This document shows, piece after piece, positions 1-64,000 of a stretch of 64,000 nucleotides of DNA. Under the pieces are notes generated by a model, which had not been told where the DNA came from, did not search any database, and saw only the letters and a list, made by a program, of their open reading frames with translations. How positions within the stretch are numbered: position 1 is the first letter of the stretch; each line of letters opens with the position of its first letter. This DNA is from Candidatus Uhrbacteria bacterium (GTDB lineage Bacteria > Patescibacteriota > Patescibacteriia > SG8-24). A program made the position numbers and the translations under genes. The stretch spans positions 26,918 to 90,917 of the forward strand of contig JAFGIV010000022.1 in NCBI GenBank assembly GCA_016929435.1. The letters are read 5' to 3'.

Positions 1-859
1 GACCGTTGGCGTCGGAGGTGATGAACGGCTGGTTGATTTCCGTTTCCTGGGCGCTGGAAAGCTCGATCTTGGCCTTCTCCACCGCTTCCTTGATCCGCTG
101 GACGGCCAGGACATCGGCCCCCAGGTCGATCCCCTCGTCGTTCTTGAACTCCTGGATCACCCACTTTATCAGGCGCTGGTCAAAATCGTCGCCGCCCAGG
201 TGGGTATCGCCGTTCGTGGCCTTCACCTCCACCGTATCCTCGGCCACCTCCAGGACGGAAACGTCGAAAGTGCCGCCGCCCAGGTCATAGATGACGATCT
301 TTCCGCCCTGCTTCTTGTCGAAACCGTAGGCCAGGGCCGCGGCCGTCGGCTCGTTGATGACCCGCTTGACCTTCAGGCCGGCGATCTCCCCGGCGGTCTT
401 GGTGGCCTGGCGTTGGGCATCGTCGAAATAGGCCGGCACGGTGATGACCGCCTCCTCGACCTTCTCCCCCAACCGCTCCTCGGCATCGGCCTTCATCTTC
501 TGCAGAATCATGGCGGCGATCTCCTCCGGCGTGTATTCCTTTCCGGACATCTTCACCTTGATCCCCTCCCCGGCCTGGACCAGCTCGAACGGCAGGAGCT
601 GCCTCTCATGTTGCACCTCCGGGTCGTTCCAGCGCCGGCCGATCAGCCGCTTGATGGAATAGAGGGTGTTCTGGGGATTGACGACGGACTGGCGCTTGGC
701 GGTCTGGCCGACCAGCCGTTCTCCGGCCTTGGTGACGGCCACGACCGAAGGCGTGGTCCGGGCGCCCTCCTTGTTCTCCAAAACCTTCGGCTGCCCGCCC
801 TCGATGACGGCCATGCAGGAATTGGTCGTTCCCAAATCGATTCCGAGTATCTTTGGCAT
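1..859 (-). CDS. dnaK: molecular chaperone DnaK (Hsp70), N-terminal portion; 3' end lies beyond window start
   Basis: Minus-strand ATG (complement of 857-859) translates to [65 protein letters not shown]..., the canonical Hsp70 ATPase N-terminus. The frame stays open to position 1, and it is absent from the ORF track because there is no in-window stop. Confidence 0.9.
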
Positions 860-1055
860 ATTTCTATATGGTTAATTGGTTGCGATAACGGGGCTTGGCC
901 CCTAAATCCCCTGAAGGGGCTTATTTTGAATAAACATTGTGTTTTAATGACTGATTACGCTTGACTTGACATAATGTCGACAACTTGATATGGTGATGGA
1001 CATCACGACAGGGGGAATCCGAACGGCTAACTGCCTAAGGGAACCCTCTTTTGTT

Positions 1056-1367
1056 TTATTCATTCGACACCTTACCCCAACCGTAAAAAACAGAACTCAA
1101 CTCTTTTGTTGTCTTTTCGGGATAGGCGTCGAAAACAACGCTATCTAATCTGTTTGACAACTCTGTTAAGGCTTTTTCTACTTTTAAAAATCCATCCCCA
1201 ATTTTAACCGGTTTTCCGGGTTGTCCATTACGCTGATGAACATTGGGCAATCTCTCATCAAACGCATAACTTAGGGCCTCAAGCCTTATGTTGTGCATCT
1301 TATTCACCATAGCCCCCAATTCTTTCCATTCCTCAAAACTCATGTACGGTATTTTTCGGCGTTTCAT
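1056..1367 (-). CDS. hypothetical 103-aa protein, low-GC insertion between grpE and dnaK
   Basis: Intact ORF (MKRRKIPYMSFEEWKELGAMVNKMHNIRLEAL...) at ~40% GC versus ~62% in the flanking genes. No recognisable family. Confidence 0.45.
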   Translation of the reverse strand: MKRRKIPYMSFEEWKELGAMVNKMHNIRLEALSYAFDERLPNVHQRNGQPGKPVKIGDGFLKVEKALTELSNRLDSVVFDAYPEKTTKELSSVFYGWGKVSNE

Positions 1368-1400
1368 ATTATCTAATCGGATAAAAACATTGTAGTCATA

Positions 1401-1979
1401 TCATTCCCCCACCACCACCCGCGCGGGCCTGATTACCCTGTCGTAAACCCGGCAGCCGGCCTCCAGCACCTCCACCACCTGTCCGGACCCGGATCCCTCC
1501 ACCGCCCGGGTCATCACCGCCTCGTGGATGTTCGGGTCAAAGGCGACTCCGACCCCGTCGATCATCTCCACCCCGACCTTGGCCAGGACCGAATCCAGCT
1601 GCTGCCGGATGGCCCTGATGCCCCCGATCCATTGGGCGATATCCGGCGGGTGTTCGCTGCCCTCGGCCGGTTTCGGCTCATGGACGGACGACTTCCGAAG
1701 GGCCTCGATGACCGGCAGGAGTTGGGCAACCAGATCGGCACAGGCATACCGGGACAGGTCCGACCGCTGGCGCTCCGCCTCCCGTTTCAGGTTGGCGTAA
1801 TCGGCCATGGCCCTCTGCCACCCGGCCCTATACTCGGCGCACCTTTCGGGGGTGTCGTCGGGCGAAGCGACGGTCGCGCCCCCGTCGTCAGGCGGCACCC
1901 CTGCCAGGGCCTCGTTAAGGTCATCCACCGAAACGGCCTCGTCCTTTTTTTCGATGTCGTCTTTCCGGTCTTCGTCCAT
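1401..1979 (-). CDS. grpE: nucleotide exchange factor GrpE
   Basis: 192 aa with the GrpE C-terminal signature (...VAFDPNIHEAVMTRAVEGSGSGQVVEVLEAGCRVYDRVIRPARVVV) and the conserved hrcA-grpE-dnaK context. Confidence 0.85.
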   Translation of the reverse strand: MDEDRKDDIEKKDEAVSVDDLNEALAGVPPDDGGATVASPDDTPERCAEYRAGWQRAMADYANLKREAERQRSDLSRYACADLVAQLLPVIEALRKSSVHEPKPAEGSEHPPDIAQWIGGIRAIRQQLDSVLAKVGVEMIDGVGVAFDPNIHEAVMTRAVEGSGSGQVVEVLEAGCRVYDRVIRPARVVVGE

Positions 1980-2076
1980 AGAAAGTCTCTTAAATAATCT
2001 TTCGCTTGGCTCCCCGTTTATGGCAGTCTCCCGAATGGCAGGAATTGGGGATAAACCTGATCCGGCTATTTTGGGT

Positions 2077-2808
2077 CTATCCGGGGGCGATCAGCGTCTC
2101 CCGCAGGCACCGCATCAGCGAATAGTTCGACTGGTAATCCATCCGCTGCGGACCGAGCAGGCCGATGATCCCCTCCCCCGTCTCCGGCGTCCCATAGCGC
2201 AGGACGATGATGCTGGTGCCGCGGCCGAACGGGTTTTCCTCACCGATCAGGACATCGACATCCCGGGTCATCCGCCCCTCCAGCTCGTTCAGGACCTGAT
2301 CAAGCCGATCCAGGGCATGAGTCACCGCAAACAGCAGCTTCTCGTCCCGAAACTCCGGGTGGCGGAAAAGGTTCTCCATGCCGGTCAGGTGGAACCGCCC
2401 GTCGTTCAGGCTGACGAAAACCGTCCCCTTAGTCAGTCGGGCCAGACTTTGGGCGAAAGACAGGGAACGGTCGGCAATTCCGGCCCGAACCGCCTGCTGG
2501 ACCTCAACCAACTGGCGCTCCTGCTCCGCCGACGGCCTGGTTTTGGGTTCCACGAACTCGCTGACGAAATACCGGTAACCAATCTCGGTAGGGATCCGTC
2601 CGGCCGAAGTGTGCGGCTGTCTCAAAAGCCCCTGCTCCTCCAAGACGGCCATGTCGTTCCTGACCGTGGCCGGGGAAACTCCGAAATCGTATTTTTCGAC
2701 GATCGAACCCGAACCGACCGGTTCGGCGGTATCGACGAATTCCCGGACCACTGCCCAGAGAACCTTTTTCCTTCGATTTTCGGCGGAATCACCCATTGAC
2801 ATACGCAT
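2077..2808 (-). CDS. hrcA: heat-inducible transcription repressor HrcA
   Basis: The N-terminus ([73 protein letters not shown]) is the HrcA winged-helix region. A CIRCE element lies immediately upstream. Confidence 0.85.
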
Positions 2809-2814
2809 GAAAGA

Positions 2815-2841
2815 TTAGCACTCCTGACAGGAGACTGCTAA
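2815..2841 (-). promoter_or_regulatory. CIRCE operator (HrcA binding site)
   Basis: TTAGCACTC-ctgacagga-GACTGCTAA is the 9-N9-9 CIRCE inverted repeat (consensus TTAGCACTC-N9-GAGTGCTAA) with one mismatch, located 7 nt upstream of the hrcA start. Confidence 0.85.
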
Positions 2842-2851
2842 TCCTAAAGGG

Positions 2852-2880
2852 ATTATGCCTCCCTTTTTTAAGGCTGTCAA
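2852..2880 (-). promoter_or_regulatory. sigma-A type promoter of the hrcA operon
   Basis: On the minus strand, -35 TTGACA (complement of 2875-2880), a 17-nt spacer and -10 CATAAT (complement of 2852-2857), placing CIRCE just downstream of -10. Confidence 0.5.
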
Positions 2881-2904
2881 GAGGGGCAGAAAATCCCGCA
2901 TCCG

Positions 2905-2948
2905 ATAAAAAAACGGCTTTGGTTATGGGCCCAAAGCCGTCTTTATTC
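2905..2948 (-). terminator. rho-independent terminator, bidirectional in shape, serving the 2974..3417 gene
   Basis: Perfect 10-bp stem acggctttgg/ccaaagccgt with an 8-nt loop. Flanked by an A7 run that becomes a T7 run after the hairpin on the minus-strand transcript. Confidence 0.6.
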
Positions 2949-2973
2949 AAGAAGAAGCCCTTCCTTCTGCCTA

Positions 2974-3417
2974 CTATTCCTCTTCTTCGTCCAATGCCTC
3001 TGCGGACGGTTTCCCGGTGCAGATACCGTCCAGACTGAAATCACATACCGTGTTCACAGGACAATCACGGTCTGACCAACAAAATATCGCGCAGAAGTAT
3101 GGGGCGTTTCCGTAGGCGTCGGATATTACACATTGTTCCTCCCCGGGAACGATGTCGGGGCAGTTTTTTTCGTCGGCAAAACCGTATCGAAAGCACTGGG
3201 TAGAACAAAACCCGTACTCGTCAGAGACGAGTTTTACACATTTCTGGCCACTTTGGTCACCTTCCCCGTTATCACAGTCCCAGTCTGAATTGCAGGACTG
3301 CCCCCACAACGGGGCCTTGTCTTCGTCATCCTCGCCATCCCCCTGACATGCCATCGTCAACACCACCGACATGACCATTACTGCCATTGTCATCATAATC
3401 AACCCCATTTTTCTCAT
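2974..3417 (-). CDS. cysteine-rich secreted lipoprotein, member of a paralogous family
   Basis: Start adjusted to MRKMGLIMMTMAVMVMSVVLTMAC (signal peptide plus lipobox). RBS GGAGGG lies 7 nt upstream. About 16 Cys in 110 mature residues, homologous to the central module of the 4870..5796 product (...YGFCS..C...DCP...IC.G). Confidence 0.7.
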   Translation of the reverse strand: MRKMGLIMMTMAVMVMSVVLTMACQGDGEDDEDKAPLWGQSCNSDWDCDNGEGDQSGQKCVKLVSDEYGFCSTQCFRYGFADEKNCPDIVPGEEQCVISDAYGNAPYFCAIFCWSDRDCPVNTVCDFSLDGICTGKPSAEALDEEEE

Positions 3418-3483
3418 TACACACCCTCCTGTTGGGTTTTGGATGCCGCCGTTCGGCGGACACCATTTGTTAAAGACACCGAA

Positions 3484-3512
3484 ATGTTGACATAAATTTG
3501 GCCATCTGTCAA
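3484..3512 (-). promoter_or_regulatory. promoter of 2974..3417 gene (TTGACA-N17-CAACAT)
   Basis: -35 TTGACA (complement of 3507-3512), 17-nt spacer and a weak -10. The same architecture and downstream leader motif recur in the paralog promoters at 4760-4788 and 5862-5890. Confidence 0.4.
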
Positions 3513-3542
3513 GAGCCAAGAAGGTCAAGCGACAACCCGAAC

Positions 3543-3578
3543 AAAAAAGCGGGCGACCGACGGAAAGTCGGCGCCCGC
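3543..3578 (-). terminator. rho-independent terminator of the M8 protease gene
   Basis: Stem gcgggcgaccgac/gtcggcgcccgc with loop ggaaa, preceded on the + strand by A6, which is a T-run after the hairpin on the minus-strand transcript. Confidence 0.55.
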
Positions 3579-3616
3579 AAAAACAGTCAGAAAGAACAAT
3601 GCGAAGCGGTCAGCGG

Positions 3617-4696
3617 TCAAATTGTCCTGAACGGCAGGCGCCTAATGTCCTGCGTCAGGTCAAATACCTTGCCGACTCCCCGCCTTGAGAAGGCGGTTGA
3701 GAGGCTGAAAACGTCGGCAGCGCCGTAGTTAACGGCGTAACCGATATCCTCCATTGATCCTATGGTGACTATACTCACCGGCTCAAACGCCGATCCGGAA
3801 GTGAATCCGGTCATCGCCTCGACTCCAAAAACCGACTCCCTCCAGTGGCCGTCCTGGGTTCCGGCACCGTAATTTCCGTTCTCCACCGGAACCTTATGGC
3901 CATCATAATACGCCCCACCTACCTGCTCGAAAGCCGCCAACGCCTCGGTCCCAACGAAATGGGTATCAGCCCCCGGGTTGTAAAGGGAGGGGTTTTTGAG
4001 AAGACCCATGGCTTCCCAAAAAATACCGAATCCCAAGGAGTGTCCCATCTCGTGGAAAGCCACATTAGACAGGACGCCCTCCGCCAGCATCTGATCGGCA
4101 TCACTGTCATCTATGACGATGATGCTGACTGCCGGCAGAAGACTCGACCCTCGCCAAACGCAGGGGCCGGAATACCCCAAAATGCCTCCTGCCCCGTCAA
4201 TCGGGGCGATCTGGACAATTATTACGATATCGTCGATATCGTAGTCAATCCGGGGATGGGGTAACCCGTCACAGTATCCGGCCTCTATCGGGCTGGCGGA
4301 AAAACTGGCGGTCGGCAAATCTCCCACGATGATTCGCTCCCAACGAGCGGATGCCTCGTCGAAGGCGGATTCCGCGGACCTGCTGACTTGAGACACGAAA
4401 ATGAAATCAATATCGTATTCCCCACCTATGTCCGTATCCGCATCCGTATCGGTATCCGTATCGGCGTCCGCATCGGCATCAGCGTCAGCATCGGCATCCG
4501 AGCCGCCTAGGTCAACGCAGAACCCGGAAGCGCAGGTCAAATCCCCATCACAAGCCCCGCCTTCCGTGCACTGGCAGCCTTCGCTGCCGATCGCACAACC
4601 CCCTTCTCCGCTGCCCTCATCCTCATCACAGGCCGAAAGGCCAATCACCATCAGAAACATCGCCACGGACAGAATCGTTACGTTCAGGTTTTGCAT
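3617..4696 (-). CDS. leishmanolysin-like (peptidase M8 family) zinc metalloprotease lipoprotein with an N-terminal Cys-rich EGF-like module and a (DA)n/(DT)n linker
   Basis: Start at MQNLNVTILSVAMFLMVIGLSAC (lipobox) with RBS GGAGGGG upstream. HEMGHSLGF matches the M8 HExxHxxGF motif, with a distal His/Met-turn candidate (...DGHWRESVFGVEAMTG). N-terminal module C-x5-C-x-C-x5-C-x5-C-x4-C, then DADADADADADTDTDTDADTD. Confidence 0.6.
   Translation of the reverse strand: MQNLNVTILSVAMFLMVIGLSACDEDEGSGEGGCAIGSEGCQCTEGGACDGDLTCASGFCVDLGGSDADADADADADADTDTDTDADTDIGGEYDIDFIFVSQVSRSAESAFDEASARWERIIVGDLPTASFSASPIEAGYCDGLPHPRIDYDIDDIVIIVQIAPIDGAGGILGYSGPCVWRGSSLLPAVSIIVIDDSDADQMLAEGVLSNVAFHEMGHSLGFGIFWEAMGLLKNPSLYNPGADTHFVGTEALAAFEQVGGAYYDGHKVPVENGNYGAGTQDGHWRESVFGVEAMTGFTSGSAFEPVSIVTIGSMEDIGYAVNYGAADVFSLSTAFSRRGVGKVFDLTQDIRRLPFRTI
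4431..4500. repeat. hexanucleotide microsatellite (GTATCC/GCATCG-like units) encoding the (DA)n/(DT)n linker
   Basis: tccgtatccgcatccgtatcggtatccgtatcggcgtccgcatcggcatcagcgtcagcatcggcatccg. An imperfect 6-nt periodicity lies inside the M8 protease gene. Confidence 0.8.
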
Positions 4697-4759
4697 TTCA
4701 CCCCTCCTATGGGTATGTGGGCGTTCCATTATGGAAACGCCATTTTCAAAGACGCCGAC

Positions 4760-4788
4760 ACCTTAGCGCTGTTTGCGGTTTTTGTCAA
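4760..4788 (-). promoter_or_regulatory. promoter of M8 protease gene (TTGACA-N17-TAAGGT)
   Basis: Minus strand TTGACA aaaaccgcaaacagcgc TAAGGT, followed by the conserved leader GTCTTTGAAAATGGCG plus a hairpin. Confidence 0.5.
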
Positions 4789-4796
4789 GAGATACC

Positions 4797-4838
4797 GAGA
4801 AACAAAAGGCGGATACAGGAGAAAATCCAGTATCCGCC
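4797..4838 (-). terminator. rho-independent terminator of the 4870..5796 gene
   Basis: Perfect 9-bp stem ggcggatac/gtatccgcc with a 13-nt loop, followed on the minus strand by TTTTGTTTCT. Confidence 0.55.
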
Positions 4839-4869
4839 GTAACCAAGCCCGAACCAAAGAACGTGATAA

Positions 4870-5796
4870 TCAGCAGTCTTCCTCTATATCGACAAAGAAA
4901 TCTTCTGTAACCCCCGCGCAAAAGGGATAGTCGCAGAAGCCGTCCCCTACCCAATCACACGGATCGTCGGCACCGCAGGTGCAGGCATCATATACCAAAT
5001 CTTCACATGCGCCGTCGCATCCGCCATCTTCCCCAATATGAGATCCAGCACAAATGCTTATGCCTTCACTCATCCAATAGTGGCAATAACCGTCCGGACA
5101 ATCGGAATCGTCTTCGCATGATATGGAACAGAAGTCTGTACCACCATCGATCAACTCAACGAAGCAACCTTCCGTGCCGCTCCCCATATCTGTGCAATAG
5201 GGATCGAGATCGCCAGAATTGCAGCACTCCTTGGAACAAAACCCGTAACCATCAATCAAGATGCATGTCTGCCCAGCCGTACAATCATCGTTGGATAGAC
5301 AATCGCCTCCCCAATCCCCAGATACCGGTTCCGCATCGCATACTCCGCTACCACAATCGTCACTGTCATCGAACGGACTGGAGACGGCCTGAGAACAGTC
5401 CTCATCGCAGTACCCGTCACCGACCCAGTTGCAGGGGTCATCGGAACCGCAGGTGCAGGCATCATATACCAAATCTTCACAGGCGCCGTAGCACTCGTCA
5501 GCGTCACCGTCAGCATCGGTGTCGGTGTCCGTATCGGTGTCAGTGTCCGTATCGGTGTCGGTATCCGTATCGGTGTCGGTGTCCGTATCGGTGTCAGACC
5601 CCGGATTTCCCGGATCAACGCAACGACCGGAAGCGCACACTAAGCCCGGATCGCATCCACCGCCCGGGGTGCACTCGCACCCCTTATTGCCGACCTGGCA
5701 ATCATCATCCATTTCATCCCCCCGGCAACCGGGTGCAAAAAGGGCCATTATTGCCGCTACCGCCACGAACAACATCCCAATCGATAGTTTCTTCAT
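4870..5796 (-). CDS. cysteine-rich secreted lipoprotein with (DT)14 linker and internally duplicated Cys modules
   Basis: Start at MKKLSIGMLFVAVAAIMALFAPGC (lipobox) with RBS AGGAGGGG. The N-terminal module (CQVGNKGCECTPGGGCDPGLVCASGRCVD) is paralogous to the M8 protein N-terminus. Then (DT)14 DADGDADE; the module YGACEDLVYDACTCGSDDPCNWVGDGYCD is repeated near the C-terminus, and the central module is paralogous to the 2974..3417 product. Confidence 0.7.
   Translation of the reverse strand: MKKLSIGMLFVAVAAIMALFAPGCRGDEMDDDCQVGNKGCECTPGGGCDPGLVCASGRCVDPGNPGSDTDTDTDTDTDTDTDTDTDTDTDTDTDADGDADECYGACEDLVYDACTCGSDDPCNWVGDGYCDEDCSQAVSSPFDDSDDCGSGVCDAEPVSGDWGGDCLSNDDCTAGQTCILIDGYGFCSKECCNSGDLDPYCTDMGSGTEGCFVELIDGGTDFCSISCEDDSDCPDGYCHYWMSEGISICAGSHIGEDGGCDGACEDLVYDACTCGADDPCDWVGDGFCDYPFCAGVTEDFFVDIEEDC
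5497..5598. repeat. hexanucleotide microsatellite (GTGTCG/GTATCC-like units) encoding (DT)n
   Basis: About 17 tandem 6-nt units (gtcggtgtccgtatcggtgtcagtgtccgtatcggtgtcggtatccgtatcggtgtcggtgtccgtatcggtgtc). Confidence 0.85.
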
Positions 5797-5861
5797 CCTT
5801 ACCCCTCCTATTGGGTATATGGGCCTCCCGTTCGGGAGCGCCATTTGTTAAAGACACCGAA

Positions 5862-5890
5862 ATTTTAATGCAAATCGCATATTTTGTCAA
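5862..5890 (-). promoter_or_regulatory. promoter of 4870..5796 gene (TTGACA-N17-TAAAAT)
   Basis: Minus strand TTGACA aaatatgcgatttgcat TAAAAT, followed by the conserved leader TTTCGGTGTCTTTAACAAATGGCG plus a hairpin. Confidence 0.55.
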
Positions 5891-5912
5891 GGGCCCATCC
5901 TGACACGGCCGA

Positions 5913-5951
5913 ACCAAAACAAAAACGGCTTTGAATTATGGCCAAAACCGT
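5913..5951 (-). terminator. rho-independent terminator of the small lipoprotein gene, paralogous to the terminator at 2905..2948
   Basis: Hairpin acggctttg-aattatggc-caaaaccgt, followed on the minus strand by TTTTTGTTTTGG. Near-identical in sequence to the 2905..2948 hairpin (gacggctttgg...ccaaagccgt). Confidence 0.5.
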
Positions 5952-5987
5952 CTTTCTTGAGAAGAAATCCCTCCCTCTCTCCCCTCT

Positions 5988-6161
5988 TTATCTTTCCTCT
6001 TTTTTTTCTTCCTCACCCGCATCAACTCCACCCATCGGAATGCTGACCAAGACCCGACCAGCATCCGACTTGTGTGCCGATGAGGATGAGGAAGTGGCGC
6101 AACCGCCAATTACCATAATCATCGTCAGTATCAACACCAACAAAACCCGAATTTCTCTCAT
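5988..6161 (-). CDS. small lipoprotein (57 aa), not in the ORF track because under 60 aa
   Basis: Minus-strand ATG (complement of 6159-6161) translates to MREIRVLLVLILTMIMVIGGCATSSSSSAHKSDAGRVLVSIPMGGVDAGEEEKKEER with stop TAA. RBS AAGGAG, its own promoter and its own terminator. Confidence 0.5.
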   Translation of the reverse strand: MREIRVLLVLILTMIMVIGGCATSSSSSAHKSDAGRVLVSIPMGGVDAGEEEKKEER

Positions 6162-6198
6162 CTATCTTCTCCTTTGTTTACCTGTTTTGATTGGACAA

Positions 6199-6227
6199 AC
6201 TATAGCGTTTTTAGGCGGTTTTGTCAA
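6199..6227 (-). promoter_or_regulatory. promoter of small lipoprotein gene (TTGACA-N17-TATAGT)
   Basis: Minus strand TTGACA aaaccgcctaaaaacgc TATAGT. This is the fourth promoter of the array with the same -35 and spacing. Confidence 0.55.
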
Positions 6228-6298
6228 GCCTGACAGGCAAAGACCGCCGGCTCTGGCCGACGGCCTTACCTGGCCAAATTCAACCGAAAGAAGTTGGG

Positions 6299-6892
6299 TT
6301 ATCCCTCCTTCTTCGCCCCCCCGGAATGGCTGATGTCGGACAGGAGAACGTTCTCCACGAAAATCCCCCGCGGATAGAATATCCTCTCCAGTTCGTTCTT
6401 GCATTCCACCTCCACGGCATCGCGCTTGGCGGAAACGACATCCTGATAGTCGTAGCGGGAGGCGATCATCCGCATCCGGGAACGGATGGTCGGCCGGACG
6501 ATCTTGGCCACGAAATCCTCCCCTATGTTCTGCCACATGGTCGGAACCTGGTTGATGTCCAAACGGAGCAGTACGGTCCCCTCAATGGATATCTGCTTGC
6601 CGTCCGCCGTCTGGGCGATGATCGGCAGGTCACCCAAGGCCTGCTCGTGTTCCGGGTTGAACTGCCGGCTGATGCCGTACTCCAGGGTCTGGGTATTGAA
6701 AAGCTTGGCCTTCTGCCAAAACGGTATCTTCAGGTGCAGTCCGGGGGTCAGAACCTTCTTCAGCACTCCCCGCCCCAGGTCATATACGCAGGCCACATAC
6801 CCCGGCGGAACGTGAACGAAAAGCCCCTTCAGGACATCCTCCACCACGAAGGAATACATTATCTTGTCCAGGCTGTCTCCGGATCGGGACAT
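6299..6892 (-). CDS. SPFH/Band 7 (prohibitin/HflK-like) domain protein
   Basis: VPPGYVACVYDLGRGVLKKVLTPGLHLKIPFWQKAKLFNTQT... resembles the SPFH domain beta-sheet core. Confidence 0.55.
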   Translation of the reverse strand: MSRSGDSLDKIMYSFVVEDVLKGLFVHVPPGYVACVYDLGRGVLKKVLTPGLHLKIPFWQKAKLFNTQTLEYGISRQFNPEHEQALGDLPIIAQTADGKQISIEGTVLLRLDINQVPTMWQNIGEDFVAKIVRPTIRSRMRMIASRYDYQDVVSAKRDAVEVECKNELERIFYPRGIFVENVLLSDISHSGGAKKEG

Positions 6893-6925
6893 AAGACGGA
6901 CGGTTAGGTTGAATTACGGGCTTCC

Positions 6926-7612
6926 CTATGATTCCCAGCCGGAAATCATGCGCCTGATCCAGAATATGACCATTCCGAAAAACAGGGAAGTCAGGATGAA
7001 AAGGGATTTCACCATCGGCAGGAGCATCAGGACGGCCAAGGTGAACAGGGGGAAGAAGATCATGTACATCACGTCGGCCTTGGTGACCAGGTGCTCGCGC
7101 TTCTTCTGGACGGCATATATCTGGGCGAACAGCACCGCCGCCACTGCCGTTGCCCAAAACCAGCTGCGGGCCGCCAGGTCAAAACCGAAAAAGTCGGTAT
7201 TAACGGCTGCGGGCGGACTGATCCAGGGGTAGATAAGGTCCGCGCCGGTGAAACGGATTCCTGCCATGAAAACCTGGTATATGAGCACCAAAACCAGACC
7301 CTGTACCCCCAAGACGAATACCTTCGACCAATAGCTGACCCTATGGTCCTTCAGTAGTTCCCGAATCTTCTCCTTCCGCCTTACCGGATCGGTCCTGAAC
7401 TCCCGCTCCAGTTCCCCGATTTTCTCGCTTAGCCTCTCATAGCTGGAACGGCTTCGCTCGTCGATGATCGTGAACGGCAAGAGAGCGACGCGCAGGACCA
7501 CGGTCAATTCCACGATAGCCAGCCCCAGGTTACCGAAAGCCGGCCCCTGATACAGCCAAATCAGGGCGTTCAGGAGCGGGACGTATAGCCAATCGTGCCA
7601 AAATGCACCCAT
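6926..7612 (-). CDS. yidC: membrane protein insertase YidC (short form)
   Basis: Polytopic 228-aa protein; N-terminal LIWLYQ...GLAIVELTVVLRVALLPFT and overall topology typical of short YidC/Oxa1. Confidence 0.7.
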   Translation of the reverse strand: MGAFWHDWLYVPLLNALIWLYQGPAFGNLGLAIVELTVVLRVALLPFTIIDERSRSSYERLSEKIGELEREFRTDPVRRKEKIRELLKDHRVSYWSKVFVLGVQGLVLVLIYQVFMAGIRFTGADLIYPWISPPAAVNTDFFGFDLAARSWFWATAVAAVLFAQIYAVQKKREHLVTKADVMYMIFFPLFTLAVLMLLPMVKSLFILTSLFFGMVIFWIRRMISGWES

Positions 7613-7723
7613 AGTGATTTCCTTGACGGAACAGAGAAATTATATCCGAACGGCGCTTGGGAAGCAACATCCAAAAGGCAAGGGGGCGTCTCCTGACGCC
7701 CCCTTCGCCGTGCCGATTCCGGC

Positions 7724-8062
7724 TTACATCTGCCTGTAGGCACCGTTCCGCCAGGCGTCGATCGACTGCCTGAGGAACGGGTTTTCCACGATCTCGTAGA
7801 TCATGGACTTTCCGTTGCGGTTCATGGTGACGATCCGGTACTTGCGGAGAATCCGCAGCTGGTGCGAGACCCGAGAAACGGAATATCCGAACAGCTTGGC
7901 GATCTCGCTGACCGTCAGCCCGTTTTTGGACTGGGCCAGGGCACAGATTATCCTGTATCGGACCTGTCCGGAAATCGCCCGGAGAACGTCATGATTCTTC
8001 CTGAACTTGTCGCTGGCAAGATATTGGCGTATCTTGTCCAGTTCCCTGTCGGTTACTGGCAT
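7724..8062 (-). CDS. ArsR/SmtB-family HTH transcriptional regulator
   Basis: 112 aa with a wHTH core (...RIICALAQSKNGLTVSEIAKLFGYSVSRVSHQLRILRKYRIVTMNRNGK). Confidence 0.65.
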   Translation of the reverse strand: MPVTDRELDKIRQYLASDKFRKNHDVLRAISGQVRYRIICALAQSKNGLTVSEIAKLFGYSVSRVSHQLRILRKYRIVTMNRNGKSMIYEIVENPFLRQSIDAWRNGAYRQM

Positions 8063-8105
8063 GTTTTTGCGTTATTAATTCTTAACATGATTTTTTTGCG
8101 CAAAA
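8060..8105. promoter_or_regulatory. nested inverted repeats overlapping the arsR-like start codon (putative autoregulatory operator)
   Basis: CATGTT-N18-AACATG nested inside TTTTTGCG-N27-CGCAAAA; the outer CATG includes the regulator's start codon. Confidence 0.35.
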
Positions 8106-8263
8106 TTTACGGTAGCAACGAACAGAAAAAGTGTCAAGCGGCAAAAACCTGCGGATATCCCCACCCGCTCCGGACCGCCCTTTTCACGGACCTTGACGGG
8201 ACCGCAAAAAGATGGTAAAAATAGGCAAACCAACGAAACAACCGCACCTTAAAGGAGGCCGAA

Positions 8264-8845
8264 ATGTATGAGGAGCAGAGTGCCAGGGACCTGACATTGG
8301 TCCTGGCCATGGGCCGCATTGGTCCCGAGCAGTTCGGGATCTTCGGACGGGGAAACATAGCGGATGGGGGGCCGCTCACCATCACGGCCACCGTGATAGG
8401 GGCGAGTCACGTAATCAACCTGTCCTACGACGACAGGGAGGTTTTCTCAGAGCTATTCGCATGCGTCGAATTCGCCTGCGATATCCCGCACCTGATCATC
8501 CCCCCGTGGGATGACCGGGGCCGGATTTCCAAAATTGAATTCAGGGCAGATTCCGCTACCCTGAGATATTCCTTCTGCCCCCGACTGCTTTCGGTCGGGG
8601 ACGGACGGAAAGAGACGGAACGGATAGCCGAAGCCGCTGTCCGAGCCGAAAACAACGGCCACGAGTTGGGTCTCATCCACGAGTTCCCTCCCGAACCGCA
8701 CGAAACATGCGGATCACGGACAATCGTCCTTGTCCGTTGGGACAGGGAAAAGAGGGCCATCTCAACCGAGACGGTCCACGAGTACCTCAATGAGGACCGG
8801 GTGGCATTCACCCGGTCGATAATTTCCATCCTCCCGCCGTCATAG
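8264..8845 (+). CDS. hypothetical protein
   Basis: 193-aa ORF with coding-like composition; no recognisable motifs. Confidence 0.35.
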   Translation: MYEEQSARDLTLVLAMGRIGPEQFGIFGRGNIADGGPLTITATVIGASHVINLSYDDREVFSELFACVEFACDIPHLIIPPWDDRGRISKIEFRADSATLRYSFCPRLLSVGDGRKETERIAEAAVRAENNGHELGLIHEFPPEPHETCGSRTIVLVRWDREKRAISTETVHEYLNEDRVAFTRSIISILPPS

Positions 8846-8948
8846 TAGCCCACCACGACACGACGCACCTTCCCCTCAAGCGCCTTTTCGGGCGCTTTTT
8901 CGTTCCCAAAACCCCAACAGGGAGCCGTCAGGCTGCGGGAAGGCGGAA

Positions 8949-9356
8949 TCAGGCCAAGACCTCCTGAATCACCCCGACCACGTCCTTCAGGCTGGAGGAG
9001 TCCTTCAGCAGGTGGCGGCTTATGTTGTGCTGAAATATGCCCTCCTGATTTTTCGTCCCGATGATATTGGTGAAGATGACCACGGGAACGTCCTTTCCCC
9101 AAACGGATTGCCGAAGGCCCTTCAGCATGGCGTAACCGTCCATTACCGGCATTATCAGGTCCAAAAGGACCAGGTCCGGCCTCTCCCTTTCCCCCAAATC
9201 CAGCCCGTCCCTGCCGTTGGCGGCCGTCACCACGTCGAAATCGGATTTTTCCAAAAACCGACGGAGGGGCTTGACCAGGACTTCCTCGTCCTCCACCACC
9301 ATCACCTTCCTCTTCCTTGCGCTCTTGCCGATCTTGACCATACTTCCCGATCCCAT
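8949..9356 (-). CDS. response regulator receiver (CheY-like, single domain)
   Basis: KVMVVEDEEVLVKPLRRFLEKSDFDVVTAANGRDGLDLGERERPDLVLLDLIMPVMDGYAMLKGLRQ... carries the receiver-domain acidic pocket and the phospho-acceptor D in LLDLIMP. Confidence 0.7.
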   Translation of the reverse strand: MGSGSMVKIGKSARKRKVMVVEDEEVLVKPLRRFLEKSDFDVVTAANGRDGLDLGERERPDLVLLDLIMPVMDGYAMLKGLRQSVWGKDVPVVIFTNIIGTKNQEGIFQHNISRHLLKDSSSLKDVVGVIQEVLA

Positions 9357-9476
9357 GATTTACGTGCAGTAATTATACACTGATTCCCGATACCGTAAAT
9401 GCCCGGTTTGGGTGGGGCAAATGCCGTTGGCGGAAAAACCGTTCCGACAGGAGACACCCGCCGAACGGATAGGGTC

Positions 9477-9505
9477 TGGACAACCGAAAAAGGACATGGT
9501 ATTGT
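9477..9505 (+). promoter_or_regulatory. candidate promoter of tRNA-Glu (TGGACA-N17-TATTGT)
   Basis: Hexamers with 17-nt spacing ending ~15 nt before the mature tRNA 5' end. Confidence 0.35.
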
Positions 9506-9520
9506 CCTTTCGGATATTGG

Positions 9521-9598
9521 GGTCCCATCGTCTAGCCCGGTCCAGGACGTCTCCCTCTCACGGAGAAAACAGGGGTTCGAATCCCCTTGGGACTACCA
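9521..9598 (+). tRNA. tRNA-Glu (anticodon CUC), CCA encoded
   Basis: Hand-folded cloverleaf: acceptor GGTCCCA/TGGGACT; anticodon stem TCTCC/GGAGA with loop CTCTCAC; T arm AGGGG-TTCGAAT-CCCCT. Closely resembles bacterial tRNA-Glu (GTCCCCTTCGTCTAG...CAGGGGTTCGAATCCCCT...). Confidence 0.85.
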
Positions 9599-9602
9599 GA
9601 AG

Positions 9603-9632
9603 CACTCACCGAATGGTGGGTGTTTTTATTTT
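9603..9632 (+). terminator. rho-independent terminator after tRNA-Glu
   Basis: Stem cactcacc/ggtgggtg (one G-U) with loop gaat, then TTTTTATTTT. Confidence 0.6.
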
Positions 9633-9694
9633 GTTCGCCTTTAAAAAACCGTGATATAGTTTTTGCGTAATCTAAGGCCTGTTTTCTTGGCTAT

Positions 9695-10081
9695 ATGTCT
9701 ATATCCATAAAAAATATTTTTACCGCCCATAACAATCGAAGCGCTTCTTTTCGGAAAAAAGCTCTTGGTTATTTTCTTGTCTTTCTGGGTGCGTTTCCAG
9801 CGGTTGCATTTGCTTTAGCCTTCGTATTTTGTTTGTTCTTTCCGAATAATCACCTGATGAGGACATACATCATGGTCGATTTTGCTCTTGTCGAAGTCGT
9901 TGGCCCTATGGCATACGTGTTGCTATTGCTGTTGGCTTTGGCTGTGTTTTCTGCGCCGTTTTTCCTGTTGGTCTATATTGGCTTTCTTCTTGTTGGTTCG
10001 AAGAAAAAGAAACCGTCGGGCCAAGCCGTGCTGTTCGCGGTGTTTGCCTATTTTATCTGCTTTTCCGTTTTTTTTTTCTGA
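9695..10081 (+). CDS. small polytopic membrane protein (3-4 TM), AT-rich islet
   Basis: Hydrophobic segments; stop TGA overlaps the next ATG (TGATG), so the two are translationally coupled. Confidence 0.5.
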   Translation: MSISIKNIFTAHNNRSASFRKKALGYFLVFLGAFPAVAFALAFVFCLFFPNNHLMRTYIMVDFALVEVVGPMAYVLLLLLALAVFSAPFFLLVYIGFLLVGSKKKKPSGQAVLFAVFAYFICFSVFFF

Positions 10082-10823
10082 TGACTGAGAATCTGAATAC
10101 GAAATTTGACAGGAAAGTCTCTGGAATGAAAAGTCTTAATACTGGAATCGGGCATCCTATCTTGCCCGAATTTGATGTCATTAACATTTCCAAGTATGTG
10201 AAGTACGATGACATTGTCATTTATCAGGGAGATAGCTACGGGTACAAGTATACGGGTGATGCCTATAGCCAGATCGCCTTGGACCTTGACGTTGAAGGTC
10301 GTACTCTGTTTGTCAGGCGCTCTGAGATGGAGACCTATGTCGTACTCTGTTTGTCAGGCGCTCTGAGATGGAGACCTATTACGATGTCGAAATAGGTCAT
10401 GTGAAGAACAGGTATCCTTTATACCCGGCCGGCACCAAGAAACTGACCATCGAAATCACCGTTCCTGACCTTGACCGCATCATTGTTGAGGGTGGACATG
10501 TCAGCCTAGAGGGTTTGGAAGTGAATGACCTGCGGATTGACCTAAATAAGCGGTTCGTTGAGCTGAAAGGGGATTTGGTGGTGAGAGACGGTTTTGTCCT
10601 GAATGCTAAAGGGGGAGTGGTAGATTTGGAGGGTTCCGCAAAAAACCTAGAAATAAATTCCGGGGACTGTTGGATTGATATGGAGAATTTTACGGCTGAG
10701 ACCGCCTCAATAAACGCCGTTAACACCAGTCGTTTGAACGTTTACGTAACGGAAAACATGGAGGTCATTTCCGGGGTTAATTCTGGGATAGTCAAACATT
10801 TCGATTTCCATCAGGAAGAGTAA
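10081..10823 (+). pseudogene. putative-adhesin/beta-helix-like (DUF2807/DUF4097-like) gene split into two ORFs (10081..10395 and 10368..10823) by a frameshifting 41-bp tandem duplication
   Basis: Removing one 41-bp copy joins ...GRTLFVRRSEMETY to YDVEIGHVKNRYPLY... in frame, giving a single 233-aa protein. Confidence 0.6.
10298..10379 (+). repeat. perfect tandem duplication, 2 x 41 bp (gtcgtactctgtttgtcaggcgctctgagatggagacctat)
   Basis: Copy 10298-10338 is identical to copy 10339-10379. 41 is not a multiple of 3, so the duplication causes a frameshift. Confidence 0.95.
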
Positions 10824-10841
10824 CCGTGTTTGAAAAGACGA

Positions 10842-10953
10842 CGTTCCAGCACGAAAAGCACTACCACCCGCATCCAGCACGGGGAGGCTGTCTCCAATAG
10901 CTGGAGACGGCCTTTAAAGCCTCGAAACAAAAACACCCGAAAGGGTGTTTTTG
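10842..10953 (+). repeat. intergenic palindromic repeat element copy A (~110 bp: hairpin GGCTGTCTCCAatagcTGGAGACGGCC plus terminator CACCCgaaaGGGTG-T5)
   Basis: ~88% identical to copy B (13580..13691); the core palindrome also occurs at 12390..12428. Sits 19 nt after a stop codon. Confidence 0.85.
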
Positions 10954-11118
10954 TGTGCTGGGTTATTTTAATTGCGAAGGGGGGGTGCTTTATGGTATTG
11001 TGCAAATAACATATTTCAATCTAGAAAATAATTTTCGCTTCGTTAGTGGCGGTGCTTTATATCGTTATTCGAAGCTATGTCGAGGGAATTATTAATAATA
11101 TACTTAACCATTGCAAAT

Positions 11119-11724
11119 ATGAAAAATAATATTTTTATTAGAGTGATGTTGGCCACAATGGGCCTCTTTTCTCTATCTTTGTTCTTTTTGGTCTCCAATG
11201 TATACGCATATGTAGCAAGTGGATACACCCGCCCTTCAGGAAACGTAAGTTTTTACTTGCATGGCGCACTGGTGAATGTGGGGTGGCAGGGAGCGATAGA
11301 CAACGCTCGTAGCGAATGGAACGGGGCAGGATCTTCCTTTACGTTCTCTCAAAGCGGTACCGCTACAAGAAGCCCGAGCTTGGTTCAAAGCAGCACGACT
11401 GATGGGTATAACGACATCGGAGCACTTTCGTTGGACCTCAGTTATGTTGGATTTACATCTTCTGTTGCTAGTGGAACATCGATCATTGAAACGGACACAG
11501 CTTATAACTTGGAGAAGTCCTTTGATGTAAATCCGAATATTTATCAGTATGATGTTGAGAGTGTTGCTGTACATGAATTGGGCCACTGGTTACATTTGGA
11601 CGAAACACAGTCGTGGCGATGCTTTGCGTCTCCGCCAAGTATGTGCGGATCAGTTTCTATGGGGAGCACATATATGCGTTCTATAGAATCCGACGACATT
11701 AACGGCATTCAATATATCTATTAA
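11119..11724 (+). CDS. secreted metzincin-like zinc metalloprotease (snapalysin M7 / matrixin M10-like)
   Basis: Signal peptide MKNNIFIRVMLATMGLFSLSLFFLVSNVYA. Zinc motif VAVHELGHWLHLDE, a Cys pair, Met-turn candidate STYM and C-terminal DDINGIQYIY (matrixin DDIxGIQxLY signature). Confidence 0.6.
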   Translation: MKNNIFIRVMLATMGLFSLSLFFLVSNVYAYVASGYTRPSGNVSFYLHGALVNVGWQGAIDNARSEWNGAGSSFTFSQSGTATRSPSLVQSSTTDGYNDIGALSLDLSYVGFTSSVASGTSIIETDTAYNLEKSFDVNPNIYQYDVESVAVHELGHWLHLDETQSWRCFASPPSMCGSVSMGSTYMRSIESDDINGIQYIY

Positions 11725-11725
11725 T

Positions 11726-12337
11726 ATGAAGAAAACAACATTAATTGTAGCGGGATTGGCGGTTATAGTGTCTCTTACGACGCTGATGTACGGACTTGAT
11801 GGCAAAGACCAGGGAGGCAGCGCAACCCCACAGGGCGACGGAACGAGATTGTTGGTCAATGCCTTGCGTACAGAGCCTGATTTTAGGGTTGATACCCTTG
11901 ATTCCAGTATGATAGTTCAGGGGGAGGTGATTGCGGTCGATGAACTGTCTGACCAACCCTTAAGCCACAATACGCGTATAACCATTTCTGTCGACCAGTT
12001 GATTAAGGGGGATGATGTCAGCGAAACGATAGAGGTTTATGCGTTAGGTGGCGGCGGTGTAGAGGTTGTAGGAGATAACGAGAAAATAGGTCTTGTTGCA
12101 GGTGACGTCGGCATTTTCTTCCTTGGTTGGATGCCTGTGTCTGAAGGGTTCTACACATTTTTTGGCGGTTCAAGGGGCGTTTATGTTGAAAAGGACGCAC
12201 ATATTCGTAATTGGGGTGGAAAATCAATTAAAACTGATAGGTTTGTGCGCGAGATTGAGAAAGTGCTAGCTGACCCTGATGATAGAGAACATCAAAAGAC
12301 TTTGGGAGAGATGATCCGTGATAAGGAGTCTGAATAG
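11726..12337 (+). CDS. secreted partner protein P1 (signal peptide; paralogous to 12898..13527)
   Basis: MKKTTLIVAGLAVIVSLTTLMYG signal peptide; starts 1 nt after the protease stop. Shares the core ...V.G.VI......V.V...IKGD....TV...GG with the P2 paralog. Confidence 0.5.
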   Translation: MKKTTLIVAGLAVIVSLTTLMYGLDGKDQGGSATPQGDGTRLLVNALRTEPDFRVDTLDSSMIVQGEVIAVDELSDQPLSHNTRITISVDQLIKGDDVSETIEVYALGGGGVEVVGDNEKIGLVAGDVGIFFLGWMPVSEGFYTFFGGSRGVYVEKDAHIRNWGGKSIKTDRFVREIEKVLADPDDREHQKTLGEMIRDKESE

Positions 12338-12389
12338 AAGGTGTAAGAGGATACTACTTTTTCTTGGGACTACCACTTACATAAAGCGC

Positions 12390-12428
12390 GAGGAGGCCGT
12401 CTCCAATAGCTGGAGACGGCCGTTAGGG
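12390..12428 (+). repeat. repeat element copy C (core palindrome only, perfect 11-bp stem GGCCGTCTCCA atagc TGGAGACGGCC)
   Basis: Identical core to copy A. Lies immediately upstream of, and truncating, the second protease ORF; an in-frame TAG sits inside the repeat. Confidence 0.8.
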
Positions 12429-12430
12429 TC

Positions 12431-12895
12431 TTGTTGGTTACGCCTTTAGGTTCTGCGCTTGCTTGTTCCCAGGATTCATTGTTTTGGACTAGCGCCGTTG
12501 ATAGCGGGGAGATACGTTGGGGCGGTTCCACAAAGTATTCGTGGGAGTGGCAAGATGCGAGGGGTGCATGGAACCAGTTGAGTCCCGTTGATATTCTTCC
12601 TGATACAATATACACATATGAGGATTTAAAAATTTCGGACGTTGACAGCCATTACTTGGGATATTGGGGGGCATACATTCCTTCGTTGGGGACTGATGAT
12701 TTGGAGCTTAATGAATATTTTATGGATGGGGGCTCATACGGAAACAGGGCACATATCGTCTCTCATGAACTTGGCCGTGCTTTAGGTCTCGACCATGTTG
12801 ATGGTTGCGATCATGTGATGGATGATTATCAATATTGCACTTCAGTCACACCGTCATCAAACGATGAATGTAGCTACGATGAATTATGGAACTAG
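12431..12895 (+). CDS. degenerate paralog of the metzincin-like protease (5'-truncated, no signal peptide, zinc-motif H->R); possible pseudogene
   Basis: The ORF begins at TTG with no upstream ATG, and an in-frame stop lies in the repeat just upstream. Motif HIVSHELGRALGLDHVDGCDH is snapalysin-like HExGHxLGLxDH, but the second His is Arg (CGT where His would be CAT). Confidence 0.5.
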   Translation: MLVTPLGSALACSQDSLFWTSAVDSGEIRWGGSTKYSWEWQDARGAWNQLSPVDILPDTIYTYEDLKISDVDSHYLGYWGAYIPSLGTDDLELNEYFMDGGSYGNRAHIVSHELGRALGLDHVDGCDHVMDDYQYCTSVTPSSNDECSYDELWN

Positions 12896-12897
12896 GG

Positions 12898-13527
12898 ATG
12901 AAAGGCAAAATTATAGGCGGGGGGGTACTGCTTCTTGGCGTGCTGGGTATTGGTCTTCACGCTAATGTTTTGAGGGTGCCGGGTATTGTTAACCAGGTTG
13001 GCACTGTTGCAATCGCTAACTTTTCGGATGATGCCGAACTCGTAGGAGCGGCACATAACGTTTTTGTTGGTAAGGTAATAAAGAAACAGGACAGCTTTGT
13101 TGAGGGCAGGCTTGCCTTCACTCCTTATGAGGTTGTCGTCCTTTCCAATATCAAAGGTGATTTAGAAGGAACGGTAACGGTCCTTCAAAATGGGGGGTAT
13201 AAAGATGGGTTCTTGCAAATCTTGCATGATTCCGAATCGCCTGATGGGAGACTTCCATTTCCTGAAGTCAATCAATTATATCTGTTTTCAAGCAGACATA
13301 ATGTTGAGGCCGATGTCCACTACCTTCTTCCTACGATTCATGCTATGGAAAAGGTGAGTTCGAATACAGAATTTGGTGCCCAGGCTGACATTGCCGCCAT
13401 AACCAAGAGTGTTCGCATAGAAGAGCTGAGGGAAGCATATAAAAATGAGGTAGTTCCTTTGGCGGATAGGGAGCACGGTAGTGATTTCAATAGCTACAAT
13501 AAAACTGTACCGCAAAAGATTGAGTAG
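12898..13527 (+). CDS. secreted partner protein P2 (paralog of P1)
   Basis: Start chosen at MKGKIIGGGVLLLGVLGIGLHA (signal peptide), 3 nt after the upstream stop. Similar to P1. Confidence 0.5.
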   Translation: MKGKIIGGGVLLLGVLGIGLHANVLRVPGIVNQVGTVAIANFSDDAELVGAAHNVFVGKVIKKQDSFVEGRLAFTPYEVVVLSNIKGDLEGTVTVLQNGGYKDGFLQILHDSESPDGRLPFPEVNQLYLFSSRHNVEADVHYLLPTIHAMEKVSSNTEFGAQADIAAITKSVRIEELREAYKNEVVPLADREHGSDFNSYNKTVPQKIE

Positions 13528-13579
13528 GTTACGGGTTTGTGACAGAACTGATGTCGCACTGCCGTCTTGAAAAATCACC

Positions 13580-13691
13580 GCTCCAGCACGAAGGACACTG
13601 CCGCCCACATCCAGCACGGGGAGGTTGTCTCCACTATCTGTAAACGGCCGTTAAAGCCTCGAAACAAAAACACCCGAAAGGGTGTTTTTTG
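13580..13691 (+). repeat. repeat element copy B (~110 bp), at the islet boundary
   Basis: gctccagcacgaaggacactgccgcccacatccagcacggggaggttgtctcc...aaacacccgaaagggtgtttttt aligns to copy A; its palindrome is partly degraded. Confidence 0.85.
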
Positions 13692-13723
13692 CCTTTTTGC
13701 CGCGGTTTGTTCCAGGGTAGGCC

Positions 13724-14992
13724 CTACACCAGAAGCTCCGCGGCCCGTTGGGGGTCGGCCATCAGCTCCCGGGTCACCTCCTCCATGCGCATGCCGCGCG
13801 AACCCTTTATCAGGACGATGTCGCCGGAACGCATCCGTCCCTGGACGAACATGCCGGCCCTTTCCGTATCCGGAAAATGGAACACCTTTTCCCTGGGCAT
13901 TCCGGCCTCCAGGGCGGCCCGTTCCGTCTCTGTCGTCCTCTCCCCCACCAGAACCAACGTGTCCAGGCCGATTTCCGCCGCCTTGCGGCCGATTTCCCCG
14001 TGAAGCCCGGGTGAAGACCCCCCCAAATCGAGCATATCGCCCAAAACCGCAATGCGTCCGGACTCCGGGCCAACCGGCAGGTCCCCAAGAACGTCCAGGG
14101 CCGCGGATACGGATTTGGGGGAGGCGTTGTAGGTGTCGTCTATCAGGACCGTCCGCTTGATTCCGCCCAGACAACGGACCCTGCCGGGCAAGGGACGGAA
14201 ACTGCGGAGATTTTCGGCGATCTCCACCAGGTTCATTCCCTTGACCAGTCCCACCGCCATGCCGACCAAGGCGGCGTAGGCCACCTGACGGCCCAAAACC
14301 CCGGGAACGAACACCGGGACCGTGCTGCCGAAAGCCGATACCTTGAAACGCATGCCGCAATCCCCCTCCGGATCAAAAGCGTAGCCGAGCGATTCCGGCA
14401 GGGCGCGAACGTCGGCCTCCCCGTCAAACCCGTAGCTCACGACCCGACCGGCGGCCCTTTCCCGCATCTTCCAGACCCGCTCGTCGTCCCGGTTCAGGAT
14501 GGCCACCCCGTCCTTGCCCAAAGACTCTACCATCACCCGCTTTTCGCGAAAAACCTCGTCAATCGTCCTGAAAAGCTCCAGGTGCGATTGGGCACAGGCC
14601 GTCACCACGCCAATGGCCGGCGGGGCGATGCCGGTAAGCTTCTCGATATCCCCGGGACGATCCGCCGCCATCTCCAGCACCAGGATCGGCGGCAGTTCCG
14701 CCTTCCCGATATTGGCCCGAAACCAGGCCATAACCGCCACCTTAAGCCATTGCCAAGCGGATTTCCCCCCGCCCGGCAACCCCAAGACGGCCAAAGGCAT
14801 CCCGATTTCCGTATTCATGTTCCGGGGGCTGACCCTGATCGGAAAGCCTCCGGACAGGACGGCCCGAACCGCCTCCCTGGCCGACGTTTTTCCCACTGAA
14901 CCGGTAATCCCGATGATCTCCGGATTTCCGGACCGAATCAGGTATTTCCTGGCGCTTTTGGCCAAAAAAACCTCCAAGGACTTTCTGTACAT
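13724..14992 (-). CDS. murF: UDP-N-acetylmuramoyl-tripeptide--D-alanyl-D-alanine ligase MurF
   Basis: Mur ligase P-loop GITGSVGKTS, DDTYNASP motif and C-terminal LIKGSRGMRMEEV. Confidence 0.8.
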   Translation of the reverse strand: MYRKSLEVFLAKSARKYLIRSGNPEIIGITGSVGKTSAREAVRAVLSGGFPIRVSPRNMNTEIGMPLAVLGLPGGGKSAWQWLKVAVMAWFRANIGKAELPPILVLEMAADRPGDIEKLTGIAPPAIGVVTACAQSHLELFRTIDEVFREKRVMVESLGKDGVAILNRDDERVWKMRERAAGRVVSYGFDGEADVRALPESLGYAFDPEGDCGMRFKVSAFGSTVPVFVPGVLGRQVAYAALVGMAVGLVKGMNLVEIAENLRSFRPLPGRVRCLGGIKRTVLIDDTYNASPKSVSAALDVLGDLPVGPESGRIAVLGDMLDLGGSSPGLHGEIGRKAAEIGLDTLVLVGERTTETERAALEAGMPREKVFHFPDTERAGMFVQGRMRSGDIVLIKGSRGMRMEEVTRELMADPQRAAELLV

Positions 14993-15015
14993 ATCGTTGT
15001 CTCGGACAGGCCGGC

Positions 15016-16767
15016 CTAATACGGCCGATCGGGCGGAATCTTTATGTATTGTAGCAAAAACGATGCCAGTTCGCCAAAGAGCGGGGCTGCCGTCGATTCG
15101 GCGAAAGAAACGCCCTGGGGACTCTCTATCTTCACCAGCATGACAAAAGCCGGATCGTCCACCGGGGCAAAGCCGACGAACGTGCCGATGAACCGATCTT
15201 TGTCATACCCCCCGCCGTCAGCCCGCGCCATCTGAGCCGTGCCGGTCTTCCCCGCCACCCAATATCCGGGGACACCGGCCCGTTTGCCGTGCCCGTTCTC
15301 CACCACCTGGACCAACATGCCGCTGACCATGTCGGCGGTCCTTTTCGATACCACCTGACGAACGGACTGCGGCTCGATCCGGTTTCCGGTGCCGTCCGGA
15401 TAGCGAACCTCGGAAACGACATGGGGACGCATCAGCCGCCCCCCGTTGGCCAGGGCGCCAAAGGCGGCCACAAGCTGGATTGGGGTGGCCGTAATGCCCT
15501 GACCGTAGGAACCCGTAGTGCTCCAGATGTCCCCGCGTTTCCGGAGGGAAGAGATGTCCCCGGCGGTTTCGGCGGCGATTTCCACGCCGGTCGGCTGACC
15601 GAAACCGAACGCCTCCACGTACTCGAGGAAACGGTCGGGTCCCAGTTCCCGGACCGCAAAAATCGCCCCGGTGTTCAGGGACTTCTCCAGGACCTGGGTC
15701 ATGGTCTGCCGGCCGTTAGCCTTACCGTCGGAATTGCTGATCGTGTAGGGACCGATCTTCACCTGACCGGTATCCTCATAGGTGGTGTTCGGGGACACCT
15801 TACCGGCGTCTATTGCCGCCGCCATCGTCAGGGGCTTCATGACCGAACCCGGCTCATAGGCATGATAGGTGGCCGGATTGTTGAAGACCGACATGTCCCT
15901 GACGGACGAGTAGTCGTTGGGGTCAAAATCCGGATAGCCGCAGACCGCCAATAGGCGGCCGGTATCCGGCTCCATCACCACGACCGAACCGCCAACGGCC
16001 TGAAAACCGATGACCGCCTCCCGCAGTTTGGAGCAGGCCACGAACTGGATGCTGCGGTCAACCGTAAGGACGATATCCGCCCCGTCCTGGGCCGGTCGGA
16101 AACCGCTGCCGCCGACCGCCACCCCATCGGTCGAATTGCCCCTTGAATCCAGGTAACCGGCCTGTCCGGAAAGCTCCGTGTTCCAGTACCCCTCCACCCC
16201 ATACCGACCGACCAGGTTTCCGCCCTCGTCCGAACCCACGAAGCCGGTCAGGTGACAGGCCGTTTCGGACTCCGGATAAAAGCGGAAGGATTGGGGACTG
16301 AATGCAATCCCCCTGACCTTCAGGCTACGCAGCCTCTCGACCGTATCCTCATCCAACCGGGACTTCAGGGGAACGTAGGGGTCGTCCTCCACCCCCAATT
16401 TCCCGTCCAAAACCGGCTCGTCAATACCGAGGATCGGCGACAGGGCCCGGACGGCCGCTTCCCGATCGGCCGGCTCCATCTTCCTGGTGTCGGCGTAGGC
16501 CGTATACATGGTCTTGTTCACGGCCACCGGAAACCGGCCGTCCGGGGAATCCGGATCCGCCAGGAACACCCCTCCCCTTTCCGGAAAAAGCTCGCGGAAA
16601 ATGTCGTGCTGATCCGATGCCAGGGCCGAATAGAACGAGTGCGAGATGACCTGGATATGGAACAGCCTACCGGCCAATACGGCCGCCGAAACGGCCAGGA
16701 TCACCCGAAGGAAAACCATCCGCCCGGCAAACGGGTCCGGCATTCGCCTGATACCGAACCGCCTCAT
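15016..16767 (-). CDS. ftsI: peptidoglycan D,D-transpeptidase (PBP2/FtsI family)
   Basis: N-terminal TM helix, a KSLNTG-like motif and the KTGTAQ transpeptidase motif. Confidence 0.8.
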   Translation of the reverse strand: MRRFGIRRMPDPFAGRMVFLRVILAVSAAVLAGRLFHIQVISHSFYSALASDQHDIFRELFPERGGVFLADPDSPDGRFPVAVNKTMYTAYADTRKMEPADREAAVRALSPILGIDEPVLDGKLGVEDDPYVPLKSRLDEDTVERLRSLKVRGIAFSPQSFRFYPESETACHLTGFVGSDEGGNLVGRYGVEGYWNTELSGQAGYLDSRGNSTDGVAVGGSGFRPAQDGADIVLTVDRSIQFVACSKLREAVIGFQAVGGSVVVMEPDTGRLLAVCGYPDFDPNDYSSVRDMSVFNNPATYHAYEPGSVMKPLTMAAAIDAGKVSPNTTYEDTGQVKIGPYTISNSDGKANGRQTMTQVLEKSLNTGAIFAVRELGPDRFLEYVEAFGFGQPTGVEIAAETAGDISSLRKRGDIWSTTGSYGQGITATPIQLVAAFGALANGGRLMRPHVVSEVRYPDGTGNRIEPQSVRQVVSKRTADMVSGMLVQVVENGHGKRAGVPGYWVAGKTGTAQMARADGGGYDKDRFIGTFVGFAPVDDPAFVMLVKIESPQGVSFAESTAAPLFGELASFLLQYIKIPPDRPY

Positions 16768-18086
16768 AGGTATTTCCGCCCCTTCAGCCTTTCCGGCAGG
16801 TATTCCTGCCCATCGTCGGCATGGCCGTCCGGACGCTTTTTCCCGATGTCTGGGGGATAGGCGTAACCCCTGCCGAAACCGAGATCTCCCATCAGTTTGG
16901 TGGGGGCATTGCGCAGGTGCAGCGGAACCGGTTCATTGGCCGTTTCCGCCACATCGGCCCTGACCTTTCCGTAGGCAACGTAAACGGCGTTGGATTTTGG
17001 GGCCCTGGCCAGATAGGCCGTGGCCTGGGCCAGACAGACGTCGCATTCCGGCATCCCCAGCCGACGGACCGCATCAAAGGCGGCATTGGCCTGGACCAGG
17101 GCGTTCGGATCAGCCAAACCGATGTCCTCCGACGCAAACCGAACCAGCCGTCGGGCTACATATTCCGGCTTCTCCCCGGATTCCAGTATCCGTCCCAACC
17201 AATACAGGGCGGCATTGCCGTCCGAACCCCGCAGGCTCTTCTGAAGGGCGGAAATCAGGTTGTAGTGCTCTTCCCCGGTCTTGTCGTACCGAAAATGCGG
17301 CCGTTTCAGCTGTTCGGACAGCGACGATCTGGTAAGCACCGGCCCCTGTCCCCCACCCTTTCCGCCTTCCGCCACCGCGGACCTGACGGCCATCTCCAGG
17401 GCATTCAGGGCCACTCGGGCATCGCCGTCCGCCACGGCGGCAATGAACTCCAGGGCACCATCCTCAACCCCGACCCCGAACCCCCCCAAACCGCGTCCGT
17501 TGTCGGTCAGGGCCCGGTTCAGCAACCTGACGATATCCCCGGTCTCCAACCGCTTCAGCACGAAAACCCGCGCCCGGGACAGGAGGGCGGAATTCACCTC
17601 AAACGAGGGATTTTCCGTGGTCGCCCCGATCAGGACCACTGTCCCGTCCTCCACATACGGCAGGAACGCATCCTGTTGGGCCTTGTTCCAGCGATGGATC
17701 TCGTCGACGAAAACAATCGAGCGGATTCCGCTGAACTTCAGGGACTCCTCGGCCTCAAAAACGATCTTCCGAAGGTCCGCCACGCCGCTCGATACGGCGG
17801 ACATGGGAACGAAACGGTGCTTGGTCGTCTTGGCGATCAGCCGGGCCAGGGTGGTCTTTCCGGTTCCCGGCGGCCCCCAGAAGATCATGGACGGCACCTG
17901 GTCGGAATCGATCAGCCGCCGCAGGGCCTTCCCCTCGCCGATCAGGTCCCCCTGACCGACGAACTCGCCGAAATCCGCCGCCCGGATCCGGTCCGCCAGC
18001 GGAGAGTCTTTCCTCTTCTGCCTGTCTGCCCCATAGCCGAATAGATCCATACCAAAAAACCGACATCGTCCCCCGTTCCTTTCCAA
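16764..18086 (-). CDS. rarA: replication-associated recombination protein A (RarA/MgsA AAA+ ATPase)
   Basis: Walker A FWGPPGTGKTTLARLIA, Walker B VFVDEIHRWNKAQQDAFL and a MgsA C-terminal domain. ATGA overlap with ftsI. Confidence 0.85.
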   Translation of the reverse strand: MERNGGRCRFFGMDLFGYGADRQKRKDSPLADRIRAADFGEFVGQGDLIGEGKALRRLIDSDQVPSMIFWGPPGTGKTTLARLIAKTTKHRFVPMSAVSSGVADLRKIVFEAEESLKFSGIRSIVFVDEIHRWNKAQQDAFLPYVEDGTVVLIGATTENPSFEVNSALLSRARVFVLKRLETGDIVRLLNRALTDNGRGLGGFGVGVEDGALEFIAAVADGDARVALNALEMAVRSAVAEGGKGGGQGPVLTRSSLSEQLKRPHFRYDKTGEEHYNLISALQKSLRGSDGNAALYWLGRILESGEKPEYVARRLVRFASEDIGLADPNALVQANAAFDAVRRLGMPECDVCLAQATAYLARAPKSNAVYVAYGKVRADVAETANEPVPLHLRNAPTKLMGDLGFGRGYAYPPDIGKKRPDGHADDGQEYLPERLKGRKYL

Positions 18087-18145
18087 TTATATAGAAATAT
18101 CGATTAAACAGGAACGTTTAACGTTTCCCGGGTCCTTTTTTACGC

Positions 18146-18174
18146 AAAAGCAACCCCTTTAGGGGGTTGCTTTT
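18146..18174. terminator. bidirectional rho-independent terminator 3' of tRNA-Pro
   Basis: gcaacccc-ttta-ggggttgc hairpin flanked by A-runs and T-runs on both strands. Confidence 0.5.
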
Positions 18175-18176
18175 CA

Positions 18177-18252
18177 TGGTCGGGGCGACAGGACTTGAAC
18201 CTGCGGCCTCATCGTCCCGAACGATGCGCGCTACCAACTGCGCTACGCCCCG
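18177..18252 (-). tRNA. tRNA-Pro (anticodon CGG), CCA encoded, 76 nt
   Basis: Reverse complement CGGGGCG-TA-GCGC-AGTTGGTA-GCGC-G-CATCG-TTCGGGA-CGATG-AGGCC-GCAGG-TTCAAGT-CCTGT-CGCCCCG-A-CCA folds as a canonical cloverleaf with anticodon loop TTCGGGA. Confidence 0.85.
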
Positions 18253-18407
18253 CGACCCCCAAGACAATACCCCAATCCTCCAAAAAAGGCAAGCCGTGCC
18301 GGCCGAACGAGCCGGCTTTCTGTCCGAAAATTCAGGTAAGGATTACCCAAACCCGAAAACCCGCCAATGGGGCGGCCTAATTGCTTACTTGAAAATATTT
18401 CAATGTA

Positions 18408-18872
18408 TTATTGTGTCCGACCGCGGTTCCCTCCAGCACCCCGGTCCCCTTCCCGGGAGTCGGTTCGCTGATTGCCCTTAGGGTGACGGGTTCCCCCCCC
18501 GTTTTCCAGGTTGGCGAAAAGGGCACAGTTTTTACCGTCATCCGACAGGATATAGGAATAGAGGGTCCGTTCGTCACTCCCGCCGTTGGGGTCCCGCGGA
18601 ACCCTGGGGATCATGGCCTTGGCCTGCGGATACCTGGCCGTCAGCTCCCCGAACAGGTCGGCCAAATCGTATGTCCCGGGTCCTCCGTCCGGACTGTAGC
18701 AGGAACCGCCGGCCATGAACCGGCCGATCTGGGCCAGTTCAAGCTTCCGCCTGGAATCCCGGGCCTTCCGCCGGACCGATCCGGTAGCCGCCAGGACCAC
18801 GGTCGCCAAGACGGCGACGATGCCGACCGTGACCAACAGCTCGATTACGGTGAAACCCCTTTTTCGGCGCAT
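18408..18872 (-). CDS. type IV pilin / pseudopilin-like protein (prepilin N-terminal methylation motif)
   Basis: MRRKRGFTVIELLVTVGIVAVLATVV is the class III signal peptide G|FTxIE plus hydrophobic helix. The 3' end carries a G8 homopolymer (complement of 18493-18500), so the C-terminus is uncertain. Confidence 0.7.
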   Translation of the reverse strand: MRRKRGFTVIELLVTVGIVAVLATVVLAATGSVRRKARDSRRKLELAQIGRFMAGGSCYSPDGGPGTYDLADLFGELTARYPQAKAMIPRVPRDPNGGSDERTLYSYILSDDGKNCALFANLENGGGTRHPKGNQRTDSREGDRGAGGNRGRTQ

Positions 18873-18875
18873 ACG

Positions 18876-19436
18876 TCAATAGTCAATCCCTTCCCTGGCC
18901 GGGGTGCCTTCCCGGAAATAGTGTTTGGTGTCGTTGATCTCGCTGACCAGGTCGGCCAAACCGATGATGTCCGGAAACGCCCCGCGGCCGGTCAGGACAA
19001 GCTCCGATTCCGGGCGTTTTTTCTCGATCAGGGCCAGGATGCCCTCCAGCCCAAGCAGGCCGATCCGGACGGCCGTTACCGCCTCGTCCAGTATCACCAG
19101 ATCGAAACGCGGATCGGCGACCGTCTCCCCGGCCAGGTCCAATCCGCGACGGGCCTCGGCCAGGTCCTCCGTTCCGTTCCCGAACCGAAAACGGCCACCC
19201 TCGGAAAAATCCGCCCGTACGGATCCGGTCACCCAATACTCGACATCCGGCTTCAGCCGATCCAGGGCCTTCCGCTCCGAATACCGTTCCCCGCCCTTGT
19301 CGAAAAAGACGATGCCGACCCTCTTGCCGGCCCCCACCGCCCGAAGCGCCAGGCCCAAGGCCGCCGTGGTCTTTCCCTTCCCGTTGCCGGTGTAGACGTG
19401 AACCATCCCCGGCGTTTTCCCGTCTGGCGTTCCCAT
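18876..19436 (-). CDS. cobO: cob(I)yrinic acid a,c-diamide adenosyltransferase (CobO/CobA/BtuR family)
   Basis: VHVYTGNGKGKTTAALGLALRAVGAGKRVGIVFFDKG is the P-loop signature of ATP:corrinoid adenosyltransferases. The true start may be the internal MVHVY. Confidence 0.8.
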   Translation of the reverse strand: MGTPDGKTPGMVHVYTGNGKGKTTAALGLALRAVGAGKRVGIVFFDKGGERYSERKALDRLKPDVEYWVTGSVRADFSEGGRFRFGNGTEDLAEARRGLDLAGETVADPRFDLVILDEAVTAVRIGLLGLEGILALIEKKRPESELVLTGRGAFPDIIGLADLVSEINDTKHYFREGTPAREGIDY

Positions 19437-19441
19437 GGCGG

Positions 19442-20005
19442 CTACCTGACCAAATAATCCCGGAGCAGCCGAACGGCCTTTCCCCGATGGCTGATCCCGT
19501 TCTTTTCCTCCCTGTCCATTTCGGCGAAAGTCTTAGTCCGCCCTTCGGGCCGGAAGACCCGGTCCCAACCGAAATCGCTTTCGCCCCGCGGGGCGACGAT
19601 CGTCCCCCTGGTGATGCCCTCGAAAAAACGGGTGTCTTTTGGACCGCAGGCCAAACCGATCGTCGTGCGGGCTTCGGCGCCATAGACGCCAAAACGATCT
19701 GCCAATTGCCACAGACCCTCCTGGCCGACGGTCTTCACGAACCACTTGACCAACGGTCCCGGCAAACCGGGCTGATCGGGCGATGCGCTTAGGCAATCGA
19801 GAAACAGGCTGGTATCCTCTACGATAAGTCCCCCCTCCTGGCCGTGCCGCATTGCCTCCCGCAGCTTCGCCTCAATGACCGCCTTCGGATCAACCTCCTG
19901 TATCTCCGGCAAATCAATGTCCACCTGCTCAAGAACGCCGTCGCCCACGATGGCGACAACCTCCGCAAACTTATGCCTGGAGCCGGTGATGAATTTCACG
20001 GACAT
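19442..20005 (-). CDS. rdgB: non-canonical purine NTP pyrophosphatase (RdgB/Ham1, dITP/XTP pyrophosphatase)
   Basis: KFITGSRHKFAEV... with the C-terminal SHRGKA motif typical of the Ham1 family. Confidence 0.8.
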   Translation of the reverse strand: MSVKFITGSRHKFAEVVAIVGDGVLEQVDIDLPEIQEVDPKAVIEAKLREAMRHGQEGGLIVEDTSLFLDCLSASPDQPGLPGPLVKWFVKTVGQEGLWQLADRFGVYGAEARTTIGLACGPKDTRFFEGITRGTIVAPRGESDFGWDRVFRPEGRTKTFAEMDREEKNGISHRGKAVRLLRDYLVR

Positions 20006-20114
20006 ATTGCCTTCAATTTTCCGCCAAGGCGGTTAGGCGTGAATTATACCAAAATCGGCAGTAAAAAGGCGACTGCACAGTGCAGTCGCCGAAAATTACC
20101 TTGCTTCAGAGCCG

Positions 20115-20483
20115 TCAGACCGTCGTCATCTGGAGTTTGAAATGTCCAAACTCTTCCGTGTATGCGTGGACTGTTATGTCCAGCATACCCCCCGGACGGT
20201 TTTCGCTCGACAAGATACCCTCCCTGATCTCATCGATCCCCTCCGCCACATTCTTAAGAATGGCGATTGGCCCGGATTCGGCGGCGTCATCAATCTTTTT
20301 GGAAATTGATCTTTCCATCTTTTCCATCTCTTTCGCCTCTTCCACAGGCGACGAACCTTTAGAACCACCGATCCTTACCACCATTACCTTACTTGCCAAC
20401 AATGTCATTTGAGACCTCCTTTCGTTTGTTTTTGATCCCTTAACATCGCCGAAACACCTTATCACGGCACGGATTATTGTCAA
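20115..20483 (-). CDS. hypothetical small protein (start uncertain)
   Basis: ORF between rdgB and nrdJ on the same strand; no recognised family. Confidence 0.35.
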   Translation of the reverse strand: MTIIRAVIRCFGDVKGSKTNERRSQMTLLASKVMVVRIGGSKGSSPVEEAKEMEKMERSISKKIDDAAESGPIAILKNVAEGIDEIREGILSSENRPGGMLDITVHAYTEEFGHFKLQMTTV

Positions 20484-20632
20484 GTCCGACCGGGATTGGG
20501 TCGATATCGGCTCACCGAAAACCCGCCCCGGCCACAGGGTAACCGGCCCGCGTTAGCCGCCCAAAGAAAGGCAAAATGACCGGGTAACCTGGTAAAAATC
20601 CCCGCAAAAACGCATTGATCCGGGACGTTTCC

Positions 20633-23600
20633 CTATGAGCAACCGCTTGTGCTGCCGCAGTTCAGGCACTTGTAGCAGGCCCCGTTCCTGACCATCAGGG
20701 CACCGCAGGTGTCGCAGGCCGGGGCATCCGACTGGACATCGAATCCGGCGGTCAGGGCATCGCTCCCCGCCGACTGGCCGTCCCGAACGGACACCGCTTC
20801 GGTGATGTTCATCTGCCGCCCGTCGCGGGCCGGACCGGAAGCGGTCGTCTCCGGCATCACGGATTCGGTCTGGTCCTGCTGGCGGTCAGCCACCTCGGTA
20901 TTGGAGACATCGACATCGGATTTGCCCTTTTCGGCCAGGGTCGGCAGGTCCAAATTGACGCCACAGGCCAACTGTTCCTCCGGAGCCATGAAACGCAGGG
21001 CCAACCAGCGGAAAATGTAGTCCACGAGCGATTTGGCTATCCTGATGTTCGAGTTGCCCGTGAAACCGGACGGCTCAAACCGGACGTGGGCGAACTTGTT
21101 GACCAGGACCTTGAGCGGCACGCCGTACTGCAGGGCAATGGAGGTGGAGACCGCAAAGGCGTCCATCAGCCCGGAGATGACCGAACCTCCCTTGGACATC
21201 CGGAGGAAAATCTCCCCCGGCCGGCCGTCGTCATAGAGACCGACGGTGATGAACCCGGCGTGCCCGGCAACCGAAAACTTATGGGTAACGGACCGTCGCT
21301 CCTCCGGCAGGCGGCGGCGCAGCGGGCGGTATTCAATGCGGGTCTCTACCGCCGCTGCCGGCTTTTCGGCCCCGCCGCCGTCTTCCGCCCCTTTCCCCTC
21401 AGACGAGGTCTTCAGGACCTGCTGGCCCTTCGAGCCGTCCCGGTATATCGCCACGGCCTTCAACCCGAGCTTCCAGGCCTCCATGTAGGTCCTCTCGATA
21501 TCCTCGACAGTCGCCTCGTTGGGCATGTTGACCGTCTTGGAAATGGCGCCGGAAAGGAAAGGCTGTATCGCCCCCATCATCCGGATGTGCCCCATGGGCC
21601 GAATGGAACGGTGTCCGTTGGAAGGGCGGAAGGCGCAGTCGAAGACCGGCAGGTGTTCCTCCTTCAGGTTCGGGGATCCCTCAATGGTCTCGTTCCGGTC
21701 CAGGTAATCGAGAATCTCCTTCCTCTGGTCCTCCGCATACCCCAACCGTTCCAGGGCCTCCGGAACGGTCTGGTTAACGATCTTCATCAGTCCGCCGCCG
21801 ACCAGCCACTTGTATTTGACGAGGGCAATGTCCGGCTCCACGCCAGTGGTATCGCAGTCCATCAGGAAACCGATGGTTCCGGTCGGGGCCAGGACGGAAA
21901 CCTGGGCGTTCCGGAAACCGAACCTCATGCCGAGCTCCAAGGCGCTTTCCCATGACCGTTTGGCCTGGTCCACCAACTCGTCAGGAACGCCCTGGACGGG
22001 TATCGACATGGCACTGTCGCGGTGCTGCCCGATCACCTTCAGGAACGGTTTCTCGTTAAGCCGGTATAGGGCGAACGGCCCCATTGATTCGGCGATCCGG
22101 GACGATTGGCAGTAGGCGTAACCGGTCATCATGGCGGTAAGGGCGGCCGCATAGTTCCGCCCCTCATCGGAATCGTAGGCCAGGCCCCGGGACATCAGAA
22201 GCGCACCCAGGTTGGCGTAACCCAACCCGAGCGGACGGAAATCGTGGCTGTTCCGGTCAATGGCCGGGGTCGGATACGAGGACCGGCCCACCAGTATCTC
22301 CTGGGCGGTAATCATTACGTCAACCGCGTGCCTGAACGCCTCATGGTCGAATTCCCCGTCCTCGCGGCGAAACCGCATCAGGTTCAGGGACGCCAGGTTG
22401 CAGGAGCTGTCGTCCAGGAACATGTACTCGCTGCAGGGATTGGACCCGTTGATGCGCCCGGAATTGGGGACCGTATTCCAGCGGTTGACGGCCGTATCGA
22501 ACTGCATTCCGGGGTCGCCGCATTCCCAGGTGGCCTGGGCAATATGCCGCATCAGGTCCCGGGCCGGCACGGAATCCACCGTTTCCCCGGTGACGACCGC
22601 CTTGGTCTTCCACTCTCCTCCGTCCGCCACCGCCTGCATGAAACCGTCGGTCACCCGGACCGAATTGTTGGCGTTCTGGAAAAAAATCGATCCGTAAGCC
22701 TCCCCGTCCAGGGACGGGTCATAGCCGGCCCGTATCAGGGCCTTGGCCTTGGCCTCTTCCCGGATCTTGCAGGTTATGAAATCTACGATATCCGGGTGGT
22801 CGACGTTCAGGATGACCATCTTGGCCGCCCGCCTGGTCTTCCCCCCCGACTTGATGACCCCCGCAAAGGCGTCGTACCCCTTCATGAAGGAAACGGGACC
22901 GGAGGACCTGCCGCTGGAGTTGGCCAGGTTTTCCCTGGAGGAACGGAGGGTGGAGAGGTTGGTTCCCGTTCCGGATCCGTACTTGAAAAGCATCCCTTCC
23001 GTAACGGCCAGGTTCAGGATGGACCGAAGATCATCGCTGACCGAATTGATGAAACACGCCGAGCACTGCGGCCTTTCCTGGACGCCTACATTGAACCAGA
23101 CCGGGCTATTGAAGGCGGCCTTTTGGCTGACCAGAAGGGCGGTCAGTTCGGACTCGAAAGTCCGGTAATCGTCCTCCGTGGCGAAATATCCGTCCTCCCC
23201 TCCCCACCGGGAAATCGTCCGGGACACCCGATCGACCATCTGCCGCACGGAACTCTCCCGTTCGGGATCACCCAGCTTACCCCTAAAATACTTGGAGACC
23301 ACGATGTTGGTCGCCCCCTGACTCCAGGACTTGGGGACCTCCACCCCCCGCTGTTCGAATACCGGTCTCCCCTTTCCGTCGTTTATCACCGCATCCCTAA
23401 CCTCCCACTCGACGCCGTCATACGGGCCTGAACCTTCCTTGACGAAAAACCTCCGAAAACGGAGTCCGGAACCGCCGAAACGGAATTCGGAAGGCCGGAT
23501 CGAATCGGACCGGAGGATGCCCTTGGCCACGTGCGGCAGGTTGTTGTCGATCAGGGTGACGGCTACCGTTCGGCTGATGTCATCCGTACCGGGTATGTTT

Positions 23601-23854
23601 TGGGCACCGAAACGCCGGTCAATGTCAAGGAGAACCTGGTAGGTCATCCTGGCCAACAGGGCCCGGTCGTCGATTCCGGCCCTGGCCAAACCGGATTCCA
23701 GCACCCGGCCGATCGTTTCCGGAGCGAAATCGTCCAGGCTTCCGTCGTTTCGCCTGACCTGCCTGACCCTCAAAACCCCCGGAACCTGGTCCAAAACGGC
23801 GGAAACGGCCTGGTTATCCTCCTGATCTCTGGGGATGGGTTGGGAAACCGACAT
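20633..23854 (-). CDS. nrdJ: adenosylcobalamin-dependent ribonucleoside-di/triphosphate reductase (class II RNR, NrdJ) with N-terminal ATP-cone and C-terminal Cys4 zinc ribbon
   Basis: Class II RNR active-site region CGDPGMQFDTAVNRWNTVPNSGRINGSNPCSEYMFLDDSSCNLASLNL, and the C-terminal CDTCGALMVRNGACYKCLNCG. Confidence 0.85.
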   Translation of the reverse strand: MSVSQPIPRDQEDNQAVSAVLDQVPGVLRVRQVRRNDGSLDDFAPETIGRVLESGLARAGIDDRALLARMTYQVLLDIDRRFGAQNIPGTDDISRTVAVTLIDNNLPHVAKGILRSDSIRPSEFRFGGSGLRFRRFFVKEGSGPYDGVEWEVRDAVINDGKGRPVFEQRGVEVPKSWSQGATNIVVSKYFRGKLGDPERESSVRQMVDRVSRTISRWGGEDGYFATEDDYRTFESELTALLVSQKAAFNSPVWFNVGVQERPQCSACFINSVSDDLRSILNLAVTEGMLFKYGSGTGTNLSTLRSSRENLANSSGRSSGPVSFMKGYDAFAGVIKSGGKTRRAAKMVILNVDHPDIVDFITCKIREEAKAKALIRAGYDPSLDGEAYGSIFFQNANNSVRVTDGFMQAVADGGEWKTKAVVTGETVDSVPARDLMRHIAQATWECGDPGMQFDTAVNRWNTVPNSGRINGSNPCSEYMFLDDSSCNLASLNLMRFRREDGEFDHEAFRHAVDVMITAQEILVGRSSYPTPAIDRNSHDFRPLGLGYANLGALLMSRGLAYDSDEGRNYAAALTAMMTGYAYCQSSRIAESMGPFALYRLNEKPFLKVIGQHRDSAMSIPVQGVPDELVDQAKRSWESALELGMRFGFRNAQVSVLAPTGTIGFLMDCDTTGVEPDIALVKYKWLVGGGLMKIVNQTVPEALERLGYAEDQRKEILDYLDRNETIEGSPNLKEEHLPVFDCAFRPSNGHRSIRPMGHIRMMGAIQPFLSGAISKTVNMPNEATVEDIERTYMEAWKLGLKAVAIYRDGSKGQQVLKTSSEGKGAEDGGGAEKPAAAVETRIEYRPLRRRLPEERRSVTHKFSVAGHAGFITVGLYDDGRPGEIFLRMSKGGSVISGLMDAFAVSTSIALQYGVPLKVLVNKFAHVRFEPSGFTGNSNIRIAKSLVDYIFRWLALRFMAPEEQLACGVNLDLPTLAEKGKSDVDVSNTEVADRQQDQTESVMPETTASGPARDGRQMNITEAVSVRDGQSAGSDALTAGFDVQSDAPACDTCGALMVRNGACYKCLNCGSTSGCS

Positions 23855-24072
23855 AGGACAGCAAAAATCATGTTAGAATCCGCCAAAAAACCAACGGCAG
23901 ACGCCAACGGATTGGTTAGGGGTTGTTTCCGTACCCGTGTCGGTTTCCGACCATGCTTGTCTTTTGGGCGGAACCACCAAGGGTGCGTTGAGGCAATTTT
24001 ACCCCCCGCAACACCAAATCGCAACCGGCAAAAAAACGGTCGTTTTTATGCCTTCCGCAATTCTGTGGATAA

Positions 24073-24098
24073 CAAAAAACCCGGCTCCAAGCCGGGTT
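24073..24098 (-). terminator. rho-independent terminator between the exonuclease gene and nrdJ
   Basis: aacccggc-tccaa-gccgggtt hairpin followed on the minus strand by TTTTTGTT. Confidence 0.5.
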
Positions 24099-24109
24099 GT
24101 CCGTCTCCC

Positions 24110-24691
24110 TCAAAAAGGCAAGGTCATGCTGACCGGCGTCGGTTCCACCCCTTCCTTAAGGAGAAAATCGACCCTTGCCTCAACCGGCCTGCCCATCCTG
24201 TCCAGAAAGCGGACGAACCCGCCGGTCCTCCCGAACTCGTACACCTCCTTGGTGACCTTGACGTCCTGCATGCAGTAGTCACGGAGCCTGTCAATCTCCC
24301 CCCGCCGGAAATACTCGATGGCCATCAGCCCGTTCCCGCTCTTCCCCGTTCCGAGGGATCCGTGGGCAACGTCATCAAGCTTGAGACGGCGGCCGACGGT
24401 TTTCTCTATCTCCACCATCAGGTCCAGGGTCGGCAGTTTGGTCAGGTCCCCCGGATAGTAGGAATTGAGGACCTTGTAGTCAAAACCGAAAAGGTTATAC
24501 CCAATGACCCGGTCGGCCCTCTCCAGAAACGGCCATAGCCTGGAAAGCTCGCTCTCCAAAAAGGAGTGGTACCGGTCCTCGGCGTACGAGTACAGGCAGA
24601 CCATGGAGACCTTCAGCAGGGAAGGGTCATACTTGCCGACATCAGCGAAACTGTTGGACGTCTCGATATCGAAAACGACTTCGTTGGGCAT
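24110..24691 (-). CDS. DEDD-family 3'-5' exonuclease (PolB-exonuclease-like / RNase H-like fold)
   Basis: Exo I VVFDIETS, Exo II YNLFGFDYKVL and Exo III YCMQDV (YxxxD) motifs. Confidence 0.6.
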   Translation of the reverse strand: MPNEVVFDIETSNSFADVGKYDPSLLKVSMVCLYSYAEDRYHSFLESELSRLWPFLERADRVIGYNLFGFDYKVLNSYYPGDLTKLPTLDLMVEIEKTVGRRLKLDDVAHGSLGTGKSGNGLMAIEYFRRGEIDRLRDYCMQDVKVTKEVYEFGRTGGFVRFLDRMGRPVEARVDFLLKEGVEPTPVSMTLPF

Positions 24692-24825
24692 AACGAATCG
24701 GTAAAATTACTGGGATAGATTACCATAACGATAACCGGTTTACAAACCGGGCGGGGCCCCAAGAAACCGGTTTCGGCCGCCATCCGCCCCGGAAAGGAGG
24801 GGCGGGAACGGTACCCGGCGGCAAC

Positions 24826-25980
24826 CTAACGGACCTCCACCCTGATGTTGTCGGCCACGGTCGGCAGGCGGACGGCCCAAAACGGGGAAAGCCGGACCGA
24901 GGCCGAAGCGACTCCCTTGACCTGCTCCAGGTATTCGACGGCCGCCTCACCGGTCACGCCAGCCAGTTTTGCCGGGTCAAGGGCCGGGGAATCCTCGGAC
25001 AGGACGGCGTTGCCCATGGCCGATACCCGCAGGTTGGCCCGACCGCCGGCCAGGTCGGCCTTCTCCAGCTCAATGACCGTGGCCTTTTCCTCCATTCCCG
25101 CCAAACGGCGGCCGAAAGGAACGATTTCCCTGACCTTGGCCTCCGCCAAACGGTCGAGCTGGTTCCGGTCAAAGAATACCCCTACTGCCTTCACGGTAAC
25201 GGTCACCGAAAAACTCTCGGCCTCCTCCCCTACCGCCGGGGAGGAATGGCGGTCGGACATGACCGCCTGAATCGCCTCCCCGCTGACCGGCAGGCCACCG
25301 GCCAAAGCCTCCTTTCGCATCCGTTCGGTCAGGTCCCTGACCAGGTCGGATTTCAGCTGGGCAACCGCCACCTCAAAATCGGCGTTCCCGACCACCCTAA
25401 GGTCCCGAACGCCGCCGGAAACCGGCTCCACCGTTTCCACGGAAAACCTCTCCCGCAGGACCGGATTCAGTCCGGGAATGGTGAACGTCGAGTCTCCGAT
25501 GTCGTTCCCCGGACCGGTCCCGTCGGAAAATATGCCCACTTCCACCGAACCCAAGGCCGGAACCGTCACCTGATCCTTGATCCGAAACAGCATGCCGTTA
25601 CGGTCCAGCAGGCGGGTGGTGGCGACCAGTGTCTGGGGACTGGCCAGGCGACTTGTTATCCTGACCCGACCCTCGGCATGGCCTTCCACCCGGGAAACCA
25701 CGGCGGTCGGAAAGGTTCGGGTAGCGGTATCGGTCAGGGAAAGGACCGTCCCGGACAGTTCCCCGCCTCTCGGCTGCCGGGAAACGTCCGCAATGAACTC
25801 GGCCCGAATCTCCTCCTGCCGGGACAGGACTATGACCGTGGCCTTGGCCCAAACGACATAGAACACCAGGGCAGCCACGGCCAGGGTCATTATGACGAAA
25901 ACCGTGGCCAAACGCCGATATAGCGCCAGGTGGGTCGGCGGCAATTCCGAGAACGGCCGGTTTTGGGGCGGATAGTCCAT
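24826..25980 (-). CDS. membrane-anchored hypothetical protein
   Basis: Single N-terminal TM helix (LATVFVIMTLAVAALVFYVVWA) and a large extracytoplasmic domain. Confidence 0.45.
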   Translation of the reverse strand: MDYPPQNRPFSELPPTHLALYRRLATVFVIMTLAVAALVFYVVWAKATVIVLSRQEEIRAEFIADVSRQPRGGELSGTVLSLTDTATRTFPTAVVSRVEGHAEGRVRITSRLASPQTLVATTRLLDRNGMLFRIKDQVTVPALGSVEVGIFSDGTGPGNDIGDSTFTIPGLNPVLRERFSVETVEPVSGGVRDLRVVGNADFEVAVAQLKSDLVRDLTERMRKEALAGGLPVSGEAIQAVMSDRHSSPAVGEEAESFSVTVTVKAVGVFFDRNQLDRLAEAKVREIVPFGRRLAGMEEKATVIELEKADLAGGRANLRVSAMGNAVLSEDSPALDPAKLAGVTGEAAVEYLEQVKGVASASVRLSPFWAVRLPTVADNIRVEVR

Positions 25981-26100
25981 GACTGTAATATATCATAATC
26001 AGGGGCTTGGGGGTTGACACGGCGGCCGTTTCCTGATACCCTGAAAATCAAACAAGACGCCGGCGGACGAATGCGCCACCGGACGGAAAAGGACCTTGAA

Positions 26101-26343
26101 ATGAGAAAAAAAATTAGAAGACACAAGCGGAAGGCAAGAAATTGCCTCCCCCCGCCACTCCCTCCATATGACATCTATGGGGAATCAGAAAACTGCCTCC
26201 CGCCGCCCCCTCCATGCTGCTCATCTTCGTCAGACGATTCGTTATCGGACGGAAGGTTGTTCCCGAACTACGAGGTCGATGACCTCGACGATGTGAACGG
26301 GGAAAGAGGGAGAAAATCCCTTAACTTCGAGGAAAAAGAATGA
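26101..26343 (+). CDS. small basic/proline-rich protein (80 aa) in an AT-rich cassette
   Basis: RBS AAGGA 7 nt upstream of the ATG. MRKKIRRHKRKARNCLPPPLPPYDIYGESENCLPPPPPCCSSSSDD... with an acidic tail. The Pro codons derive from a GC-rich 25-28 bp direct repeat. Confidence 0.35.
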   Translation: MRKKIRRHKRKARNCLPPPLPPYDIYGESENCLPPPPPCCSSSSDDSLSDGRLFPNYEVDDLDDVNGERGRKSLNFEEKE

Positions 26344-26540
26344 ATCCGTTAATTAAAAAAATAATAGAGGACTTGTTGTCAAATGAGCCGATTTCGGCTC
26401 CCGTCACACCTGAAATGAAGGTGATGGTTCTGAAAGAGACCATCGCCTTCGCCGAAAAAATAATGGCGTTGGCGGAAGAAAGGATCAAAAAAATCCAAAA
26501 CGCCAACGCCAATATGGAAGCCCAATTATTGGGCAAATAA
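26340..26540 (+). CDS. small helical protein (66 aa), ATGA-overlapped with the upstream ORF
   Basis: MNPLIKKIIEDLLSNEPISAPVTPEMKVMVLKETIAFAEKIMALAEERIKKIQNANANMEAQLLGK, with translational coupling to the upstream ORF. Confidence 0.4.
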   Translation: MNPLIKKIIEDLLSNEPISAPVTPEMKVMVLKETIAFAEKIMALAEERIKKIQNANANMEAQLLGK

Positions 26541-26583
26541 ACCCGATTACTGGGCAAAAAACAACAACAAAGACGATTTCTCA

Positions 26584-26613
26584 AACGCCACTCCGGCTGG
26601 GGGTGGCGTTTAT
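26584..26613 (+). terminator. candidate terminator after the small two-gene cassette
   Basis: aacgccac...gtggcgtt 8-bp stem followed by TTTAT (weak U-tract). Confidence 0.3.
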
Positions 26614-26675
26614 GATTGCGGCGAGACCCCTAAATCCCCCTTCGGGGGACTTATGATGGTATGGGGGCGAAAACC

Positions 26676-29600
26676 CTATCCCCCCAACACCGCCCCCCGA
26701 CCGACCACTCCCTCCACCTCCCGAATGAAATCCCCGGAAAATGCGATCCGAAAACTGGTGTCGATGCTCTTTTCCGTTCCGTCCGGCTCTTGGGTCACCA
26801 GGACGACCCGCCGGTTTCCGGGATGTTCGGCCAAGACCCGCTTCATCTCCTCGGCGAAAACCTTGGTCATGGTGGCCGGTACGGCGATCCGGACGATTTC
26901 CGCCTCATGTGCCATGGCGTCGCCGCCGGACGGAGGGGCGCCATCCGGCGAATACATCGCCAACCGATCCCGAAGCTCCGCTGACGTCTCCGGATCGATC
27001 GGATAGAGACGCTCCAGGAGCAGGCTATCCTCCCCTTCCCGGTCCTGGTACTTGACCTCGGCGATGACCGCCCCCTCCTGGGCTATGATTTCCCGATACT
27101 CCTTATATGACCTGGGAAACACGACCATTTCGGACGGACCGCTCATGTCCTCCAGCCGGCAGAAGGCCATCTGATCCCCCTTCTTGGTGGTGATCTCGTG
27201 GACGTTGGTGATGTATCCGCCGACCCGCAGCAATCCCGGCTGCCTGAAGGACACCTCCTTGACCCGCTTCAGGGGCGTCAGCAGCCTGCCGAAAAATTCC
27301 GAATAGTCCTTGAAGGGGTGTTCGGAGACGTAAAGGCCCAAGAGCTCCTTCTCCCAAGCCAACCGCTCCCGCTTGGTGGCCGGAGGCACCTCCCTCATGG
27401 ACAGCTCGGCCTTCGGAACGTCCAGGGCCCCCTGCCCGAATATGCTGGACTGCCCGGACTCGGCGTCATGCCGCGCCTTCCTGTGGTAGGCCAGGATGGC
27501 GTCCATGCTGGCCAGCATCCGGTTCCGTTCGCCGAGCGAATCCATGGCTCCGGCCTTGATCAGGGACTCCAGGGCCCGCTTATTGAAGCCCTTGGTGCTG
27601 ACGCGGCCTGCCAGTTCGGCGATGCTCCCGAACGGGCCGTTTTTATTCCTCTCGTCCAGGATTTCGGCTATGGAATCCGATCCGAGATTCTTGATCGCCT
27701 TCAGCCCGAACCGGATCGTTCGGTCGTCGATGTACGTGAACTCGGCCAGGGAGGAATTGACGTCCGGAGGCAGGACGGCGATTCCCAGGCGGACACACTC
27801 CTGGACCGCATCGGCCACGGTCTCGATGTCCCCCGATTCGCAGGTCATGAGTGCGGCCATGTACTCGGCCGTATAGTTGGCCTTCATGTATCCGGTCCAA
27901 TAGGACACGACGGCATAGGAGGCGGAATGGGACTTGTTGAAGCCGTAGGCGGCAAACGGGACGATCAGCTCCCAGAGCTCGTCGGCCCGCTTCCGGGACA
28001 GCCCCCCGGCGACGCAACCGTCCTTGAACTTTGGCTCCTGCTTGGCCATTTCCGCCGGAATCTTCTTTCCCATCGCCTTCCGGAACTTGTCTGCCTCATC
28101 CCAGTTGTACCCGGCCAGGGTGATGGCCGACATCATGATGTCCTCCTGGTAGATGAGCATCCCCAGGGAGGCCTTCAGCAGGTCCTCCATCCTGGGGTCG
28201 ATCGGGACGATGAGCGACGGGTCATGCTTGCGGCGGATGTATTCCGGAATGTTGGCGATCGGACCCGGACGGTAAAGGGCAACCATGGCCGCCAAGTCAA
28301 AAATCGTCGTCGGACGGAGTTCCGTCAGGTACTTGGTCATCCCCGAGCTGGCGAACTGGAAGACACCCATGGTTTCGCCCCTGGCCAGCATCTCATAGGT
28401 CCTGGCGTCGTCGTACGGCAGGGATACCAAATCGATATCCACCCCCTTGGTGCCCCTGACCATATCCACCGCCTTTCCCAGGATCGAAAGGTTCCGTATC
28501 CCCAAAAAGTCCATCTTCAGGACCCCGGCATCCTCAACCGCATGCATGTCGAATTGGGTGATCAGCTTCTCCCCGCCCGCCTCCCTCTGTAGGGCCATGT
28601 ATTCGGTCAGCGGCCTGTCGGCGATGACCACGCCGGCGGCATGGACGGAAACGTGTCGGGCGCAACCCTCTATTTTCTGGGCCAATTCCAGGAGACGGGC
28701 GACCTGCGGATCGTCGTCGGACATCTCCTTCAGCTCGTTGCACTCCTCCAGGGCCCGGGCGATGGTCATGGCAAAACCCTGCGATCCCATGGGGATGGTC
28801 TTGGCGATCCGGTCGACGAACCCGAGCGGGTAGCCCAAGGCCCGACCAACGTCACGGACTGCCCCTCGGGCGGCCATGGTGCCGAAGGTACCGATCTGGG
28901 CGACATGGTCATGCCCGTACTTACCGGTGACATAGGCGATCACCTCATCCCGGCGGTCATCGGCGAAATCGGCATCGACATCGGGCGGCGAGGGCCGGAA
29001 AGGGTTCAGGAACCGCTCAAACGGCAGCTTGAAAAAAAGAGGGTCAATGGAGACGATGCCGACGGCATAGCCGACCAGCGAACCGGCCGCCGAACCGCGG
29101 GTATGGGAGACGATTCCCTGTCGCCTGGCCCAAATCATGTAATCGGCGACAACCAGGAAGTATTTGGAGTAGCCCTTCTGGTCCAATATCCCCAACTCGT
29201 AATCCAGCCGCTCCGTCTCATCCTCGGTCAGTTTCCGTCCCCGCTTGGACTCCAAGCCGCCGTAGGCCAACTCCCGCAGGTAGGAGGAGGGGTCGTGGCC
29301 TTCGGGAATGTCGAACCTGGGGAAGTTCCACTTGCCCAAATCCAGCCGCAGGTCACACCGCTCGGCGATCCTCACCGTATTTTCCACCGCCTCCGGACAG
29401 TCGGCGAAGGCCCTGGCCATGTGGTCCCCGTCCACGAACGAATAGTCCACGCCGGTCATCCGGTGGCGGTCGTCCTGGTCAACGGTCTTTCCGGCCCCGA
29501 TGCAGATCAGTAGGTCGTGCGGTTCGGAATCCTCCGGATTGAGGTAATGGACATCCTTAGTCGCCACCACGGGAATGTCCAGCCTTTTCCCCAACTCGAT

Positions 29601-30176
29601 AAGGTCGCGGTTCCGGGCCACCTGTTCGTCCATCTCCGGATGGTCCACCAGCTCCAGGAAAAAGTTTCCCTTACCCATGATACTCTCGTATTCCGCAGCC
29701 AACCGTTCGGCCCTTTCCCAGTCGTTCATCTCCAGGGACTTGCAGATGTCGCCCCGCAAGCCTCCGGAAAGGCATATCACCCCCTGGGCATGCCGCCCCA
29801 ACAGTTCCTTGTCAATCCGGGGCTTGTAGTAGAAGCCCTCAAGGTGTGCGGCGGTCGTCATTTTCAGGATATTCCTGTATCCAACCTCGTTTTCCGCCAA
29901 AAGGACCAGGTTGTGGGGCCGATCGTCGATCCGCGGCCGCCTGTCGGTCATCCGGTTCTGGGCCAGATAGGCCTCCACCCCGATGATCGGCTTGATTTCC
30001 TGCTTGAGGCATTCCTTGTAGAACTCAATGGCCCCATAAACCGCCCCGTAGTCGGTAATGGCCAAGGCCGTCATCCCCAACTCCTTTGCGCGCCTGACCG
30101 CATCCCTGACCTTCGGTAGTGCCTGAAGCAGGGAGTAGTGGGTATGGTTATGGAGATGGACGAAGGGGGCGGGCAT
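26676..30176 (-). CDS. dnaE: DNA polymerase III alpha subunit
   Basis: N-terminal PHP domain (HLHNHTHYSLLQA...) and polymerase core; 1166 aa. Confidence 0.9.
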   Translation of the reverse strand: MPAPFVHLHNHTHYSLLQALPKVRDAVRRAKELGMTALAITDYGAVYGAIEFYKECLKQEIKPIIGVEAYLAQNRMTDRRPRIDDRPHNLVLLAENEVGYRNILKMTTAAHLEGFYYKPRIDKELLGRHAQGVICLSGGLRGDICKSLEMNDWERAERLAAEYESIMGKGNFFLELVDHPEMDEQVARNRDLIELGKRLDIPVVATKDVHYLNPEDSEPHDLLICIGAGKTVDQDDRHRMTGVDYSFVDGDHMARAFADCPEAVENTVRIAERCDLRLDLGKWNFPRFDIPEGHDPSSYLRELAYGGLESKRGRKLTEDETERLDYELGILDQKGYSKYFLVVADYMIWARRQGIVSHTRGSAAGSLVGYAVGIVSIDPLFFKLPFERFLNPFRPSPPDVDADFADDRRDEVIAYVTGKYGHDHVAQIGTFGTMAARGAVRDVGRALGYPLGFVDRIAKTIPMGSQGFAMTIARALEECNELKEMSDDDPQVARLLELAQKIEGCARHVSVHAAGVVIADRPLTEYMALQREAGGEKLITQFDMHAVEDAGVLKMDFLGIRNLSILGKAVDMVRGTKGVDIDLVSLPYDDARTYEMLARGETMGVFQFASSGMTKYLTELRPTTIFDLAAMVALYRPGPIANIPEYIRRKHDPSLIVPIDPRMEDLLKASLGMLIYQEDIMMSAITLAGYNWDEADKFRKAMGKKIPAEMAKQEPKFKDGCVAGGLSRKRADELWELIVPFAAYGFNKSHSASYAVVSYWTGYMKANYTAEYMAALMTCESGDIETVADAVQECVRLGIAVLPPDVNSSLAEFTYIDDRTIRFGLKAIKNLGSDSIAEILDERNKNGPFGSIAELAGRVSTKGFNKRALESLIKAGAMDSLGERNRMLASMDAILAYHRKARHDAESGQSSIFGQGALDVPKAELSMREVPPATKRERLAWEKELLGLYVSEHPFKDYSEFFGRLLTPLKRVKEVSFRQPGLLRVGGYITNVHEITTKKGDQMAFCRLEDMSGPSEMVVFPRSYKEYREIIAQEGAVIAEVKYQDREGEDSLLLERLYPIDPETSAELRDRLAMYSPDGAPPSGGDAMAHEAEIVRIAVPATMTKVFAEEMKRVLAEHPGNRRVVLVTQEPDGTEKSIDTSFRIAFSGDFIREVEGVVGRGAVLGG

Positions 30177-30437
30177 TTTAATCCGGGGTTATTTCAGTTG
30201 TCACTTTAGGCCATTTCCCGGGTTTGGGGAAGGGACGGACGGAAACGAAAACCGGACTGTGGAGCCCGGTTTTCGCGTCACCCATTGGAGTTATCCCTCT
30301 TCCGGGCAGGACACCGTCGCGGAGACGATCACCTTATCGGCCAAAAACTAACGTTTACCGCAGCGATCCCGCCGCCGTCGGTAACCCTCATGCCGATTTT
30401 CGGGGTCAATCGGATGTCCCTGTCCATGGGTGCGGGG

Positions 30438-30869
30438 TCAACCTGTCCGTTGGATACCGTTTCCCCGTTCAGGTTCGGATTTTCCCGCAGGCGCCAACCG
30501 GTCCCTGATCTCCCTCAACAGCAGGACCTCCTCGGCCGGTTCCGGCGGTTTGGCCTCTTCCCTCTTCCTGAACCTGTTTATCTGCCTGACGGCAACAAAA
30601 ACGGCAAAGGCGATAATGAGGAAATCAACGACGGTATTGACGAACAGGCCGTAGTTCAGGGTGAGGGCCTCCGCCGTTTCGGTCGATTCCCTTAAGGTGA
30701 CGGACAGCCCGGAGAAATCGATTCCCCCGAGCAGCAGTCCTATCGGGGGCATGACAATGTCGGAAACGAACGAGCTGACGATCTTCCCGAATGCCGTTCC
30801 CACGATGACCCCGACGGCCATGTCCATGACATTCCCCCTGACTATGAACTGCCTGAATTCCCCCAGCAT
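30438..30869 (-). CDS. mscL: large-conductance mechanosensitive channel
   Basis: [44 protein letters not shown] is the canonical MscL TM1/periplasmic-loop region. Confidence 0.8.
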
Positions 30870-30898
30870 AGCGCAACTCGTTACGGCTAACGGCCTCC

Positions 30899-31225
30899 CT
30901 AAACCCTTCCCCTATCCCCGGTCCGTTGGGGATAATCCGGCGGCAATCGCGGCTCGACCGGCATGAAAGCCCACAGGAGAACATAGGCCAGGATACCCCA
31001 ACCCATTCCGGTAACGGTCACGAACACCCAAACCATTCGGATGGCCCAAGTCGGGACACTGACGGAATAGGCGATGCCCGCACAGACCCCGCCGATCCAG
31101 GCGACGGAGGGAAGGCGACGCAGGGGACGAAAACGATCGCGGTCAATCATACCGATTCCGCCAATCCAGGTGCCGCCTGTTTTTATCCCGTTGAACATCC
31201 ATGGAGAAAAACCGTTAGTCAACAC
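30899..31225 (-). CDS. PspC-domain membrane protein
   Basis: [38 protein letters not shown] matches the PspC domain. Confidence 0.55.
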
Positions 31226-31308
31226 CCTTGGGTACCTTAATTAAGTATACACCAGTGCCGCCCTGCCACCAACGGCCCCCGTCAGGTCCGCAACGTGCTG
31301 CCGCCCGG

Positions 31309-32991
31309 TCACCGGAACCGGGCATAGAAGGTCGTCCCCTTTCCCTCCTCCGACTCGAACCAAAGGTTGCCGTCATGCCGTTCTATTATGGTTTTGGCGA
31401 TATAGAGCCCCAGACCGGTCCCCTCAACGTCCTCCGGAGCGTTTTCCGCCCGGAAAAACCTCTCGAAAATACGCGGCTGCTGGTCGTCCGGGATGCCAAT
31501 ACCGTCATCCCGGACGAAAATGACGCTTCCCTCATGGCCATCGGGCAGCAGGCCGATCTCGACATGTCCGCCGTCCCTGGAATATTTTATGGCGTTATGG
31601 ACAAGGTTCATGAGGGCCTCCCTGAACCTGTCTCCGTCGACCGAAAGGGTGAGGCTCTCCGGCAGGGAGGACATTGACACGGAAACCCGCCTCTTCCCCG
31701 CCGCGGTCGCCAGTTCCCTCACCACCGACCCGATGATGGGGATGACATCGGCCGGCTTGCGAACGACGTCGAACTTCCGCCCGGACTCGATCCGAGAGAC
31801 GCTCATCAGGTCGTTGACCAGACCGATCAGGCGCCCGACGACAGAGGCGGCCTCGTTGGCCAGGTCGGACTGTTCCCTGCCCATCCTGTCCCCCACCCCC
31901 GCTATCAGCTCATCGATCGACCACTTGAGTCCGGTCAGCGGCGTCCTCAACTGGTGGCTGACCAGGGATATCAGCTCCGACTTTATCCGATCGACCTCGT
32001 AATCCTTGGTCATGTCGTCGAAAATCGCCACGGCCCCGATGACCCGTCCGTGGTTTCCGCGTATCGGCGCCGCCGAACAACGGATGACCATGCCGGTCCC
32101 GTCCGGGCGCCGGGCAAGAATCCTTTGGGAAATCACGCTTTTGCCGCGCGACATGGCCTCAAAAAGGGGGAAGTCCCCGCCGGAGTACGGTTCGCCGTTT
32201 TCCCTCGTCAGCCGATACTCGTTCGGAAAATCCCTCACTGCGGTGCCGACCGTGACCGGACGGCCGAAAATGATGTCCATGCCGCCGTTGGTCAGGGTCA
32301 GGGAACCGCTGCGGGAATCGGCCATCAATACCCCTACCGGCAAGTTGTCCAAAAGGGTCTGGAGCCGATTCCGCTGTTCCCGAATCTTTGTTTCCAGCCT
32401 TTCCCGGGAGGTCTGGATGACGTATCCCAAAACCGTATAGACGACAACGATCACGGACATTTCCTGAATCTGCCCCGGCGTATAGTATGTCGAAACTATT
32501 CCGTATCTGCCCATGACCGATACGGCGATTATGTAGGCGAAAAACAAAAAATTGAAGATTAGCCCCAATCGCATGCCCATGAGCATGAAGGCGGCCATGG
32601 GAAAACCCAGCACCCAATAGGCCCCGGTTCCCCCCGGAGCCCCGTGATAAAGCGCACAGGTGATGATGTACGCCGTCAGGAAGGTCAGCAGGACGGACGA
32701 GACGGCACGTCGGTGATGAAAACGGAAAAAGGCGACGTTGACGACTATCAGGAGACCGGCCGCCAGCTGATTGACCGCAAAACCCCATCCAACCCCGTCT
32801 TGGTATATGGAATAGCTGTAAAAAATGGCGGTTCCGGAGATTATCCAGGAAAACACGTAAAAGATGAAACGTTCCCGCGCCTCATCCTCATACCGAGGGA
32901 ATGAGGCGACGAAAAACCCCGCTATTTTCCCAAAAAAATTCCTCGAAAAAAATTGGAGCTTACCGAAATCCGCCATAACCCCAATCCGCAC
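31309..32991 (-). CDS. sensor histidine kinase (multi-TM sensor, PAS, HisKA, HATPase_c)
   Basis: H-box LISLVSHQLRTPLTGL, N-box HNAIKYS, and G boxes DDGIGIP and GTGLGLYIAK. Confidence 0.8.
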   Translation of the reverse strand: MRIGVMADFGKLQFFSRNFFGKIAGFFVASFPRYEDEARERFIFYVFSWIISGTAIFYSYSIYQDGVGWGFAVNQLAAGLLIVVNVAFFRFHHRRAVSSVLLTFLTAYIITCALYHGAPGGTGAYWVLGFPMAAFMLMGMRLGLIFNFLFFAYIIAVSVMGRYGIVSTYYTPGQIQEMSVIVVVYTVLGYVIQTSRERLETKIREQRNRLQTLLDNLPVGVLMADSRSGSLTLTNGGMDIIFGRPVTVGTAVRDFPNEYRLTRENGEPYSGGDFPLFEAMSRGKSVISQRILARRPDGTGMVIRCSAAPIRGNHGRVIGAVAIFDDMTKDYEVDRIKSELISLVSHQLRTPLTGLKWSIDELIAGVGDRMGREQSDLANEAASVVGRLIGLVNDLMSVSRIESGRKFDVVRKPADVIPIIGSVVRELATAAGKRRVSVSMSSLPESLTLSVDGDRFREALMNLVHNAIKYSRDGGHVEIGLLPDGHEGSVIFVRDDGIGIPDDQQPRIFERFFRAENAPEDVEGTGLGLYIAKTIIERHDGNLWFESEEGKGTTFYARFR

Positions 32992-33009
32992 CCAACCCCT
33001 TACCGATCC

Positions 33010-33327
33010 CTACTTACCCGCCTTTTTGGCGGTAGCGGTCCGCTTGCGGGCCGCCGAGGACGTCTTCTGCTCGATCGCCCAGGTGACGACCTCCTTCATG
33101 GCCTTGGCCACCAGGGAAAAGCTGGCGGCGGACCTGTCGAGCTTCTCGTTCAGGCTGGACGCCAAACCGTCGATTTTGGTCGCAACGACCTTTATCAGGC
33201 GTATGACCCTGTCGACATCCCGAACGATGGCGATGACGTAATACAGGAGCCACGACAGGAAGACTGTCAGCCACAGGACACACAGTGCCAGGACCACGAA
33301 CAGCAGGTCTTTTGACGTTTCGATCAT
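33010..33327 (-). CDS. small membrane protein, hypothetical
   Basis: One TM helix and a Lys/Ala-rich tail. Confidence 0.4.
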   Translation of the reverse strand: MIETSKDLLFVVLALCVLWLTVFLSWLLYYVIAIVRDVDRVIRLIKVVATKIDGLASSLNEKLDRSAASFSLVAKAMKEVVTWAIEQKTSSAARKRTATAKKAGK

Positions 33328-33474
33328 AGGTTTTTTGCTTAAATTTCCGATTGATTGGTTTCCGCCAACATTATATCACCGATCTTCAAGCCTGCCAAAA
33401 CCCCGCCCTGTTTCAGGACGGGGTTCGCCTTTTTATAATCCGCAAAAGACCGTGACGGCTTGCGCCGGACCGGA

Positions 33475-35925
33475 CTAACCCCTGACCGTTGCCCCGAACC
33501 GTTCGGACAGTTCGCCGGTGATGGCCGACATCTCCCGATCCACCTCCTCGGCGGTCAGGGTCCGGTCTTCCCGGGCAAACTCCAGATGCAGGGCCAGGCT
33601 CTTGTGTCCCGCCTCCACGCCCTTCCCCCGGTAGATGTCGAACGGCTCGATTTCCCGGAGCAGGCACCCGGATGCGCGGACGGCGGACTCGATATCGGCG
33701 TAGTCCACGGACTCCCTGACGGCAAAGGCCAGGTCGCGCCGGACCGCCGGAAAGGTCGGGGGCGGGACGTATTTCAGTCCGGTCCTCGGGACCCGGGACA
33801 GGATTCCCGTCAGGTCAACCTCCAGGGCCGTAACCGAACGGTCAATCCCGAATTTTTCCCGCACCGACGGATGGATTTCCCCGATCCGTCCCAGGACAAC
33901 ATCGCCGAAAACCACCGCAGCCGAACGGCCGGGATGCCAAGGGGAAGGAACATCGGCCTCCCGCCGCAGTTCCGGCATCCGAACGGACAGGCGGCCGCAC
34001 CAGGCCTCCAAAATTCCCCGCGCCTGACGAAAGGCAGTCTCCGGATCAGCGGCCCCGTAGGACAGGACCGACAGGTGACTCGGTTCCTCCGGCAGTTGGG
34101 CACCGGGTTGCCTGACATAGACCCGGCTGGCCTCGAACAGTTGGCCTTCCGGGAACAGGCCCTGATTCTCCGCAACTGCCTTCAGCATGCCCGGGATCAG
34201 GCTTGGGCGCATGAACTCAAAATCTCCGGACAGCGGATTGGCCAGGCGGAGGGCACGGTCCGGGTCGAACCCGGTCCGCTCAAGCAATTCCCGGCTGACG
34301 AACGAATAGTTTATCAGTTCGGTATAGCCGGCCCCGCGAAGCATCTGGCGGCTGGATTCCTCCATGGCCATGAGGGCATCCGGCGGATCAAGCGGCAATT
34401 CCCCGGAAGGGATGACTGACGGCAGGTTGTGGTATCCGTAGATGCGGGCGATCTCCTCGACAATGTCCCGCTCCCCCTCGATGTCCCGCTCCCGCCAATA
34501 CGGCACGGTAACCTCATACCGTGCCCTGACCCCAGAGCCGTGCGGGGCGGAAACCTGGAAACCGAGCGATTTCAGTATCCTGACCATCTGCGGTTTGGGA
34601 ATCCTGGTGCCGATCAGGCCCTCGGCCTTGACCGGACGAAAATTGTACTTGACCTTTTTTGCCGGGACAAGGCGATGGTCATGGACCGGACTGGCCACCC
34701 TCCCGCAGGCAACTTCCTGGCAGAGCTCCACGGCCCGGGCCAGGGCAACCATGGCCTGATCTTCGGGCAACCCCTTCTCGAACCGGAGGGAAGCGTCGGT
34801 ATGGGCGTTTATGCTCCGGGCCGTCCGCCGGACGGATACCGGATCAAAGGTGGCCGACTCGAAAACGACCGTCTTGGTGCCGTCGGTTACGGCTGACCCC
34901 ATCCCGCCGATGACCCCGGCCACGGCCACCGGCCGCTCGGCATCGGCGATCACCGGCATCGAGTCATCCAGGTCCGCCTCCCGGCCGTCGAGCATCGCGA
35001 TCCTCTCCCCTTTTCTGGCCCGCCGAACCCTGATCTCCGGCCCGGCCAGGCGGTCGTAGTCAAAGGCATGCATCGGCTGGCCGAGTTCCAGCATGACGTA
35101 GTTGGTGATGTCCACGACGTTGTTGATCGGTCGGATGCCGGCCAAACGCAGGCGATTCTTCATCCACCACGGCGACGGCCCGACACTGATGTCCTCCATG
35201 ACAACGGCCGTGTAGCGGGTGCAGTTTTTCCTGTCCTCCACCCTAACCGACAAGGGCTTTGGCTTGACGGATTTGGGCATTGGCAGGAGAACGGGTTCCT
35301 TCCAGGTGAACGGGCAGCCGAGGATGGCGGAGGCTTCCCTGGCCAGACCGACCGCGGAAAAGGCGTCCGGGCGGTTGGTCGTCACCTCAATGTCGAAAAC
35401 CGTATCGTCCAAACCCAGGGCCTTGGCCAGAGACGTGCCCGGTTTGGCCTTACACCAGCTCAAGTCCAATATCTCGTGTTCGGCATGGGGAAAGGCTTCG
35501 GCCAAACCGATTTCACCGGCCCCACAGACCATCCCCAGGCTCTCCACCCCCCGAATGCTGGCCGGCTGTAGCTCAATCAGGTCCCCCTGACCGTGCCAAC
35601 GGACCCTGGCGCCGACAAGCGCCACGGCCACCTTCATGCCGACCGCCAGGTTGGAGCCTCCGCACACCAGGGTCAGGCTGTCTTTCGGGCCGATCTCCAC
35701 GGCGGCCAAACGGAGCCTGTCGGCGTTCGGATGCGGCTTCACCCCAACGACCCTTCCGATCACCATCCGATCGAACATCGGCGCCTGCGGATAGGAACGC
35801 TCGACCGCCGGGCCGCACAGGGAAACCTTCCGGGCGAACTGCTCGGCCGAATCGCGGCCCTTCAGGTATTCCCTGATCCAATTGTATGAAACGAGAAGGT
35901 TCATAGTAGGGTGTTCGGAAATCAA
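33475..35925 (-). CDS. pheT: phenylalanine--tRNA ligase beta subunit
   Basis: 816 aa with tRNA-binding, B3/B4 and B5 domains; overlaps pheS by 4 nt. Confidence 0.9.
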   Translation of the reverse strand: MISEHPTMNLLVSYNWIREYLKGRDSAEQFARKVSLCGPAVERSYPQAPMFDRMVIGRVVGVKPHPNADRLRLAAVEIGPKDSLTLVCGGSNLAVGMKVAVALVGARVRWHGQGDLIELQPASIRGVESLGMVCGAGEIGLAEAFPHAEHEILDLSWCKAKPGTSLAKALGLDDTVFDIEVTTNRPDAFSAVGLAREASAILGCPFTWKEPVLLPMPKSVKPKPLSVRVEDRKNCTRYTAVVMEDISVGPSPWWMKNRLRLAGIRPINNVVDITNYVMLELGQPMHAFDYDRLAGPEIRVRRARKGERIAMLDGREADLDDSMPVIADAERPVAVAGVIGGMGSAVTDGTKTVVFESATFDPVSVRRTARSINAHTDASLRFEKGLPEDQAMVALARAVELCQEVACGRVASPVHDHRLVPAKKVKYNFRPVKAEGLIGTRIPKPQMVRILKSLGFQVSAPHGSGVRARYEVTVPYWRERDIEGERDIVEEIARIYGYHNLPSVIPSGELPLDPPDALMAMEESSRQMLRGAGYTELINYSFVSRELLERTGFDPDRALRLANPLSGDFEFMRPSLIPGMLKAVAENQGLFPEGQLFEASRVYVRQPGAQLPEEPSHLSVLSYGAADPETAFRQARGILEAWCGRLSVRMPELRREADVPSPWHPGRSAAVVFGDVVLGRIGEIHPSVREKFGIDRSVTALEVDLTGILSRVPRTGLKYVPPPTFPAVRRDLAFAVRESVDYADIESAVRASGCLLREIEPFDIYRGKGVEAGHKSLALHLEFAREDRTLTAEEVDREMSAITGELSERFGATVRG

Positions 35926-36980
35926 AACTGCTCAAGAAACCGGCGGTCATTGCGGTAGATGTCGCGGATGTCGGGGATGTTCAGGCCGGAACGCATCATC
36001 ATGGTCCGTTCCACTCCCCATCCGAAGGCAAACCCGCCCCACTCTTCCGGATCCAGGCCGCCGGACCTGAAAACGTTAGGGTGGACCATGCCGGCGCCCC
36101 CCAACTCCAGCCAGCCGTCCTTGCACAGGCGGCATTTTCCGTCCCCCAACCTTCCGGTTCCGCCACAGACCCCGCAGGAAACGTCGACCTCAAACGACGG
36201 TTCGGTGAACCTGAAATGGAAGGGGCGGAGGCGGGTCTTCCTGCCTGCCCCGAAAAAGGTCCTGGCAAAATGATCCAAAACGCCTTTCAGGTGCGTGACG
36301 GATACGCCCCTGTCGACCATCAGCCCCTCGAACTGGTGGAACATCGGGACATGGGAGACGTCCATCTGACGGCGGTAGCATTTGGAGATGCCGATCATCC
36401 GAATCGGCGGTTTCCGGCGCTGCATTTCCCTCACCTGGCCGGAGGAGGTGTGCGGGGTCAGGACCATCTTTCCCAGCTTGGGGTGATTGGGGGCATCGAC
36501 GAAAAAGGTCTCCCACTCGTCCCGGGCCGGGTGGTCAGACGGCATGTTCAGGGACTCAAAGGCATACCAGTCCCATTCCACCTCCGGCTGAACGGAACGG
36601 TGGAATCCGATCCGCCCGAAAATCGACCCTATCTCGGCGATCGCCTGGCTGACCAGGTGCAGGTGACCGGTCGCCGGCTTGATTCCCGGCAGGCTGACGT
36701 CAATCCGTTCGGTTTCCGACAGGCCGGAGAGGGAAACCGAGGACAGCTCCCGACGGCGGTTCGCCAGGGCCGCAGCCAACTCGTCCCTTATCCCGTTGGC
36801 CTGCTGTCCGACCGTCTTCCGGTCTTCGGACGACAGGTTGCCCAAGCCTTTCAGCAAAAGATTGAACCGGCTCTTGCGCCCCAAAAACCCGGTTTCCCAA
36901 ACCCCCAATGACGGCAGGTCGCCTATCTTGCCCAAGGCCGACAATGCCTCCTCCCTTAACGATTCGAGCCTGTCTTTCAT
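35922..36980 (-). CDS. pheS: phenylalanine--tRNA ligase alpha subunit
   Basis: Class II aaRS motifs (FRPSYFPFTEPS-like: FHFRFTEPSFEVD, GAGMVHPNV). Confidence 0.9.
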   Translation of the reverse strand: MKDRLESLREEALSALGKIGDLPSLGVWETGFLGRKSRFNLLLKGLGNLSSEDRKTVGQQANGIRDELAAALANRRRELSSVSLSGLSETERIDVSLPGIKPATGHLHLVSQAIAEIGSIFGRIGFHRSVQPEVEWDWYAFESLNMPSDHPARDEWETFFVDAPNHPKLGKMVLTPHTSSGQVREMQRRKPPIRMIGISKCYRRQMDVSHVPMFHQFEGLMVDRGVSVTHLKGVLDHFARTFFGAGRKTRLRPFHFRFTEPSFEVDVSCGVCGGTGRLGDGKCRLCKDGWLELGGAGMVHPNVFRSGGLDPEEWGGFAFGWGVERTMMMRSGLNIPDIRDIYRNDRRFLEQF

Positions 36981-37017
36981 AATCGATGGTCAATACCGAT
37001 AACCGTCCGAACGGACC

Positions 37018-38115
37018 TCAACCCCCGAACACCTGACCGATCCGATCGCCCAAGTGAACGATGTCGCCGTAGGTAACCAGCAGGATAAGGATCATCAGGA
37101 TGGCAAAACCGACATTGTGAACCATGGCCTCGACCTTCGGGCTTACGGCCCGCCGCCGCACCGTTTCGATCGCCAGGAAAAGAAGGCGTCCGCCGTCCAG
37201 GGCCGGAAAGGGCAGGATGTTTATTACCGCCAGGTTGACCGACAGCAGGGCCGCAAACTGAAGCAGGTACAGGAACCCCATCTGGGCAACCTCGGCCGTA
37301 ATGACGGCGATGCCGATCGGACCGGATAATTCCACCCCAACCGGCTGTCCAAGGGCCAGGTTACGGATAACGCCACCGAAGGCGGAAAGGATTTCCTGGA
37401 AAAAATAGCCCACCGTACCGGCCGCCTGGATCGGCGCCAGCCAAACCGGATAGGAAACGATGCCGGTCTGGATTATGGCCACCCCGAATCCGGCCCGTTC
37501 CGTTTCGGGAACCAGCTGCGGCACCAGGTTGGCCGCCACCGTTTCCTGATCCCGGCCGTAGGTCACGGCGATCTCCTGTCCCTCCCGCTGACCGGTATAT
37601 TCCCTGAACCACTCAACGCTTTCCGGTTTCCGTCCGTCCAGGGAAAGGATGACGTCACCGGCCTGGAGCCCGACGGATTCGGCCGCCGAACCCGGTAGAA
37701 CTGACATCACCTGGATGTTGTCCTGGCTGATGCTGGCGTATGCCGGCAGGTCATCAACCGCCGCCGGCAACCCGACCGCATATCCGACGGTCAGGAGCGC
37801 CCAGGCCAGGACCAGGTTCATGAAAACCCCGGCACAGAGGACGGCTGCCCTCTGCCAGGGCCTCTTGCCCGCGAACCCGCGGGGATCGTCCGGTTCCGAA
37901 CCGTTCTCCCCCCTGATCCTGACAAAACCCCCAAGCGGAATCCAGTTGACGGAATAGGTGGTCTCCCCCCTCTTGATCCCGAAGATTCGCGGCGGAAACC
38001 CGAAACCGAACTCCTCCACCCCGATCCCAAACAGCTTGGCCACCGCAAAATGCCCCAACTCATGGACAAGGATCAGGACGGACAGGACGATGGCCAAAAT
38101 CAAAACGGTATTCAT
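37018..38115 (-). CDS. rseP: site-2 protease RseP (M50 zinc metalloprotease with PDZ)
   Basis: HELGHF in TM1 and a PDZ domain. Confidence 0.8.
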   Translation of the reverse strand: MNTVLILAIVLSVLILVHELGHFAVAKLFGIGVEEFGFGFPPRIFGIKRGETTYSVNWIPLGGFVRIRGENGSEPDDPRGFAGKRPWQRAAVLCAGVFMNLVLAWALLTVGYAVGLPAAVDDLPAYASISQDNIQVMSVLPGSAAESVGLQAGDVILSLDGRKPESVEWFREYTGQREGQEIAVTYGRDQETVAANLVPQLVPETERAGFGVAIIQTGIVSYPVWLAPIQAAGTVGYFFQEILSAFGGVIRNLALGQPVGVELSGPIGIAVITAEVAQMGFLYLLQFAALLSVNLAVINILPFPALDGGRLLFLAIETVRRRAVSPKVEAMVHNVGFAILMILILLVTYGDIVHLGDRIGQVFGG

Positions 38116-38960
38116 CTGATTTTTTCGCTATCCAAATTAACCAAACCAAGGGGGATCGGGCGCTTCAGCCAGGCCGAAGCCAGACGGGAAAACTGTCCGG
38201 TCCGGTCACTGACGTAAAAAAGGTGGCGATGGCGTTTGGACAGGGACCGTTCCAGGCCCGAGTCATTGGCCAGAACCCGTTTCAGGGCCAAGACCGCCTC
38301 CCGGGCCGGATCGATCAGCCTGACCTCCGTGCCGACCGCCTTTCTTATGGCGGAACGGAGAAACGGATAGTGGGTGCAGCCCAAAATCAAAACGTCCACC
38401 TTAGGCCATTTTAGCGGTGTCAGGTATCTCTTGGCAACCATGGCGGTTTCCGGACGGTTCAGCCACCCCTCTTCCGCCATCGGGACGAAAAGCGGACAGG
38501 CCCTGCTTTTGACCCGAATTTCCCCTGACGACCGTTCGGACAGCTTACGGCCATAAATGCCGCTCATCACCGTTGCCCTGGTTCCGATTACCCCGATTTT
38601 TGGGATTGCCCTTTTTGGGGATCCCGCCGCCCCTTTCGGGGAAAGTCTGGAGACGGAAACTATCGCCGCCTCGACAGCCGGCGTGACCACCTCGATCACC
38701 GGCACGCTAACGTGCCTCCTCAATTCGTCGATCGCCACCGCCGAAACCGTATTGCATGCCACGACGATCATCTTGGCTCCCCGGGACAGCAGGAAATCGG
38801 CGTCCTCCAGGGCAAAACGACGCACTGCCTCCGGGCTCTTGTTGCCGTAGGGGGTGCGGGCCGTGTCTCCAAAATAGATTGTGTCATATCCCGGCAACTG
38901 ACGGAAAATTTCCCTGACCACCGTCAACCCGCCGATTCCGGAATCGAAAATGCCGATCAT
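38112..38960 (-). CDS. murI: glutamate racemase
   Basis: MIGIFDSGIGGLTVVREI... plus the conserved Cys-containing motifs (VVACNT, LGCTHYP). Confidence 0.85.
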   Translation of the reverse strand: MIGIFDSGIGGLTVVREIFRQLPGYDTIYFGDTARTPYGNKSPEAVRRFALEDADFLLSRGAKMIVVACNTVSAVAIDELRRHVSVPVIEVVTPAVEAAIVSVSRLSPKGAAGSPKRAIPKIGVIGTRATVMSGIYGRKLSERSSGEIRVKSRACPLFVPMAEEGWLNRPETAMVAKRYLTPLKWPKVDVLILGCTHYPFLRSAIRKAVGTEVRLIDPAREAVLALKRVLANDSGLERSLSKRHRHLFYVSDRTGQFSRLASAWLKRPIPLGLVNLDSEKIR

Positions 38961-39096
38961 ACCCCCTGATTCTACCGGAAAATGCGGCCAACGGGCAATT
39001 TTGCGACGATTTCCCCAATACCTTGACCAAAAAATCCTTTTTGTTAGGATTCAGGGCGGATGGTACGTTAAAAAAACGAACGAAAGGAAAGAAAAG

Positions 39097-40737
39097 ATGC
39101 CAAAAAAACGTCACCAAGACCCCCTCCATCTTCAGGACGATAACGTTGACTACCGGTTGGTCCGAAAGGCGGACGACAAACTGGTCTGCCTATCCGAATT
39201 CGAAGGGCAGACCGTGCTTAAGGTTTCCGATAGGGCCCTGCGTCTCTTGGCCAGATTATGCCTAAGGGAAATCAATTTCCGCATGAGGCCGGGCCATAAC
39301 GAAGCGGTTGCGGCCATCCTGGCCGATCCGAAGGCCTCCGAAAACGACCGCGCCGTTGCCGAAACCCTGCTCCGAAACGCCCAAATCGCCTCTGACGGCA
39401 TGCTGCCGATCTGCCAGGATACGGGTACGGCCATCGTCATCGGCCATAAGGGACGGCTCATCTGGACCGAAGGGAATGATGCGGATGAGATCGCTGCCGG
39501 CATCCGGGAAACATACCGGCGAAACAGCCTAAGATACAGCCAAATCGCACCTCTCGAGATATTCAGGGAGAAAAACACCGGTGACAACCTGCCGGCACAG
39601 ATCGACCTGTTCGTCGGCGGAAAGGAACATGGGGAGGAATACCGTTTCCTGTTCATGGCCAAGGGTGGCGGTTCGGCGAACAAGACCCAACTGTTCCAGG
39701 AAACCCCGGCCATCCTCAACCCGAAATCCCTGAAGGATTTCCTGTCCGAAAAAATCCGGGCCCTGGGAGTATCCGCCTGTCCGCCCTACCACATTGCCGT
39801 GGTGATCGGCGGAACCTCGGCCGAATCGGTGATGAGGGCCGTAAAGTTGGCTTCCGCCAGGTGTCTCGATGGCCTGCCGTCCGAAGGCAATGCCGAAGGC
39901 CAGGCTTTCCGAGATTATAATCTGGAGGCGGAACTTCTGGAAATTGCGAACCAATCCGGTTTCGGCGCCCAGTTCGGCGGCCGTCATTTTGCCCTCGATG
40001 TCCGGGTAATCCGGATGTCCAGGCACGGGGCCTCCTGCCCGATCGGTCTGGGGGTCGGCTGTTCCGCTGACCGGCAGGCCTTCGCCAAGATTGACCGGCA
40101 CGGCCTCTGGATGGAACGGCTGGACAGCAGTCCGGGCCGACTCCTGCCGAAGGACACGGATACCCCCCGCCGTTCCCGTGACCCGATTCCGTCCATTGAC
40201 CTGAACCGTCCGATGGACGAGATCCGGTCCGAACTGTCGAAATTTGAAGTCGGGACATTGCTGCACCTGAACGGCACGATTCTGGTGGCGCGGGATCTGG
40301 CCCACGCCAGATTTGCGAAACTGCTGTCCGAAGGGAAGCCGTTACCCGAATATCTGACGGGACATCCGATCTTCTACGCCGGTCCGGCCAAGACACCTTC
40401 CGGAAAGCCGTCCGGATCGTTCGGACCTACCACGGCCGGCCGGATGGACGGTTATGTCGATACACTGCAGTCGCACGGCGCCAGCCTGGTCATGATCGCC
40501 AAGGGCAACCGCTCCCCGCAGGTGACTGAAGCCTGCCGGAAACACGGCGGTTTCTATCTCGGCTCGATCGGCGGGGCGGCCGCCGTACTGGCCAAGGAAA
40601 ACATCGTATCCGTCCAATGCCTGGACTACCCCGAATTGGGGATGGAAGCCGTCTGGATGATGGAAGTCAGGGACTTCCCGGCCTTCCTCCTGACGGACGA
40701 CAAGGGGAACGACTTCTACCGGGACATCCCGAGCTGA
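39097..40737 (+). CDS. class I (Fe-S) fumarate hydratase, fused alpha/beta form
   Basis: N-terminal catalytic domain with PICQDTGTA and a C-terminal beta domain. Start set at MPKKRH with a purine-rich RBS; the ORF-track start at 38950 is an over-extension. Confidence 0.75.
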   Translation: MPKKRHQDPLHLQDDNVDYRLVRKADDKLVCLSEFEGQTVLKVSDRALRLLARLCLREINFRMRPGHNEAVAAILADPKASENDRAVAETLLRNAQIASDGMLPICQDTGTAIVIGHKGRLIWTEGNDADEIAAGIRETYRRNSLRYSQIAPLEIFREKNTGDNLPAQIDLFVGGKEHGEEYRFLFMAKGGGSANKTQLFQETPAILNPKSLKDFLSEKIRALGVSACPPYHIAVVIGGTSAESVMRAVKLASARCLDGLPSEGNAEGQAFRDYNLEAELLEIANQSGFGAQFGGRHFALDVRVIRMSRHGASCPIGLGVGCSADRQAFAKIDRHGLWMERLDSSPGRLLPKDTDTPRRSRDPIPSIDLNRPMDEIRSELSKFEVGTLLHLNGTILVARDLAHARFAKLLSEGKPLPEYLTGHPIFYAGPAKTPSGKPSGSFGPTTAGRMDGYVDTLQSHGASLVMIAKGNRSPQVTEACRKHGGFYLGSIGGAAAVLAKENIVSVQCLDYPELGMEAVWMMEVRDFPAFLLTDDKGNDFYRDIPS

Positions 40738-40854
40738 ATCCCAAAAAACAAAAAAATATTGCCCTTTCTCCGCTAAATTATTCACGACCCGGAAACCGCC
40801 GGACCCCCTTGCGATCACGCAACGGGGGTCCGTTTTCATTTCACCGGAAAAAAC

Positions 40855-42234
40855 CTATACCGCCTCCGCCGGGCCGACCTCCCGGATGGCGGCGATCAGC
40901 TCGGCCCTCCTGTCCAGCATCATCCCTTCGGTCGGGCATTCCAGGTTGAGGCGAAGCAGGGGTTCGGTGTTCGATGCCCGGACGCTGAAGAACCACGGGG
41001 CATCCGAACCGTCGAAATCGACCCGCAGGCCGTCGATCTTCGTGACCCGGTTGCCGGAGCCGTATTTTTCCTCAATGCGCCCCATCACGGCCCGAGCGTC
41101 ACTGACCCGGAAATTAAGCTCCCCGGAATGGGAATAGCGCATCAGCGGGGCGACCAGCTCGGAAAGCGGCCGACCGGTCTCGGACATCATGTCCAGGACC
41201 AGGAGCGTCACCAGGTCCGTCGCCTCGACATGGGACAGGTCCCGAAAATAGAAATGCAGGGAAAGCTCCCCCCCAAGCAGGGCGTCGTCCCGTCTCATCA
41301 GCGGCTTGATCAGGCCGTGTCCGACCGGCCCCATCCTGGAGACGCCGCCGGCCTTTTTTACCTCATCAGCCACCACCCGCGAGCAGCGGACATCGTAATA
41401 GACGATGCCGCCGGGATTGCCCTTCAGGAGCCGGGGGGCGATCAGGGCCAGGATTATGTCCCCCCGAACCGTCTGTCCCCTCTCGTCCACCAACCCGAAC
41501 CGGTCCGCATCGCCGTCAAAGGCAATGCCCAGGTCGGCCTTCTTCTCCAGAACCAATCCCTTCAGGTCATCCAAGGTCTCGTCTTTCAGGGGATTGGCCT
41601 CGTGGTTCGGGAAATTGCCGTCAGGGTCATCGTAGAGGACATCGGCGTTGACCGTCGGAAGGCGCTTGAGGAAATCGTGGATCAGGATGCCCTCCATGCC
41701 GTTGCCGCAATCCACGGCCATCCGGAAATCACGGAATCGAGAGACGTCAACCAGGCTGAATATGCGGTCCAGGTAGGCTGACTTGACGTCGGTTTCCACG
41801 ACCCGTCCGGCCGCCTTCTCCGGATACGGGCCGGCCAGGGCGATTTCCCTGACCTTGTCCATTCCGGTATTGCCGCCGATCGGCTGCACGTCCCCGTGAC
41901 AGAGCTTGAAACCGTTATATTCCCCGGGATTGTGGGAAGCGGTGATCATCACCCCGGCATCGTGCAGGTCATGGTCCCCGACCGCAAAATAGAGCATGGG
42001 GGTGGTCGCAAGCCCGATGTCAATGACATCAGCCCCCTGTCCGACTGCACCGCGGGAAAAAGCCGAAAAAAACCCGGGGGAGGTCAGGCGCATGTCCCGA
42101 CCGACGACAATCGTCCTGGCGCCGGTATGGCGGGCCATCGCCTGTCCGATCAGGAATGCCCCCTCCTCATCGATCTGTTCCGGAACCACCCCGCGGATGT
42201 CATAGGCCTTAAAAACTTTTGGGTCTAAAGTCAT
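40855..42234 (-). CDS. phosphomannomutase/phosphoglucomutase family enzyme
   Basis: Active-site TASHNPGEYNGFK and Mg site FDGDADR. Confidence 0.8.
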   Translation of the reverse strand: MTLDPKVFKAYDIRGVVPEQIDEEGAFLIGQAMARHTGARTIVVGRDMRLTSPGFFSAFSRGAVGQGADVIDIGLATTPMLYFAVGDHDLHDAGVMITASHNPGEYNGFKLCHGDVQPIGGNTGMDKVREIALAGPYPEKAAGRVVETDVKSAYLDRIFSLVDVSRFRDFRMAVDCGNGMEGILIHDFLKRLPTVNADVLYDDPDGNFPNHEANPLKDETLDDLKGLVLEKKADLGIAFDGDADRFGLVDERGQTVRGDIILALIAPRLLKGNPGGIVYYDVRCSRVVADEVKKAGGVSRMGPVGHGLIKPLMRRDDALLGGELSLHFYFRDLSHVEATDLVTLLVLDMMSETGRPLSELVAPLMRYSHSGELNFRVSDARAVMGRIEEKYGSGNRVTKIDGLRVDFDGSDAPWFFSVRASNTEPLLRLNLECPTEGMMLDRRAELIAAIREVGPAEAV

Positions 42235-42482
42235 GGTCGTTGTTCCTAATTTTTCTTAGCGTATCGTGCCTACCCTATTGGAAGTGTTACATCAGCGGGG
42301 CCTTTGTGGCAACCCGTTCCGCAACCGCCTGCCGTTCCCGCACCCCAACACGCCAAAACAAGACCGTGCGGTATTCGGCGGTGTGGACAAAGGTTTTGAT
42401 ACTTCGCCATAGACAATGTAAGATTAGGTGTGGGTAAACATAATTTTTAGGCAGACCGGCGGACTTCCGCCGCAACAAGACT

Positions 42483-43046
42483 ATGCCGACAACGACAATC
42501 GTTCTGGTCGCCATCCTGGCACTGGCCATCATGGCCGCAATCTGGGTAATCGTCACCTATAACGGGCTGGTTACCCTGCGTAACCGGACCGACGAGGCCT
42601 GGTCGGACATTGATGTCCAGCTCAAGCGGCGCCATGACCTCATCCCCAACCTGGTGGAAACGGTCAAGGGATACGCCCGACACGAGAGCGAAACCTTCGA
42701 AAAGGTCATCCGGGCCCGATCGTCGGCCATGGGTGCCCAGGGGACCGAGGCCAAGGCCCAGGCCGAAAGTGCCCTTAGCCAGACCCTGAAATCGATTTTT
42801 GCCCTGGCCGAGAACTATCCGGACCTCAAGGCCTCCCAGAATTTCCTCCAGATGCAGGATGACCTGAAGGACACGGAGGACAAGATACAGGCCGCCCGCC
42901 GCTTCTACAACGCCAATGTCCGGGACTTCAACACCCGCATCCAGGTCTTCCCGAACAGCCTGATCGCCGCCCAGCTGAAGTTCAGCAAATACGATTTCTT
43001 CGAGATCGCCGGCCCCGAACGGGAAAACATCCAGGTGAAATTTTAA
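42483..43046 (+). CDS. lemA: LemA family protein
   Basis: N-terminal TM then LemA domain (VTLRNRTDEAWSDIDVQLKRRHDLIPNLVE...). Confidence 0.75.
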   Translation: MPTTTIVLVAILALAIMAAIWVIVTYNGLVTLRNRTDEAWSDIDVQLKRRHDLIPNLVETVKGYARHESETFEKVIRARSSAMGAQGTEAKAQAESALSQTLKSIFALAENYPDLKASQNFLQMQDDLKDTEDKIQAARRFYNANVRDFNTRIQVFPNSLIAAQLKFSKYDFFEIAGPERENIQVKF

Positions 43047-43078
43047 GCTAAAAGATAAGAGCTTAAAGCTTAAGGTTA

Positions 43079-43963
43079 ATGACGACCTACGATTTCATCG
43101 AGTCCAACAAGCGCAAATCGACCCTACTGATGGTCGTCTTTTTCGCGTTCGTGATGGGAATCGGATACCTTTTCGACCGCCATTACGGGTTGGGCGGGAT
43201 GGCCTTGGCTGCGGCGGCCGCCTATTCCTCGGTTTCCGCCCTGGTCGGGTTCTATACCGGGGACCGGGTGGCCCTGGCGATGAGCGGGGCCAAGCCGATC
43301 CGGGAGACGGACAACCCCTACCTGTACAGGATGGTGGAAAATCTCTGCATCGCCACCGGCACCCCCATGCCGAAAGTGCATGTCATCGATGACCCGGCCA
43401 TAAACGCCTTTGCCGCCGGACGCAACCCGGAACACGCCTCGATCGCCGTCACCACCGGAGCCCTGCGGAAACTGGAAAACGAGGAGCTGGAAGGCGTCCT
43501 GGCCCATGAGATGTCCCATATCCGCAACTACGACATCCGCCTGATGACCCTGGTCATCGTCCTGGTCGGAACCGTCTCCATACTGGCCGACATCTTCCTG
43601 CGATCCACCCTGTTCGGCAGGAGACGCGACAGCCAGGACGGCGGCGGAAACGGCCTTCTGGCGATAGTCGGGATTGTCATGGTCGTCCTTTCCCCGATCG
43701 TCGCCCAGCTGGTCAAGCTGGCCGTATCCCGCCGCCGCGAGTTCCTGGCCGACTCGTCCGCCGCCCTGATCACCAGGTTCCCGGAAGGGCTGGCCCGCGC
43801 CCTGGCGAAAATCAGGGACGACAACACCCCGATGCGCCGGGCCTCCGGGGCTACGGCCCACCTGTTCATCTCCAATCCCCTCCGCGGGAACGCCCTGTCC
43901 AGGATGTTCTCCACCCACCCGCCGATAGAGGACCGGATCGCTGCCCTGAAAAGGATGGGGTAA
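43079..43963 (+). CDS. htpX: zinc metalloprotease HtpX (M48)
   Basis: HEMSHIRNYD zinc motif; the lemA-htpX pairing is common. Confidence 0.8.
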   Translation: MTTYDFIESNKRKSTLLMVVFFAFVMGIGYLFDRHYGLGGMALAAAAAYSSVSALVGFYTGDRVALAMSGAKPIRETDNPYLYRMVENLCIATGTPMPKVHVIDDPAINAFAAGRNPEHASIAVTTGALRKLENEELEGVLAHEMSHIRNYDIRLMTLVIVLVGTVSILADIFLRSTLFGRRRDSQDGGGNGLLAIVGIVMVVLSPIVAQLVKLAVSRRREFLADSSAALITRFPEGLARALAKIRDDNTPMRRASGATAHLFISNPLRGNALSRMFSTHPPIEDRIAALKRMG

Positions 43964-43996
43964 CCAGTGCCGTTTCCGAAAAAAACACTAAAGACT

Positions 43997-46570
43997 ATGG
44001 ACATACTCGATAAGTTCACCCAACACCTGAAGGACTGCCTGGCCCGGTCGTTTTCCCTGGCCGCGGAGATGGGCGATCCGGAAATCAACCCGGAACACCT
44101 GGTGCTTTCCCTGCTCCTCCTGCGGGGCTCCGTCGGGGGCGAGCTGCTCCGAAAGGCCAACCTGAGTCCGGAAGAGGTCCGGAGGATGCTCCGGCTGGCG
44201 AACGACCTGGCCCTCCGGGCGGATCCCGAACGGGCCGGCACCAAGATGCCGGATTCCGGCCCGCGGCTTTCCGACGAGTCCAAACGGACCATCGAAAAGG
44301 CGGTGCTCACGGCCAATACCCGCGGTCACCGCTATGTCGGCACGGAACACCTGCTGTCCGGACTTCTTCAGATCGATTCCCCGGCAGTGGAAGCCATCCT
44401 GACCGACCAGGACGTTTCCGCCTCCAGCCTTCGTGAGGAAACCGAAACCGTCCTTAAGGGCGCAAGCCGTTTCCCGGAAATCACGGGTTCCCAAGTCAGC
44501 GGCCAGGAAAGGGAAACGGCCCCGGATAAAAAAGATGAAACCCTTGGGGATGACGTCCCGGACGGACGGAGGGAGGGGAAAGGCGCCAACGCACTGGAAT
44601 TCTTTGCGGTAGAGCTGACCGACGAGAAGGCCCAAAAGAAGATCGATCCGGTCATCGGCAGGGACGGGGAAATCGAACGGATGGTACAGATACTCTGCCG
44701 ACGGACCAAGAACAACCCCGTTCTCCTCGGCGAACCGGGGGTCGGAAAAACGGCGATCGTCGAGGGGTTGGCCAAGAGGATTTTCGAGGGTAACGTTCCG
44801 GACATCCTCCGCGGCAAGCGGATATTCTCCCTGGACCTGGGCCTGATGGTCGCCGGCACCATCTATCGCGGCGAGTTCGAGGGGCGCGTCAAGCAGGTCG
44901 TGGATGAGGTGAAGGCCGACGCGGACATCATCGTCTTCATCGACGAGCTCCACAACATCACCGGGGCCGGATCCACCAACGGTTCCATGGACCTGGCCAA
45001 CATACTGAAACCGGCCCTGGCCCGCGGTGACCTGCGCTGCATCGGCGCCACCACCATCGCCGAATACAAGAAAAGCATCGAAAGCGACGGTGCCCTGGAA
45101 CGGCGGTTCCAGCCGATTGAGGTCAAGCAGCCGTCCCCGGAGGCGACCATCGGCATACTCAAGGGCCTGCGCCCGCATTACGAAAGGTGGCACGGGGTAA
45201 AGATCAGCGACGAGGCCATCGAGGCGGCCGTAACGCTTTCGGACCGTTACCTGACCGACCGGTTCCTCCCGGACAAGGCCATTGACCTCATCGATGAGGC
45301 CTCGGCCTGCCTGCGGGTCAGGGACAGCCGGACGGAAGGCAAATCCCGGGACAGCGACATCGAAAAACGGATGCGGGAGCTTGCTTCCCAAAAACAGCGT
45401 CTGGTGGCCGCGGAAAACTTCATCGAGGCCCTTAAGCTGAAGGCAAGGGAGCGGGAACTGTCGGAAATGCGGGAAGACGGGGGAAGTACGGAAAAGGAGG
45501 GGCAAAAGGCCTGCATCGGAACCATCGGCCGGCCCGAAGTGGCGGCGGTGATTTCCCGGGCCACCGGCATTCCCCTATCCGATTTGGTGCGGGAGGAACG
45601 GCAGCGGGCCCTGGAGCTGGAGAGCCTGATCGGCAAAAGAATCATCGGGCAGGACGAGACCGTAACCGCCATCGCCGAAATGGTCCGTCGGGCAAAATCC
45701 GGCATATCCGACCCGGACCGTCCGTTGGCCTCCTTCCTGTTCGTCGGCCCGTCGGGGGTGGGAAAGACCGAACTGGCCAAGGTCCTGGCGGAAACGGTCT
45801 TCAGCGATCCGGAAGCCCTGATCCGGCTGGACATGTCGGAATTTGCCGAGGGCTTCAACATCTCAAAGCTGATCGGCGCTCCGGCCGGATACGTCGGATA
45901 CCGAGACCGAACCAAGCTGACTGACGCCATCAAGCGCAAGCCGCACGCCGTTGTCCTGTTCGACGAGATAGAAAAGGCACATGACGAGGTCCTTAACCTC
46001 CTTCTCCAGGTCCTGGAGGACGGGGTCCTGACCGATGCCACCGGCCGGCAGGTCAATTTCCGGAACTCAATAATCATCATGACGTCCAACGCCGGTTCCG
46101 GGCAGCTGATACGGGAAGACATCGGATTCAGCCCAAAGGTTGACGGGGAAATCAGCCGTCAGGATACCGAGGACGCCAAGGCATCGGTGTTGAGGGAAAT
46201 GGAGGGCCAATTCCGACCGGAATTCCTCAACCGCATCGACCGCATCGCCGTATTCCAGCCCCTTTCCGGAAAGGACCTCGACCGAATCGCCCGGCTCCAG
46301 CTCGGTGAGCTTACCGACCGCATCGGGAAAGACTACGGCATAAGGATATCCTTTGCCCAAAAGGTATCCGAAACGATTGCCGAAAGGAGCTGGGATCCCC
46401 GATACGGGGCCCGAAACATCCGACGGCAAATCCAGGAGATGGTGGAAACCCCCCTGGCCAAGGAGCTTCTGAACGAAAAGTTCCGCCGTGGCGACCGGGT
46501 AACCGCCGGGATAAGGGACGGTCACCTGTCGCTCTCAAGACAACGGACCCATGCCAAACCCAAAGCCTGA
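43997..46570 (+). CDS. clpC: Clp/Hsp100 AAA+ ATPase (ClpC-like, two AAA modules, Clp_N repeats)
   Basis: Clp_N repeats, AAA1 [18 protein letters not shown]2 [15 protein letters not shown]. Start set at the ATG MDILDKF; the ORF track uses an upstream GTG at 43967. Confidence 0.8.
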
Positions 46571-47177
46571 AAACGTTTCGGAAACGGAAAGGCAGGCCAA
46601 TCGGCTGGAGAGGGCGCGGTTGGCCATGATCCGGACCGGGCAGGAAGGGTTGGCCGTTCCGGACCGCATTTCCTCCGCGGCAGCCGCCGAACCGCTGCCG
46701 CAGGCATACGGCCCCGAAGCCCGTCTCCGAACGGACCGGATTGCCAGACAGTCGTCCGATGGGGAAGAACCTCTGGAACCGGAAACAGGGGAAGGCGACA
46801 GGGAACCGAACGGAAATCCGGACGAAGAGCCGATGGACATTCCATTCGAAAAGGGCGACGAGAAGAACGGTTTGGCCCAACTCCGATGGCGAAAGGTGTT
46901 TTGGGTCAATGCCCTCTACGGATTCTGGTTCTTCCTCCCTCTCCTCACGGTATTTTTCCATAAGCTGGCTACGGATCACGTTATCCTGTCCGCCGTAAAG
47001 ATAAGGCACCTCCGTTACCTGCTGCTGGCCGAATGGATCGCCATTTCCGTCATGATCGCCTTGGTCGGAATGGTATACCTGGCCGTTATCGCAATCCTGG
47101 TGCTGATCGTCCATTGCGCAACCTCGCCCATAGAGTGCGTCACCCAGGGACTTAACTCCTTTTTCGGGCAACAATAG
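46551..47177 (+). CDS. hypothetical membrane protein with disordered N-terminus
   Basis: C-terminal TM helices; overlaps the clpC end by 20 nt. Confidence 0.4.
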   Translation: MPNPKPENVSETERQANRLERARLAMIRTGQEGLAVPDRISSAAAAEPLPQAYGPEARLRTDRIARQSSDGEEPLEPETGEGDREPNGNPDEEPMDIPFEKGDEKNGLAQLRWRKVFWVNALYGFWFFLPLLTVFFHKLATDHVILSAVKIRHLRYLLLAEWIAISVMIALVGMVYLAVIAILVLIVHCATSPIECVTQGLNSFFGQQ

Positions 47178-47188
47178 CCAAAAAAAAT

Positions 47189-48409
47189 ATGACTGAAAAA
47201 ACCAGGAAACTGCTCGTCCTGCTGATGATGTTCGCCGTGGTCGCCGCCGTCGGCCTTGCCCTCTGGTACCTCTTTTTCCGGGGAACGCCGCCCGCCTTAC
47301 GGCCGAGCGGGGAAGGGCCGGCCGTTGAGGTGCCTCCCGGCGGACTCCAACCGTCCCAAACCGGCGAACCGACCGTCATCGAACCGACCGTTCCGGGGGG
47401 CCTGCCGCCCGGCGTATCCGACATCGCCCAGGGCGGCCTGACGGCCGTATCCCTGGCCGTCCCGGACCGGACGTCCGGTGCCTCCATGGACGGTTCTGGA
47501 AACGTCAGCTTCTACAACCGCAACGACGGCCGTTTCTACCGTTTGGACGGTGACGGCAATCCCGTTTCCCTTTCCGGACAGCAGTTCTACAACGTCGATT
47601 CCGTCACCTTCGACCCCAAAGGCTCCAAGGCGATAATCGAATATCCGGACGGGTCGAACATCTTCTATGACTTCGACGTGAACCGCCAGGTCACCCTACC
47701 GAAACACTGGGAGGGTTTCGATTTCAGTCCGGACGGCGAAAGGATAGTCGCCAAGAGCCTGGGCCTGGACGCAAGCAACCGGTACCTGGTGATATCCAAC
47801 CCGGACGGCGGCGGTGTCCGTCCTGTCCAGGAGCTGGGGGACAACGCCGGAAAGGTTACGGTCGCCTGGTCCCCCAACAACCAGGTGGTGGCCATGGCCG
47901 AAACCGGACAGAGCTTTGGGGTAGATTCCCACGAGATATACCTGATCGGACAGAACAACGAGAACTTCAAGTCCCTCAAGGTGGAGGGGGTGGATTTCCG
48001 GCCCCTCTGGTCCCCGGACGGGGAACGGATCCTGTATAGCGTGGCCGGATCGACCAACGACTACCGTCCCCAGCTCTGGGTCACGGACGGTTCCGGGGAC
48101 AACATCGGCAACAACCGCCGCAGCCTGAACGTCGAAACTTGGGCCGACAAGTGCACTTTCGTCGATTCCGGCACCCTCTATTGCGGCATACCGAACCGCC
48201 TGGAGGACGGCTGGGGGCTGCAGCCGTCCCTGGCCGCCGGCATATCGGACACCATATACAGGATCGACGTCAACACCGGCGCCAGGACGCGGATCGCCAC
48301 CCCCGAGGGGTCCCACACCATCGGCAGCATCATGGTCTCCCCGGACGGCCGGTGGCTATACTTCACGGACAGCGGCTCCGGGTTTCTCAACCGGATCCAA
48401 CTGAAATAG
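47189..48409 (+). CDS. membrane-anchored TolB-like beta-propeller (PD40 repeat) protein
   Basis: N-terminal TM helix and repeated SPDG/WSPDGERI blades. Confidence 0.6.
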   Translation: MTEKTRKLLVLLMMFAVVAAVGLALWYLFFRGTPPALRPSGEGPAVEVPPGGLQPSQTGEPTVIEPTVPGGLPPGVSDIAQGGLTAVSLAVPDRTSGASMDGSGNVSFYNRNDGRFYRLDGDGNPVSLSGQQFYNVDSVTFDPKGSKAIIEYPDGSNIFYDFDVNRQVTLPKHWEGFDFSPDGERIVAKSLGLDASNRYLVISNPDGGGVRPVQELGDNAGKVTVAWSPNNQVVAMAETGQSFGVDSHEIYLIGQNNENFKSLKVEGVDFRPLWSPDGERILYSVAGSTNDYRPQLWVTDGSGDNIGNNRRSLNVETWADKCTFVDSGTLYCGIPNRLEDGWGLQPSLAAGISDTIYRIDVNTGARTRIATPEGSHTIGSIMVSPDGRWLYFTDSGSGFLNRIQLK

Positions 48410-48422
48410 GGACGGAAAAAAT

Positions 48423-49112
48423 ATGCGAAAGGCCCCAATATTCCCCATCCTGACCGTCATGTTGGCCGTGGCCGTACTGGCCATCCACTACCTTTCGGTT
48501 CGGATGATCGATACGAAAGGTTCCGAAACGAATCCGGATGTCGGTTCCCCTACTCCGCTGGAGATGCCGACGATCGTCTTCGGCAACCCGATGGTCGGAA
48601 ACAACTCCGCCAGGGTGACGATCGTGGAATTCAGCGATTACCTCTGCGGACCGTGCGGATCCCTGGACCAGACCCTAACACGGCTGGCCGGCGAGTATCC
48701 GAACGACGTCCGGTTGGTCTGGAAGGATTTCCCGAACGAGAAGAGCCATCCCGGATCGGTTGAGGCGGCCATGGCCGCCCGCTGTGCCGCCGATCAGGGG
48801 GCCTTTTGGGAATATCACCGGGCGATCTTCAGCGACCAGACCGGCCTGAATACGGACGGTTACGTCCAGATCGCCGATTCCCTTGGCCTGGACACCGAAA
48901 AGTTCCGGAACTGCCAGGAAAACCGGCTGTCCGAACCGCTGGTCAGGCGGGACCTGGAGGAAGCCCTCCGGCTTCGCCTTGATGCCACCCCCTACATCTT
49001 CGTGAACGACCGGAGACTCTCCGGCGCCCTGAGCTACGAGATACTGAAGAGCATCGTGGACGGGGAGATCAGCGAATCGCTGCGGACCGAAAACGCCCCC
49101 TCCGGCCTATGA
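48423..49112 (+). CDS. DsbA-like thiol:disulfide oxidoreductase (thioredoxin fold)
   Basis: N-terminal TM helix plus a CGPC active site. Confidence 0.65.
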   Translation: MRKAPIFPILTVMLAVAVLAIHYLSVRMIDTKGSETNPDVGSPTPLEMPTIVFGNPMVGNNSARVTIVEFSDYLCGPCGSLDQTLTRLAGEYPNDVRLVWKDFPNEKSHPGSVEAAMAARCAADQGAFWEYHRAIFSDQTGLNTDGYVQIADSLGLDTEKFRNCQENRLSEPLVRRDLEEALRLRLDATPYIFVNDRRLSGALSYEILKSIVDGEISESLRTENAPSGL

Positions 49113-50275
49113 CAAAAACCCTCAAGAAAACGGCGGTCATCGCGCTGGCCACGGCGGCCATCGTCTGGCTGGCGGCCCTTTCCCCCACCCCTCCGGCCCT
49201 GGCCCAATCCGGTGACAAGAACTTCCTGGAACGGGCCGTCGATGCGGTCACTCCGGGGGACGTCAAGCCGAGGCTGACGGTCGATATCCCGACGGTCAAA
49301 TTCTCCGACGTCATCGTCCATGATGACCGGATCGACATCCCCTGGCTGGCCGAGTACATCTCCGGCCTATACAAGTATGCCCTGGGGATCGGTTCGCTGC
49401 TGGCGGCGGTGATGATGGTGATCGGCGGGTTCATCTACCTGACGGCCGGGGATTCCAGACGGACCGGACAGGCTAAGGAGATGATCACGGACTCTATCCT
49501 GGGCCTCAGTGTCCTCATCGGATCGTATGTCCTCCTGAACGCCGTCAACCCGGACCTGACCAGACTGGACGCACTACAGATAGTCAATGTCAATCCGGAA
49601 AAATTCATCGTGGAAAATCCCGGGGGGATGGATGAGGGAACCGATCCGGATCCCAATGTCGACTACAGCGGAAAACCCGTCCCCACCAAAGGAACGGCTC
49701 CATCCGGTTCGGATATCTACGATGACATCTTCAAGCGATATGCCGGTTGTGCCGGTGTGGATTGGCGGGTTCTAAAGGCGGTCGCAAAGAAAGAAAGCGC
49801 CTTTCGATCCGATCTGGTAAACAAATTCGGCTTCATCGGCCTTTTCCAGACAAAGCCCAGTTTCTGTTCGCTCAAGCGTTACGGTCGGGCCGAAGACTGC
49901 ACTTACGAAAAATTGGCTGATCCGGAAATAAATACCGCATCAGCCGCCGGTGGCCAGCTTAAGAACGCCACCAACACGATTAGGACCAAATGTCCGAACA
50001 TCAAAGATACCGACACTTTCGTCATGCTGATGTATTTCGGACACAACAGCGGCAACGGTGCCCTGAAATCCGTACTTGACGATGTCGGATGCAACGGAAC
50101 AAGAGAGGACTATTACGAGGGCGGAAAAAACTTCTGGATGAAACAGGCGGAAAGAAAGGGGACGGAACCAATTCACAATTATGACAAACGGATGCAATAC
50201 GCATCGAAAGTGGCCGATGCGGCAAAAAGCTACGGGGTGACGGAACCGATCGTACCTGGACCGTGTCCACTATAG
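49109..50275 (+). CDS. membrane-anchored lytic transglycosylase (SLT-domain) protein
   Basis: Signal peptide, two closely spaced TM helices, then AKKESAFRSDLVNKFGFIGLFQ (catalytic ES...G-[LF]-Q motif of the SLT family). Confidence 0.5.
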   Translation: MTKTLKKTAVIALATAAIVWLAALSPTPPALAQSGDKNFLERAVDAVTPGDVKPRLTVDIPTVKFSDVIVHDDRIDIPWLAEYISGLYKYALGIGSLLAAVMMVIGGFIYLTAGDSRRTGQAKEMITDSILGLSVLIGSYVLLNAVNPDLTRLDALQIVNVNPEKFIVENPGGMDEGTDPDPNVDYSGKPVPTKGTAPSGSDIYDDIFKRYAGCAGVDWRVLKAVAKKESAFRSDLVNKFGFIGLFQTKPSFCSLKRYGRAEDCTYEKLADPEINTASAAGGQLKNATNTIRTKCPNIKDTDTFVMLMYFGHNSGNGALKSVLDDVGCNGTREDYYEGGKNFWMKQAERKGTEPIHNYDKRMQYASKVADAAKSYGVTEPIVPGPCPL

Positions 50276-50310
50276 GAAAAAGGACCCGAGCCGAGCTCGG
50301 GTCTTTTGTT
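50276..50310. terminator. bidirectional rho-independent terminator between convergent genes
   Basis: Perfect 9-bp stem gacccgagc/gctcgggtc, flanked by A5 upstream and TTTTGTT downstream. Confidence 0.6.
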
Positions 50311-50711
50311 CAGAAATCGCACAGCAGCATGTTCGACAGGCCGATACGGAATCCCCGAACCGTCGCCAATTCCTCCTTCGGGACCGAATCCGTCCCGACC
50401 CGGTCGATCGCCGCCTCAATCCTCCGAAAGGCGGCTTGGGCCAATTCAATGGCCTGATCCCGGTCAATCCTCGTCCTGCGGAAAAATTTCGGATGGAACA
50501 GGATCAGGCAGCTGCCCTTTCCCCCATCCAGGTTCTCGGCGAAATTGCCCATCTCCCCCAGCAGCCGCAGGAAAGCGGTGGTCCGGTCCCTGTTCCCCAG
50601 TATGCAGCGGCGATGGGCGATCTTCTGTCCGTGGCGGACACACCCCCCCGAATTTCCCATCGGAACGGCGATGTTGCATAAGGTACAGTATTCCGTTGTT
50701 GTTTTTTTCAT
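50310..50711 (-). CDS. hypothetical protein with N-terminal CxxC...C...C cluster
   Basis: 133-aa ORF; AT-rich upstream region carrying a direct repeat. Confidence 0.4.
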   Translation of the reverse strand: MKKTTTEYCTLCNIAVPMGNSGGCVRHGQKIAHRRCILGNRDRTTAFLRLLGEMGNFAENLDGGKGSCLILFHPKFFRRTRIDRDQAIELAQAAFRRIEAAIDRVGTDSVPKEELATVRGFRIGLSNMLLCDF

Positions 50712-50839
50712 TCCCTATCCTCTTTCTTTTTTCGATTATTTTTCCCCAGCCGGTGCACCGCTGGGGCCCGCCCCTACCATGTCATTTTATATCCGTGGTT
50801 ATTTTATATCCGTATTTTTTACCGTCTAAATGCTGAAAT

Positions 50840-51283
50840 TCAACTTTTTTCCCTTGGTTCGGTGATGTTCGGTTCGCCTCCGTAGGCAGCCCGGATCCAT
50901 TCCCCGGGTTTGGCGGCCAGGGCCGCCGATCGAATTGATTCAGCCAGTCCCTTCCGATCCTCCCGGCCGCTGGTCTCCAGGGCGGCTACCGGCACGCCCC
51001 AGGCAAAAGCCAGGCCGTTCGCCAGGGCCACGGCTGTCCGGCCCATGCTCCATGAAGCCCTAAAATCCGGATTGTCTCCGGCCAATTGTCCGCAAACCAC
51101 GGCTAGGGGCCTTTCCTCCCCGAACCGCTCCAGTATCACGGACAGGCCAGGGAAAGGGTTCCGGTCAGCGGAAAATTCCATCCATTCGGCCGCCTGACCG
51201 CCGACAAGCCCGAAAACCGATCCCTGATCGCCTATCTGGAGGAACAGGACCATATCACCCCGAAACCTCGCTGATGGTGTCAA
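50840..51283 (-). CDS. tsaB: TsaB/YeaZ-like (inactive Kae1 homolog) N-terminal domain protein
   Basis: GRTAVALANGLAFAWGVPVAALETS resembles the TsaB dimer-interface region; short at 147 aa. Confidence 0.45.
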   Translation of the reverse strand: MTPSARFRGDMVLFLQIGDQGSVFGLVGGQAAEWMEFSADRNPFPGLSVILERFGEERPLAVVCGQLAGDNPDFRASWSMGRTAVALANGLAFAWGVPVAALETSGREDRKGLAESIRSAALAAKPGEWIRAAYGGEPNITEPREKS

Positions 51284-51914
51284 TGACGGTCAGCTTCTTG
51301 GATTCCAGGATGCTGTACAGGAACCGGTCGGTGACATCCTTGCGGTAACGGAACTCCTGGGGGGTCATGACCGTATAGTTGACTTCCTTCCCTATCTCCT
51401 TCTCGAAAGACCGTATCATCGGGGCCAACCGCTCCCGCTTGACCCGCCCGACGATCAGCATGTCCGTCGGGGATTCCTTTTCCCCGGTGAACGTTCCGGT
51501 CAGGACCAGGTAGGAAATGCTGCCGACAGACGCCAGGCGGCGGACAAAATCCTTTTCCATCAGAACCCGGGACTTGGTGAACAGGGCCAACAGCTCCGGA
51601 TATACCAGGGAATCGGCATTCAGACGAAAGTATTTCCGCTGCCCGGAAGATTGCCGCTTGGGCCTTTCCTTTCCGGTTTTGGCCCCGTCACCATCGAATG
51701 ACAGTCCCTCTGACTCCGGATCATCCACCTCCACCACCAATTCCATGTCCTGAAGGTTCTTCAGTTCCGTTCGGACGGCGTTTATTTGGGCCCCAACACG
51801 GCGGGTCAGCTCCCGAACGAAATAGGCCTCTTTCGGGTTATGCAAAAAGAGCCTAAGGAGACGGACTCGGGTTTTCGAACCAAACAGCTGTTCAAGCATC
51901 TTAAATTTATCCAA
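51255..51914 (-). CDS. winged-helix DNA-binding protein, hypothetical regulator
   Basis: N-terminal wHTH-like TRVRLLRLFLHNPKEAYFVRELTRRVGAQINAVRTELKNLQDMELV. Confidence 0.4.
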   Translation of the reverse strand: MDKFKMLEQLFGSKTRVRLLRLFLHNPKEAYFVRELTRRVGAQINAVRTELKNLQDMELVVEVDDPESEGLSFDGDGAKTGKERPKRQSSGQRKYFRLNADSLVYPELLALFTKSRVLMEKDFVRRLASVGSISYLVLTGTFTGEKESPTDMLIVGRVKRERLAPMIRSFEKEIGKEVNYTVMTPQEFRYRKDVTDRFLYSILESKKLTVIDTISEVSG

Positions 51915-51980
51915 AAACCAAAAAGACGGGAGTGGGGGGGAATCAGGCCTTATTCTTGCCTTCCGCTGGATGTAGTATAA

Positions 51981-54245
51981 TTGCCCAAGGGGAAGCGGTC
52001 AACATCAGACCGCCAACAGCACCAAAACATGGCCGCGCCAGGAAACCGAATTTTCGGGATGACCCAGTCCCCAAACCGGAATTCCCGAATCTGCACCAGA
52101 ATGATCAGGATAGACCTTTCCGAAACCGCCCAAAAGCGGATCGGGGACGTTTTCGGTATCCTGAAGGCGGAAGCGTCGGAACGAAACTGCGATGCCCTAA
52201 CGGCCCACATCGAGGATGCCCTGGTTAGGGGGGTCTTCGATTCCCTGCGGAAACTGCCGAAGGATGCCCCCCAAGAGTCCGTCCTGGAATCGTCCGTATC
52301 CAAGGTCAACGACGCCCTGTTCCGCCTGCTTGGGGAGGACGGACTTTCCCTTGGTCCGGAAACGATCAGCGGGGCGATCATCTCCCAGAAAGGCCGGGAC
52401 ATCAGCATGGCCGTGTGGGGCCGCCCCTCCCTGCTGCTTTTCCACCCCACCCCATCCGGACAGTCCCGGATATACGACCTGACCGAGGATGGCGGGCGGT
52501 CCGAACCCCCGGGGCACGGATTTTCCCAGATTATTTCAGGGCGGATGACCGCCCATGACCGGTTCCTGGTCTCGAGCGATGACCTGCGTAATCCGATCGG
52601 CGACGTCAACCTTTCCCCCCTGGTTCTCCAAACCACCCCGGAAACGGCGGTCGAGGCCATCCGAAAGGCCCTGAACGGGATGCGTTCCGGATTCCCCGTC
52701 AGTCTCTTCGTCAGTGACGGGTCCACGGTCCCGTCGGCAAGCGTCCGGGACGTTCCGGTTCCCAGGGACCAAAAGGCGAAAAGCCATCCCGAAAACGTCC
52801 GGTCAATAGAGCGGCTGATCGCCACCGAATCGCAGACATCCGAAATCATGTCCCCGCCGATAATGCGGTCCATGGTCCGGAAGCTGGCCGGCGCCCTTAC
52901 GGCCGTCTCTGGCGGTCTTTCGGAAAAAATCCAGAAATGGAGGGAAGGGCGGGCCGAAATGAACATCGCACCCGGCATTCAGGCGGGGATCCAGGATCAG
53001 CCGCTTGAATCGACCGACAAAATCCCGCAAAAGACGGAAGGGGAACGCCCGCCGTTGGCCGACGACACGGATGGCGGCCAGAAAGACCCTGACGGGGAAG
53101 ACCGCGATTCCGGCCTGTCCAACCTTACCGAAGCCGTCAACGGGCTTTCGAGATCCGGAAAGGCCCTGCTTATCCTCGTATTGGCGGGACTGTCGGCCAT
53201 AAACCTGAGCGGACTGGTTATCGACTGGCACGGGAAACGGATGGCGGCGATCAGGGATTACGAGGCTGCCGTCAGGCAAATTGAGCAGGAGATCGATTCG
53301 GCTGACGCCAGCCTGATCTACCGCGACTACAGCCGAGCCGGGGAAATTCTCGATCGGGCCGAGACAATGGCCGCTGCCCTGCAGGAAGGCGACCAAAGGC
53401 GGTCGGAAACCAAAAAACGCCTGACGGCAGCCGTTGGGGAAAGACGGGAAATGGCCAACCGGATCGTCCGCCTTCCCGAACCGGAAATAATCGCCAGCCT
53501 AAACGGGACAGACGGCCCGGTGGCCCTGAAACGGCTGGCCGAATCGGGAAACCGCATCTATGCCGCCGCTGACGACGGTCAAATCGTCAACGTCAACCCG
53601 ACCGGGGGGCTGAACGAGGCGTCCAAGACCGATGGCCTTCCAACGCTTTTCCTAACCGACGGCAGCCGACTTCTGGCTGCCGAAACGGACGGCCAGCTCC
53701 TCATCGTTTCCCCTGACGGGAAGACCGGCACCGGCCGCATCTCCTGGGGCAAGGAAACGGTTCACCCGACCGATGCCGTCACCTGGGGATCCAGGCTCTA
53801 TGTCCTGGACTCGCCGCATAACCGATTGTTGAGGCACCAGGCCACGGACAGCGGGTACGGCAACCCTCAATTTTACCTAAAGGACGGGACGGACGTATCC
53901 AGGGGAGTTTCCATTGCCGTGGACGGCAACCTTTACGTCCTCCAGGGAGACGGCCAGGTGACCAAGATTCGCCTGGGGGAAAGGCAGGACTTTGCCCTCT
54001 CCCCCGTCGAACCGGCCCTGACGAACGCCAAGCGCATCCGAACCTCGGAAAGCGACGGAAACCTCTGGCTGCTCGACACCGCCAACCGACGCCTGCTGGC
54101 CTTCAGCAAGGAAAGCGGGGAGCTGCAGGCCCAATACAGGCACGAAACCCTCGCCGAAACGGACGACTTCCTGGTCAATGAGGCCGAACGGAAAATTCTG
54201 GCCGCCAACGGCAACAGCGTATTGCGGTTTGAACTGCCGGAATAG
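51981..54245 (+). CDS. large hypothetical protein with central TM helix and C-terminal repeated beta-propeller-like blades
   Basis: Repeats ...RIYAAADDGQIVNV / RLLAAETDGQLLIVSPDG / RLYVLDSPHNRLL / NLYVLQGDGQV / NLWLLDTANRRLLAF. Start uncertain. Confidence 0.45.
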   Translation: MPKGKRSTSDRQQHQNMAAPGNRIFGMTQSPNRNSRICTRMIRIDLSETAQKRIGDVFGILKAEASERNCDALTAHIEDALVRGVFDSLRKLPKDAPQESVLESSVSKVNDALFRLLGEDGLSLGPETISGAIISQKGRDISMAVWGRPSLLLFHPTPSGQSRIYDLTEDGGRSEPPGHGFSQIISGRMTAHDRFLVSSDDLRNPIGDVNLSPLVLQTTPETAVEAIRKALNGMRSGFPVSLFVSDGSTVPSASVRDVPVPRDQKAKSHPENVRSIERLIATESQTSEIMSPPIMRSMVRKLAGALTAVSGGLSEKIQKWREGRAEMNIAPGIQAGIQDQPLESTDKIPQKTEGERPPLADDTDGGQKDPDGEDRDSGLSNLTEAVNGLSRSGKALLILVLAGLSAINLSGLVIDWHGKRMAAIRDYEAAVRQIEQEIDSADASLIYRDYSRAGEILDRAETMAAALQEGDQRRSETKKRLTAAVGERREMANRIVRLPEPEIIASLNGTDGPVALKRLAESGNRIYAAADDGQIVNVNPTGGLNEASKTDGLPTLFLTDGSRLLAAETDGQLLIVSPDGKTGTGRISWGKETVHPTDAVTWGSRLYVLDSPHNRLLRHQATDSGYGNPQFYLKDGTDVSRGVSIAVDGNLYVLQGDGQVTKIRLGERQDFALSPVEPALTNAKRIRTSESDGNLWLLDTANRRLLAFSKESGELQAQYRHETLAETDDFLVNEAERKILAANGNSVLRFELPE

Positions 54246-54315
54246 GCGCACATACCAAAACCCCGAGGCGTTTCCGCCTCGGGGTCTTTTTCTTCGATTC
54301 CGGAAGATACCGCCG

Positions 54316-54717
54316 TTATTTCAACGTCACCTTGGCGCCGGCCTCCTCCAGCTTCTTCTTCCACTCGTTGGCCTGATCCTTCCCGACACCCTCCTGAAGC
54401 ATCTTCGGGGCACCGTCCACCAGGTCCTTGGCGTCCTTCAGTCCCATCTGGGTGATTTCCCGGATGGCCTTAATGACGCCGATCTTGTTGGAGCCGCCTT
54501 CGGTCAGCTCGACATCGAAGGTGCTCTTCTCCTCAACGGCCTCAACGGCAGCCGGGGCGGCGGCCATGGCCATCATCGGGGCGGCGGCGGAAACGCCGAA
54601 CTTGTCCTCCAGGACCTTGACCAGCTCGGCCAGGTCCAGGACGGACATATTCCCAATGGTCTCGACCAGTTCCTTGAACTTGGCCGGAACCTCCACGTTC
54701 TTGTTTTCTTCTGACAT
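54316..54717 (-). CDS. rplL: 50S ribosomal protein L7/L12
   Basis: C-terminal [56 protein letters not shown]. Confidence 0.9.
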
Positions 54718-54741
54718 AATTCTGGGTTTAACACGGATTAA

Positions 54742-55266
54742 TTAGGTCTTTGATTCCTTGACGGCGTTCAGCACCTGGACCAGGCCGCGCAGGTTGCCCT
54801 GCATGACCCCCACCAGGCCGGAAAGCGGCGCCCGAATCGATCCGACCACCTGGGCAATCAGCTGCTCCTTGGACGGGAGCGTGGCCAATGACCTGACCTC
54901 CGCGGCCGTGAGCCACTTGGACTCCAGAAGACCGCCGAGAATGGTGACCTTGTCGTTCTTCCTGCTGATTCCGGCCACCAGCTTGGCCGGAACTATCTGG
55001 TCGCCCCGGGCGGCCAGCATATAGACACTGCCGGAAAGGGCGGCCTCATCCACCTGGCCGATCCCGGCTTCCTTCAGGGCCCGGCGCAGGAGGGTCTTCT
55101 TGGAGGCGATTATTCCGACTTCGGATTTCTCGGCCTCCCGCCGCAGGCTGCCGTTGTCAACCACCTTCAGGGCGGCCAAATCGGCGAACACCACGGCAGT
55201 CGCCCCCTTCAGGGCCTCTACGTACCGGCCGACATCGTCCTCTTTTTTGATTCTGGTTTTAGCCAT
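54742..55266 (-). CDS. rplJ: 50S ribosomal protein L10
   Basis: L10 family sequence upstream of rplL. Confidence 0.9.
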   Translation of the reverse strand: MAKTRIKKEDDVGRYVEALKGATAVVFADLAALKVVDNGSLRREAEKSEVGIIASKKTLLRRALKEAGIGQVDEAALSGSVYMLAARGDQIVPAKLVAGISRKNDKVTILGGLLESKWLTAAEVRSLATLPSKEQLIAQVVGSIRAPLSGLVGVMQGNLRGLVQVLNAVKESKT

Positions 55267-55440
55267 AATTCGTTCGTTTTCCCCATACGGGGAACGGTTA
55301 CGGGGTTTCCCGTCTCGACCTTTAGGTGTCCCTTGCCAACGGGCGTCTCGGCTGCGGTTCGGACAAAAAAACCGCGGCCGGAAAACCGCAGCCCTAACGA
55401 AACAGACACCTAAGCGCTGATCGTCACCTGCATGGGAGTG
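55267..55440 (-). ncRNA. candidate L10 leader (autoregulatory 5' UTR structure)
   Basis: Long structured 5' region with several hairpins (e.g. ggctgcggtt...aaccgcagcc 10-bp stem) upstream of rplJ. Assigned by position only. Confidence 0.25.
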
Positions 55441-55592
55441 CCGCCAAGCGGATTATCCCCCGGAGGGGACCCATGGTCTGCGGTAACCGTTGTTATGGAT
55501 AGGTTATCCCCTCCCGAAAGTAAAGTCAAGGGGCACAAAAAAAGCCTGCCGAAATTCGGCAGGCGCAACGAGAAAGCACCGTTGCTTTCCGT

Positions 55593-55934
55593 TTAGAAAC
55601 GAGTGTCCTCTTTACGAGTGTCCTCAACGTAACTGTCCAAAACTTCGATGACTTTTTCCCGAATATCCTCGGGAATTTTCCAGTCAAACGACTGTTCGGA
55701 CCTGTCCGACCAGTTTTCACCACGCCAGAAACGACTGCCGTCGGAACGGAAGGCTTTATGACGTTCGACGGCATAAAATATATTGTCTCTCGATTTTTGG
55801 ACAAAAATCGATACCTCTCCTCCCCTAAAGGCCTTATAGAGCAGGTCGGCTGCCCGGTTCAGGTCCGGGATGCCGACCGATCCGTTCCTTGCCAACAGAC
55901 GGGCGAGGATCGGTTCAATCGGGATGCTTTTCAT
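55593..55934 (-). CDS. hypothetical protein
   Basis: 113-aa ORF with coding composition. Confidence 0.4.
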   Translation of the reverse strand: MKSIPIEPILARLLARNGSVGIPDLNRAADLLYKAFRGGEVSIFVQKSRDNIFYAVERHKAFRSDGSRFWRGENWSDRSEQSFDWKIPEDIREKVIEVLDSYVEDTRKEDTRF

Positions 55935-56113
55935 CTTATTAACCTTTCTTTTTTAATGTCCTGTCGGACCAAACATGTTTGAAATGAGATTACACCATCC
56001 CTTTCGGGATGTCAAGCCGATTTCCCCATCCCAATGGCCGTGATAGAATACGGACAGATGCCACTGCGCCAAAGACATAACTAACCCGTGCCCATGCCTG
56101 ACCTTGGCAGCCG

Positions 56114-57832
56114 ATGGGCACAACGAAAGAATACGTTATGCCCAAATTCACGGATGAGGAGAGGAAAAGGCTGGAACCGTATGTCACCGATACGGAATCG
56201 GATGTCTTTGCCGTAAGGGGCCTGGACGGGGTGGTCGGGGCGGTCTTTGCCCGATACAGCCGGGCCTCGACCGGATTCAGGGAAACCCTGCTCAAGGAAT
56301 TCGTGGATGAGGGGCAGATTGACGCCAAGAAGGCAGCGGACCTGATAGAGCGGGTCCTGATAGCCTTCGGCGACGATTCGGTCGGCGAGCTGGAAGGGGC
56401 CCACCTGTCCTTCGAGAACATCTCCGTTCTGGCGACGAAAGAGATAGAGGACCGCCGTATCGGCGGTTCCCCGATCGAAAAATCGACCCGGTATGTCCTC
56501 TATGACCAGAAGGACGATGGGGGGCAATACCGCTATTACCGCGATCCGGACATCATGGCCTCACCGCTGGCCAAGGACTACACGACCACGATGGATTTCG
56601 TTTTCGATACCTACTCCCGCCTGGTCGAACCGATGCAGCAATACTACAGGGGATTGAAGCCGATGGAGGAGGCCGAATACGACATCAACGGCGATGGCGT
56701 CAAGGAAAAGATGTCCGTCTTAAAAGAGGAAAACGACATCAAGGCCTTTAAAATCACCTATAGGATGGATATCCGCACCAAGGCCTGCGATACCCTCCGC
56801 TATCTCCTGCCCCTTTCAACGCTGACCAATGTCGGTATTTTCGGCAACGGCCGCTTCTTCCAGAACATGGTTTCCTGCCTCTGGACATCCGACCTTCCGG
56901 AAGCCAACCGCCTCGGTGACGCGTCCAAGGCCCAGCTGGATCAGGTGATACCCCGTTACGTCAAGCGGGCCTGCCGAAACGAATACCTGGCCACGGTCCG
57001 CCGGAACATGGGCCTTCTGGCCGACCGGATGCTGACCGGAATCGAACCGGAGGAAACCGACCGGATATCCCTGGTCGACCGGAGTGAGGCCGATATGGCC
57101 ACCTATCTCTCCAAAACGCCCGTTAGCGTGGATTCGGTCCGGAAGGCCCTGACCGCAGCCGAAGATGACATGATCCTGGCCCAGGCTCTCTATCCGCATG
57201 CCCGTCTCCCCCTGACTACCCTACGGGGTTTTGTCCGCCGGCTGTCCGGGGAGGACCGTCGGGAAATAATCCGGACCTATGTGGGGGAAAGGCAGACCCG
57301 CCGCGACCGGCCAGGGCGGGCATTCGAGGCCGGCTATGCCTGGACCTTCGATTGCCTGACCGATTTCGGGACATACAAGGACATCATGCGCCACCGGATG
57401 ACAACCCAAATGCGCCAGCGGTTCACCCCGCTCCTTGGTTTCGAGATGCCGGACGACCTGGCCAAGGCCGGATTTTCGGCCGAAGCCGAAGCCTGCGTGG
57501 CCAGGGCCTCGGAACTGTACCGCCTCCTGGAATCGGACTTTCCGGCGGCGGCGGCCTATGCCACCCTGCACGGCTCCAAGGTCCGCTGGCTGATCGGCAT
57601 GAACGACCGGGAGGCCCACCACATGATAGAGCTCCGCACCACCCCGCAGGGGCACGTCTCCTACCGCCGGGCCTGTCAGGAAATGCACCGACTGATCCGC
57701 AACCGTTCCCCCTGGCGGTCCGACGTGTTAAGGTTTGCCGACCATAACGACTATTTCTGGAGCCGGGCCGATTCCGAAGCCCGCCAACGGTCCGAGGAGC
57801 GGCAACTGGAAAAAAAGAGCGAAAAAACATAA
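56114..57832 (+). CDS. thyX: flavin-dependent thymidylate synthase ThyX-like, long (tandem-domain) form
   Basis: N-terminal FARYSRAS (ThyX ARxSYGS-like) and distal IMRHRMTTQMRQRF resembling the ThyX RHRxxxxxxxQRY signature. Adjacent tmk. Confidence 0.5.
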   Translation: MGTTKEYVMPKFTDEERKRLEPYVTDTESDVFAVRGLDGVVGAVFARYSRASTGFRETLLKEFVDEGQIDAKKAADLIERVLIAFGDDSVGELEGAHLSFENISVLATKEIEDRRIGGSPIEKSTRYVLYDQKDDGGQYRYYRDPDIMASPLAKDYTTTMDFVFDTYSRLVEPMQQYYRGLKPMEEAEYDINGDGVKEKMSVLKEENDIKAFKITYRMDIRTKACDTLRYLLPLSTLTNVGIFGNGRFFQNMVSCLWTSDLPEANRLGDASKAQLDQVIPRYVKRACRNEYLATVRRNMGLLADRMLTGIEPEETDRISLVDRSEADMATYLSKTPVSVDSVRKALTAAEDDMILAQALYPHARLPLTTLRGFVRRLSGEDRREIIRTYVGERQTRRDRPGRAFEAGYAWTFDCLTDFGTYKDIMRHRMTTQMRQRFTPLLGFEMPDDLAKAGFSAEAEACVARASELYRLLESDFPAAAAYATLHGSKVRWLIGMNDREAHHMIELRTTPQGHVSYRRACQEMHRLIRNRSPWRSDVLRFADHNDYFWSRADSEARQRSEERQLEKKSEKT

Positions 57833-57865
57833 CATGAATCAGGCTGGGTAAAGAAAGGCAAAAAC

Positions 57866-58552
57866 ATGGAAAAGACCGACAGCAAAAAAAACCGGGGCCT
57901 GTTCCTGGTGATTGACGGGACTGACGGTTCCGGAAAGGCGACCCAAACCAAACTCCTCATCGAGCGGATGGGGCGGGAAGGGTGGCCGGTGGAGACCGTT
58001 TCCTTCCCCCAATACGGCCAGCCGAGTGCCGGACCGGTGGAGGACTACCTGGCCGGCAAATACGGCGCGGCCGAGACGGTCGGACCGAAACGGGCCTCCA
58101 TCCTGTTCGCCGTTGACCGTTACGCCGCCAGCGCCAAGATCAGGCAATGGCTGGGGGAGGGAAAGATCGTCGTCGCCGACCGCTACGTGGCCTCGAACAT
58201 GGGCCACCAGGGCGGGAAGATCGCCGATCCAACCGAACGGGAAGCGTATTTTCGCTGGAACGACGACTTGGAATATGGGGTATTCCAGATTCCCCGGCCA
58301 GACCTGAACCTGATCCTTCATGTCCCCTGCGAAATCACCCAAGGCCTGCTGCAAGAACGGGACGGTGACCGGCAGGATATCCATCAGGCGGATGCCGACC
58401 ACCTGAAAAACGCCGAAAAGACCTACATCCAGATGGCCGAAATGTTTCCGGAAATGAGCCTGATCAGGTGCTGTAAGGGCCGAAAAATCCTGACTCGGGA
58501 AGAGATTCACGAGATGGTCTGGGAAAAGGTCGAAATCCTGTCGAAAAGGTAA
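57866..58552 (+). CDS. tmk: thymidylate kinase
   Basis: P-loop VIDGTDGSGKATQ and a DRY-like VADRYV. Confidence 0.85.
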   Translation: MEKTDSKKNRGLFLVIDGTDGSGKATQTKLLIERMGREGWPVETVSFPQYGQPSAGPVEDYLAGKYGAAETVGPKRASILFAVDRYAASAKIRQWLGEGKIVVADRYVASNMGHQGGKIADPTEREAYFRWNDDLEYGVFQIPRPDLNLILHVPCEITQGLLQERDGDRQDIHQADADHLKNAEKTYIQMAEMFPEMSLIRCCKGRKILTREEIHEMVWEKVEILSKR

Positions 58553-58638
58553 GAACCTCCGAGCAAGAGAAGGCCATGCCCCGGACCGATGTCCGGGGCG
58601 TTTTTGTTGTGATATACTTCCAGCATAAATGACATGAT

Positions 58639-59487
58639 ATGCCCAAAAACGACAAGCCGACCGGAATAATCGACACGATTACAGCATCCTGGCTAAACCT
58701 GATAAAAAACATCAGGGTTTACCTGAATTTCACCGCCGTTTCGGTATTCCTTGGCCTGGCCCTTTGGCTCCTGAAACTGGTTACCCAAGACCTGGCCACT
58801 GGCCGGATGGCTTCCGTGGCGGTCACGGTCGCCGTTTCCGTGCCGTTTACCCTGGCCTTCATGGTCCTGACGCTGGGACTGATTATTGCCACCTGGACCG
58901 GTTTAGGCAAAAAGCGGCCCGACTTTAGGGAATCGGTCGTTTCCGGGGCCAAAATGCTGAAATCGTTTGTATGGCTTTCGGTCCTAACGGGATTGGCCTT
59001 CATGGCCGCTCCAATAACGGTTCTCATCTCATCCTTTACGGCCGCCGTCATGGCGGCCCCCATCCTATCCCAAAACCCCTGGCTTTATGTGCTGGCGGCT
59101 GGGGCAATGGCGACCCTGACGGGACTGGTAATCGCCATCCCGGCCTATTATGCCCTGCCCCTGTCCTTCATCGCCAACCACCTGTCAATCGACGGCATCA
59201 AGGGATGGTCCTGCCTGAAACGGGCATCAGGACTGGTTCGGGGACGGTGGTGGCGGACCCTTTGGAGACTGTCTGTCCCCAGCCTGTTTTTCTGGCTGGC
59301 TGTCCAATTGGCCCTGAAACTGGTCGGCATCCTGACCGGAATGGCCTTTGGCGATTCGGAATCCGTCTGGTACGCATCACTTGGCCTGGTCATTTCCCAG
59401 TCAATATACGGCCTTTCCTATCCCCTTTTCGTCGGCACCAACCTTATGGTCTGGAATGACCTGAAACGGCTGGAGGGCAGGGAATAA
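58639..59487 (+). CDS. polytopic membrane protein, hypothetical
   Basis: At least six hydrophobic helices. Confidence 0.45.
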   Translation: MPKNDKPTGIIDTITASWLNLIKNIRVYLNFTAVSVFLGLALWLLKLVTQDLATGRMASVAVTVAVSVPFTLAFMVLTLGLIIATWTGLGKKRPDFRESVVSGAKMLKSFVWLSVLTGLAFMAAPITVLISSFTAAVMAAPILSQNPWLYVLAAGAMATLTGLVIAIPAYYALPLSFIANHLSIDGIKGWSCLKRASGLVRGRWWRTLWRLSVPSLFFWLAVQLALKLVGILTGMAFGDSESVWYASLGLVISQSIYGLSYPLFVGTNLMVWNDLKRLEGRE

Positions 59488-59497
59488 CGAATAAACC

Positions 59498-61018
59498 ATG
59501 AAACTGGAACCGGTAATCGGGCTGGAGATTCATGTCCAGCTGAAGACAAGGTCGAAAATGTTCTGCGGCTGCTCCAACCGGGGGGAATTCGAGCCGCCCA
59601 ACACCGCAGTTTGCCCGATTTGCCTTGGGCATCCGGGAGCCCTCCCTTCCGTCAACCGTGAGGCAGTCCGGATGGGAATCAGGATCGGCCTGGCCCTGAA
59701 CGGAAAGATCGCCCACCGGACCAAATTCGACCGAAAGAACTACTTCTATCCGGACCTGCCGAAGGGATACCAGATTTCCCAATTCGACCAGCCGATAGTC
59801 GAGGGCGGACGGCTTTCCTTTTCGGTGGGAAGGGGCGGGGAACAGCGGACCGAAACGGTCGAGCTGGAACGGGTCCATCTGGAGGAGGACGCCGCCAAAC
59901 TGTCCCATTCCCCGGACGGACGGCATTCTTTTGTCGATTTCAACCGCGGCGGAACGCCATTGGCGGAAATCGTCACCAAACCCGATATCCGCTCCCCGGA
60001 ATCGGCCAAGGCCTTCCTCCAGGAACTCCGGCTGGTCATGCGGTACCTGGACGTTTCGGATGCCGACATGGAGAAGGGGCACCTGCGCTGCGACGCCAAC
60101 ATCTCCATGCGGGAGGTTTCGGATGACCCCAAACGTGACGGTCCCGCCGCCCGCCTGAACCCCAAGACCGAGATCAAGAACCTCAATTCCTTCCGGGCCG
60201 TGGAACAGGCCCTGGAACACGAGATCCGCCGGCAGACCGCCCTTTGGGAGGAAGGCAATCCGGTCAGCGAACAGTCCACGCGCGGCTGGGACGAGGGCAA
60301 AAGGGAGACCGTGATCCAACGCACCAAGGAAGAGGCCCACGATTACCGGTATTTCCCGGAACCCGACCTTCCGCCGCTGGAACTTTCCGAAATGACCGAG
60401 GACGTAAGGCTCCGGCTGCCCGAACTTCCGGACAGCCGCCGAAACCGGATGGTTGAGGAACACGGGTTCACCGCGGAAGCCAGCCGAACGATCTGTGACG
60501 ACCGGCACCTGGCCGACTACACCGAACGGGTAATGTCCGAACTCGCCGAGTGGGTTACCTCTGCCGAAAGCGGGAATTGGGAGGAAAAAAGGGCGGAAAC
60601 GGCCAAACTGGCTTCCGGCTGGATCCTGACCAGGCTGGCCGGCGTAATGGCCGAACACGGGATCGATATCCGCATCCTGAAGATCACCCCGGAAAACTTC
60701 GCCGAACTCCTGACGATGATCCGCGGAGGAAAGGTTACCGGGCCGAACGCCATGCTGATCCTGGAGGAGATGGCCCTGTCCGGCCAGGATCCCTCACAGA
60801 TCATGGATGAGAGGAACCTGGGGCAGACTGACGACACTGAAGGTCTGGAAAGGACGGCTGCCGAAATCATCGCCGCCAACCCCAAGGCCGTGGGGGACTG
60901 GAAAGGCGGCAAGCAGGCCTCGGTCCAGTTCCTGGTCGGGCAGATGATGCGGGCCACCAAGGGGAAGGCGTCCCCCCAACTGGTCAGGGAAATCATTGAG
61001 CGCCAGCTGGGATCATGA
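59498..61018 (+). CDS. gatB: Asp-tRNA(Asn)/Glu-tRNA(Gln) amidotransferase subunit B
   Basis: MKLEPVIGLEIHVQLKTRSKMFCGCSN... is the canonical GatB N-terminus. Confidence 0.9.
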   Translation: MKLEPVIGLEIHVQLKTRSKMFCGCSNRGEFEPPNTAVCPICLGHPGALPSVNREAVRMGIRIGLALNGKIAHRTKFDRKNYFYPDLPKGYQISQFDQPIVEGGRLSFSVGRGGEQRTETVELERVHLEEDAAKLSHSPDGRHSFVDFNRGGTPLAEIVTKPDIRSPESAKAFLQELRLVMRYLDVSDADMEKGHLRCDANISMREVSDDPKRDGPAARLNPKTEIKNLNSFRAVEQALEHEIRRQTALWEEGNPVSEQSTRGWDEGKRETVIQRTKEEAHDYRYFPEPDLPPLELSEMTEDVRLRLPELPDSRRNRMVEEHGFTAEASRTICDDRHLADYTERVMSELAEWVTSAESGNWEEKRAETAKLASGWILTRLAGVMAEHGIDIRILKITPENFAELLTMIRGGKVTGPNAMLILEEMALSGQDPSQIMDERNLGQTDDTEGLERTAAEIIAANPKAVGDWKGGKQASVQFLVGQMMRATKGKASPQLVREIIERQLGS

Positions 61019-61129
61019 CGCGGTTTTTTCCAATCCCTTGCCAAACCCCAAAAACCGTGTATAATGCCTGTAGATACGCAAATAAGCCGCCGTCAGGCGG
61101 TTTTTAGAACCGAAACCTAAGCCAATTTT

Positions 61130-61318
61130 ATGGTCAACAAGGTCAAGCAATACCTCCGCGAATGCCGGGACGAGCTGAAGAAGGTCACCTGGCCCTCCAG
61201 ACAGCAGGTGGTCCGGGACACGATCGTGGTCATCGGCATATCCCTGTTCGCCGCCGCCTTCTTCGGCGCCACGGATTACGGCCTGATGAAGATTTTCGAT
61301 TTCTCCATCCGTCAATAA
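61130..61318 (+). CDS. secE: preprotein translocase subunit SecE
   Basis: 62 aa ending in a TM helix; precedes nusG. Confidence 0.8.
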   Translation: MVNKVKQYLRECRDELKKVTWPSRQQVVRDTIVVIGISLFAAAFFGATDYGLMKIFDFSIRQ

Positions 61319-61340
61319 CAAGAGACCGAACAACAACACT

Positions 61341-61886
61341 ATGGCCAAACAAACAGCCCACCTGGGCCGGCGCTGGTACGCCATCCACACCGCCTCCGGA
61401 TATGAGGAGAACGTCTCCCATAACATGGTCCAACGCATCGAGTCCATGGATATGCATGACAAGATATTCAATGTCATGATCCCGAAGGAGAAGAAGATCA
61501 AGATAAAGAACGGCAAGCGCCGGACCGTGGAGGAGAAGATATTCCCGGGATATGTCCTGGTGGAGATGGTCGTTACCGACGATTCCTGGTATGTGGTCCG
61601 GAACACCCCGAACGTCACCGGTTTCATCGGCACCGGCACCATCCCCACCCCGATCGCCGACGAGGAGATCAAGGCCCTGCAGAAGCGGATGGGCGTGGAG
61701 GAGCCGGAATTCAAGATTGACGTTGAGGTCAACGCTCCGGTCATGATAACCGACGGGCCGTTCAAGAACTTCGAGGGTAAGGTCTCGGAAATCGACGAGT
61801 CCCGCGGGAAGATCAAGGTCCTGGTCTCCATGTTCGGACGGGAAACCCCGGTGGAGCTGGATTTCCTCCAAGTTAAGAAAATCTAG
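61341..61886 (+). CDS. nusG: transcription termination/antitermination protein NusG
   Basis: NGN domain (WYAIHTASGYEENV) and a C-terminal KOW motif. Confidence 0.85.
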   Translation: MAKQTAHLGRRWYAIHTASGYEENVSHNMVQRIESMDMHDKIFNVMIPKEKKIKIKNGKRRTVEEKIFPGYVLVEMVVTDDSWYVVRNTPNVTGFIGTGTIPTPIADEEIKALQKRMGVEEPEFKIDVEVNAPVMITDGPFKNFEGKVSEIDESRGKIKVLVSMFGRETPVELDFLQVKKI

Positions 61887-61926
61887 GGTCCGACACTTCG
61901 TTTTTTATCCATTTTGAGCCAAAGAG

Positions 61927-61955
61927 AAAAGGCCCGCCGAAATGCGGGCCTTTTA
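61927..61955. terminator. bidirectional rho-independent terminator (nusG 3' end and NUDIX gene 3' end)
   Basis: ggcccgc-cgaaat-gcgggcc hairpin with a T-run on + and an A-run upstream. Confidence 0.6.
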
Positions 61956-62029
61956 GATATGCGGCTTAAAGGTCGAAAGAAAAGAAATGACCGCCGCGGC
62001 AAGGGCCGGGGCGGTCAATCAAGAAATTG

Positions 62030-62782
62030 CTATTTTTTTACTGTCACCTTCTCAATCGAGATATAACCTCGATTGGTGATTTTTTCTCGATAGCTCGAGT
62101 CAACCATCAAACGCCTTACTTTCTCGAAGAAAGCAAAAGGAATGATGCCCGCCTGTCCGGAATGGACAATCCCATTCATGATGTTCTCCTCGACCTCTTC
62201 CTCCGACAGGGAAAATACCCGCAACCCACCGTCATTGTCAACCCGGTCGGGAAGATACAGTCCGGAGAGAAAAATCACGCCGATCCGGTTTCTGATGCTG
62301 ATATCCGACCCGAATGGATACACGGGTCGGGTACAGAGATATAAGGTCGACTTCTGGCTCTCCTCCACCCCAGTTTCTTCGACCAATTCCCTTAAGAACC
62401 CCGACCTTACCCCCTCTCCGGGTTCGATCGCCCCGCCGGGGAATTCCAAGGAACTGTCTTTCCCGAAAATTCCGAGGTCAACATCCTTCCCCCCGATCCT
62501 GGCCACCATGGGCCGATCGGAATAGCGGCCTTCCGGCGGTCGCTGCTCGACGATCATCACCAGGCGTCCGTCCGGCAGGACGGGAACGATTGCCGTCCCC
62601 TCTTCTGTCCATTTTCCCTCTGAGTCAACAAGCTCAAGATAACAGAAATATCTGTTGGGTCCATTCTTAAAGATCGCCTGTTGGCGGCCTCCTGACGAAC
62701 AGACGAGTATGATTCGGTGCCTATATGGTCCCGAAATCAACTCAACTCTCCTTCCCTCACTCCAAAAAATTTTCTCAAGCAT
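62030..62782 (-). CDS. NUDIX hydrolase
   Basis: Nudix box GGAIEPGEGVRSGFLRELVEETGV. Inserted antisense between nusG and rplK. Confidence 0.7.
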   Translation of the reverse strand: MLEKIFWSEGRRVELISGPYRHRIILVCSSGGRQQAIFKNGPNRYFCYLELVDSEGKWTEEGTAIVPVLPDGRLVMIVEQRPPEGRYSDRPMVARIGGKDVDLGIFGKDSSLEFPGGAIEPGEGVRSGFLRELVEETGVEESQKSTLYLCTRPVYPFGSDISIRNRIGVIFLSGLYLPDRVDNDGGLRVFSLSEEEVEENIMNGIVHSGQAGIIPFAFFEKVRRLMVDSSYREKITNRGYISIEKVTVKK

Positions 62783-62972
62783 GCCTACTACCTCCGTTTT
62801 GAGAAAGAACCGTTTCAGGCACCTTAGGAGGAAAACGGCAAAAAGTCAAGATAAACCTGGGGACTTGCGTTTTTTGCCCATACATTGTAATGTTCCTTCC
62901 GAACAGGCGGTTCGGTTTTCCAAACCGGACAAAGCTTCTCGCCTTTCCCCCTAAACAAGAAATTCCCTAAAT

Positions 62973-63398
62973 ATGGCCAAGAAAATCAAGGCTTACATCA
63001 AACTGCAGATTCCGGCCGGAAAGGCCAATCCGGCCCCGCCGGTCGGTCCGGCCTTGGGCCAACACGGACTGAACATCGCCGAGTTCTGCCAGAAATTCAA
63101 TGCCGCCACGGCCCACCTGTCCGGGGAAATCACTCCCTGCGTCATTTCCGTCTATGACGACCGGACCTACGATTTCATCCTGAAGACTCCGCCGGCTTCG
63201 GCCCTCCTGAAGAAGGCCGCCGGAATCGAGAAGGGTTCGGCCAAGGCCCTATCCTCCAAAATCGGAAAGGTCACCAAATCCCAGGTCAGGGAAATCGCCG
63301 AAAAGAAACTGCCGGACCTGAACACCACGGATGTGGAGGCCGCCATGCGGATGATCGAGGGTACGGCCCGCCAAATGGGCCTGGAAATCAAGGATTGA
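62973..63398 (+). CDS. rplK: 50S ribosomal protein L11
   Basis: [43 protein letters not shown]... is canonical L11. Confidence 0.9.
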
Positions 63399-63495
63399 AC
63401 ACGGTAATGGGCGGGCCCCCGTGCCCGCACGCACCAAAATTATTTATTAATGTGGGAGGCCGTTTGGGCCGCAAATACCACTGACGAAACAGCCT

Positions 63496-64000
63496 ATGAA
63501 ACGCGGAAAGCGCTACGGCGAGCTGGCTGCCAGCTTTGACGCCAAGAAGACATACGGTCCGGATGAGGCCATTGAATTGGCCCAAAGGACATCAAACACC
63601 AAATTCGATTCCTCCATTGAGGTTCACGTCCTTTTGGGGATTGACCCGAAAAAAAGCGACCAGCTGGTCCGGTCAACGGTCGCCTTGCCGCACGGCACGG
63701 GAAAGACCAAGCGCATCGCCGTATTTACCAGCCAGCCGGATAAGGAGAAGGAAGCCAAGGAGTCCGGAGCTGACCTGATCGGTGGGGAGGACCTGATCGC
63801 CGAAATTGCCCAAAAGGGGAAGATTGAATTTGACGTGGCCGTTGCCACCCCGGAACTGATGCCGAAGATGGCCAAGATCGCCAAGATTCTCGGACCGCGG
63901 GGCCTGATGCCGAGCCCAAAGAACGAAACCGTAACCCCGAACGTCAAGAAGACGGTCGAGGAACTCCGGAAAGGTAAGGTTGCCTTCAAGAACGACGATA
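63496..64000 (+). CDS. rplA: 50S ribosomal protein L1, 5' part (runs off window end)
   Basis: MKRGKRYGELAASFDAKKTYGPDEAIELAQ...HVLLGIDPKKSDQLVRSTVALPHGTGK is canonical L1. No stop inside the window. Confidence 0.85.
   Translation, partial: MKRGKRYGELAASFDAKKTYGPDEAIELAQRTSNTKFDSSIEVHVLLGIDPKKSDQLVRSTVALPHGTGKTKRIAVFTSQPDKEKEAKESGADLIGGEDLIAEIAQKGKIEFDVAVATPELMPKMAKIAKILGPRGLMPSPKNETVTPNVKKTVEELRKGKVAFKNDD

What the first reader, a model, noticed from the sequence alone, without database searches (positions are those of the whole stretch)
4431..5598. Hexanucleotide microsatellites encode (DA)n/(DT)n linkers in two secreted proteins: candidate contingency/length-variable loci
The M8 protease carries DADADADADADTDTDTDADTD and the 4870 lipoprotein carries (DT)14-DADGDADE. 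Both are encoded by imperfect 6-nt tandem repeats (4431-4500 and 5497-5598). These resemble the SD-repeat stalks of Gram-positive adhesins. In-frame 6-nt units allow slippage to change stalk length without frameshifting. Antisense ORFs through these tracts, for example the SVSVSV... ORF at 5519..5851, are artefacts of the repeats.
Basis: partly seen in the sequence, partly recalled or inferred. Interest (0 to 1): 0.55.

Follow-up and report, generated by a model that had tools for sequence, protein, structure and literature searches.

The report
Acidic Asp-X repeat tethers in lipoproteins
Two neighbouring secreted lipoprotein genes of an uncultured Uhrbacteria (CPR) bacterium each carry a short, floppy, strongly acidic Asp-Ala/Asp-Thr spacer between the membrane anchor and the working domain; such spacers gain or lose six-base units in related organisms, but nothing shows that these two act as fast genetic switches.

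Summary
Minus-strand genes 3617-4696 (leishmanolysin/M8-type metalloprotease) and 4870-5796 (Cys-rich protein) encode (DA)6(DT)3DADTD and (DT)13DADGDADE at 4430-4498 and 5494-5595.

Each tract lies between an N-terminal lipoprotein signal plus a 6-Cys knot and the globular domain, and AlphaFold2 gives it low confidence. The same layout (lipobox, with or without the knot, then an Asp-X tract of 10-122 residues) heads many unrelated secreted proteins in metagenomes. The best reading is a disordered polyanionic tether.

"Hexanucleotide microsatellite" is overstated. Period-6 DNA identity is no higher than the peptide itself forces, and the longest perfect period-6 runs are 11 and 14 nt. Only the DT tract has an 18-nt super-period, like staphylococcal SD repeats.

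In-frame slippage is real for this class. In 8 clusters of near-identical relatives every internal indel lies inside the tract, and two pairs differ only by (GACACG)2/3 or (GACACG)3/4. The window's DT tract has two (GACACC)2 sites; the DA tract has none.

No orthologue exists to test this locus. An independent assembly gives an identical DA tract but breaks inside the DT tract. Contingency function is unproven. Interest is low to moderate.

The parts
3617..4696 (-). Gene for a 359-aa lipoprotein with a leishmanolysin (M8) metalloprotease domain at aa ~91-359
   Evidence: Pfam PF01457 E=1.5e-9. AF2 pLDDT is above 90 for 91-359. Foldseek top hit is 1lml. A GGAGG ribosome-binding site lies upstream.
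4628..4696 (-). M8 signal peptide ending in lipobox L-S-A-C (Cys23)
   Evidence: Read from the sequence. The lipobox Cys column is invariant in the alignment of module-bearing proteins. No predictor was run.
4517..4597 (-). M8 6-Cys knot, C-x6-C-x-C-x5-C-x5-C-x4-C (aa 34-60)
   Evidence: It matches the same motif in P0020-P0033 and in Nannocystaceae loci L017-L019 and L034. AF2 block-mean pLDDT is 54-78 over aa 31-70, with a beta-hairpin at aa 54-61. No Pfam or NCBIfam family matches it.
4430..4498 (-). DA/DT tract, (DA)6(DT)3 DA DT D: 23 aa, 12 Asp
   Evidence: AF2 pLDDT is below 50 for aa 65-90. The tract is identical in Logan contig L001. It has no adjacent identical hexamers.
4697..4790 (-). 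Conserved upstream region of the M8 gene: TTGACA at 4788-4783, a leader with a hairpin, and the ribosome-binding site
   Evidence: Alignment A1 with the upstream regions of genes 2974-3417 and 4870-5796. Covariation in the hairpin. No Rfam hit.
4870..5796 (-). Gene for a 308-aa Cys-rich exported protein: signal, knot, DT tract, 48-aa Cys module, middle Cys domain, 48-aa Cys module
5725..5796 (-). Signal peptide ending in A-P-G-C (Cys24), a less canonical lipobox
   Evidence: Read from the sequence. Invariant Cys column in alignment A6.
5620..5700 (-). 6-Cys knot of the Cys-rich protein (aa 33-59)
   Evidence: Motif found by scan. AF2 pLDDT is 83-92 for aa 31-60.
5494..5595 (-). DT tract, (DT)13 DA DG DA DE: 34 aa, 18 acidic residues. 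It has an 18-nt super-period GAC ACC GAT ACG GAC ACC and two (GACACC)2 sites.
   Evidence: AF2 pLDDT is 42-47. Logan contig L049 ends at window 5568, inside this tract.
5797..5890 (-). Promoter-like site (TTGACA-17-TAAAAT, 5890-5862) and conserved leader of the Cys-rich gene
4401..4766 (+). Antisense ORF through the DA tract (SVSASVSV...): a by-product, not a gene
   Evidence: It overlaps the homology-supported M8 gene. The only Pfam match is far below its cutoff (DUF6264, 14.8 bits against 31).
5519..5851 (+). Antisense ORF through the DT tract (SVSVSV...): a by-product, not a gene
   Evidence: It overlaps the N-terminus of the Cys-rich gene. No Pfam hit.
2974..3417 (-). Neighbouring 147-aa lipoprotein gene. 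It is a paralogue of the middle domain of the Cys-rich protein and shares the same leader, but it has no knot and no D-X tract.
   Evidence: BLASTP 39% identity over 83 aa, E=1e-9. Leader identity.
5988..6161 (-). Fourth small (57-aa) lipoprotein gene of the cluster, with its own TTGACA promoter-like site

Best explanation
The two tracts encode intrinsically disordered, polyanionic (Asp-X)n tethers. Each protein is exported with a lipoprotein-type signal. After lipidation of Cys23/Cys24 it would sit on the outer face of the cell membrane. That this CPR bacterium has a single membrane is inferred from general knowledge, not tested here.

From the N-terminus come a short acidic stretch, a 27-residue disulfide knot, the Asp-X tract, and then the functional domain. 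The tracts are 23 and 34 residues, about 8 and 12 nm if fully extended. The functional domain is an M8 zinc protease in one gene and Cys-rich modules in the other. The tether holds the domain away from the membrane and lets it move. Selection acts on the peptide character (alternating Asp and a small residue, no fold), not on a DNA unit.

The lipobox, optional knot and (D-X)n leader is a module found on many unrelated secreted proteins. Because the peptide is repetitive, the DNA contains short perfect hexamer runs and 12-24-nt super-units. Replication slippage occasionally adds or removes in-frame units there. Tether length therefore drifts between close relatives, mostly as a tolerated by-product. 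It is a slow VNTR-like polymorphism, not a rapid switch.

Shown: the architecture, the low model confidence of the tracts, module sharing, the codon structure, and slippage in relatives. Inferred: lipidation, surface location, the spacer function, and neutrality of the length changes.
For: Architecture: signal with Cys, knot, tract and domain, read from the sequence.

Structure prediction: for M8, pLDDT is below 50 at aa 65-90 and above 90 at aa 91-359. For the Cys-rich protein, the knot scores 83-92 and the DT tract 42-47.

Tract not part of the enzyme: M8 homologues (best 45-46% identity; the genome hits are mostly Gemmatimonadota) align only to aa ~94-359, and none of their fetched loci has a D-X tract.

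Module sharing: 51 of 147 fetched proteins carry a D-X tract. The first tract starts at a median residue 54, and lengths are 10-122 with median 32. It lies right after a lipobox, with or without the knot, ahead of unrelated Pfam families such as GH8, GH18, CAP, DUF1566, trypsin and PA.

Natural control: gene 2974-3417 has the same domain and leader without knot or tract.

Codon analysis: period-6 identity equals or is below the shuffled-codon expectation, and perfect period-6 runs are at most 14 nt, here and in four homologues.

Slippage in relatives: all 8 internal indels among members of 8 near-identical clusters fall inside the tracts, and 7 of 17 informative comparisons differ in length. 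At the DNA level the changes are (GACACG)2/3 and (GACACG)3/4, with identical flanks.

Precedent: about half of E. coli outer-membrane lipoproteins have a disordered N-terminal linker of more than 22 residues whose length, not sequence, matters (bioRxiv 10.1101/2021.01.05.425367).

A DsbA-like gene at 48423-49112 fits export of disulfide-rich proteins.
Against: - No experiment or predictor confirms lipidation. APGC is a weak lipobox.
- Low pLDDT is only a proxy for disorder.
- The homologue set was partly recruited through the repeat itself, so how common the module is remains biased.
- The strict D-X alternation, rather than any disordered sequence, suggests an additional specific role (cation binding or modification) that a plain spacer model does not explain.
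- The Logan contig break inside the DT tract, with no repeated 31-mer there, could mean read-level heterogeneity, that is, faster variation than I assume.
Confidence: 0.68

Rival explanations
1. Contingency loci. The tracts would be hypermutable hexanucleotide repeats whose frequent in-frame slippage generates selectable variation in stalk length within a population.
For: Every unit is in frame. The DT tract has an 18-nt super-period, a sign of past block duplication. Homologous tracts differ by single hexamers between otherwise identical contigs. Staphylococcal SD repeats are polymorphic and have been proposed as contingency-like (PMC3324548). Logan contig L049 stops 27 nt into the DT tract although no 31-mer is repeated there.
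Against: Perfect period-6 runs are only 11 and 14 nt, and the DA tract has no adjacent identical hexamers. There are only about 4 imperfect copies of the 18-nt unit, and low-copy SD arrays were reported stable. The DA tract is identical in an independent assembly. 10 of 17 comparisons of near-identical relatives show no length change, and the changes seen are small, mostly 1-2 dipeptides and at most 5. No phenotype is plausible for a change of about 0.7 nm.
Confidence: 0.12
2. Cation- or surface-binding tract. The alternating Asp side chains would chelate Ca2+/Mg2+ or bind mineral or host-cell surfaces, so the tract would be a functional binding element. This could hold in addition to the spacer role.
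For: Half of all tract residues are Asp: 12 of 23, and 17 Asp plus 1 Glu of 34. The strict D-X alternation is conserved across many unrelated proteins, with X mostly T, A, S or G. A generic spacer would not need that.
Against: No match to bacterial TSP3 or other Ca-binding repeat families in Pfam or NCBIfam. The model shows no ordered structure. Tract length varies about tenfold between proteins.
Confidence: 0.14
3. Glycosylated mucin-like stalk. Thr residues of the DT repeats would be O-glycosylated, as Ser of SD repeats is by SdgA/SdgB, to stiffen the stalk and protect it from proteases, including the adjacent M8 enzyme.
For: The DT tract offers 13 regularly spaced Thr residues. There is an analogy with SD-repeat glycosylation (general knowledge, not tested here).
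Against: No glycosyltransferase was found among the window ORFs of 200 aa or more that were scanned. The DA part cannot be O-glycosylated, yet it occupies the same position. X is freely A, T, S or G in relatives.
Confidence: 0.05
4. Assembly or annotation artefact. The tracts would be mis-assembled low-complexity sequence, or the coding strand would be wrong.
For: Repeats are a classic source of assembly error. The Logan assembly breaks in the DT tract.
Against: The DA tract and 2.6 kb around it are reproduced base for base by an independent assembler. Both reading frames stay open through the tracts and continue into homology-supported domains. Dozens of relatives have the same architecture.
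Confidence: 0.02

Closest known systems
Ser-Asp (SD) repeat region of staphylococcal Clf/Sdr MSCRAMM adhesins
   Same: Both are Asp-containing dipeptide repeats that act as a spacer in a surface protein. [quoted passage not shown] Both change length in frame (PMC3324548).
   Different: The dipeptide here is D-T or D-A, not S-D. The tracts have 4-5 units, whereas ClfA has 63 in the strain studied. They lie at the N-terminus next to a lipobox and a Cys knot, not between the ligand-binding domain and an LPXTG wall anchor. The NCBIfam MSCRAMM models score 7-12 bits against cutoffs of 999-2500. No Sdg-type glycosyltransferase was seen in the window.
Intrinsically disordered N-terminal linkers (tethers) of bacterial lipoproteins, e.g. 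E. coli RcsF, NlpD, Pal
   Same: A disordered segment of more than 22 residues directly downstream of the lipidated Cys and upstream of the globular domain, where length matters more than sequence. The position and predicted disorder are the same here.
   Different: Those linkers are not dipeptide repeats and serve Lol-dependent sorting to an outer membrane. A CPR bacterium is thought to lack an outer membrane and Lol (general knowledge). Here a disulfide knot precedes the linker.
Simple-sequence contingency loci of Haemophilus, Neisseria and Campylobacter (general knowledge)
   Same: Repeat-mediated slipped-strand change in genes for surface proteins.
   Different: Classical loci use long perfect tracts whose unit number switches expression on or off by frameshift or promoter spacing, at high rates. 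Here the tracts are imperfect and in frame, and they change only length.
Leishmanolysin (GP63), peptidase family M8
   Same: The catalytic domain: Pfam PF01457, the HExxH + His + Met-turn, and the fold match to 1lml.
   Different: The protein is bacterial and small (about 270-aa domain). It has an N-terminal lipobox, knot and D-X tether instead of the propeptide and GPI anchor of GP63. Other bacterial M8 homologues lack this leader.

Membership tests
Simple-sequence contingency locus | Long perfect or near-perfect tandem tract of a short unit | tested here: not met
   The longest perfect period-6 runs are 11 nt (DA) and 14 nt (DT). Period-6 identity of 0.76/0.74 is not above the shuffled-codon expectation of 0.77/0.79.
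Simple-sequence contingency locus | Repeat number polymorphic within or between populations of the same strain or species | tested here: inconclusive
   The DA tract is identical in the Logan assembly of SRR13394437. The DT tract is not spanned, because contig L049 ends at window 5568. No orthologue was found elsewhere. Homologous tracts in other organisms are polymorphic.
Simple-sequence contingency locus | Unit change switches expression or reading frame | tested here: not met
   The unit is 6 nt (or 12-24 nt), always in frame. All indels seen in relatives are multiples of 6 nt.
SD-repeat stalk of MSCRAMM adhesins | Asp-containing dipeptide repeat encoded by an 18-nt degenerate unit | tested here: inconclusive
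   The DT tract meets it: TRF period 18, 93%, 4.5 copies, and lag-18 P=0.002. The DA tract shows no significant super-period. The dipeptide is D-T/D-A, not S-D.
SD-repeat stalk of MSCRAMM adhesins | Location between the ligand-binding domain and a C-terminal LPXTG wall anchor; match to the MSCRAMM family models | tested here: not met
   The tracts are N-terminal (aa 67-89 and 68-101), after a lipobox. No LPXTG is seen in either sequence. NCBIfam ClfA/ClfB/SdrC/SdrD score 7-12 bits against cutoffs of 999-2500.
SD-repeat stalk of MSCRAMM adhesins | Dedicated glycosyltransferases (SdgA/SdgB type) that modify the repeat | tested here: inconclusive
   None was found among the 30 scanned window ORFs of 110 aa or more. 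The rest of the genome is not available.
Bacterial lipoprotein with a disordered N-terminal tether | Signal peptide ending in a lipobox [LVI][ASTVI][GAS]C | tested here: inconclusive
   M8 has L-S-A-C, which is canonical. The Cys-rich protein has A-P-G-C, which is atypical. The Cys column is invariant in the 17-sequence alignment. No LipoP/SignalP tool was available and there is no biochemical proof.
Bacterial lipoprotein with a disordered N-terminal tether | Unstructured segment of more than ~22 residues between the lipid anchor and the globular domain | tested here: met
   pLDDT is below 50 for aa 65-90 of M8, and 42-47 for the DT tract, with confident domains on either side.
Peptidase M8 (leishmanolysin) | Family HMM above the curated cutoff; HExxH, third His and Met-turn; metzincin fold | tested here: met
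   PF01457 scores 37.5 bits against a cutoff of 21. HEMGH, GHW and EAM align with 1lml. Foldseek top hit 1lml, E=8e-10, probability 1.00.
Bacterial thrombospondin type-3 / Ca-binding Asp repeats | Match to the repeat family profile (DxDxDGxxDxxD-type) | tested here: not met
   No Pfam or NCBIfam hit of that kind at E up to 1.

The most novel reading that the evidence does not exclude
The lipobox, 6-Cys knot and (Asp-X)n leader would be an undescribed, horizontally exchanged surface-display cassette. It would be shared between CPR bacteria and Myxococcota or 'Deltaproteobacteria', grafted onto many different effector domains, with its own conserved promoter and leader in this genome. In-frame hexamer slippage would tune the tether length. 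In an episymbiotic CPR cell this would set how far a host-directed protease can reach. Three observations fit this reading: the atypical GC3 of the four-gene cluster (0.53-0.63 against 0.76-0.82), the Gemmatimonadota-like catalytic domain, and the Nannocystaceae-like knot.
Probability: 0.15. Interest if true: 0.5.

Novelty: new variant of a known kind. Interest (0 to 1): 0.3.

Why it matters
The finding gives a concrete, checkable picture of how an uncultured CPR bacterium displays a protease and Cys-rich proteins on its surface. It also documents an N-terminal module (lipobox, small disulfide knot, Asp-X tether) that Pfam and NCBIfam do not describe, although it heads many unrelated secreted proteins in environmental bacteria.

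It also shows when a peptide repeat should not be read as a DNA microsatellite: the codon-level test separates the two. Even so, very short perfect hexamer runs of 2-4 units do slip between natural populations. None of this changes current understanding of repeats or lipoproteins, so the value is mainly for annotation and method.

Tried and rejected
- **Orthologue search for repeat-length comparison.** I ran two word-based protein searches with the full proteins, one with the repeat removed, an exhaustive HMMER search, and scans of GTDB genomes and JGI metagenomes. The best M8 relatives are 45-46% identical and lack the leader. The Cys-rich protein has only module-level relatives.
- **Exact-sequence look-ups**. 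Only Logan contigs from one run (SRR13394437) carry this DNA. They are identical where they overlap the window, and none spans the DT tract.
- **Glycosylation machinery.** I scanned 30 larger window ORFs against Pfam and found no glycosyltransferase.
- **Targeted diversification (DGR-like).** There are no VR/TR-type long near-repeats near the genes.
- **Known RNA element in the conserved leaders.** Rfam gave nothing relevant at E up to 1. Folding z-scores of -0.4 to -1.1 are not significant.
- **Ca-binding TSP3, EGF or other known families for the knot and tract.** No Pfam or NCBIfam hit. The weak TafF and MSCRAMM hits are driven by low complexity.
- **'Synonymous codons deliberately scrambled to prevent slippage'.** The lower-tail P values are only 0.04-0.14, so I do not claim it.
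- **Literature searches** for DT/DA repeats, Uhrbacteria lipoproteins and the accession numbers gave nothing relevant.
- **Taxonomy of the module-bearing relatives.** Most carry no source name. Only some are labelled Deltaproteobacteria or Nannocystaceae/Paraliomyxa.
Full report
**What is there**

Four small genes lie head to tail on the minus strand between hrcA-grpE and an SPFH-YidC pair. Each has its own promoter-like site and ribosome-binding site, and terminator-like hairpins follow two of them:
- 2974-3417, 147 aa
- 3617-4696, 359 aa
- 4870-5796, 308 aa
- 5988-6161, 57 aa

All four begin with a hydrophobic signal that ends in a Cys.

The 359-aa protein is a leishmanolysin-type (M8) zinc protease:
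- Pfam PF01457 gives E=1.5e-9, 37.5 bits against a cutoff of 21.
- An AlphaFold2 model has pLDDT above 90 over aa 91-359.
- Its best PDB match is 1lml (E=8e-10).
- HEMGH, the third His and the Met-turn align with 1lml.

The 308-aa protein has this order of parts:
- signal peptide
- knot
- DT tract
- a 48-aa Cys module
- a middle Cys-rich domain of about 90 aa
- a second copy of the 48-aa module

The module occurs up to 11 times per protein in 77 clusters of a 1.8-billion-protein library and has no Pfam family. The middle domain is paralogous to gene 2974-3417 (39% identity, E=1e-9).

Exact-sequence look-ups assign the contig to a 'Candidatus Uhrbacteria bacterium' MAG, a member of the CPR (GrpE is MBN1585548; the contig is 98.9 kb).

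**Checking the observation**

The tracts are real and lie within 1-3 nt of the stated coordinates:
- M8 aa 67-89: (DA)6(DT)3 DA DT D, window 4430-4498.
- Cys-rich aa 68-101: (DT)13 DA DG DA DE, window 5494-5595.

TRF reports period 6 with 76-77% matches for both tracts. For the DT tract it also reports period 18, with 93% matches and 4.5 copies. No other Asp-X run exists in any frame of the 64 kb.

The antisense ORFs 4401-4766 and 5519-5851 are the reverse reading of the repeats. They overlap homology-supported genes, and no Pfam family reaches its cutoff for them, so I agree that they are artefacts.

**Is the DNA a hexanucleotide microsatellite?**

I compared each tract with versions in which synonymous codons were shuffled among positions coding the same amino acid, or drawn from the window's housekeeping codon usage.
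- Period-6 identity is 0.76 for DA, against 0.77-0.80 expected. For DT it is 0.74, against 0.79.
- The longest perfect period-6 runs are 11 and 14 nt, against 16-22 expected.

The six-base periodicity is therefore entirely what the peptide imposes. At the DNA level the tracts are, if anything, less repetitive than they could be. The lower-tail P values are only 0.04-0.14, so I do not claim active scrambling.

The DT tract does have a real 18-nt super-period, GAC ACC GAT ACG GAC ACC. Lag-18 identity is 0.83, with P=0.002 against within-tract shuffles and P=0.07 against background codons. That points to past duplication of three-dipeptide blocks. The DA tract shows no significant super-period and no two adjacent identical hexamers. 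The DT tract has two (GACACC)2 sites.

Four homologous tracts from other organisms behave the same way. Two of them have a 24-nt super-period.

The 18-nt unit matches staphylococcal SD repeats. [quoted passage not shown]

**What the tracts are part of**

The M8 homologues reach at most 45-46% identity; those found in sequenced genomes are mostly from Gemmatimonadota. They align only with aa ~94-359, and none of the 34 fetched loci has an Asp-X tract. The first ~93 residues are therefore an added leader.

That leader matches the N-termini of many unrelated proteins. It consists of the signal, a lipobox Cys, a short acidic stretch, a knot and the Asp-X tract. The knot has the pattern C-x6-C-x-C-x5-C-x5-C-x4-C, with consensus CxxGxEGCxCTxGGxCDxGLxCxSxxCV. 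The proteins sharing it carry GH8, GH18, CAP, DUF1566, trypsin, PA and other Pfam families, or none.

Of the 147 proteins fetched, 51 have a tract:
- It starts at a median residue 54.
- It is 10-122 residues long, median 32.
- X is T, then A, S and G in falling order of frequency.

This set was partly recruited through the repeat, so its frequency is biased. The position of the tract is still informative.

In Nannocystaceae, including the isolate Paraliomyxa miuraensis, the same knot occurs three times in tandem in small lipoproteins. There it is followed by Gly/Ser/Thr-rich tails instead of Asp-X.

In both models the tract has low confidence while its neighbours are confident. For M8, aa 65-90 score below 50. 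For the Cys-rich protein, the knot scores 83-92 and the DT tract 42-47.

The simplest reading is a disordered polyanionic tether between a lipid anchor and the working domain. Fully extended, the tracts would span about 8 and 12 nm. This corresponds to the disordered N-terminal linkers of more than 22 residues found in about half of E. coli outer-membrane lipoproteins. For those linkers length matters and sequence does not (bioRxiv 10.1101/2021.01.05.425367). Lipidation, surface location and the spacer role are inferences.

**Do such tracts change length?**

No orthologue exists in the protein collections, GTDB representative genomes or JGI metagenomes.

The only other assemblies of this DNA are Logan contigs from one run (SRR13394437):
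- L001 equals window 2387-5001 base for base, including the DA tract.
- L049 equals window 5568-10327 and ends 27 nt inside the DT tract, although the window has no repeated 31-mer there; the longest repeated k-mer is 29.

The break in L049 could reflect read heterogeneity, low coverage or sequencing error. It is a lead, not evidence.

I therefore tested the class of tract. In eight clusters of near-identical proteins (86-100% identity) that carry such tracts, all 8 internal indels lie inside the tract and none lies outside. Seven of 17 informative comparisons differ in tract length, by 2, 4 or 10 residues.

Two pairs are otherwise identical proteins, and their DNA shows the mechanism:
- L043 and L044 have (GACACG)2 where L045 has (GACACG)3. 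The flanks are identical at 592/592 and 534/534 bases, and the gene has 3 SNPs.
- L046 has (GACACG)3 where L047 and L048 have (GACACG)4. The other 795 bases are identical.

One allele of each pair was recovered by two independent assemblies, so these are real polymorphisms. In-frame hexamer slippage therefore occurs in these tethers even at perfect runs of only 2-4 units, and it is the fastest-changing feature of the proteins.

Ten of the 17 comparisons, many at 95-100% identity, show no change, and the steps that do occur are small. This is VNTR-like drift, not the rapid switching of classical contingency loci.

By this yardstick the window's DT tract, with two (GACACC)2 sites and an 18-nt super-unit, is a plausible slippage substrate. 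The DA tract is a poor one.

**Verdict on the interpretation**

It is partly supported.
- Right: the tracts are linkers in exported proteins; the SD-repeat analogy holds, including the 18-nt unit; length can change in frame; the antisense ORFs are artefacts.
- Overstated: 'hexanucleotide microsatellite' and 'contingency locus'.
- Different from SD stalks: the tracts sit at the N-terminus beside a lipobox and a Cys knot; there is no LPXTG; the MSCRAMM models score far below their cutoffs; the scanned window ORFs include no glycosyltransferase.

**Rivals**

A cation- or surface-binding role for the strictly alternating Asp residues is not excluded and could coexist with the spacer role. No known Ca-binding repeat family matches. 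O-glycosylation of the DT tract is possible but unsupported. An assembly artefact is excluded for the DA tract and unlikely for the DT tract.

**Novelty and interest**

Acidic dipeptide stalks, disordered lipoprotein tethers and in-frame repeat slippage are all known. What is not catalogued is this particular leader (lipobox, 6-Cys knot, Asp-Thr/Ala tether) and its occurrence in a CPR genome.

In this genome the four-gene cluster has atypical codon usage: GC3 is 0.53-0.63, against 0.76-0.82 in housekeeping genes. Its parts resemble Gemmatimonadota and Myxococcota proteins, which suggests horizontal acquisition.

I rate it a new variant of a known kind, with low to moderate interest.

Noticed in passing
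window 3418-3500, 4697-4790, 5797-5890 (minus strand): The three larger lipoprotein genes share a conserved upstream region. It has TTGACA, then a ~70-nt leader with the core TCGGTGTCTTTAACAAATGG (20/20 identical at 3463-3482 and 5841-5860), a hairpin whose stem differs in sequence but stays paired in all three copies, and a CCC stretch that can pair with the GGAGGGG ribosome-binding site. Rfam has no match and the folding z-scores are not significant. It may be a shared regulatory leader.
   Followed up: partly
window 2974-6161: The four-gene lipoprotein cluster is compositionally atypical: GC3 is 0.53-0.63, against 0.76-0.82 in the housekeeping genes tested (SPFH, YidC, GrpE, HrcA, DnaE and others). 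The M8 domain is closest to Gemmatimonadota proteins and the knot to Nannocystaceae proteins. This suggests horizontal acquisition.
   Followed up: partly
window 9600-13600: A low-GC (~0.44-0.47) island starts right after tRNA-Glu (9521-9598). It holds a 123-nt direct repeat at 10830-10952 and 13567-13689 (86% identity), with a third 57-nt copy at 12369-12425 that contains a terminator-like palindrome. It also holds an M10-like metalloprotease ORF at 11077-11724 (GC3 0.44) and several ORFs with no Pfam hit. It looks like an integrated element.
   Followed up: no
window 10298-10379: A perfect tandem duplication of a 41-nt unit lies in the low-GC island. Logan contig L049 ends inside it.
   Followed up: no
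window 4873-5022 and 5347-5493 (minus strand); DNA repeat 4931-5034 / 5405-5508: A ~48-aa Cys module, CxGxCxxxxYxxCTCGxxDPCxWxGDGxCDxxC...FDDSxDC, occurs twice in the Cys-rich protein (the DNA copies are 82% identical). It is found in 77 protein clusters elsewhere, up to 11 tandem copies per protein, and has no Pfam family. Its DGxCD...DDSxDC part recalls LDL-receptor class A Ca-binding modules; that resemblance is from memory and was not tested.
   Followed up: partly
L017 1271-1876, L018 9785-10519, L019 9851-10441, L034 9746-10363: Nannocystaceae and 'Deltaproteobacteria' genomes, including the isolate Paraliomyxa miuraensis, encode small lipoproteins with three tandem copies of the same 6-Cys knot. 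These are followed by Gly/Ser/Thr-rich tails rather than Asp-X tracts.
   Followed up: partly
window 48423-49112 and 49109-50275: A DsbA-like thioredoxin gene is followed by a gene that fuses a type IV secretion pilin-like domain with an SLT transglycosylase domain. The DsbA fits export of the many disulfide-rich proteins encoded nearby.
   Followed up: no
window 5568 (end of Logan contig L049): An independent k=31 assembly of run SRR13394437 stops 27 nt into the DT tract, although the window sequence has no repeated 31-mer there. The same assembly runs straight through the DA tract. This could be read-level length heterogeneity or simply low coverage.
   Followed up: partly

Follow-up and report, generated by a model that had tools for sequence, protein, structure and literature searches.

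A compact leishmanolysin-type (M8) metalloprotease with an unusual predicted N-terminal tether in a Candidatus Uhrbacteria genome

Introduction

GP63 of Leishmania major (MEROPS M8; PDB 1LML) is made with a propeptide bearing a cysteine switch and carries a C-terminal GPI anchor. In the matrix metalloproteinases (M10), the third His follows at position +6 of the zinc motif (HExxHxxGxxH), whereas in the protein described here the predicted third ligand lies 65 residues off. Leishmanolysin-type proteases are no eukaryotic speciality: a bacterial form of about 270 amino acids is abundant, chiefly in the Gemmatimonadota, and a Pfam model and an NCBI name for it already exist. Here we analyze a member of this family encoded in a window of 64,000 nucleotides (the whole stretch of DNA considered) from a MAG of Candidatus Uhrbacteria (Patescibacteria). 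The protein is a real and fairly ordinary GP63-type zinc protease that departs from the family norm only in its N-terminal part, probably a lipid tether. It comes from a bacterium of the candidate phyla radiation (CPR) and is divergent in sequence, no relative exceeding 49% identity.

Results

Gene model

The gene runs from an ATG at 4696 to a stop codon at 3617-3619 on the minus strand (Table 1), with a GGAGG Shine-Dalgarno sequence 6 nt upstream of the ATG. An in-frame ATG at 4729 provides an alternative start, which would yield 370 amino acids and leave the mature protein unchanged. A Logan contig that was assembled independently yields the identical 359-aa product. Exact-sequence look-up of the 359-aa and 370-aa forms recovered no NCBI accession for the protein; going by numbering, the accession would be expected between MBN1585550 and MBN1585554. 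The elements that a previous sequence-only reading had picked out (HEMGHSLGF, a distal His, a Met-turn, a lipobox, a Cys module and an acidic stalk) are all present, and the similarity to M8 peptidases seen in the translated sequence lies far beyond chance.

Table 1. Features of the M8-type lipoprotein gene and its surroundings (positions in the window)
Feature	Position	Strand	Evidence
M8-type lipoprotein precursor gene, complete, 359 aa	3617..4696	-	ORF list
Signal peptide with lipobox L20-S21-A22-C23	4628..4696	-	read from sequence
Short acidic linker DEDEGSGEGG	4598..4627	-	sequence; pLDDT <50 in full-length model
6-Cys module, C-x6-C-x-C-x5-C-x5-C-x4-C	4517..4597	-	sequence
Acidic dipeptide-repeat stalk (D-A)6(D-T)3 D-A D-T D, predicted disordered	4430..4501	-	regex, Tandem Repeats Finder
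Compact M8 catalytic domain, residues 90-359, 270 aa	3620..4429	-	
Conserved pair Cys142 (4271-4273) and Cys179 (4160-4162)	4160..4273	-	alignments
Zinc-binding/catalytic motif HEMGHSLGF, residues 215-223	4028..4054	-	aligned to GP63
His284, predicted third zinc ligand, in GHWRE (invariant HWRE motif)	3845..3847	-	aligned to GP63 His334
Met295, Met-turn methionine in EAMTG	3812..3814	-	aligned to GP63 Met345
Terminator-like hairpin with T-run, 47 nt past the stop codon	3554..3570	-	consensus scan, weak
ORF2, Cys-rich acidic lipoprotein: lipobox, 6-Cys module, (DT)n stalk	4870..5796	-	leader BLASTP
ORF3, small Cys-rich acidic lipoprotein, lipobox LTMAC	2974..3417	-	ORF list

The catalytic domain is of the leishmanolysin type

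Profile matches, fold and catalytic residues strongly support the protein as a leishmanolysin-type (M8) metzincin. Pfam Peptidase_M8 (PF01457) matches it with 37.4 bits (E 1.6e-9; gathering score 21), no other Pfam family exceeding its own cut-off, and a direct phmmer comparison with GP63 (1lml) yields an E-value of 0.0034. Residues 215-224 (HEMGHSLGFG) align with HEMAHALGFS of GP63, matching His264, Glu265 and His268, and the position that holds the third His at +6 in other metzincins is not a His. His284 instead follows His219 by 65 residues, as His334 follows His268 by 66 in GP63 and in keeping with the M8 insertion of about 60-65 residues ahead of the distal His, and Met295 falls on Met345 of GP63, so that the assignment made in the sequence-only reading holds. 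Among 121 family members, the H, E, H and G of the zinc helix and the H-W-R triplet are invariant and Met295 is at least 90% conserved; all 16 columns invariant in these 121 members are kept in the protein. The AlphaFold model (pLDDT 94.1) has the fold of the GP63 N-terminal and central domains, and 1lml was its sole Foldseek match at E<=1e-3. The last ~27 residues are of low confidence, and the chain ends ~12-15 residues short of most relatives. Cys142 and Cys179, each at least 90% conserved in two family alignments, presumably form a disulfide within the catalytic domain, as judged from their conservation.

Checks for a rival clan and for loss of the distal His or Met-turn found no better clan, with His284 and Met295 both retained. 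Origin from another metzincin or zincin family (M10, M12, M6, M64 or metallo_LGF), with superficial likeness to M8, is thus effectively refuted. M10 was rejected at 12.2 bits against a cut-off of 24 (E 0.17), M12 with Reprolysin_3 far under its cut-off (E 0.21) and NCBIfam metallo_LGF at 15 bits against a cut-off of 80; the fold also speaks against all three.

A different alternative is that the domain is a catalytically dead protease fold serving as an adhesin or binding module. The gene does adjoin two Cys-rich acidic lipoproteins devoid of enzymatic domains, and the stalk is reminiscent of the SD-repeat stalks found in adhesins, with low-complexity NCBIfam matches to ClfA and Sdr that are weak and compositional (E 0.04-0.14). 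Pseudo-enzymes, however, normally lose the very residues that are all kept here (H, E, H, G, HWR, E204 and Met), and we regard a dead protease as very unlikely.

Bacterial relatives of the compact form

The sequence-only reading had taken bacterial homologs of M8 peptidases to be uncommon, a view that the databases overturn. The compact bacterial subfamily comprises 6133 clusters (50% identity) at E<=1e-3 and 1569 at E<=1e-30, its members are mostly from the Gemmatimonadota, and some already bear the NCBI name 'leishmanolysin-related zinc metalloendopeptidase'. A homologue search returned 721 matches, the best with an E-value of 3e-62; the closest relative is only 49% identical, and the nearest named ones belong to the Gemmatimonadota, Deinococcota and Myxococcota. 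The compact form is common to the whole bacterial subfamily, which has a patchy distribution and occurs in fusions with domains of the adhesion type (Big_1, Big_2, PKD and ricin).

The architecture had likewise been described as unusual, which is true of one part of it. The order lipid anchor, spacer, M8 domain is common, since 100 of 201 complete relatives present a lipobox-like N-terminus and many have Big_1/Big_2 spacers. The specific leader seen here, combining the Cys module with a D-A/D-T stalk, occurs in none of 262 relatives. Genome contigs were also scanned with the pattern HEMGHVLG, which is blind to the HEMGHSLG of this protein and to close variants; no CPR genome appears among the 80 loci listed and, because the pattern cannot match HEMGHSLG, this lack is no evidence of absence. 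A literature search found no characterized bacterial M8 enzyme and no work tying leishmanolysin to CPR or Gemmatimonadota, and the compact bacterial form thus appears to be biochemically uncharacterized.

The leader: signal peptide, linker and stalk

The N-terminus reads as a lipoprotein signal peptide, with a hydrophobic h-region and lipobox (...VAMFLMVIG-LSAC, residues 11-23) that match the [LVI][ASTVI][GAS]C pattern of SPase II substrates and place the predicted lipidated residue at Cys23 (4628-4630). Counting against this reading, the n-region from the 4696 start (MQNLN) is devoid of Lys and Arg, while a start at 4729 would supply an n-region rich in Arg (RR). The neighboring ORF2 has a parallel leader (MKKLSIG...LFAPGC), 43% identical to that of the protease in BLASTP (E 6e-10). 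Lipidation of Cys23 and display of the protein at the surface are predicted from these motifs. When the two leaders were aligned and the alignment used as query in a word-indexed protein search, no candidate homologs came up.

Downstream of the module, the stalk (SDADADADADADADTDTDTDADTD, residues 66-89) is a tandem repeat of period 6 with 11.7 copies according to Tandem Repeats Finder, and has a pLDDT below 50 in the full-length model; an equivalent (D-T)n stalk is encoded in ORF2 at 5509-5598. The nine Cys of the protein are accounted for by the lipobox (one), the module (six) and the conserved pair (two), leaving none unpaired.

A recurrent 6-Cys module

The module CAIGSEGCQCTEGGACDGDLTCASGFC spans residues 34-60, and a second copy is encoded in ORF2 at 5620-5700. 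The sequence-only reading had called it EGF-like. EGF domains follow the pattern C-x(4-14)-C-x(3-8)-C-x(4-14)-C-x-C-x(8-14)-C, in which Cys4 and Cys5 make up the C-x-C, whereas in the module it is made up of Cys2 and Cys3. No EGF-type Pfam or NCBIfam model matched either the entire protein or the module alone at E<=10, and hhalign comparison of a 51-sequence module profile with a 6-sequence EGF profile gave a probability of 2.5%, leaving the EGF label unsupported. No Pfam or NCBIfam model matches the module at all. The EGF fold comprises two beta-hairpins with disulfides 1-3, 2-4 and 5-6; in the full-length model the module has a pLDDT of 75-80 and a single beta-hairpin at residues 54-61, with a module alignment only two sequences deep.

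A degenerate DNA pattern of the module matched 75 metagenome contigs and had no matches in the shuffled window. The resulting family has the uncurated consensus CP[VI]G[SA]EGCxCTxGG[GA]CDPGLxCxxGxCV, in which C1, G7, T14, G22 and L23, positions that the search pattern had not fixed, are conserved in 55-65 of 70 module copies. Among 75 proteins that bear the module, one from each contig, none had an M8 domain or any HExxH motif. Module-bearing loci have a median GC of 0.69, and the proteins carry MYXO-CTERM (7) or myxo_disulf_rpt (6), so that the carriers are probably for the most part myxobacterial secreted proteins; elsewhere the module is fused to the cell-wall enzyme domains Peptidase_M23 (3 proteins), SpoIID (3) and Amidase_2 (2). 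This recurrent leader module is a candidate for curation as a new domain family.

Genomic context and host lineage

The protease gene forms, together with ORF2 and ORF3, a 2.8-kb block of three lipoprotein genes (2974-5796) of atypical codon composition. GC3 is 0.56-0.63 in the block (0.56 in ORF2 and 0.59 in ORF3) versus 0.72-0.82 in neighboring genes, and its GC (0.51-0.57) lies under that of its surroundings. The atypical GC3 would allow for a recent and possibly poorly expressed acquisition. The block has promoter-like and terminator-like sites of its own. ORF3 corresponds to a 140-aa version in NCBI (MBN1585550.1, 'hypothetical protein') and matched no Pfam or NCBIfam family, and a Notch/LNR-like reading of the ORF2 repeats found no support in Pfam. 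A tRNA-Glu-linked low-GC island with two M10-like metzincins lies nearby.

On one side the block is flanked by hrcA-grpE within 200 bp, and on the other by genes for prohibitin and a short, 228-aa YidC within ~500 bp; dnaE lies 22 kb from the protease gene. GrpE, prohibitin, YidC and DnaE are each identical to an NCBI protein of Candidatus Uhrbacteria, HrcA having no match, and the closest Uhrbacteria relative, on a 1.5-Mb contig, has a DnaE 70% identical.

The contig could nonetheless be chimeric or mis-binned, with the protease coming from a Gemmatimonadota or Myxococcota genome, as the phyla of its nearest named relatives, the myxobacterial hallmarks that otherwise accompany the Cys module and the atypical GC3 of the block might suggest. 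We consider this highly improbable. The exact Uhrbacteria matches lie in close flanks, the named DnaE relatives are all from Uhrbacteria, Patescibacteria or Parcubacteria, and a separate Logan assembly places ORF2, the protease gene, ORF3 and hrcA on one contig. Moreover, the GC of the block is lower than that of its surroundings, not higher as DNA from either phylum would be, and a best identity of only 49% argues against a recent contaminant copy. Recent transfer from Gemmatimonadota or Myxococcota was likewise rejected, given identities of at most 49% and a block GC3 under, not above, that of the host. The protease gene thus belongs to an Uhrbacteria genome.

Discussion

The protein is very probably a secreted zinc metalloendopeptidase of the compact (~270-aa) bacterial M8 form, predicted to be tethered by lipid. 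Following export through Sec, Cys23 would be lipidated and the signal peptide removed, placing the protein on the outer face of the Uhrbacteria cell membrane, where the disulfide-knotted 6-Cys module and the disordered DA/DT stalk would hold the catalytic domain off the membrane. In standard metzincin catalysis, the zinc ligands would be His215 and His219 together with the distal His284, with Glu216 as the general base that activates water and Met295 forming the Met-turn under the metal. Neither a propeptide nor an unpaired 'switch' cysteine is visible in the sequence, which suggests that there is no zymogen form and that the enzyme is probably active once folded.

As for its role, the enzyme would most likely degrade extracellular or host-surface proteins, for peptide acquisition or the remodelling of a partner's surface. 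The same enzyme might alternatively process the envelope or secreted proteins of its own cell. The presence of the module leader on Peptidase_M23, SpoIID and Amidase_2 proteins elsewhere suggests that this leader places enzymes in the envelope, and the gene adjoins hrcA-grpE and yidC, genes of protein quality control and insertion. That adjacency, however, looks incidental, given that the block differs from its surroundings in composition and comes with promoter-like and terminator-like sites of its own, and the patchy distribution of the family and its Big_1, Big_2, PKD and ricin fusions are typical of outward-facing enzymes. A role within its own envelope is, on balance, the less likely one, while retaining appreciable weight.

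Few clues exist to how CPR bacteria live with or off other cells, and secreted enzymes are one of them, which makes this protease, with its predicted lipid tether and stalk, a reasonable candidate for host interaction or scavenging, and one that is tractable for expression. A broader and rather doubtful scenario is that genome-reduced, presumably host-dependent Uhrbacteria gained a small surface-lipoprotein island horizontally and mounted a GP63-like protease on a leader that is otherwise a hallmark of the predatory Myxococcota, that the enzyme, displayed at the surface, cleaves host or partner proteins, and that the M10-like island belongs to the same host-interaction repertoire. If this were true, cleavage would serve attachment, nutrient release or immune-like evasion, and the enzyme would be a bacterial counterpart of GP63 in the role that the lipid-anchored protease has on Leishmania.

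Comparison with known systems

The protein is 16-19% identical to GP63 and corresponds to its N-terminal and central domains, the ~185-residue C-terminal domain of GP63 being absent: the Pfam M8 match covers profile positions 165-336 of 529, the catalytic domain measures 270 aa against 465 in the GP63 crystal chain, and the chain stops ~64 residues past the Met-turn. The anchors lie at opposite ends, with an N-terminal bacterial lipobox here and a C-terminal GPI in GP63.

Bacterial M8 relatives (Gemmatimonadales, Longimicrobiales, Calidithermus/Thermaceae, Trueperaceae and Polyangiaceae) align end to end with 40-49% identity and E-values down to 1e-64. They have all invariant residues in common with the protein, and many of them are lipoproteins as well, with a spacer domain at the N-terminus. 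In the relatives that spacer is a Big_1, Big_2, PKD, PPC or ricin domain, whereas here it consists of the 6-Cys module and the acidic dipeptide stalk; the zinc motif reads HEMGHSLGF against a family consensus of HEMGHVLG[IFYLV], and the host is a CPR bacterium, while none of the named relatives covered by an incomplete survey came from the CPR.

The Myxococcota-like module lipoproteins share the identical Cys framework, the Gly, Thr, Asp and Leu positions, the placement of the module directly after the lipobox and the acidic or Ser/Thr-rich low-complexity linkers alongside it, but lack M8, and the protease resides in a Patescibacterium. Lastly, the stalks of the staphylococcal Clf/Sdr MSCRAMMs, like the stalk described here, set acidic dipeptide repeats between a membrane- or wall-proximal anchor and a functional domain; those repeats are S-D, whereas here 24 residues of D-A/D-T precede the functional domain on its N-terminal side, the likeness being one of composition and not of homology.

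Identification of the catalytic domain

In a Pfam scan of the protease ORF, Peptidase_M8 was the sole family above its curated cut-off (37.4 bits against a cut-off of 21, E = 1.6e-9). Peptidase_M10 (E = 0.17) and Reprolysin_3 (E = 0.21) fell far under cut-off, as did the NCBIfam model metallo_LGF (15.3 bits against a cut-off of 80), each covering the HExxH helix alone, and no other HExxH clan surpassed M8. A phmmer search against all PDB sequences returned leishmanolysin of Leishmania major (GP63, structure 1LML; E = 0.0034). The alignment pairs the HEMGH of the target with the HEMAH of GP63 (His264, Glu265, His268), His284 with His334 and Met295 with Met345 (GP63 residues numbered as chain index plus 99, target residues on the 359-aa form), so that both the distal histidine and the Met-turn, the possible loss of which had been raised, are kept. 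Furthermore, an AlphaFold2 model of the catalytic domain based on 121 homologues (mean pLDDT 94.1, pTM 0.93) had 1lml as its only Foldseek match at E<=1e-3 (E = 6.7e-9, TM-score 0.67 normalised to the query).

Together, the Pfam match, the 1LML alignment and the predicted fold uphold the M8 call of the sequence-only reading and demonstrate that the protein is a member of this family with a complete set of catalytic residues; its modelled fold is GP63-like.

Gene start and protein anatomy

The ORF can open at either of two in-frame ATGs, 4729 (giving 370 aa) or 4696 (giving 359 aa). The latter agrees with the coordinates first assigned to the gene, lies 6 nt downstream of a GGAGG Shine-Dalgarno sequence and is also called as the start on an independently assembled Logan contig encoding an identical protein, but yields a signal peptide without a basic n-region. 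ATG 4729, which is not preceded by a Shine-Dalgarno sequence, adds MERPHTHRRGE, including two Arg. The start codon is hence ambiguous, and the mature protein is identical whichever is used; exact look-up of the 359-aa and 370-aa forms returned no NCBI accession. Every element listed in the sequence-only reading (lipobox, cysteine module, repeat stalk, HEMGHSLGF, histidine and Met-turn candidate) was recovered. The nine cysteines comprise one in the lipobox, six in the module and a conserved pair.

Features of the protease gene, its product and other loci in the window (residues refer to the 359-aa form)
Feature	Position	Strand	Basis or remark
Protease ORF, stop codon	3617-3619	minus	ORF list
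Signal peptide, lipobox L-S-A-C23 at end	residues 1-23		read from sequence
Acidic linker	residues 24-33		
Six-cysteine module CAIGSEGCQCTEGGACDGDLTCASGFC	residues 34-60		
SDADADADADADADTDTDTDADTD repeat (stalk)	residues 66-89		Tandem Repeats Finder: period 6, 11.7 copies
Globular domain, 270 aa	residues 90-359		
HEMGHSLGF	residues 215-223		in globular domain
GHWRE	with His284		in globular domain
EAMTG	with Met295		in globular domain
Terminator-like hairpin	3570-3554		follows protease gene; consensus match alone
Strong promoter-like site	5890-5862		precedes ORF2; consensus match alone
DUF2807 adhesin-head ORF	10368-10823		in low-GC island
Matrixin-like Peptidase_M10 ORF	11077-11724	plus	27.1 bits, over cut-off 24
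Matrixin-like Peptidase_M10 ORF	12431-12895	plus	17.5 bits, weak

An abundant bacterial M8 subfamily

Bacterial M8 homologs had been described as uncommon. A word-indexed search of 5.8 billion proteins, however, returned 721 matches at E<=1e-3 (best E = 3e-62, 45% identity), most of them carrying PF01457, often downstream of Big_1, Big_2, PKD, PPC or ricin domains. The informative source names among these matches were all "leishmanolysin", "Leishmanolysin" or "leishmanolysin-related zinc metalloendopeptidase", as opposed to the uninformative "hypothetical protein" and "PKD repeat protein"; the organisms named were Gemmatimonadales and Calidithermus. Exhaustive phmmer on 1.84 billion 50%-identity representatives identified 6133 proteins at E<=1e-3, 4449 at E<=1e-10 and 1569 at E<=1e-30, none more than 49% identical to the target. 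These counts and the existing names contradict the premise of rarity: the compact bacterial M8 subfamily is large and already named, although no biochemical characterisation of it was found in the searchable literature. Among GTDB species genomes, the pattern HEMGHVLG mapped chiefly to Gemmatimonadota, with Trueperaceae, Thermaceae, Polyangiaceae and one "Deltaproteobacteria" MAG; since the target itself falls outside this pattern, the scan is uninformative on presence in candidate phyla radiation (CPR) genomes.

In alignments of 26 and 121 members (columns in domain numbering; adding 89 gives protein numbering), D67, D78-G79, D107, D110, H126-E127, H130, G133, W138, G160, P181, H195-W196-R197 and E204 are invariant, and C53, C90 and M206 nearly so. 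The target retains all of these columns and is a new, divergent member of a known, abundant subfamily.

The leader and its cysteine module

Among the best 262 M8 family members, 100 of the 201 Met-starting proteins have a lipobox-like N-terminus; the usual plan in the family is thus an M8 domain set behind a lipid anchor and a spacer. The architecture had been deemed unusual; this does not hold for anchor and spacer, but it does for the six-cysteine module, absent from all 262 relatives, just one of which presents an Asp-X repeat, and a weak one. The leader is therefore unique within the M8 family. The same cassette of lipobox, module and (DT)n stalk opens the neighboring ORF2 (4870-5796, minus strand), the two leaders sharing 43% identity (E = 6e-10). 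ORF2 also contains two copies (4918-5007 and 5395-5481, minus strand) of a second cysteine motif, CEDLVYDACTCG(S/A)DDPC(N/D)WVGDG(Y/F)CD..., which resembles Notch/LNR repeats by eye, with CxxDxDCxxG motifs between the copies; it had no Pfam match and a weak one to NCBIfam Myxo_Cys_RPT (E = 0.012).

Homology of the module to EGF, as the description EGF-like would imply, is unsupported. Neither Pfam nor NCBIfam yielded a match at E<=10, in the whole protein or in isolation, and hhalign of a 51-sequence module profile against a small EGF profile gave a probability of 2.5%. The spacing is C-x6-C-x-C-x5-C-x5-C-x4-C, placing C-x-C between Cys2 and Cys3, whereas EGF has it between Cys4 and Cys5. In a full-length AlphaFold model the module, with an alignment depth of two sequences, reached pLDDT 75-80 and formed a beta-hairpin over residues 54-61; values for the signal peptide and stalk remained below 50.

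A degenerate DNA pattern for GCxCxxGGxCDxxxxCxxGxC, with no match in 100 window shuffles, matched 75 metagenome contigs. Positions C1, G7, T14, G22 and L23, which the pattern leaves free, are conserved in 55-65 of 70 translated copies, and the module is therefore truly homologous across them (consensus CP[VI]G[SA]EGCxCTxGG[GA]CDPGLxCxxGxCV). In these loci (median GC 0.69) it mostly follows a lipobox, often in tandem, flanked by GDGDGDPT-type or Ser/Thr-rich linkers. The proteins also carry MYXO-CTERM (7), myxo_disulf_rpt (6), DUF4215 (6), Peptidase_M23 (3), SpoIID (3) and Amidase_2 (2) domains; M8 domains and HExxH motifs of any kind are absent from all of them. The module thus behaves as a promiscuous leader or spacer domain that lacks curation and could be entered as a new domain family.

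Genomic setting

The host is Patescibacterial. GrpE (MBN1585548), YidC (MBN1585555), prohibitin (MBN1585554) and DnaE (MBN1585575) have exact NCBI matches on a 98,934-bp contig of a Candidatus Uhrbacteria MAG, and the named DnaE relatives (50-70% identity) are all Uhrbacteria, Patescibacteria or Parcubacteria. A 228-aa short YidC, a short HrcA, class II ribonucleotide reductase, PBP2, a Mur ligase and a T4SS-pilin/SLT protein are consistent with Uhrbacteria. Several DnaE relatives from Uhrbacteria and Patescibacteria (P0304, P0307, P0313, P0336, P0355) are about 1360-1595 aa long with intein/LAGLIDADG domains (PF14528, PF14890); the DnaE of the window (26676-30176, 1166 aa) has no intein.

ORF3 (2974-3417), the protease gene and ORF2 are consecutive acidic, Cys-rich lipoprotein genes on the minus strand (2974-5796), located between hrcA-grpE and prohibitin-yidC, gene pairs with GC3 of 0.76-0.82. 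The GC3 of the three lipoprotein genes is 0.56-0.63 against 0.72-0.82 in all measured flanking genes with a Pfam assignment (GrpE, HrcA, prohibitin, YidC, ArsR, a DUF2617 protein and a response regulator), and the block therefore resembles an islet of surface-protein genes that was inserted or is evolving fast. An ORF beyond GrpE with no family assigned (1056-1367) has a much lower GC3, 0.41. Chimeric joining of the block to the Uhrbacteria contig is unlikely, because it would require two junctions inside 3 kb and a separate assembly links the block to hrcA. A recent high-GC donor in the Gemmatimonadota or Myxococcota was rejected, since the GC of the block is below that of the host and identity is at most 49%.

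Elsewhere in the window, a low-GC segment (9521-13527; GC 0.43-0.47, GC3 0.43-0.45 against 0.75-0.8 in housekeeping genes) directly downstream of tRNA-Glu (9521-9598) looks like a tRNA-linked genomic island with a second metzincin set. The ORF at 49109-50275 (plus strand) combines T4SS_pilin and SLT lytic transglycosylase domains, an architecture in keeping with a CPR genome that encodes a conjugation or type-IV-like surface apparatus. ORFs 18411-19457 (plus, 348 aa), 24826-25980 (minus, 384 aa) and 51981-54245 (plus, 754 aa) had no Pfam match at E<=0.01.

Proposed function and comparison with GP63

The protein would be exported by Sec, lipidated at Cys23 and freed of its signal peptide. The six module cysteines would form three disulfides and Cys142 would pair with Cys179, leaving no cysteine unpaired, and the apparent lack of a cysteine-switch propeptide suggests constitutive activity. 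By analogy with SD-repeat stalks, the acidic stalk may be a spacer projecting the enzyme through the cell wall. Zinc would be bound by His215, His219 and His284, with Glu216 as putative general base. The role may be digestion of exogenous or host-surface proteins or processing of the cell's own envelope proteins; the CPR host lends the enzyme modest extra interest.

The Pfam match spans profile positions 165-336 of 529, and about 64 residues follow the Met-turn before the protein ends; the GP63 C-terminal domain is therefore absent. The target domain is equivalent to the N-terminal plus central domains of GP63, with a second-to-third histidine spacing of 65 residues against 66 in GP63.

What the first reader, a model, noticed from the sequence alone, without database searches (positions are those of the whole stretch)
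9599..13700. AT-rich (~40% GC) 4-kb islet inserted immediately 3' of tRNA-Glu, encoding secreted proteases and envelope proteins
There is a sharp compositional break, from ~60% GC to ~40% GC, right after the tRNA-Glu terminator (9603-9632). High GC resumes at murF (13724). A tRNA 3' flank is a classic insertion site for horizontally acquired DNA. Content is all extracytoplasmic: a membrane protein plus a DUF2807/DUF4097-like putative adhesin, two metzincin-like proteases, two secreted partner proteins and a palindromic repeat family. No integrase or direct repeat of the tRNA 3' end is visible, so this is probably an old or decayed island or a cassette-type accretion.
Basis: seen in the sequence. 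Interest (0 to 1): 0.75.

Follow-up and report, generated by a model that had tools for sequence, protein, structure and literature searches.

The report
Foreign protease–inhibitor islet beside tRNA-Glu
A 4.1-kb stretch of foreign, AT-richer DNA sits at the 3' end of a tRNA-Glu gene in an uncultured Patescibacteria (CPR) genome and carries two gene pairs, each a small secreted MMP-like protease plus a membrane-anchored protein with a TIMP (protease-inhibitor) fold; this kind of pair is so far described only in Listeria and other Firmicutes.

Summary
Window 9599-13689 is 45.0% GC against 58.8% for the rest and is the only stretch below 50% in 64 kb. Codon third-position GC is 0.42-0.54 against about 0.75-0.80. 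Tetranucleotide usage is an outlier at z = -11.7. The low-GC stretch starts at the last base of tRNA-Glu(CTC) and ends at the murF terminator.

The nearest relatives (murF 77% and 72% identical) have tRNA-Glu 130-230 bp from murF and lack these genes. A more distant syntenic relative holds different genes in the same slot.

Its last 13 nt recur exactly at 12363-12375, at the edge of one copy of a 57-123-nt repeat (R1-R3) that splits the islet into three modules. No integrase is present.

Cargo:
- a membrane protein plus a toastrack/DUF2807 gene, now frameshifted by a perfect 41-bp tandem duplication;
- a second pair whose protease is degenerate.

The closest known system is the Listeria Mtz-Tim pair. 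Verdict: a real, horizontally acquired islet and a new member of known kinds, of moderate interest.

The parts
9521..9598 (+). tRNA-Glu(CTC); its 3' end is the left border of the islet
   Evidence: ARAGORN and Rfam tRNA at 59.5 bits. It is 100% identical over 79 nt to the tRNA-Glu of relative L001.
9603..9632 (+). Terminator-like hairpin plus T-run after the tRNA, already in low-GC sequence
   Evidence: Terminator scan; sequence read.
9599..13689 (+). The low-GC islet as a whole: 45% GC, with all its genes on the + strand
   Evidence: Absent between murF and tRNA-Glu in L087 and L088.
9695..10081 (+). Small polytopic membrane protein, 128 aa, with about 3-4 hydrophobic segments; no Pfam family; its stop overlaps the next start (ATGA)
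   Evidence: NCBI record MBN1585559, hypothetical protein.
10081..10823 (+). Toastrack/DUF2807 gene, now frameshifted into two ORFs (10081-10395 and 10368-10823). Removing one 41-bp copy restores a 233-aa ORF without a signal peptide.
   Evidence: PF10988 E = 5.8e-12 and PF13349 E = 1.9e-4 on the repaired protein; split ORFs.
10298..10379 (+). Perfect 2 x 41-bp tandem duplication that causes the frameshift
   Evidence: the repeat finder family D3, 100% identical copies. The Logan contig L090 ends at 10327, inside the first copy, as expected where the assembly graph loops.
10830..10952 (+). Repeat R1, full copy: a motif like the tRNA 3' end (GCACTACCAC), hairpin 1 (GGCTGTCTCCA-ATAGC-TGGAGACGGCC), then a bidirectional terminator (AAAAACACCC-GAAA-GGGTGTTTTT)
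   Evidence: Fold energy -51.8 kcal/mol, z = -4.8.
11077..11724 (+). Protease 1: secreted matrixin-like metzincin (probable start 11119, 201 aa). It has a Sec signal peptide ending VYA|YVASGY, no prodomain, the motif HELGHWLHLDE, and a Met-turn candidate (PSMCGS; homologues have KTMYG).
   Evidence: PF00413 at 27.1 bits, above the cut-off of 24. The family profile matches the MMP-8 catalytic domain at 5.6e-10. Alignment. NCBI name 'matrixin family metalloprotease'.
11726..12337 (+). Partner 1: N-terminal membrane anchor (residues 3-25), a linker, a conserved NALRTEPDF segment, then a TIMP/NTR-like OB-fold domain. Its start lies 1 nt after the protease stop.
12363..12375 (+). Exact direct repeat of the last 13 nt of tRNA-Glu (CTTGGGACTACCA), at the 5' edge of R2
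   Evidence: The only other occurrence in the 64-kb window. Expected by chance in the islet: 4e-5.
12369..12425 (+). Repeat R2, partial copy: tRNA-end motif plus a perfect hairpin 1, no terminator
   Evidence: 84% identical to R1; fold z = -3.3; alignments A1 and A5.
12431..12895 (+). Protease 2, degenerate: TTG start, no signal peptide, zinc motif HELGRALGLDH (second His replaced by Arg, CAT to CGT). NCBI gives it no protein accession.
   Evidence: (PF00413 E = 0.004, below the cut-off). Protein accessions are consecutive on either side of it.
12886..13527 (+). Partner 2 (probable start 12898): membrane-anchored, a distant relative of the partner-1 family
   Evidence: hhalign against the family profile: probability 72%, E = 3.3e-5 over 66 columns. 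One hydrophobic anchor segment.
13567..13689 (+). Repeat R3, full copy, 86% identical to R1. Hairpin 1 has decayed. The terminator is intact and also serves the convergent murF. This is the right border of the islet.
   Evidence: The Logan contigs L089 and L086 both break inside it.
13724..14992 (-). murF, first backbone gene on the right (GC3 0.77)

Best explanation
Window 9599-13689 is a small, horizontally acquired genomic islet at the 3' end of tRNA-Glu(CTC) in a high-GC Patescibacteria genome. NCBI names the source MAG 'Candidatus Uhrbacteria bacterium'.

How it got there (inferred). The islet was assembled by recombination at the tRNA 3' end, probably in more than one step. It consists of three modules separated by copies of one repeat, R. 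Each copy starts with a motif resembling the tRNA-Glu 3' end, and in R2 the match is exact over 13 of 13 nt. The recombinase is not encoded in the islet. The islet is therefore either a decayed remnant or something moved by an enzyme encoded elsewhere.

What it carries:
1. A membrane protein plus a cytoplasmic toastrack/DUF2807 protein. This pairing is typical of envelope-stress sensor modules. The toastrack gene was recently inactivated by a 41-bp tandem duplication.
2. A Sec-secreted, prodomain-less matrixin-like zinc protease, translationally coupled to a membrane-anchored protein whose extracellular domain has the TIMP/NTR fold.
3. A second pair of the same kind, in which the protease has lost its signal peptide and one zinc ligand.

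How the pairs most likely work (inferred by analogy with Listeria Mtz-Tim and with serralysin/AprI). The protease has no propeptide to keep it latent. The membrane-tethered TIMP-like partner would bind it at the producer's surface. It could act either as a protective inhibitor or as a substrate that is cut in the conserved linker, releasing the TIMP-like domain. The outcome would be remodelling of the cell envelope, the producer's own or a host cell's.

Shown: the foreign composition, the borders, the repeats, absence in relatives, the protease family and the predicted fold of the partner. Inferred: the integration mechanism, inhibition or cleavage, and the biological role.
For: - Composition: 45.0% against 58.8% GC; GC3 0.42-0.54 against about 0.75-0.80; tetranucleotide z = -11.7.
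- Borders lie exactly at the tRNA 3' end and at the murF terminator.
- Synteny, co-oriented relatives: in L087 (MurF 77% identical) and L088 (72%), tRNA-Glu(CTC) lies 233 and 133 bp after murF, and nothing resembling the islet lies on either side of the tRNA. L004, L011 and L012 are similar.
- Synteny, convergent relative: L001 has the same convergent layout and wider synteny with the window, but holds 1.06 kb of unrelated genes in the slot.
- Incongruent similarity: protease 1 and partner 1 are 60% and 52% identical to a pair in contig L081. MurF and FtsI of that contig are only 37% and 33% identical to the window's. That pair is also AT-richer than its flanks, 31-39% against 43-46% GC.
- The 13-nt tRNA 3'-end repeat has a chance expectation of 4e-5.
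- The three R copies are 84-86% identical to one another, while the two protease/partner pairs they separate share only 23% and 18% amino-acid identity.
- Protease: PF00413 above its cut-off, and MMP-8 at 5.6e-10 with the family profile.
- The protease-partner adjacency recurs in L081 and L084.
- Precedent: in Listeria Mtz-Tim, a secreted metzincin cleaves a membrane-anchored TIMP-like lipoprotein about 50 residues from its N-terminus. The pair is linked to mobile elements across Firmicutes (PMC8235301).
- An independent assembly agrees at 100% identity.
Against: - No integrase or recombinase gene lies in the islet. None was found among the 26 window ORFs scanned against Pfam or in the precomputed Pfam labels of the genes called on L090, window 5568-10327. 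The scan did not cover every ORF of the window.
- The exact tRNA-end repeat sits at an internal boundary (R2), not at the outer border. The corresponding motifs in R1 and R3 match only 8/13 and 6/13 nt, and their similarity to the tRNA region is only marginally above shuffles: 5/300 and 9/300 shuffles score as high. A simple serial-integration model does not explain why R1, R2 and R3 share their right-hand sides.
- tRNA-Glu is inverted relative to murF compared with the two closest relatives. At least one rearrangement beyond insertion must therefore have occurred.
- The right junction (R3 to murF) is not spanned by the second assembly; the overlap is only 21 nt.
- The partner has no cysteine and no free N-terminus at the domain start, so a canonical TIMP mechanism is not available unless the protein is processed.
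- Partner homologues stand alone, without a protease, in L095, L096 and L097.
- No sequence-level link to the Listeria proteins could be tested.
- The closest relatives are known only from 2-kb contigs.
Confidence: 0.75

Rival explanations
1. The region is native, ancestral DNA. It is a fast-evolving, AT-drifted stretch of envelope genes that relatives have lost, not a horizontally acquired insert.
For: - No integrase is present.
- tRNA-Glu and murF are linked in many Patescibacteria, with spacers that vary from 60 bp to 3 kb and sometimes hold ordinary genes, such as dus in L002.
- The two closest relatives are seen only on 2-kb contigs.
Against: - A 13-point GC drop, a GC3 drop of about 0.3 and a tetranucleotide z of -11.7, all confined between two sharp borders, are not expected from drift in a 59%-GC genome.
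- The protease and partner are far more similar to a distant lineage's pair than the housekeeping proteins are: 60% and 52% against 37% and 33%.
- There is an exact 13-nt repeat of the tRNA 3' end.
Confidence: 0.08
2. The islet is an assembly or binning artefact: low-GC DNA from another organism joined into the contig at repeated sequence.
For: - The source is a MAG.
- The 2.7-kb R1-R3 segment is bounded by 39 nt of identical sequence.
- In the k-mer assembly it forms a separate contig (L089) whose ends overlap the neighbouring contigs only inside the repeat. The path DUF2807-R-murF plus a free circle is therefore not excluded by that assembly.
Against: - The left junction (backbone, tRNA-Glu, then 730 bp of islet) lies inside one Logan contig, L090, at 100% identity.
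- R1 and R3 differ at 17 positions upstream of the shared part, and each variant is joined to its own upstream gene.
- The MAG assembler resolved the repeat. Two independent misjoins would be needed to produce the arrangement.
Confidence: 0.05
3. The islet is a remnant of a prophage or satellite, and the protease/TIMP-like pairs were accessory (moron) genes, as in Listeria prophages.
For: - Listeria and Firmicutes mtz-tim pairs sit in prophages or next to integrases and transposases (PMC8235301).
- tRNA 3' ends are classic phage attachment sites, and an att-like repeat is present.
Against: - No phage-like gene is present in the islet.
- There are no PHROGs matches for any islet protein or its homologues.
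- tblastn against 50,697 phage records finds nothing.
- BFVD holds no significant structural match.
- Only three weak IMG/VR metzincin hits were found, none followed by a partner gene.
- In L081 and L084 the pair sits among housekeeping genes.
Confidence: 0.1
4. The three modules are an integron-like cassette array, and the R repeats are attC-type recombination sites.
For: - The order is gene(s), then an imperfectly palindromic repeat of 57-123 nt, three times over, all in one orientation.
- The repeats are much more conserved than the genes they separate.
Against: - No IntI-type integrase was found in the islet or among the window ORFs scanned.
- The R ends show no RYYYAAC / GTTRRRY core sites (sequence).
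- The cassettes hold two genes each.
- The R hairpin was not found anywhere else: not in the window, in the 85 loci held at the time, in IMG/VR or in the JGI metagenome contigs.
Confidence: 0.03

Closest known systems
Listeria monocytogenes Mtz-Tim pair (LMRG_00713/00714; Boichis et al. 2021, PMC8235301)
   Same: - A small secreted metzincin (HEXXH glutamate at about residue 136 there, and at 153 of the 201-aa form or 167 of the 215-aa form here) is followed directly by a co-transcribed gene.
- That gene encodes a membrane-anchored protein with about 40-50 N-terminal residues ahead of a TIMP-like domain.
- The pair is carried on mobile or foreign DNA and occurs as a pair in several lineages.
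- The linker segment just before the domain is conserved. In Listeria this is the site where Mtz cuts Tim.
   Different: - The host is a CPR/Patescibacteria organism, not a Firmicute.
- The anchor is a plain transmembrane helix, not a lipobox.
- The third zinc-ligand position holds Asp or Glu, and the motif glycine is replaced.
- There is no cI/cro switch and no phage context.
- Two pairs sit in tandem, one of them degenerate.
- No sequence similarity to phage or Firmicute copies was detectable with BLAST, and homology to the Listeria proteins could not be tested here.
Metazoan TIMPs and other NTR modules (N-TIMP-3 3cki, TIMP-1 1uea, agrin NtA 1jb3, PCOLCE NTR 1uap, complement C345C)
   Different: - Sequence identity is 8-15%.
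- There are no cysteines or disulfides, and no Cys1 with a free amino group to chelate zinc.
- The N-terminus is a membrane anchor.
- By sequence, the family profile reaches only E = 0.24 against NtA.
tRNA-associated genomic islands and integrative elements
   Same: Foreign composition, insertion exactly at a tRNA 3' end, a direct repeat of the tRNA 3' end within the element, absence in relatives, and accessory cargo.
   Different: - It is only 4.1 kb and has no integrase.
- The exact repeat is internal, and the outer copies are degenerate.
- The modules are bounded by a longer hairpin-plus-terminator repeat.
- The tRNA is inverted relative to the layout in the closest relatives.
Serralysin with its adjacent periplasmic inhibitor (AprA/AprI, PrtA/Inh) and Tannerella karilysin with potempin A (from my own knowledge of these systems)
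   Same: A bacterial metzincin is encoded beside a cognate protein that protects the producer.
   Different: The partner folds differ (a beta-barrel in AprI/Inh). Those inhibitors are soluble or are outer-membrane lipoproteins. Inhibition has been demonstrated for them and not for the pair here.
Toastrack (DUF4097/DUF2807) modules of PspC/LiaF-type envelope-stress systems (from my own knowledge)
   Same: A small membrane protein gene is translationally coupled to a toastrack-domain protein that lacks a signal peptide.
   Different: No PspC or LiaF domain was detected in the membrane protein. The toastrack gene is frameshifted here.

Membership tests
tRNA-associated genomic island | Composition and codon usage differ from the host backbone | tested here: met
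   45.0% against 58.8% GC; GC3 0.42-0.54 against about 0.75-0.80; tetranucleotide z = -11.7.
tRNA-associated genomic island | One border lies at the 3' end of a tRNA gene | tested here: met
   GC falls within about 40 nt after tRNA-Glu(CTC) 9521-9598.
tRNA-associated genomic island | Direct repeat of the tRNA 3' end at the distal border | tested here: inconclusive
   An exact 13-nt repeat lies at 12363-12375, with a chance expectation of 4e-5, but this is an internal module border. At the outer border (R3) the motif matches only 6/13 nt.
tRNA-associated genomic island | Integrase or recombinase gene inside the element | tested here: not met
   No islet ORF matches a recombinase family in Pfam, NCBIfam or PHROGs. 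None was found among the other window ORFs scanned.
tRNA-associated genomic island | Absent from the same site in related genomes | tested here: met
   L087 and L088 have murF followed within 133-233 bp by tRNA-Glu and show no similarity to the islet. L001 holds different genes in the slot. The relatives are no closer than 77% MurF identity.
Mtz-Tim type metzincin/TIMP-like pair (PMC8235301) | Secreted metzincin with an extended zinc motif and a Met-turn | tested here: met
   Protease 1 has a signal peptide ending VYA|Y and the motif HELGHWLHLDE. The candidate Met-turn is PSMCGS, where homologues have KTMYG. PF00413 is above its cut-off, and MMP-8 scores 5.6e-10. Protease 2 fails this test: it has HELGR and no signal peptide.
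Mtz-Tim type metzincin/TIMP-like pair (PMC8235301) | Immediately downstream gene encoding a membrane-anchored or secreted protein with a TIMP-like fold | tested here: met
Mtz-Tim type metzincin/TIMP-like pair (PMC8235301) | Sequence homology to LMRG_00713/00714 | not testable with these tools
   The Listeria sequences are not in any collection available here. tblastn against phage records found nothing.
Mtz-Tim type metzincin/TIMP-like pair (PMC8235301) | The protease cleaves the partner about 50 residues from its N-terminus and releases the TIMP-like domain | not testable with these tools
   Only an indirect hint exists: an invariant NALRTEPDF segment at residues 45-53 in the closest family members.
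TIMP family proper (inhibitor family I35) | N-terminal Cys1 with a free amino group, and conserved disulfides | tested here: not met
   Partner 1 contains no cysteine, and its N-terminus is a transmembrane helix.
Matrixins (peptidase family M10A) | Catalytic-domain homology | tested here: met
   PF00413 at 27.1 bits against a cut-off of 24. The family profile matches MMP-8, MMP-1, MMP-7 and MMP-3 catalytic domains at 5.6e-10 to 1e-5.
Matrixins (peptidase family M10A) | HExxHxxGxxH motif and a cysteine-switch prodomain | tested here: not met
   The third-ligand position holds Asp or Glu, and the glycine is replaced (HELGHWLxLxD). The mature chain starts directly after the signal peptide, so there is no prodomain.
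Integron cassette array | IntI integrase and attC sites with RYYYAAC/GTTRRRY cores | tested here: not met
   No integrase was found, and the R repeats have no core sites.
Toastrack / DUF2807 | Pfam domain match above the cut-off | tested here: met
   PF10988 at 46.2 bits against a cut-off of 24.2 on the repaired 233-aa protein; PF13349 at 21.3 bits is just below its cut-off.

The most novel reading that the evidence does not exclude
Patescibacteria (and some Firmicutes) exchange compact cassettes without their own integrase. Each cassette carries an MMP-like protease with no propeptide and a membrane-tethered TIMP-fold partner from a protein family that is not in Pfam. These cassettes insert through a previously undescribed hairpin repeat (R) that borrows the 3' end of tRNA-Glu as its crossover site. 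If this is correct, the MMP/TIMP regulatory logic is used by cell-wall-bearing episymbiotic bacteria, for example to remodel their own envelope or that of a host cell, and R is a new kind of recombination site.
Probability: 0.2. Interest if true: 0.65.

Novelty: new member of a known kind. Interest (0 to 1): 0.42.

Why it matters
Horizontal transfer and mobile elements are poorly documented in CPR/Patescibacteria. This is a clean, small example with defined borders, an att-like repeat and an empty site in relatives.

The cargo extends the bacterial 'metzincin plus TIMP-like protein' pairing beyond its one studied case. That case is in Listeria, where the pair changes cell-wall integrity and sensitivity to lysins and beta-lactams. 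The pairing now reaches a very distant phylum.

The cargo also defines a rare protein family with a confidently predicted TIMP/NTR fold. The family has 16 representatives with E <= 1e-3 (13 of them below 1e-10 significance) among 1.84 billion cluster representatives. It can now be tested for protease inhibition or protease-triggered release.

The islet contains a natural set of variants useful for such tests: an intact pair, a pair with a dead protease, and stand-alone partner genes in other genomes.

Tried and rejected
- Rfam, E up to 1, on 9000-14500: only the tRNA was found, so no known RNA family explains R.
- The R hairpin was searched for in the window, in the 85 loci held at the time, in IMG/VR and in the JGI metagenome contigs. 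No copies exist outside the islet. A genome-wide MITE-type repeat is therefore not supported, although the rest of this genome could not be searched.
- Exact look-up of MurF and of the 201-aa protease form found no record. The source contig itself is not retrievable.
- tblastn of protease 1, partner 1 and a lipobox-bearing family member against 50,697 phage records gave no match. PHROGs gave none. BFVD fold search gave nothing significant.
- NCBIfam gave only sub-threshold metalloprotease hits.
- The first AlphaFold run, with 3 sequences, gave pLDDT 51 and was not used. The 16-sequence run was used instead.
- The afdb50 fold library was unavailable.
- The search for related loci with the broad partner alignment failed for lack of conserved stretches. 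The narrow alignment found one 1-kb metagenome contig.
- In-situ tandem duplication as the sole origin of the two pairs was rejected. The pairs share only 23% and 18% amino-acid identity, while the R copies share 84-86% nucleotide identity.
- The label 'adhesin' for the DUF2807 protein was rejected, because the repaired protein has no signal peptide or anchor.

Full report
**Observation**

The compositional break is real and strong.
- Window 9599-13700 is 45.0% GC, against 58.8% for the other 59.9 kb. In 1-kb windows it is the only part of the 64-kb window below 50%.
- Third-position GC of the islet ORFs is 0.42-0.54, where backbone genes have about 0.75-0.80.
- Strand-symmetrised tetranucleotide usage correlates at 0.615 with the backbone, against 0.931 +/- 0.027 for 52 backbone windows of the same size. 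That is z = -11.7.
- The drop begins within about 40 nt after tRNA-Glu(CTC) at 9521-9598. GC recovers at 13680-13720, just before the stop codon of the convergent murF at 13724.

**Source and assembly**

Exact protein look-ups place the window in an NCBI MAG named 'Candidatus Uhrbacteria bacterium', on a contig of 98,934 bp with locus tags JW899_04305 to about 04330.

A k-mer assembly of run SRR13394437 (Logan) reproduces window 5568-10327, 10923-13680 and 13660-17277 at 100% identity. The first of these contigs crosses from the backbone through tRNA-Glu into the islet, so the left junction does not depend on one assembler. The contigs break inside the 41-bp tandem duplication and inside repeats R1 and R3, where a k-mer graph must branch. 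The right junction is therefore not independently spanned.

**Anatomy**

All islet genes are on the + strand.

1. Membrane protein and toastrack gene.
 - 9695-10081 encodes a 128-aa polytopic membrane protein. Its stop overlaps the start of a DUF2807/toastrack gene at 10081-10823.
 - A perfect 2 x 41-bp tandem duplication at 10298-10379 splits that gene into two ORFs.
 - Deleting one copy restores a 233-aa ORF. It matches PF10988 at 5.8e-12 and has no signal peptide or anchor.
2. Repeat R1, 10830-10952.
3. Protease 1, 11077-11724, probable start 11119.
 - It has a Sec signal peptide ending VYA|YVASGY and no prodomain.
 - Its zinc motif is HELGHWLHLDE. The candidate Met-turn is PSMCGS, where homologues have KTMYG.
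 - PF00413 scores above its cut-off. A profile of the family matches MMP-8, MMP-1, MMP-7 and MMP-3 catalytic domains at 5.6e-10 and weaker, and serralysin at 2e-5.
4. Partner 1, 11726-12337, starting one base after the protease stop. It has an N-terminal transmembrane helix and no Pfam or NCBIfam family.
5. Repeat R2, 12369-12425, a partial copy.
6. Protease 2, 12431-12895.
 - It has a TTG start and no signal peptide.
 - Its motif is HELGRALGLDH, in which the second zinc-binding His is replaced by Arg through a single CAT-to-CGT change.
 - NCBI gives it no protein accession. I read it as degenerate.
7. Partner 2, 12886 (or 12898) to 13527, membrane-anchored.
8. Repeat R3, 13567-13689.

**The repeats**

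R1 and R3 are 86% identical over 123 nt. R2 matches their central 57 nt at 84%.

A full copy has three parts:
- a short motif resembling the tRNA 3' end;
- an 11-13-bp hairpin, GGCYGTCTCCA-ATAGC-TGGAGACGGCC;
- a bidirectional terminator, AAAAACACCC-GAAA-GGGTGTTTTT.

The hairpin has decayed in R3, and R2 lacks the terminator. R3's terminator also serves murF. The repeat occurs nowhere else in the window, in the loci held when it was searched, in IMG/VR or in the JGI metagenome contigs. Rfam has no match.

The last 13 nt of tRNA-Glu, CTTGGGACTACCA, recur exactly once in the window. They lie on the same strand at 12363-12375 and form the 5' edge of R2. The chance expectation for the islet is 4e-5. 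R1 and R3 carry GCACTACCAC and GGACACTGCCGC at the homologous position. Their overall similarity to the tRNA 3' region is only marginally above shuffles: 5/300 and 9/300 shuffles score as high.

The R copies look like recombination joints related to the tRNA 3' end.

The two gene pairs share only 23% (proteases) and 18% (partners) amino-acid identity. The R copies share 84-86% nucleotide identity. A single old tandem duplication cannot explain both figures.

**Comparison with relatives**

The organism has no close relative among the GTDB species representatives; the best MurF match is 55% identical. The large protein collection holds MurF proteins at 77% and 72% identity on short contigs.
- In both of these contigs (L087, L088), tRNA-Glu(CTC) lies 233 and 133 bp after murF in the same orientation and has the same promoter-like sequence. 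Nothing on either side of the tRNA resembles the islet.
- L004, L011 and L012 show the same close linkage of murF and tRNA-Glu.
- L001 (55% MurF) shares wider synteny with the window (YidC, a Band-7 gene and others) and has the same convergent tRNA/murF layout. Its 1.06-kb slot holds unrelated genes, one SRPBCC-like and one DUF1801-like judging by their sequences.
- L002 has 3.07 kb with ordinary genes in the slot.

The slot is thus variable, and the islet is specific to this lineage as far as the data reach. The tRNA is inverted relative to the two closest relatives, so a rearrangement accompanied or followed the gain.

**Evidence for transfer**

Protease 1 and partner 1 are 60% and 52% identical to an adjacent pair on a 44%-GC Patescibacteria contig, L081. 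MurF and FtsI of that contig are only 37% and 33% identical to the window's. There too the pair is AT-richer than its flanks, 31-39% against 43-46% GC. A third protease-partner pair lies among housekeeping genes in L084.

**What the partner is**

The family is very small. A profile search of 1.84 billion representatives found 16 proteins at E <= 1e-3. Named members come from a Butyrivibrio MAG, where the protein carries a lipobox, and from Candidatus Gracilibacteria.

With a 16-sequence alignment, AlphaFold2 gave pLDDT 80.8, with most of the domain core (from about residue 50) above 80.
 - agrin NtA, 10.8;
 - PCOLCE NTR, 10.2;
 - complement C3/C4/C5 C345C domains;
 - meteorin NTR;
 - TIMP-1, 9.3.
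- Foldseek agrees: NtA at E = 3.9e-5, then C345C, PCOLCE, TIMP-2 and TIMP-1.
- By sequence there is only a whisper. One family member hits Pfam NtA at 0.012, and the family profile hits NtA chains at 0.24.
- Partner 2 matches the family profile at 72% probability, and the L084 partner at 93%.

**Closest known system**

A full-text search found one directly relevant paper, Boichis et al. 2021 (PMC8235301). It reports the following for Listeria:
- A secreted metzincin (Mtz) is followed by a co-transcribed lipoprotein (Tim) with a Phyre2-predicted TIMP fold.
- The pair lies in prophages or next to integrases and transposases across Firmicutes.
- Mtz cuts Tim about 50 residues from its N-terminus, at a conserved site.
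- Co-expression alters the cell wall and sensitises cells to lysins and penicillin.

The architecture here is the same. There is a small secreted metzincin, a tightly coupled downstream gene, a membrane anchor, a linker of about 40 residues, a conserved segment (NALRTEPDF, residues 45-53) and then the TIMP-like domain, all on foreign DNA. The differences are:
- a different phylum;
- a transmembrane anchor instead of a lipobox;
- Asp or Glu at the third zinc-ligand position;
- no regulatory switch;
- no detectable sequence similarity to phage-borne copies.

The partner is not a TIMP in the strict sense, because it has no cysteines and no free N-terminal residue at the start of the domain.

**Mechanism**

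Shown: the protease has a signal peptide and no propeptide. The partner is anchored, with its domain predicted to lie outside the cell. The two genes are one base apart.

Inferred: with no prodomain to keep the enzyme latent, the tethered TIMP-like protein either inhibits the protease at the producer's surface or is its substrate, being released by a cut in the conserved linker as in Listeria. I put inhibition or cleavage at about 0.5-0.6 together and cannot separate the two. The stand-alone partner genes in L095, L096 and L097 show that the partner family also has a life without a protease next to it.

The first module, a membrane protein plus a cytoplasmic toastrack protein, resembles envelope-stress sensor pairs. 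That comparison rests on my own knowledge of PspC/LiaF-type systems. The module is currently inactivated by the 41-bp duplication.

**Integration**

The most economical reading is recombination at the tRNA-Glu 3' end, with R-type sites as the partner sequence, in two or more steps, followed by loss or absence of the recombinase.

Three things argue against a tidy version of this:
- the exact repeat is internal rather than at the outer border;
- R1, R2 and R3 share their right-hand sides, which simple serial integration does not predict;
- the tRNA is inverted relative to the layout in the closest relatives.

An integron-type array is rejected: there is no IntI and there are no attC core sites. 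A prophage remnant has no support beyond analogy. An assembly chimera would need two misjoins and is contradicted at the left junction.

**Verdict**

This is a genuine, well-delimited, horizontally acquired islet at a tRNA 3' end. It is an ordinary kind of feature but a clean example in a phylum where few are documented. Its cargo is a divergent member of the recently described bacterial metzincin/TIMP-like pairing, belonging to a rare and unannotated protein family. Interest is moderate at 0.42, and the novelty class is 'new member of a known kind'.

Noticed in passing
window 10298-10379: A perfect 2 x 41-bp tandem duplication frameshifts the DUF2807/toastrack gene. The Logan contig stops inside it, so the junction is present in the reads. 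It could be a very recent inactivation or a population polymorphism.
   Followed up: partly
window 9477-9505; L087 1875-1905; L088 1714-1745: The tRNA-Glu promoter-like sequence GGGTCTGGACA-N17-TATTRT is conserved in the window and in both close relatives. The tRNA with its promoter is inverted relative to murF in the window and in L001 and L002, compared with L087, L088, L004, L011 and L012.
   Followed up: partly
window 3617-4729 (-) and the 2001-8100 region: A leishmanolysin-like (Peptidase_M8, E = 1.6e-9) gene has a lower GC3 of 0.63. The 4-kb windows across 2001-8100 have a lower tetranucleotide correlation with the backbone (0.83-0.86 against 0.93). This may be older acquired DNA carrying another metzincin.
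   Followed up: no
window 49109-50275 (+): An ORF that combines a T4SS-pilin-like N-terminal region (PF18895) with an SLT lytic transglycosylase domain (PF01464).
   Followed up: no
L081 3100-3400: About 300 nt of non-coding sequence rich in GC-rich hairpins lies between the partner gene and mraZ in a 44%-GC contig. It could be a structured RNA. An ORF of 110 aa is called there.
   Followed up: no
L095 3815-4429; L096 712-1326; L097 4939-5556: Close homologues of the TIMP-like partner (52% identical for P0141; profile E = 3e-62 for P0142) stand alone among housekeeping genes, after SpoU and between rpsP and RNase R, with no protease gene beside them.
   Followed up: partly
L091 5578-6771 (IMG/VR contig): A viral-contig metzincin (HELGHALGLNH) carries an extra beta-rich N-terminal region of about 100 aa and a C-terminal extension. 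No separate partner gene follows it.
   Followed up: no
L001 11252-12308: In the syntenic relative, the slot between murF and the convergent tRNA-Glu holds two unrelated small genes, one SRPBCC/AHSA1-like and one DUF1801-like judging by sequence. Their GC is slightly lower than that of the flanks (59-60% against 63-70%). The slot therefore appears to be a recurrent site for accessory genes.
   Followed up: partly
window 16764-18086 (-): The gene upstream of ftsI-murF is an MgsA/RarA-type AAA ATPase, not mraZ/rsmH/ftsL. The usual dcw order seen in L081 is broken in this genome.
   Followed up: no
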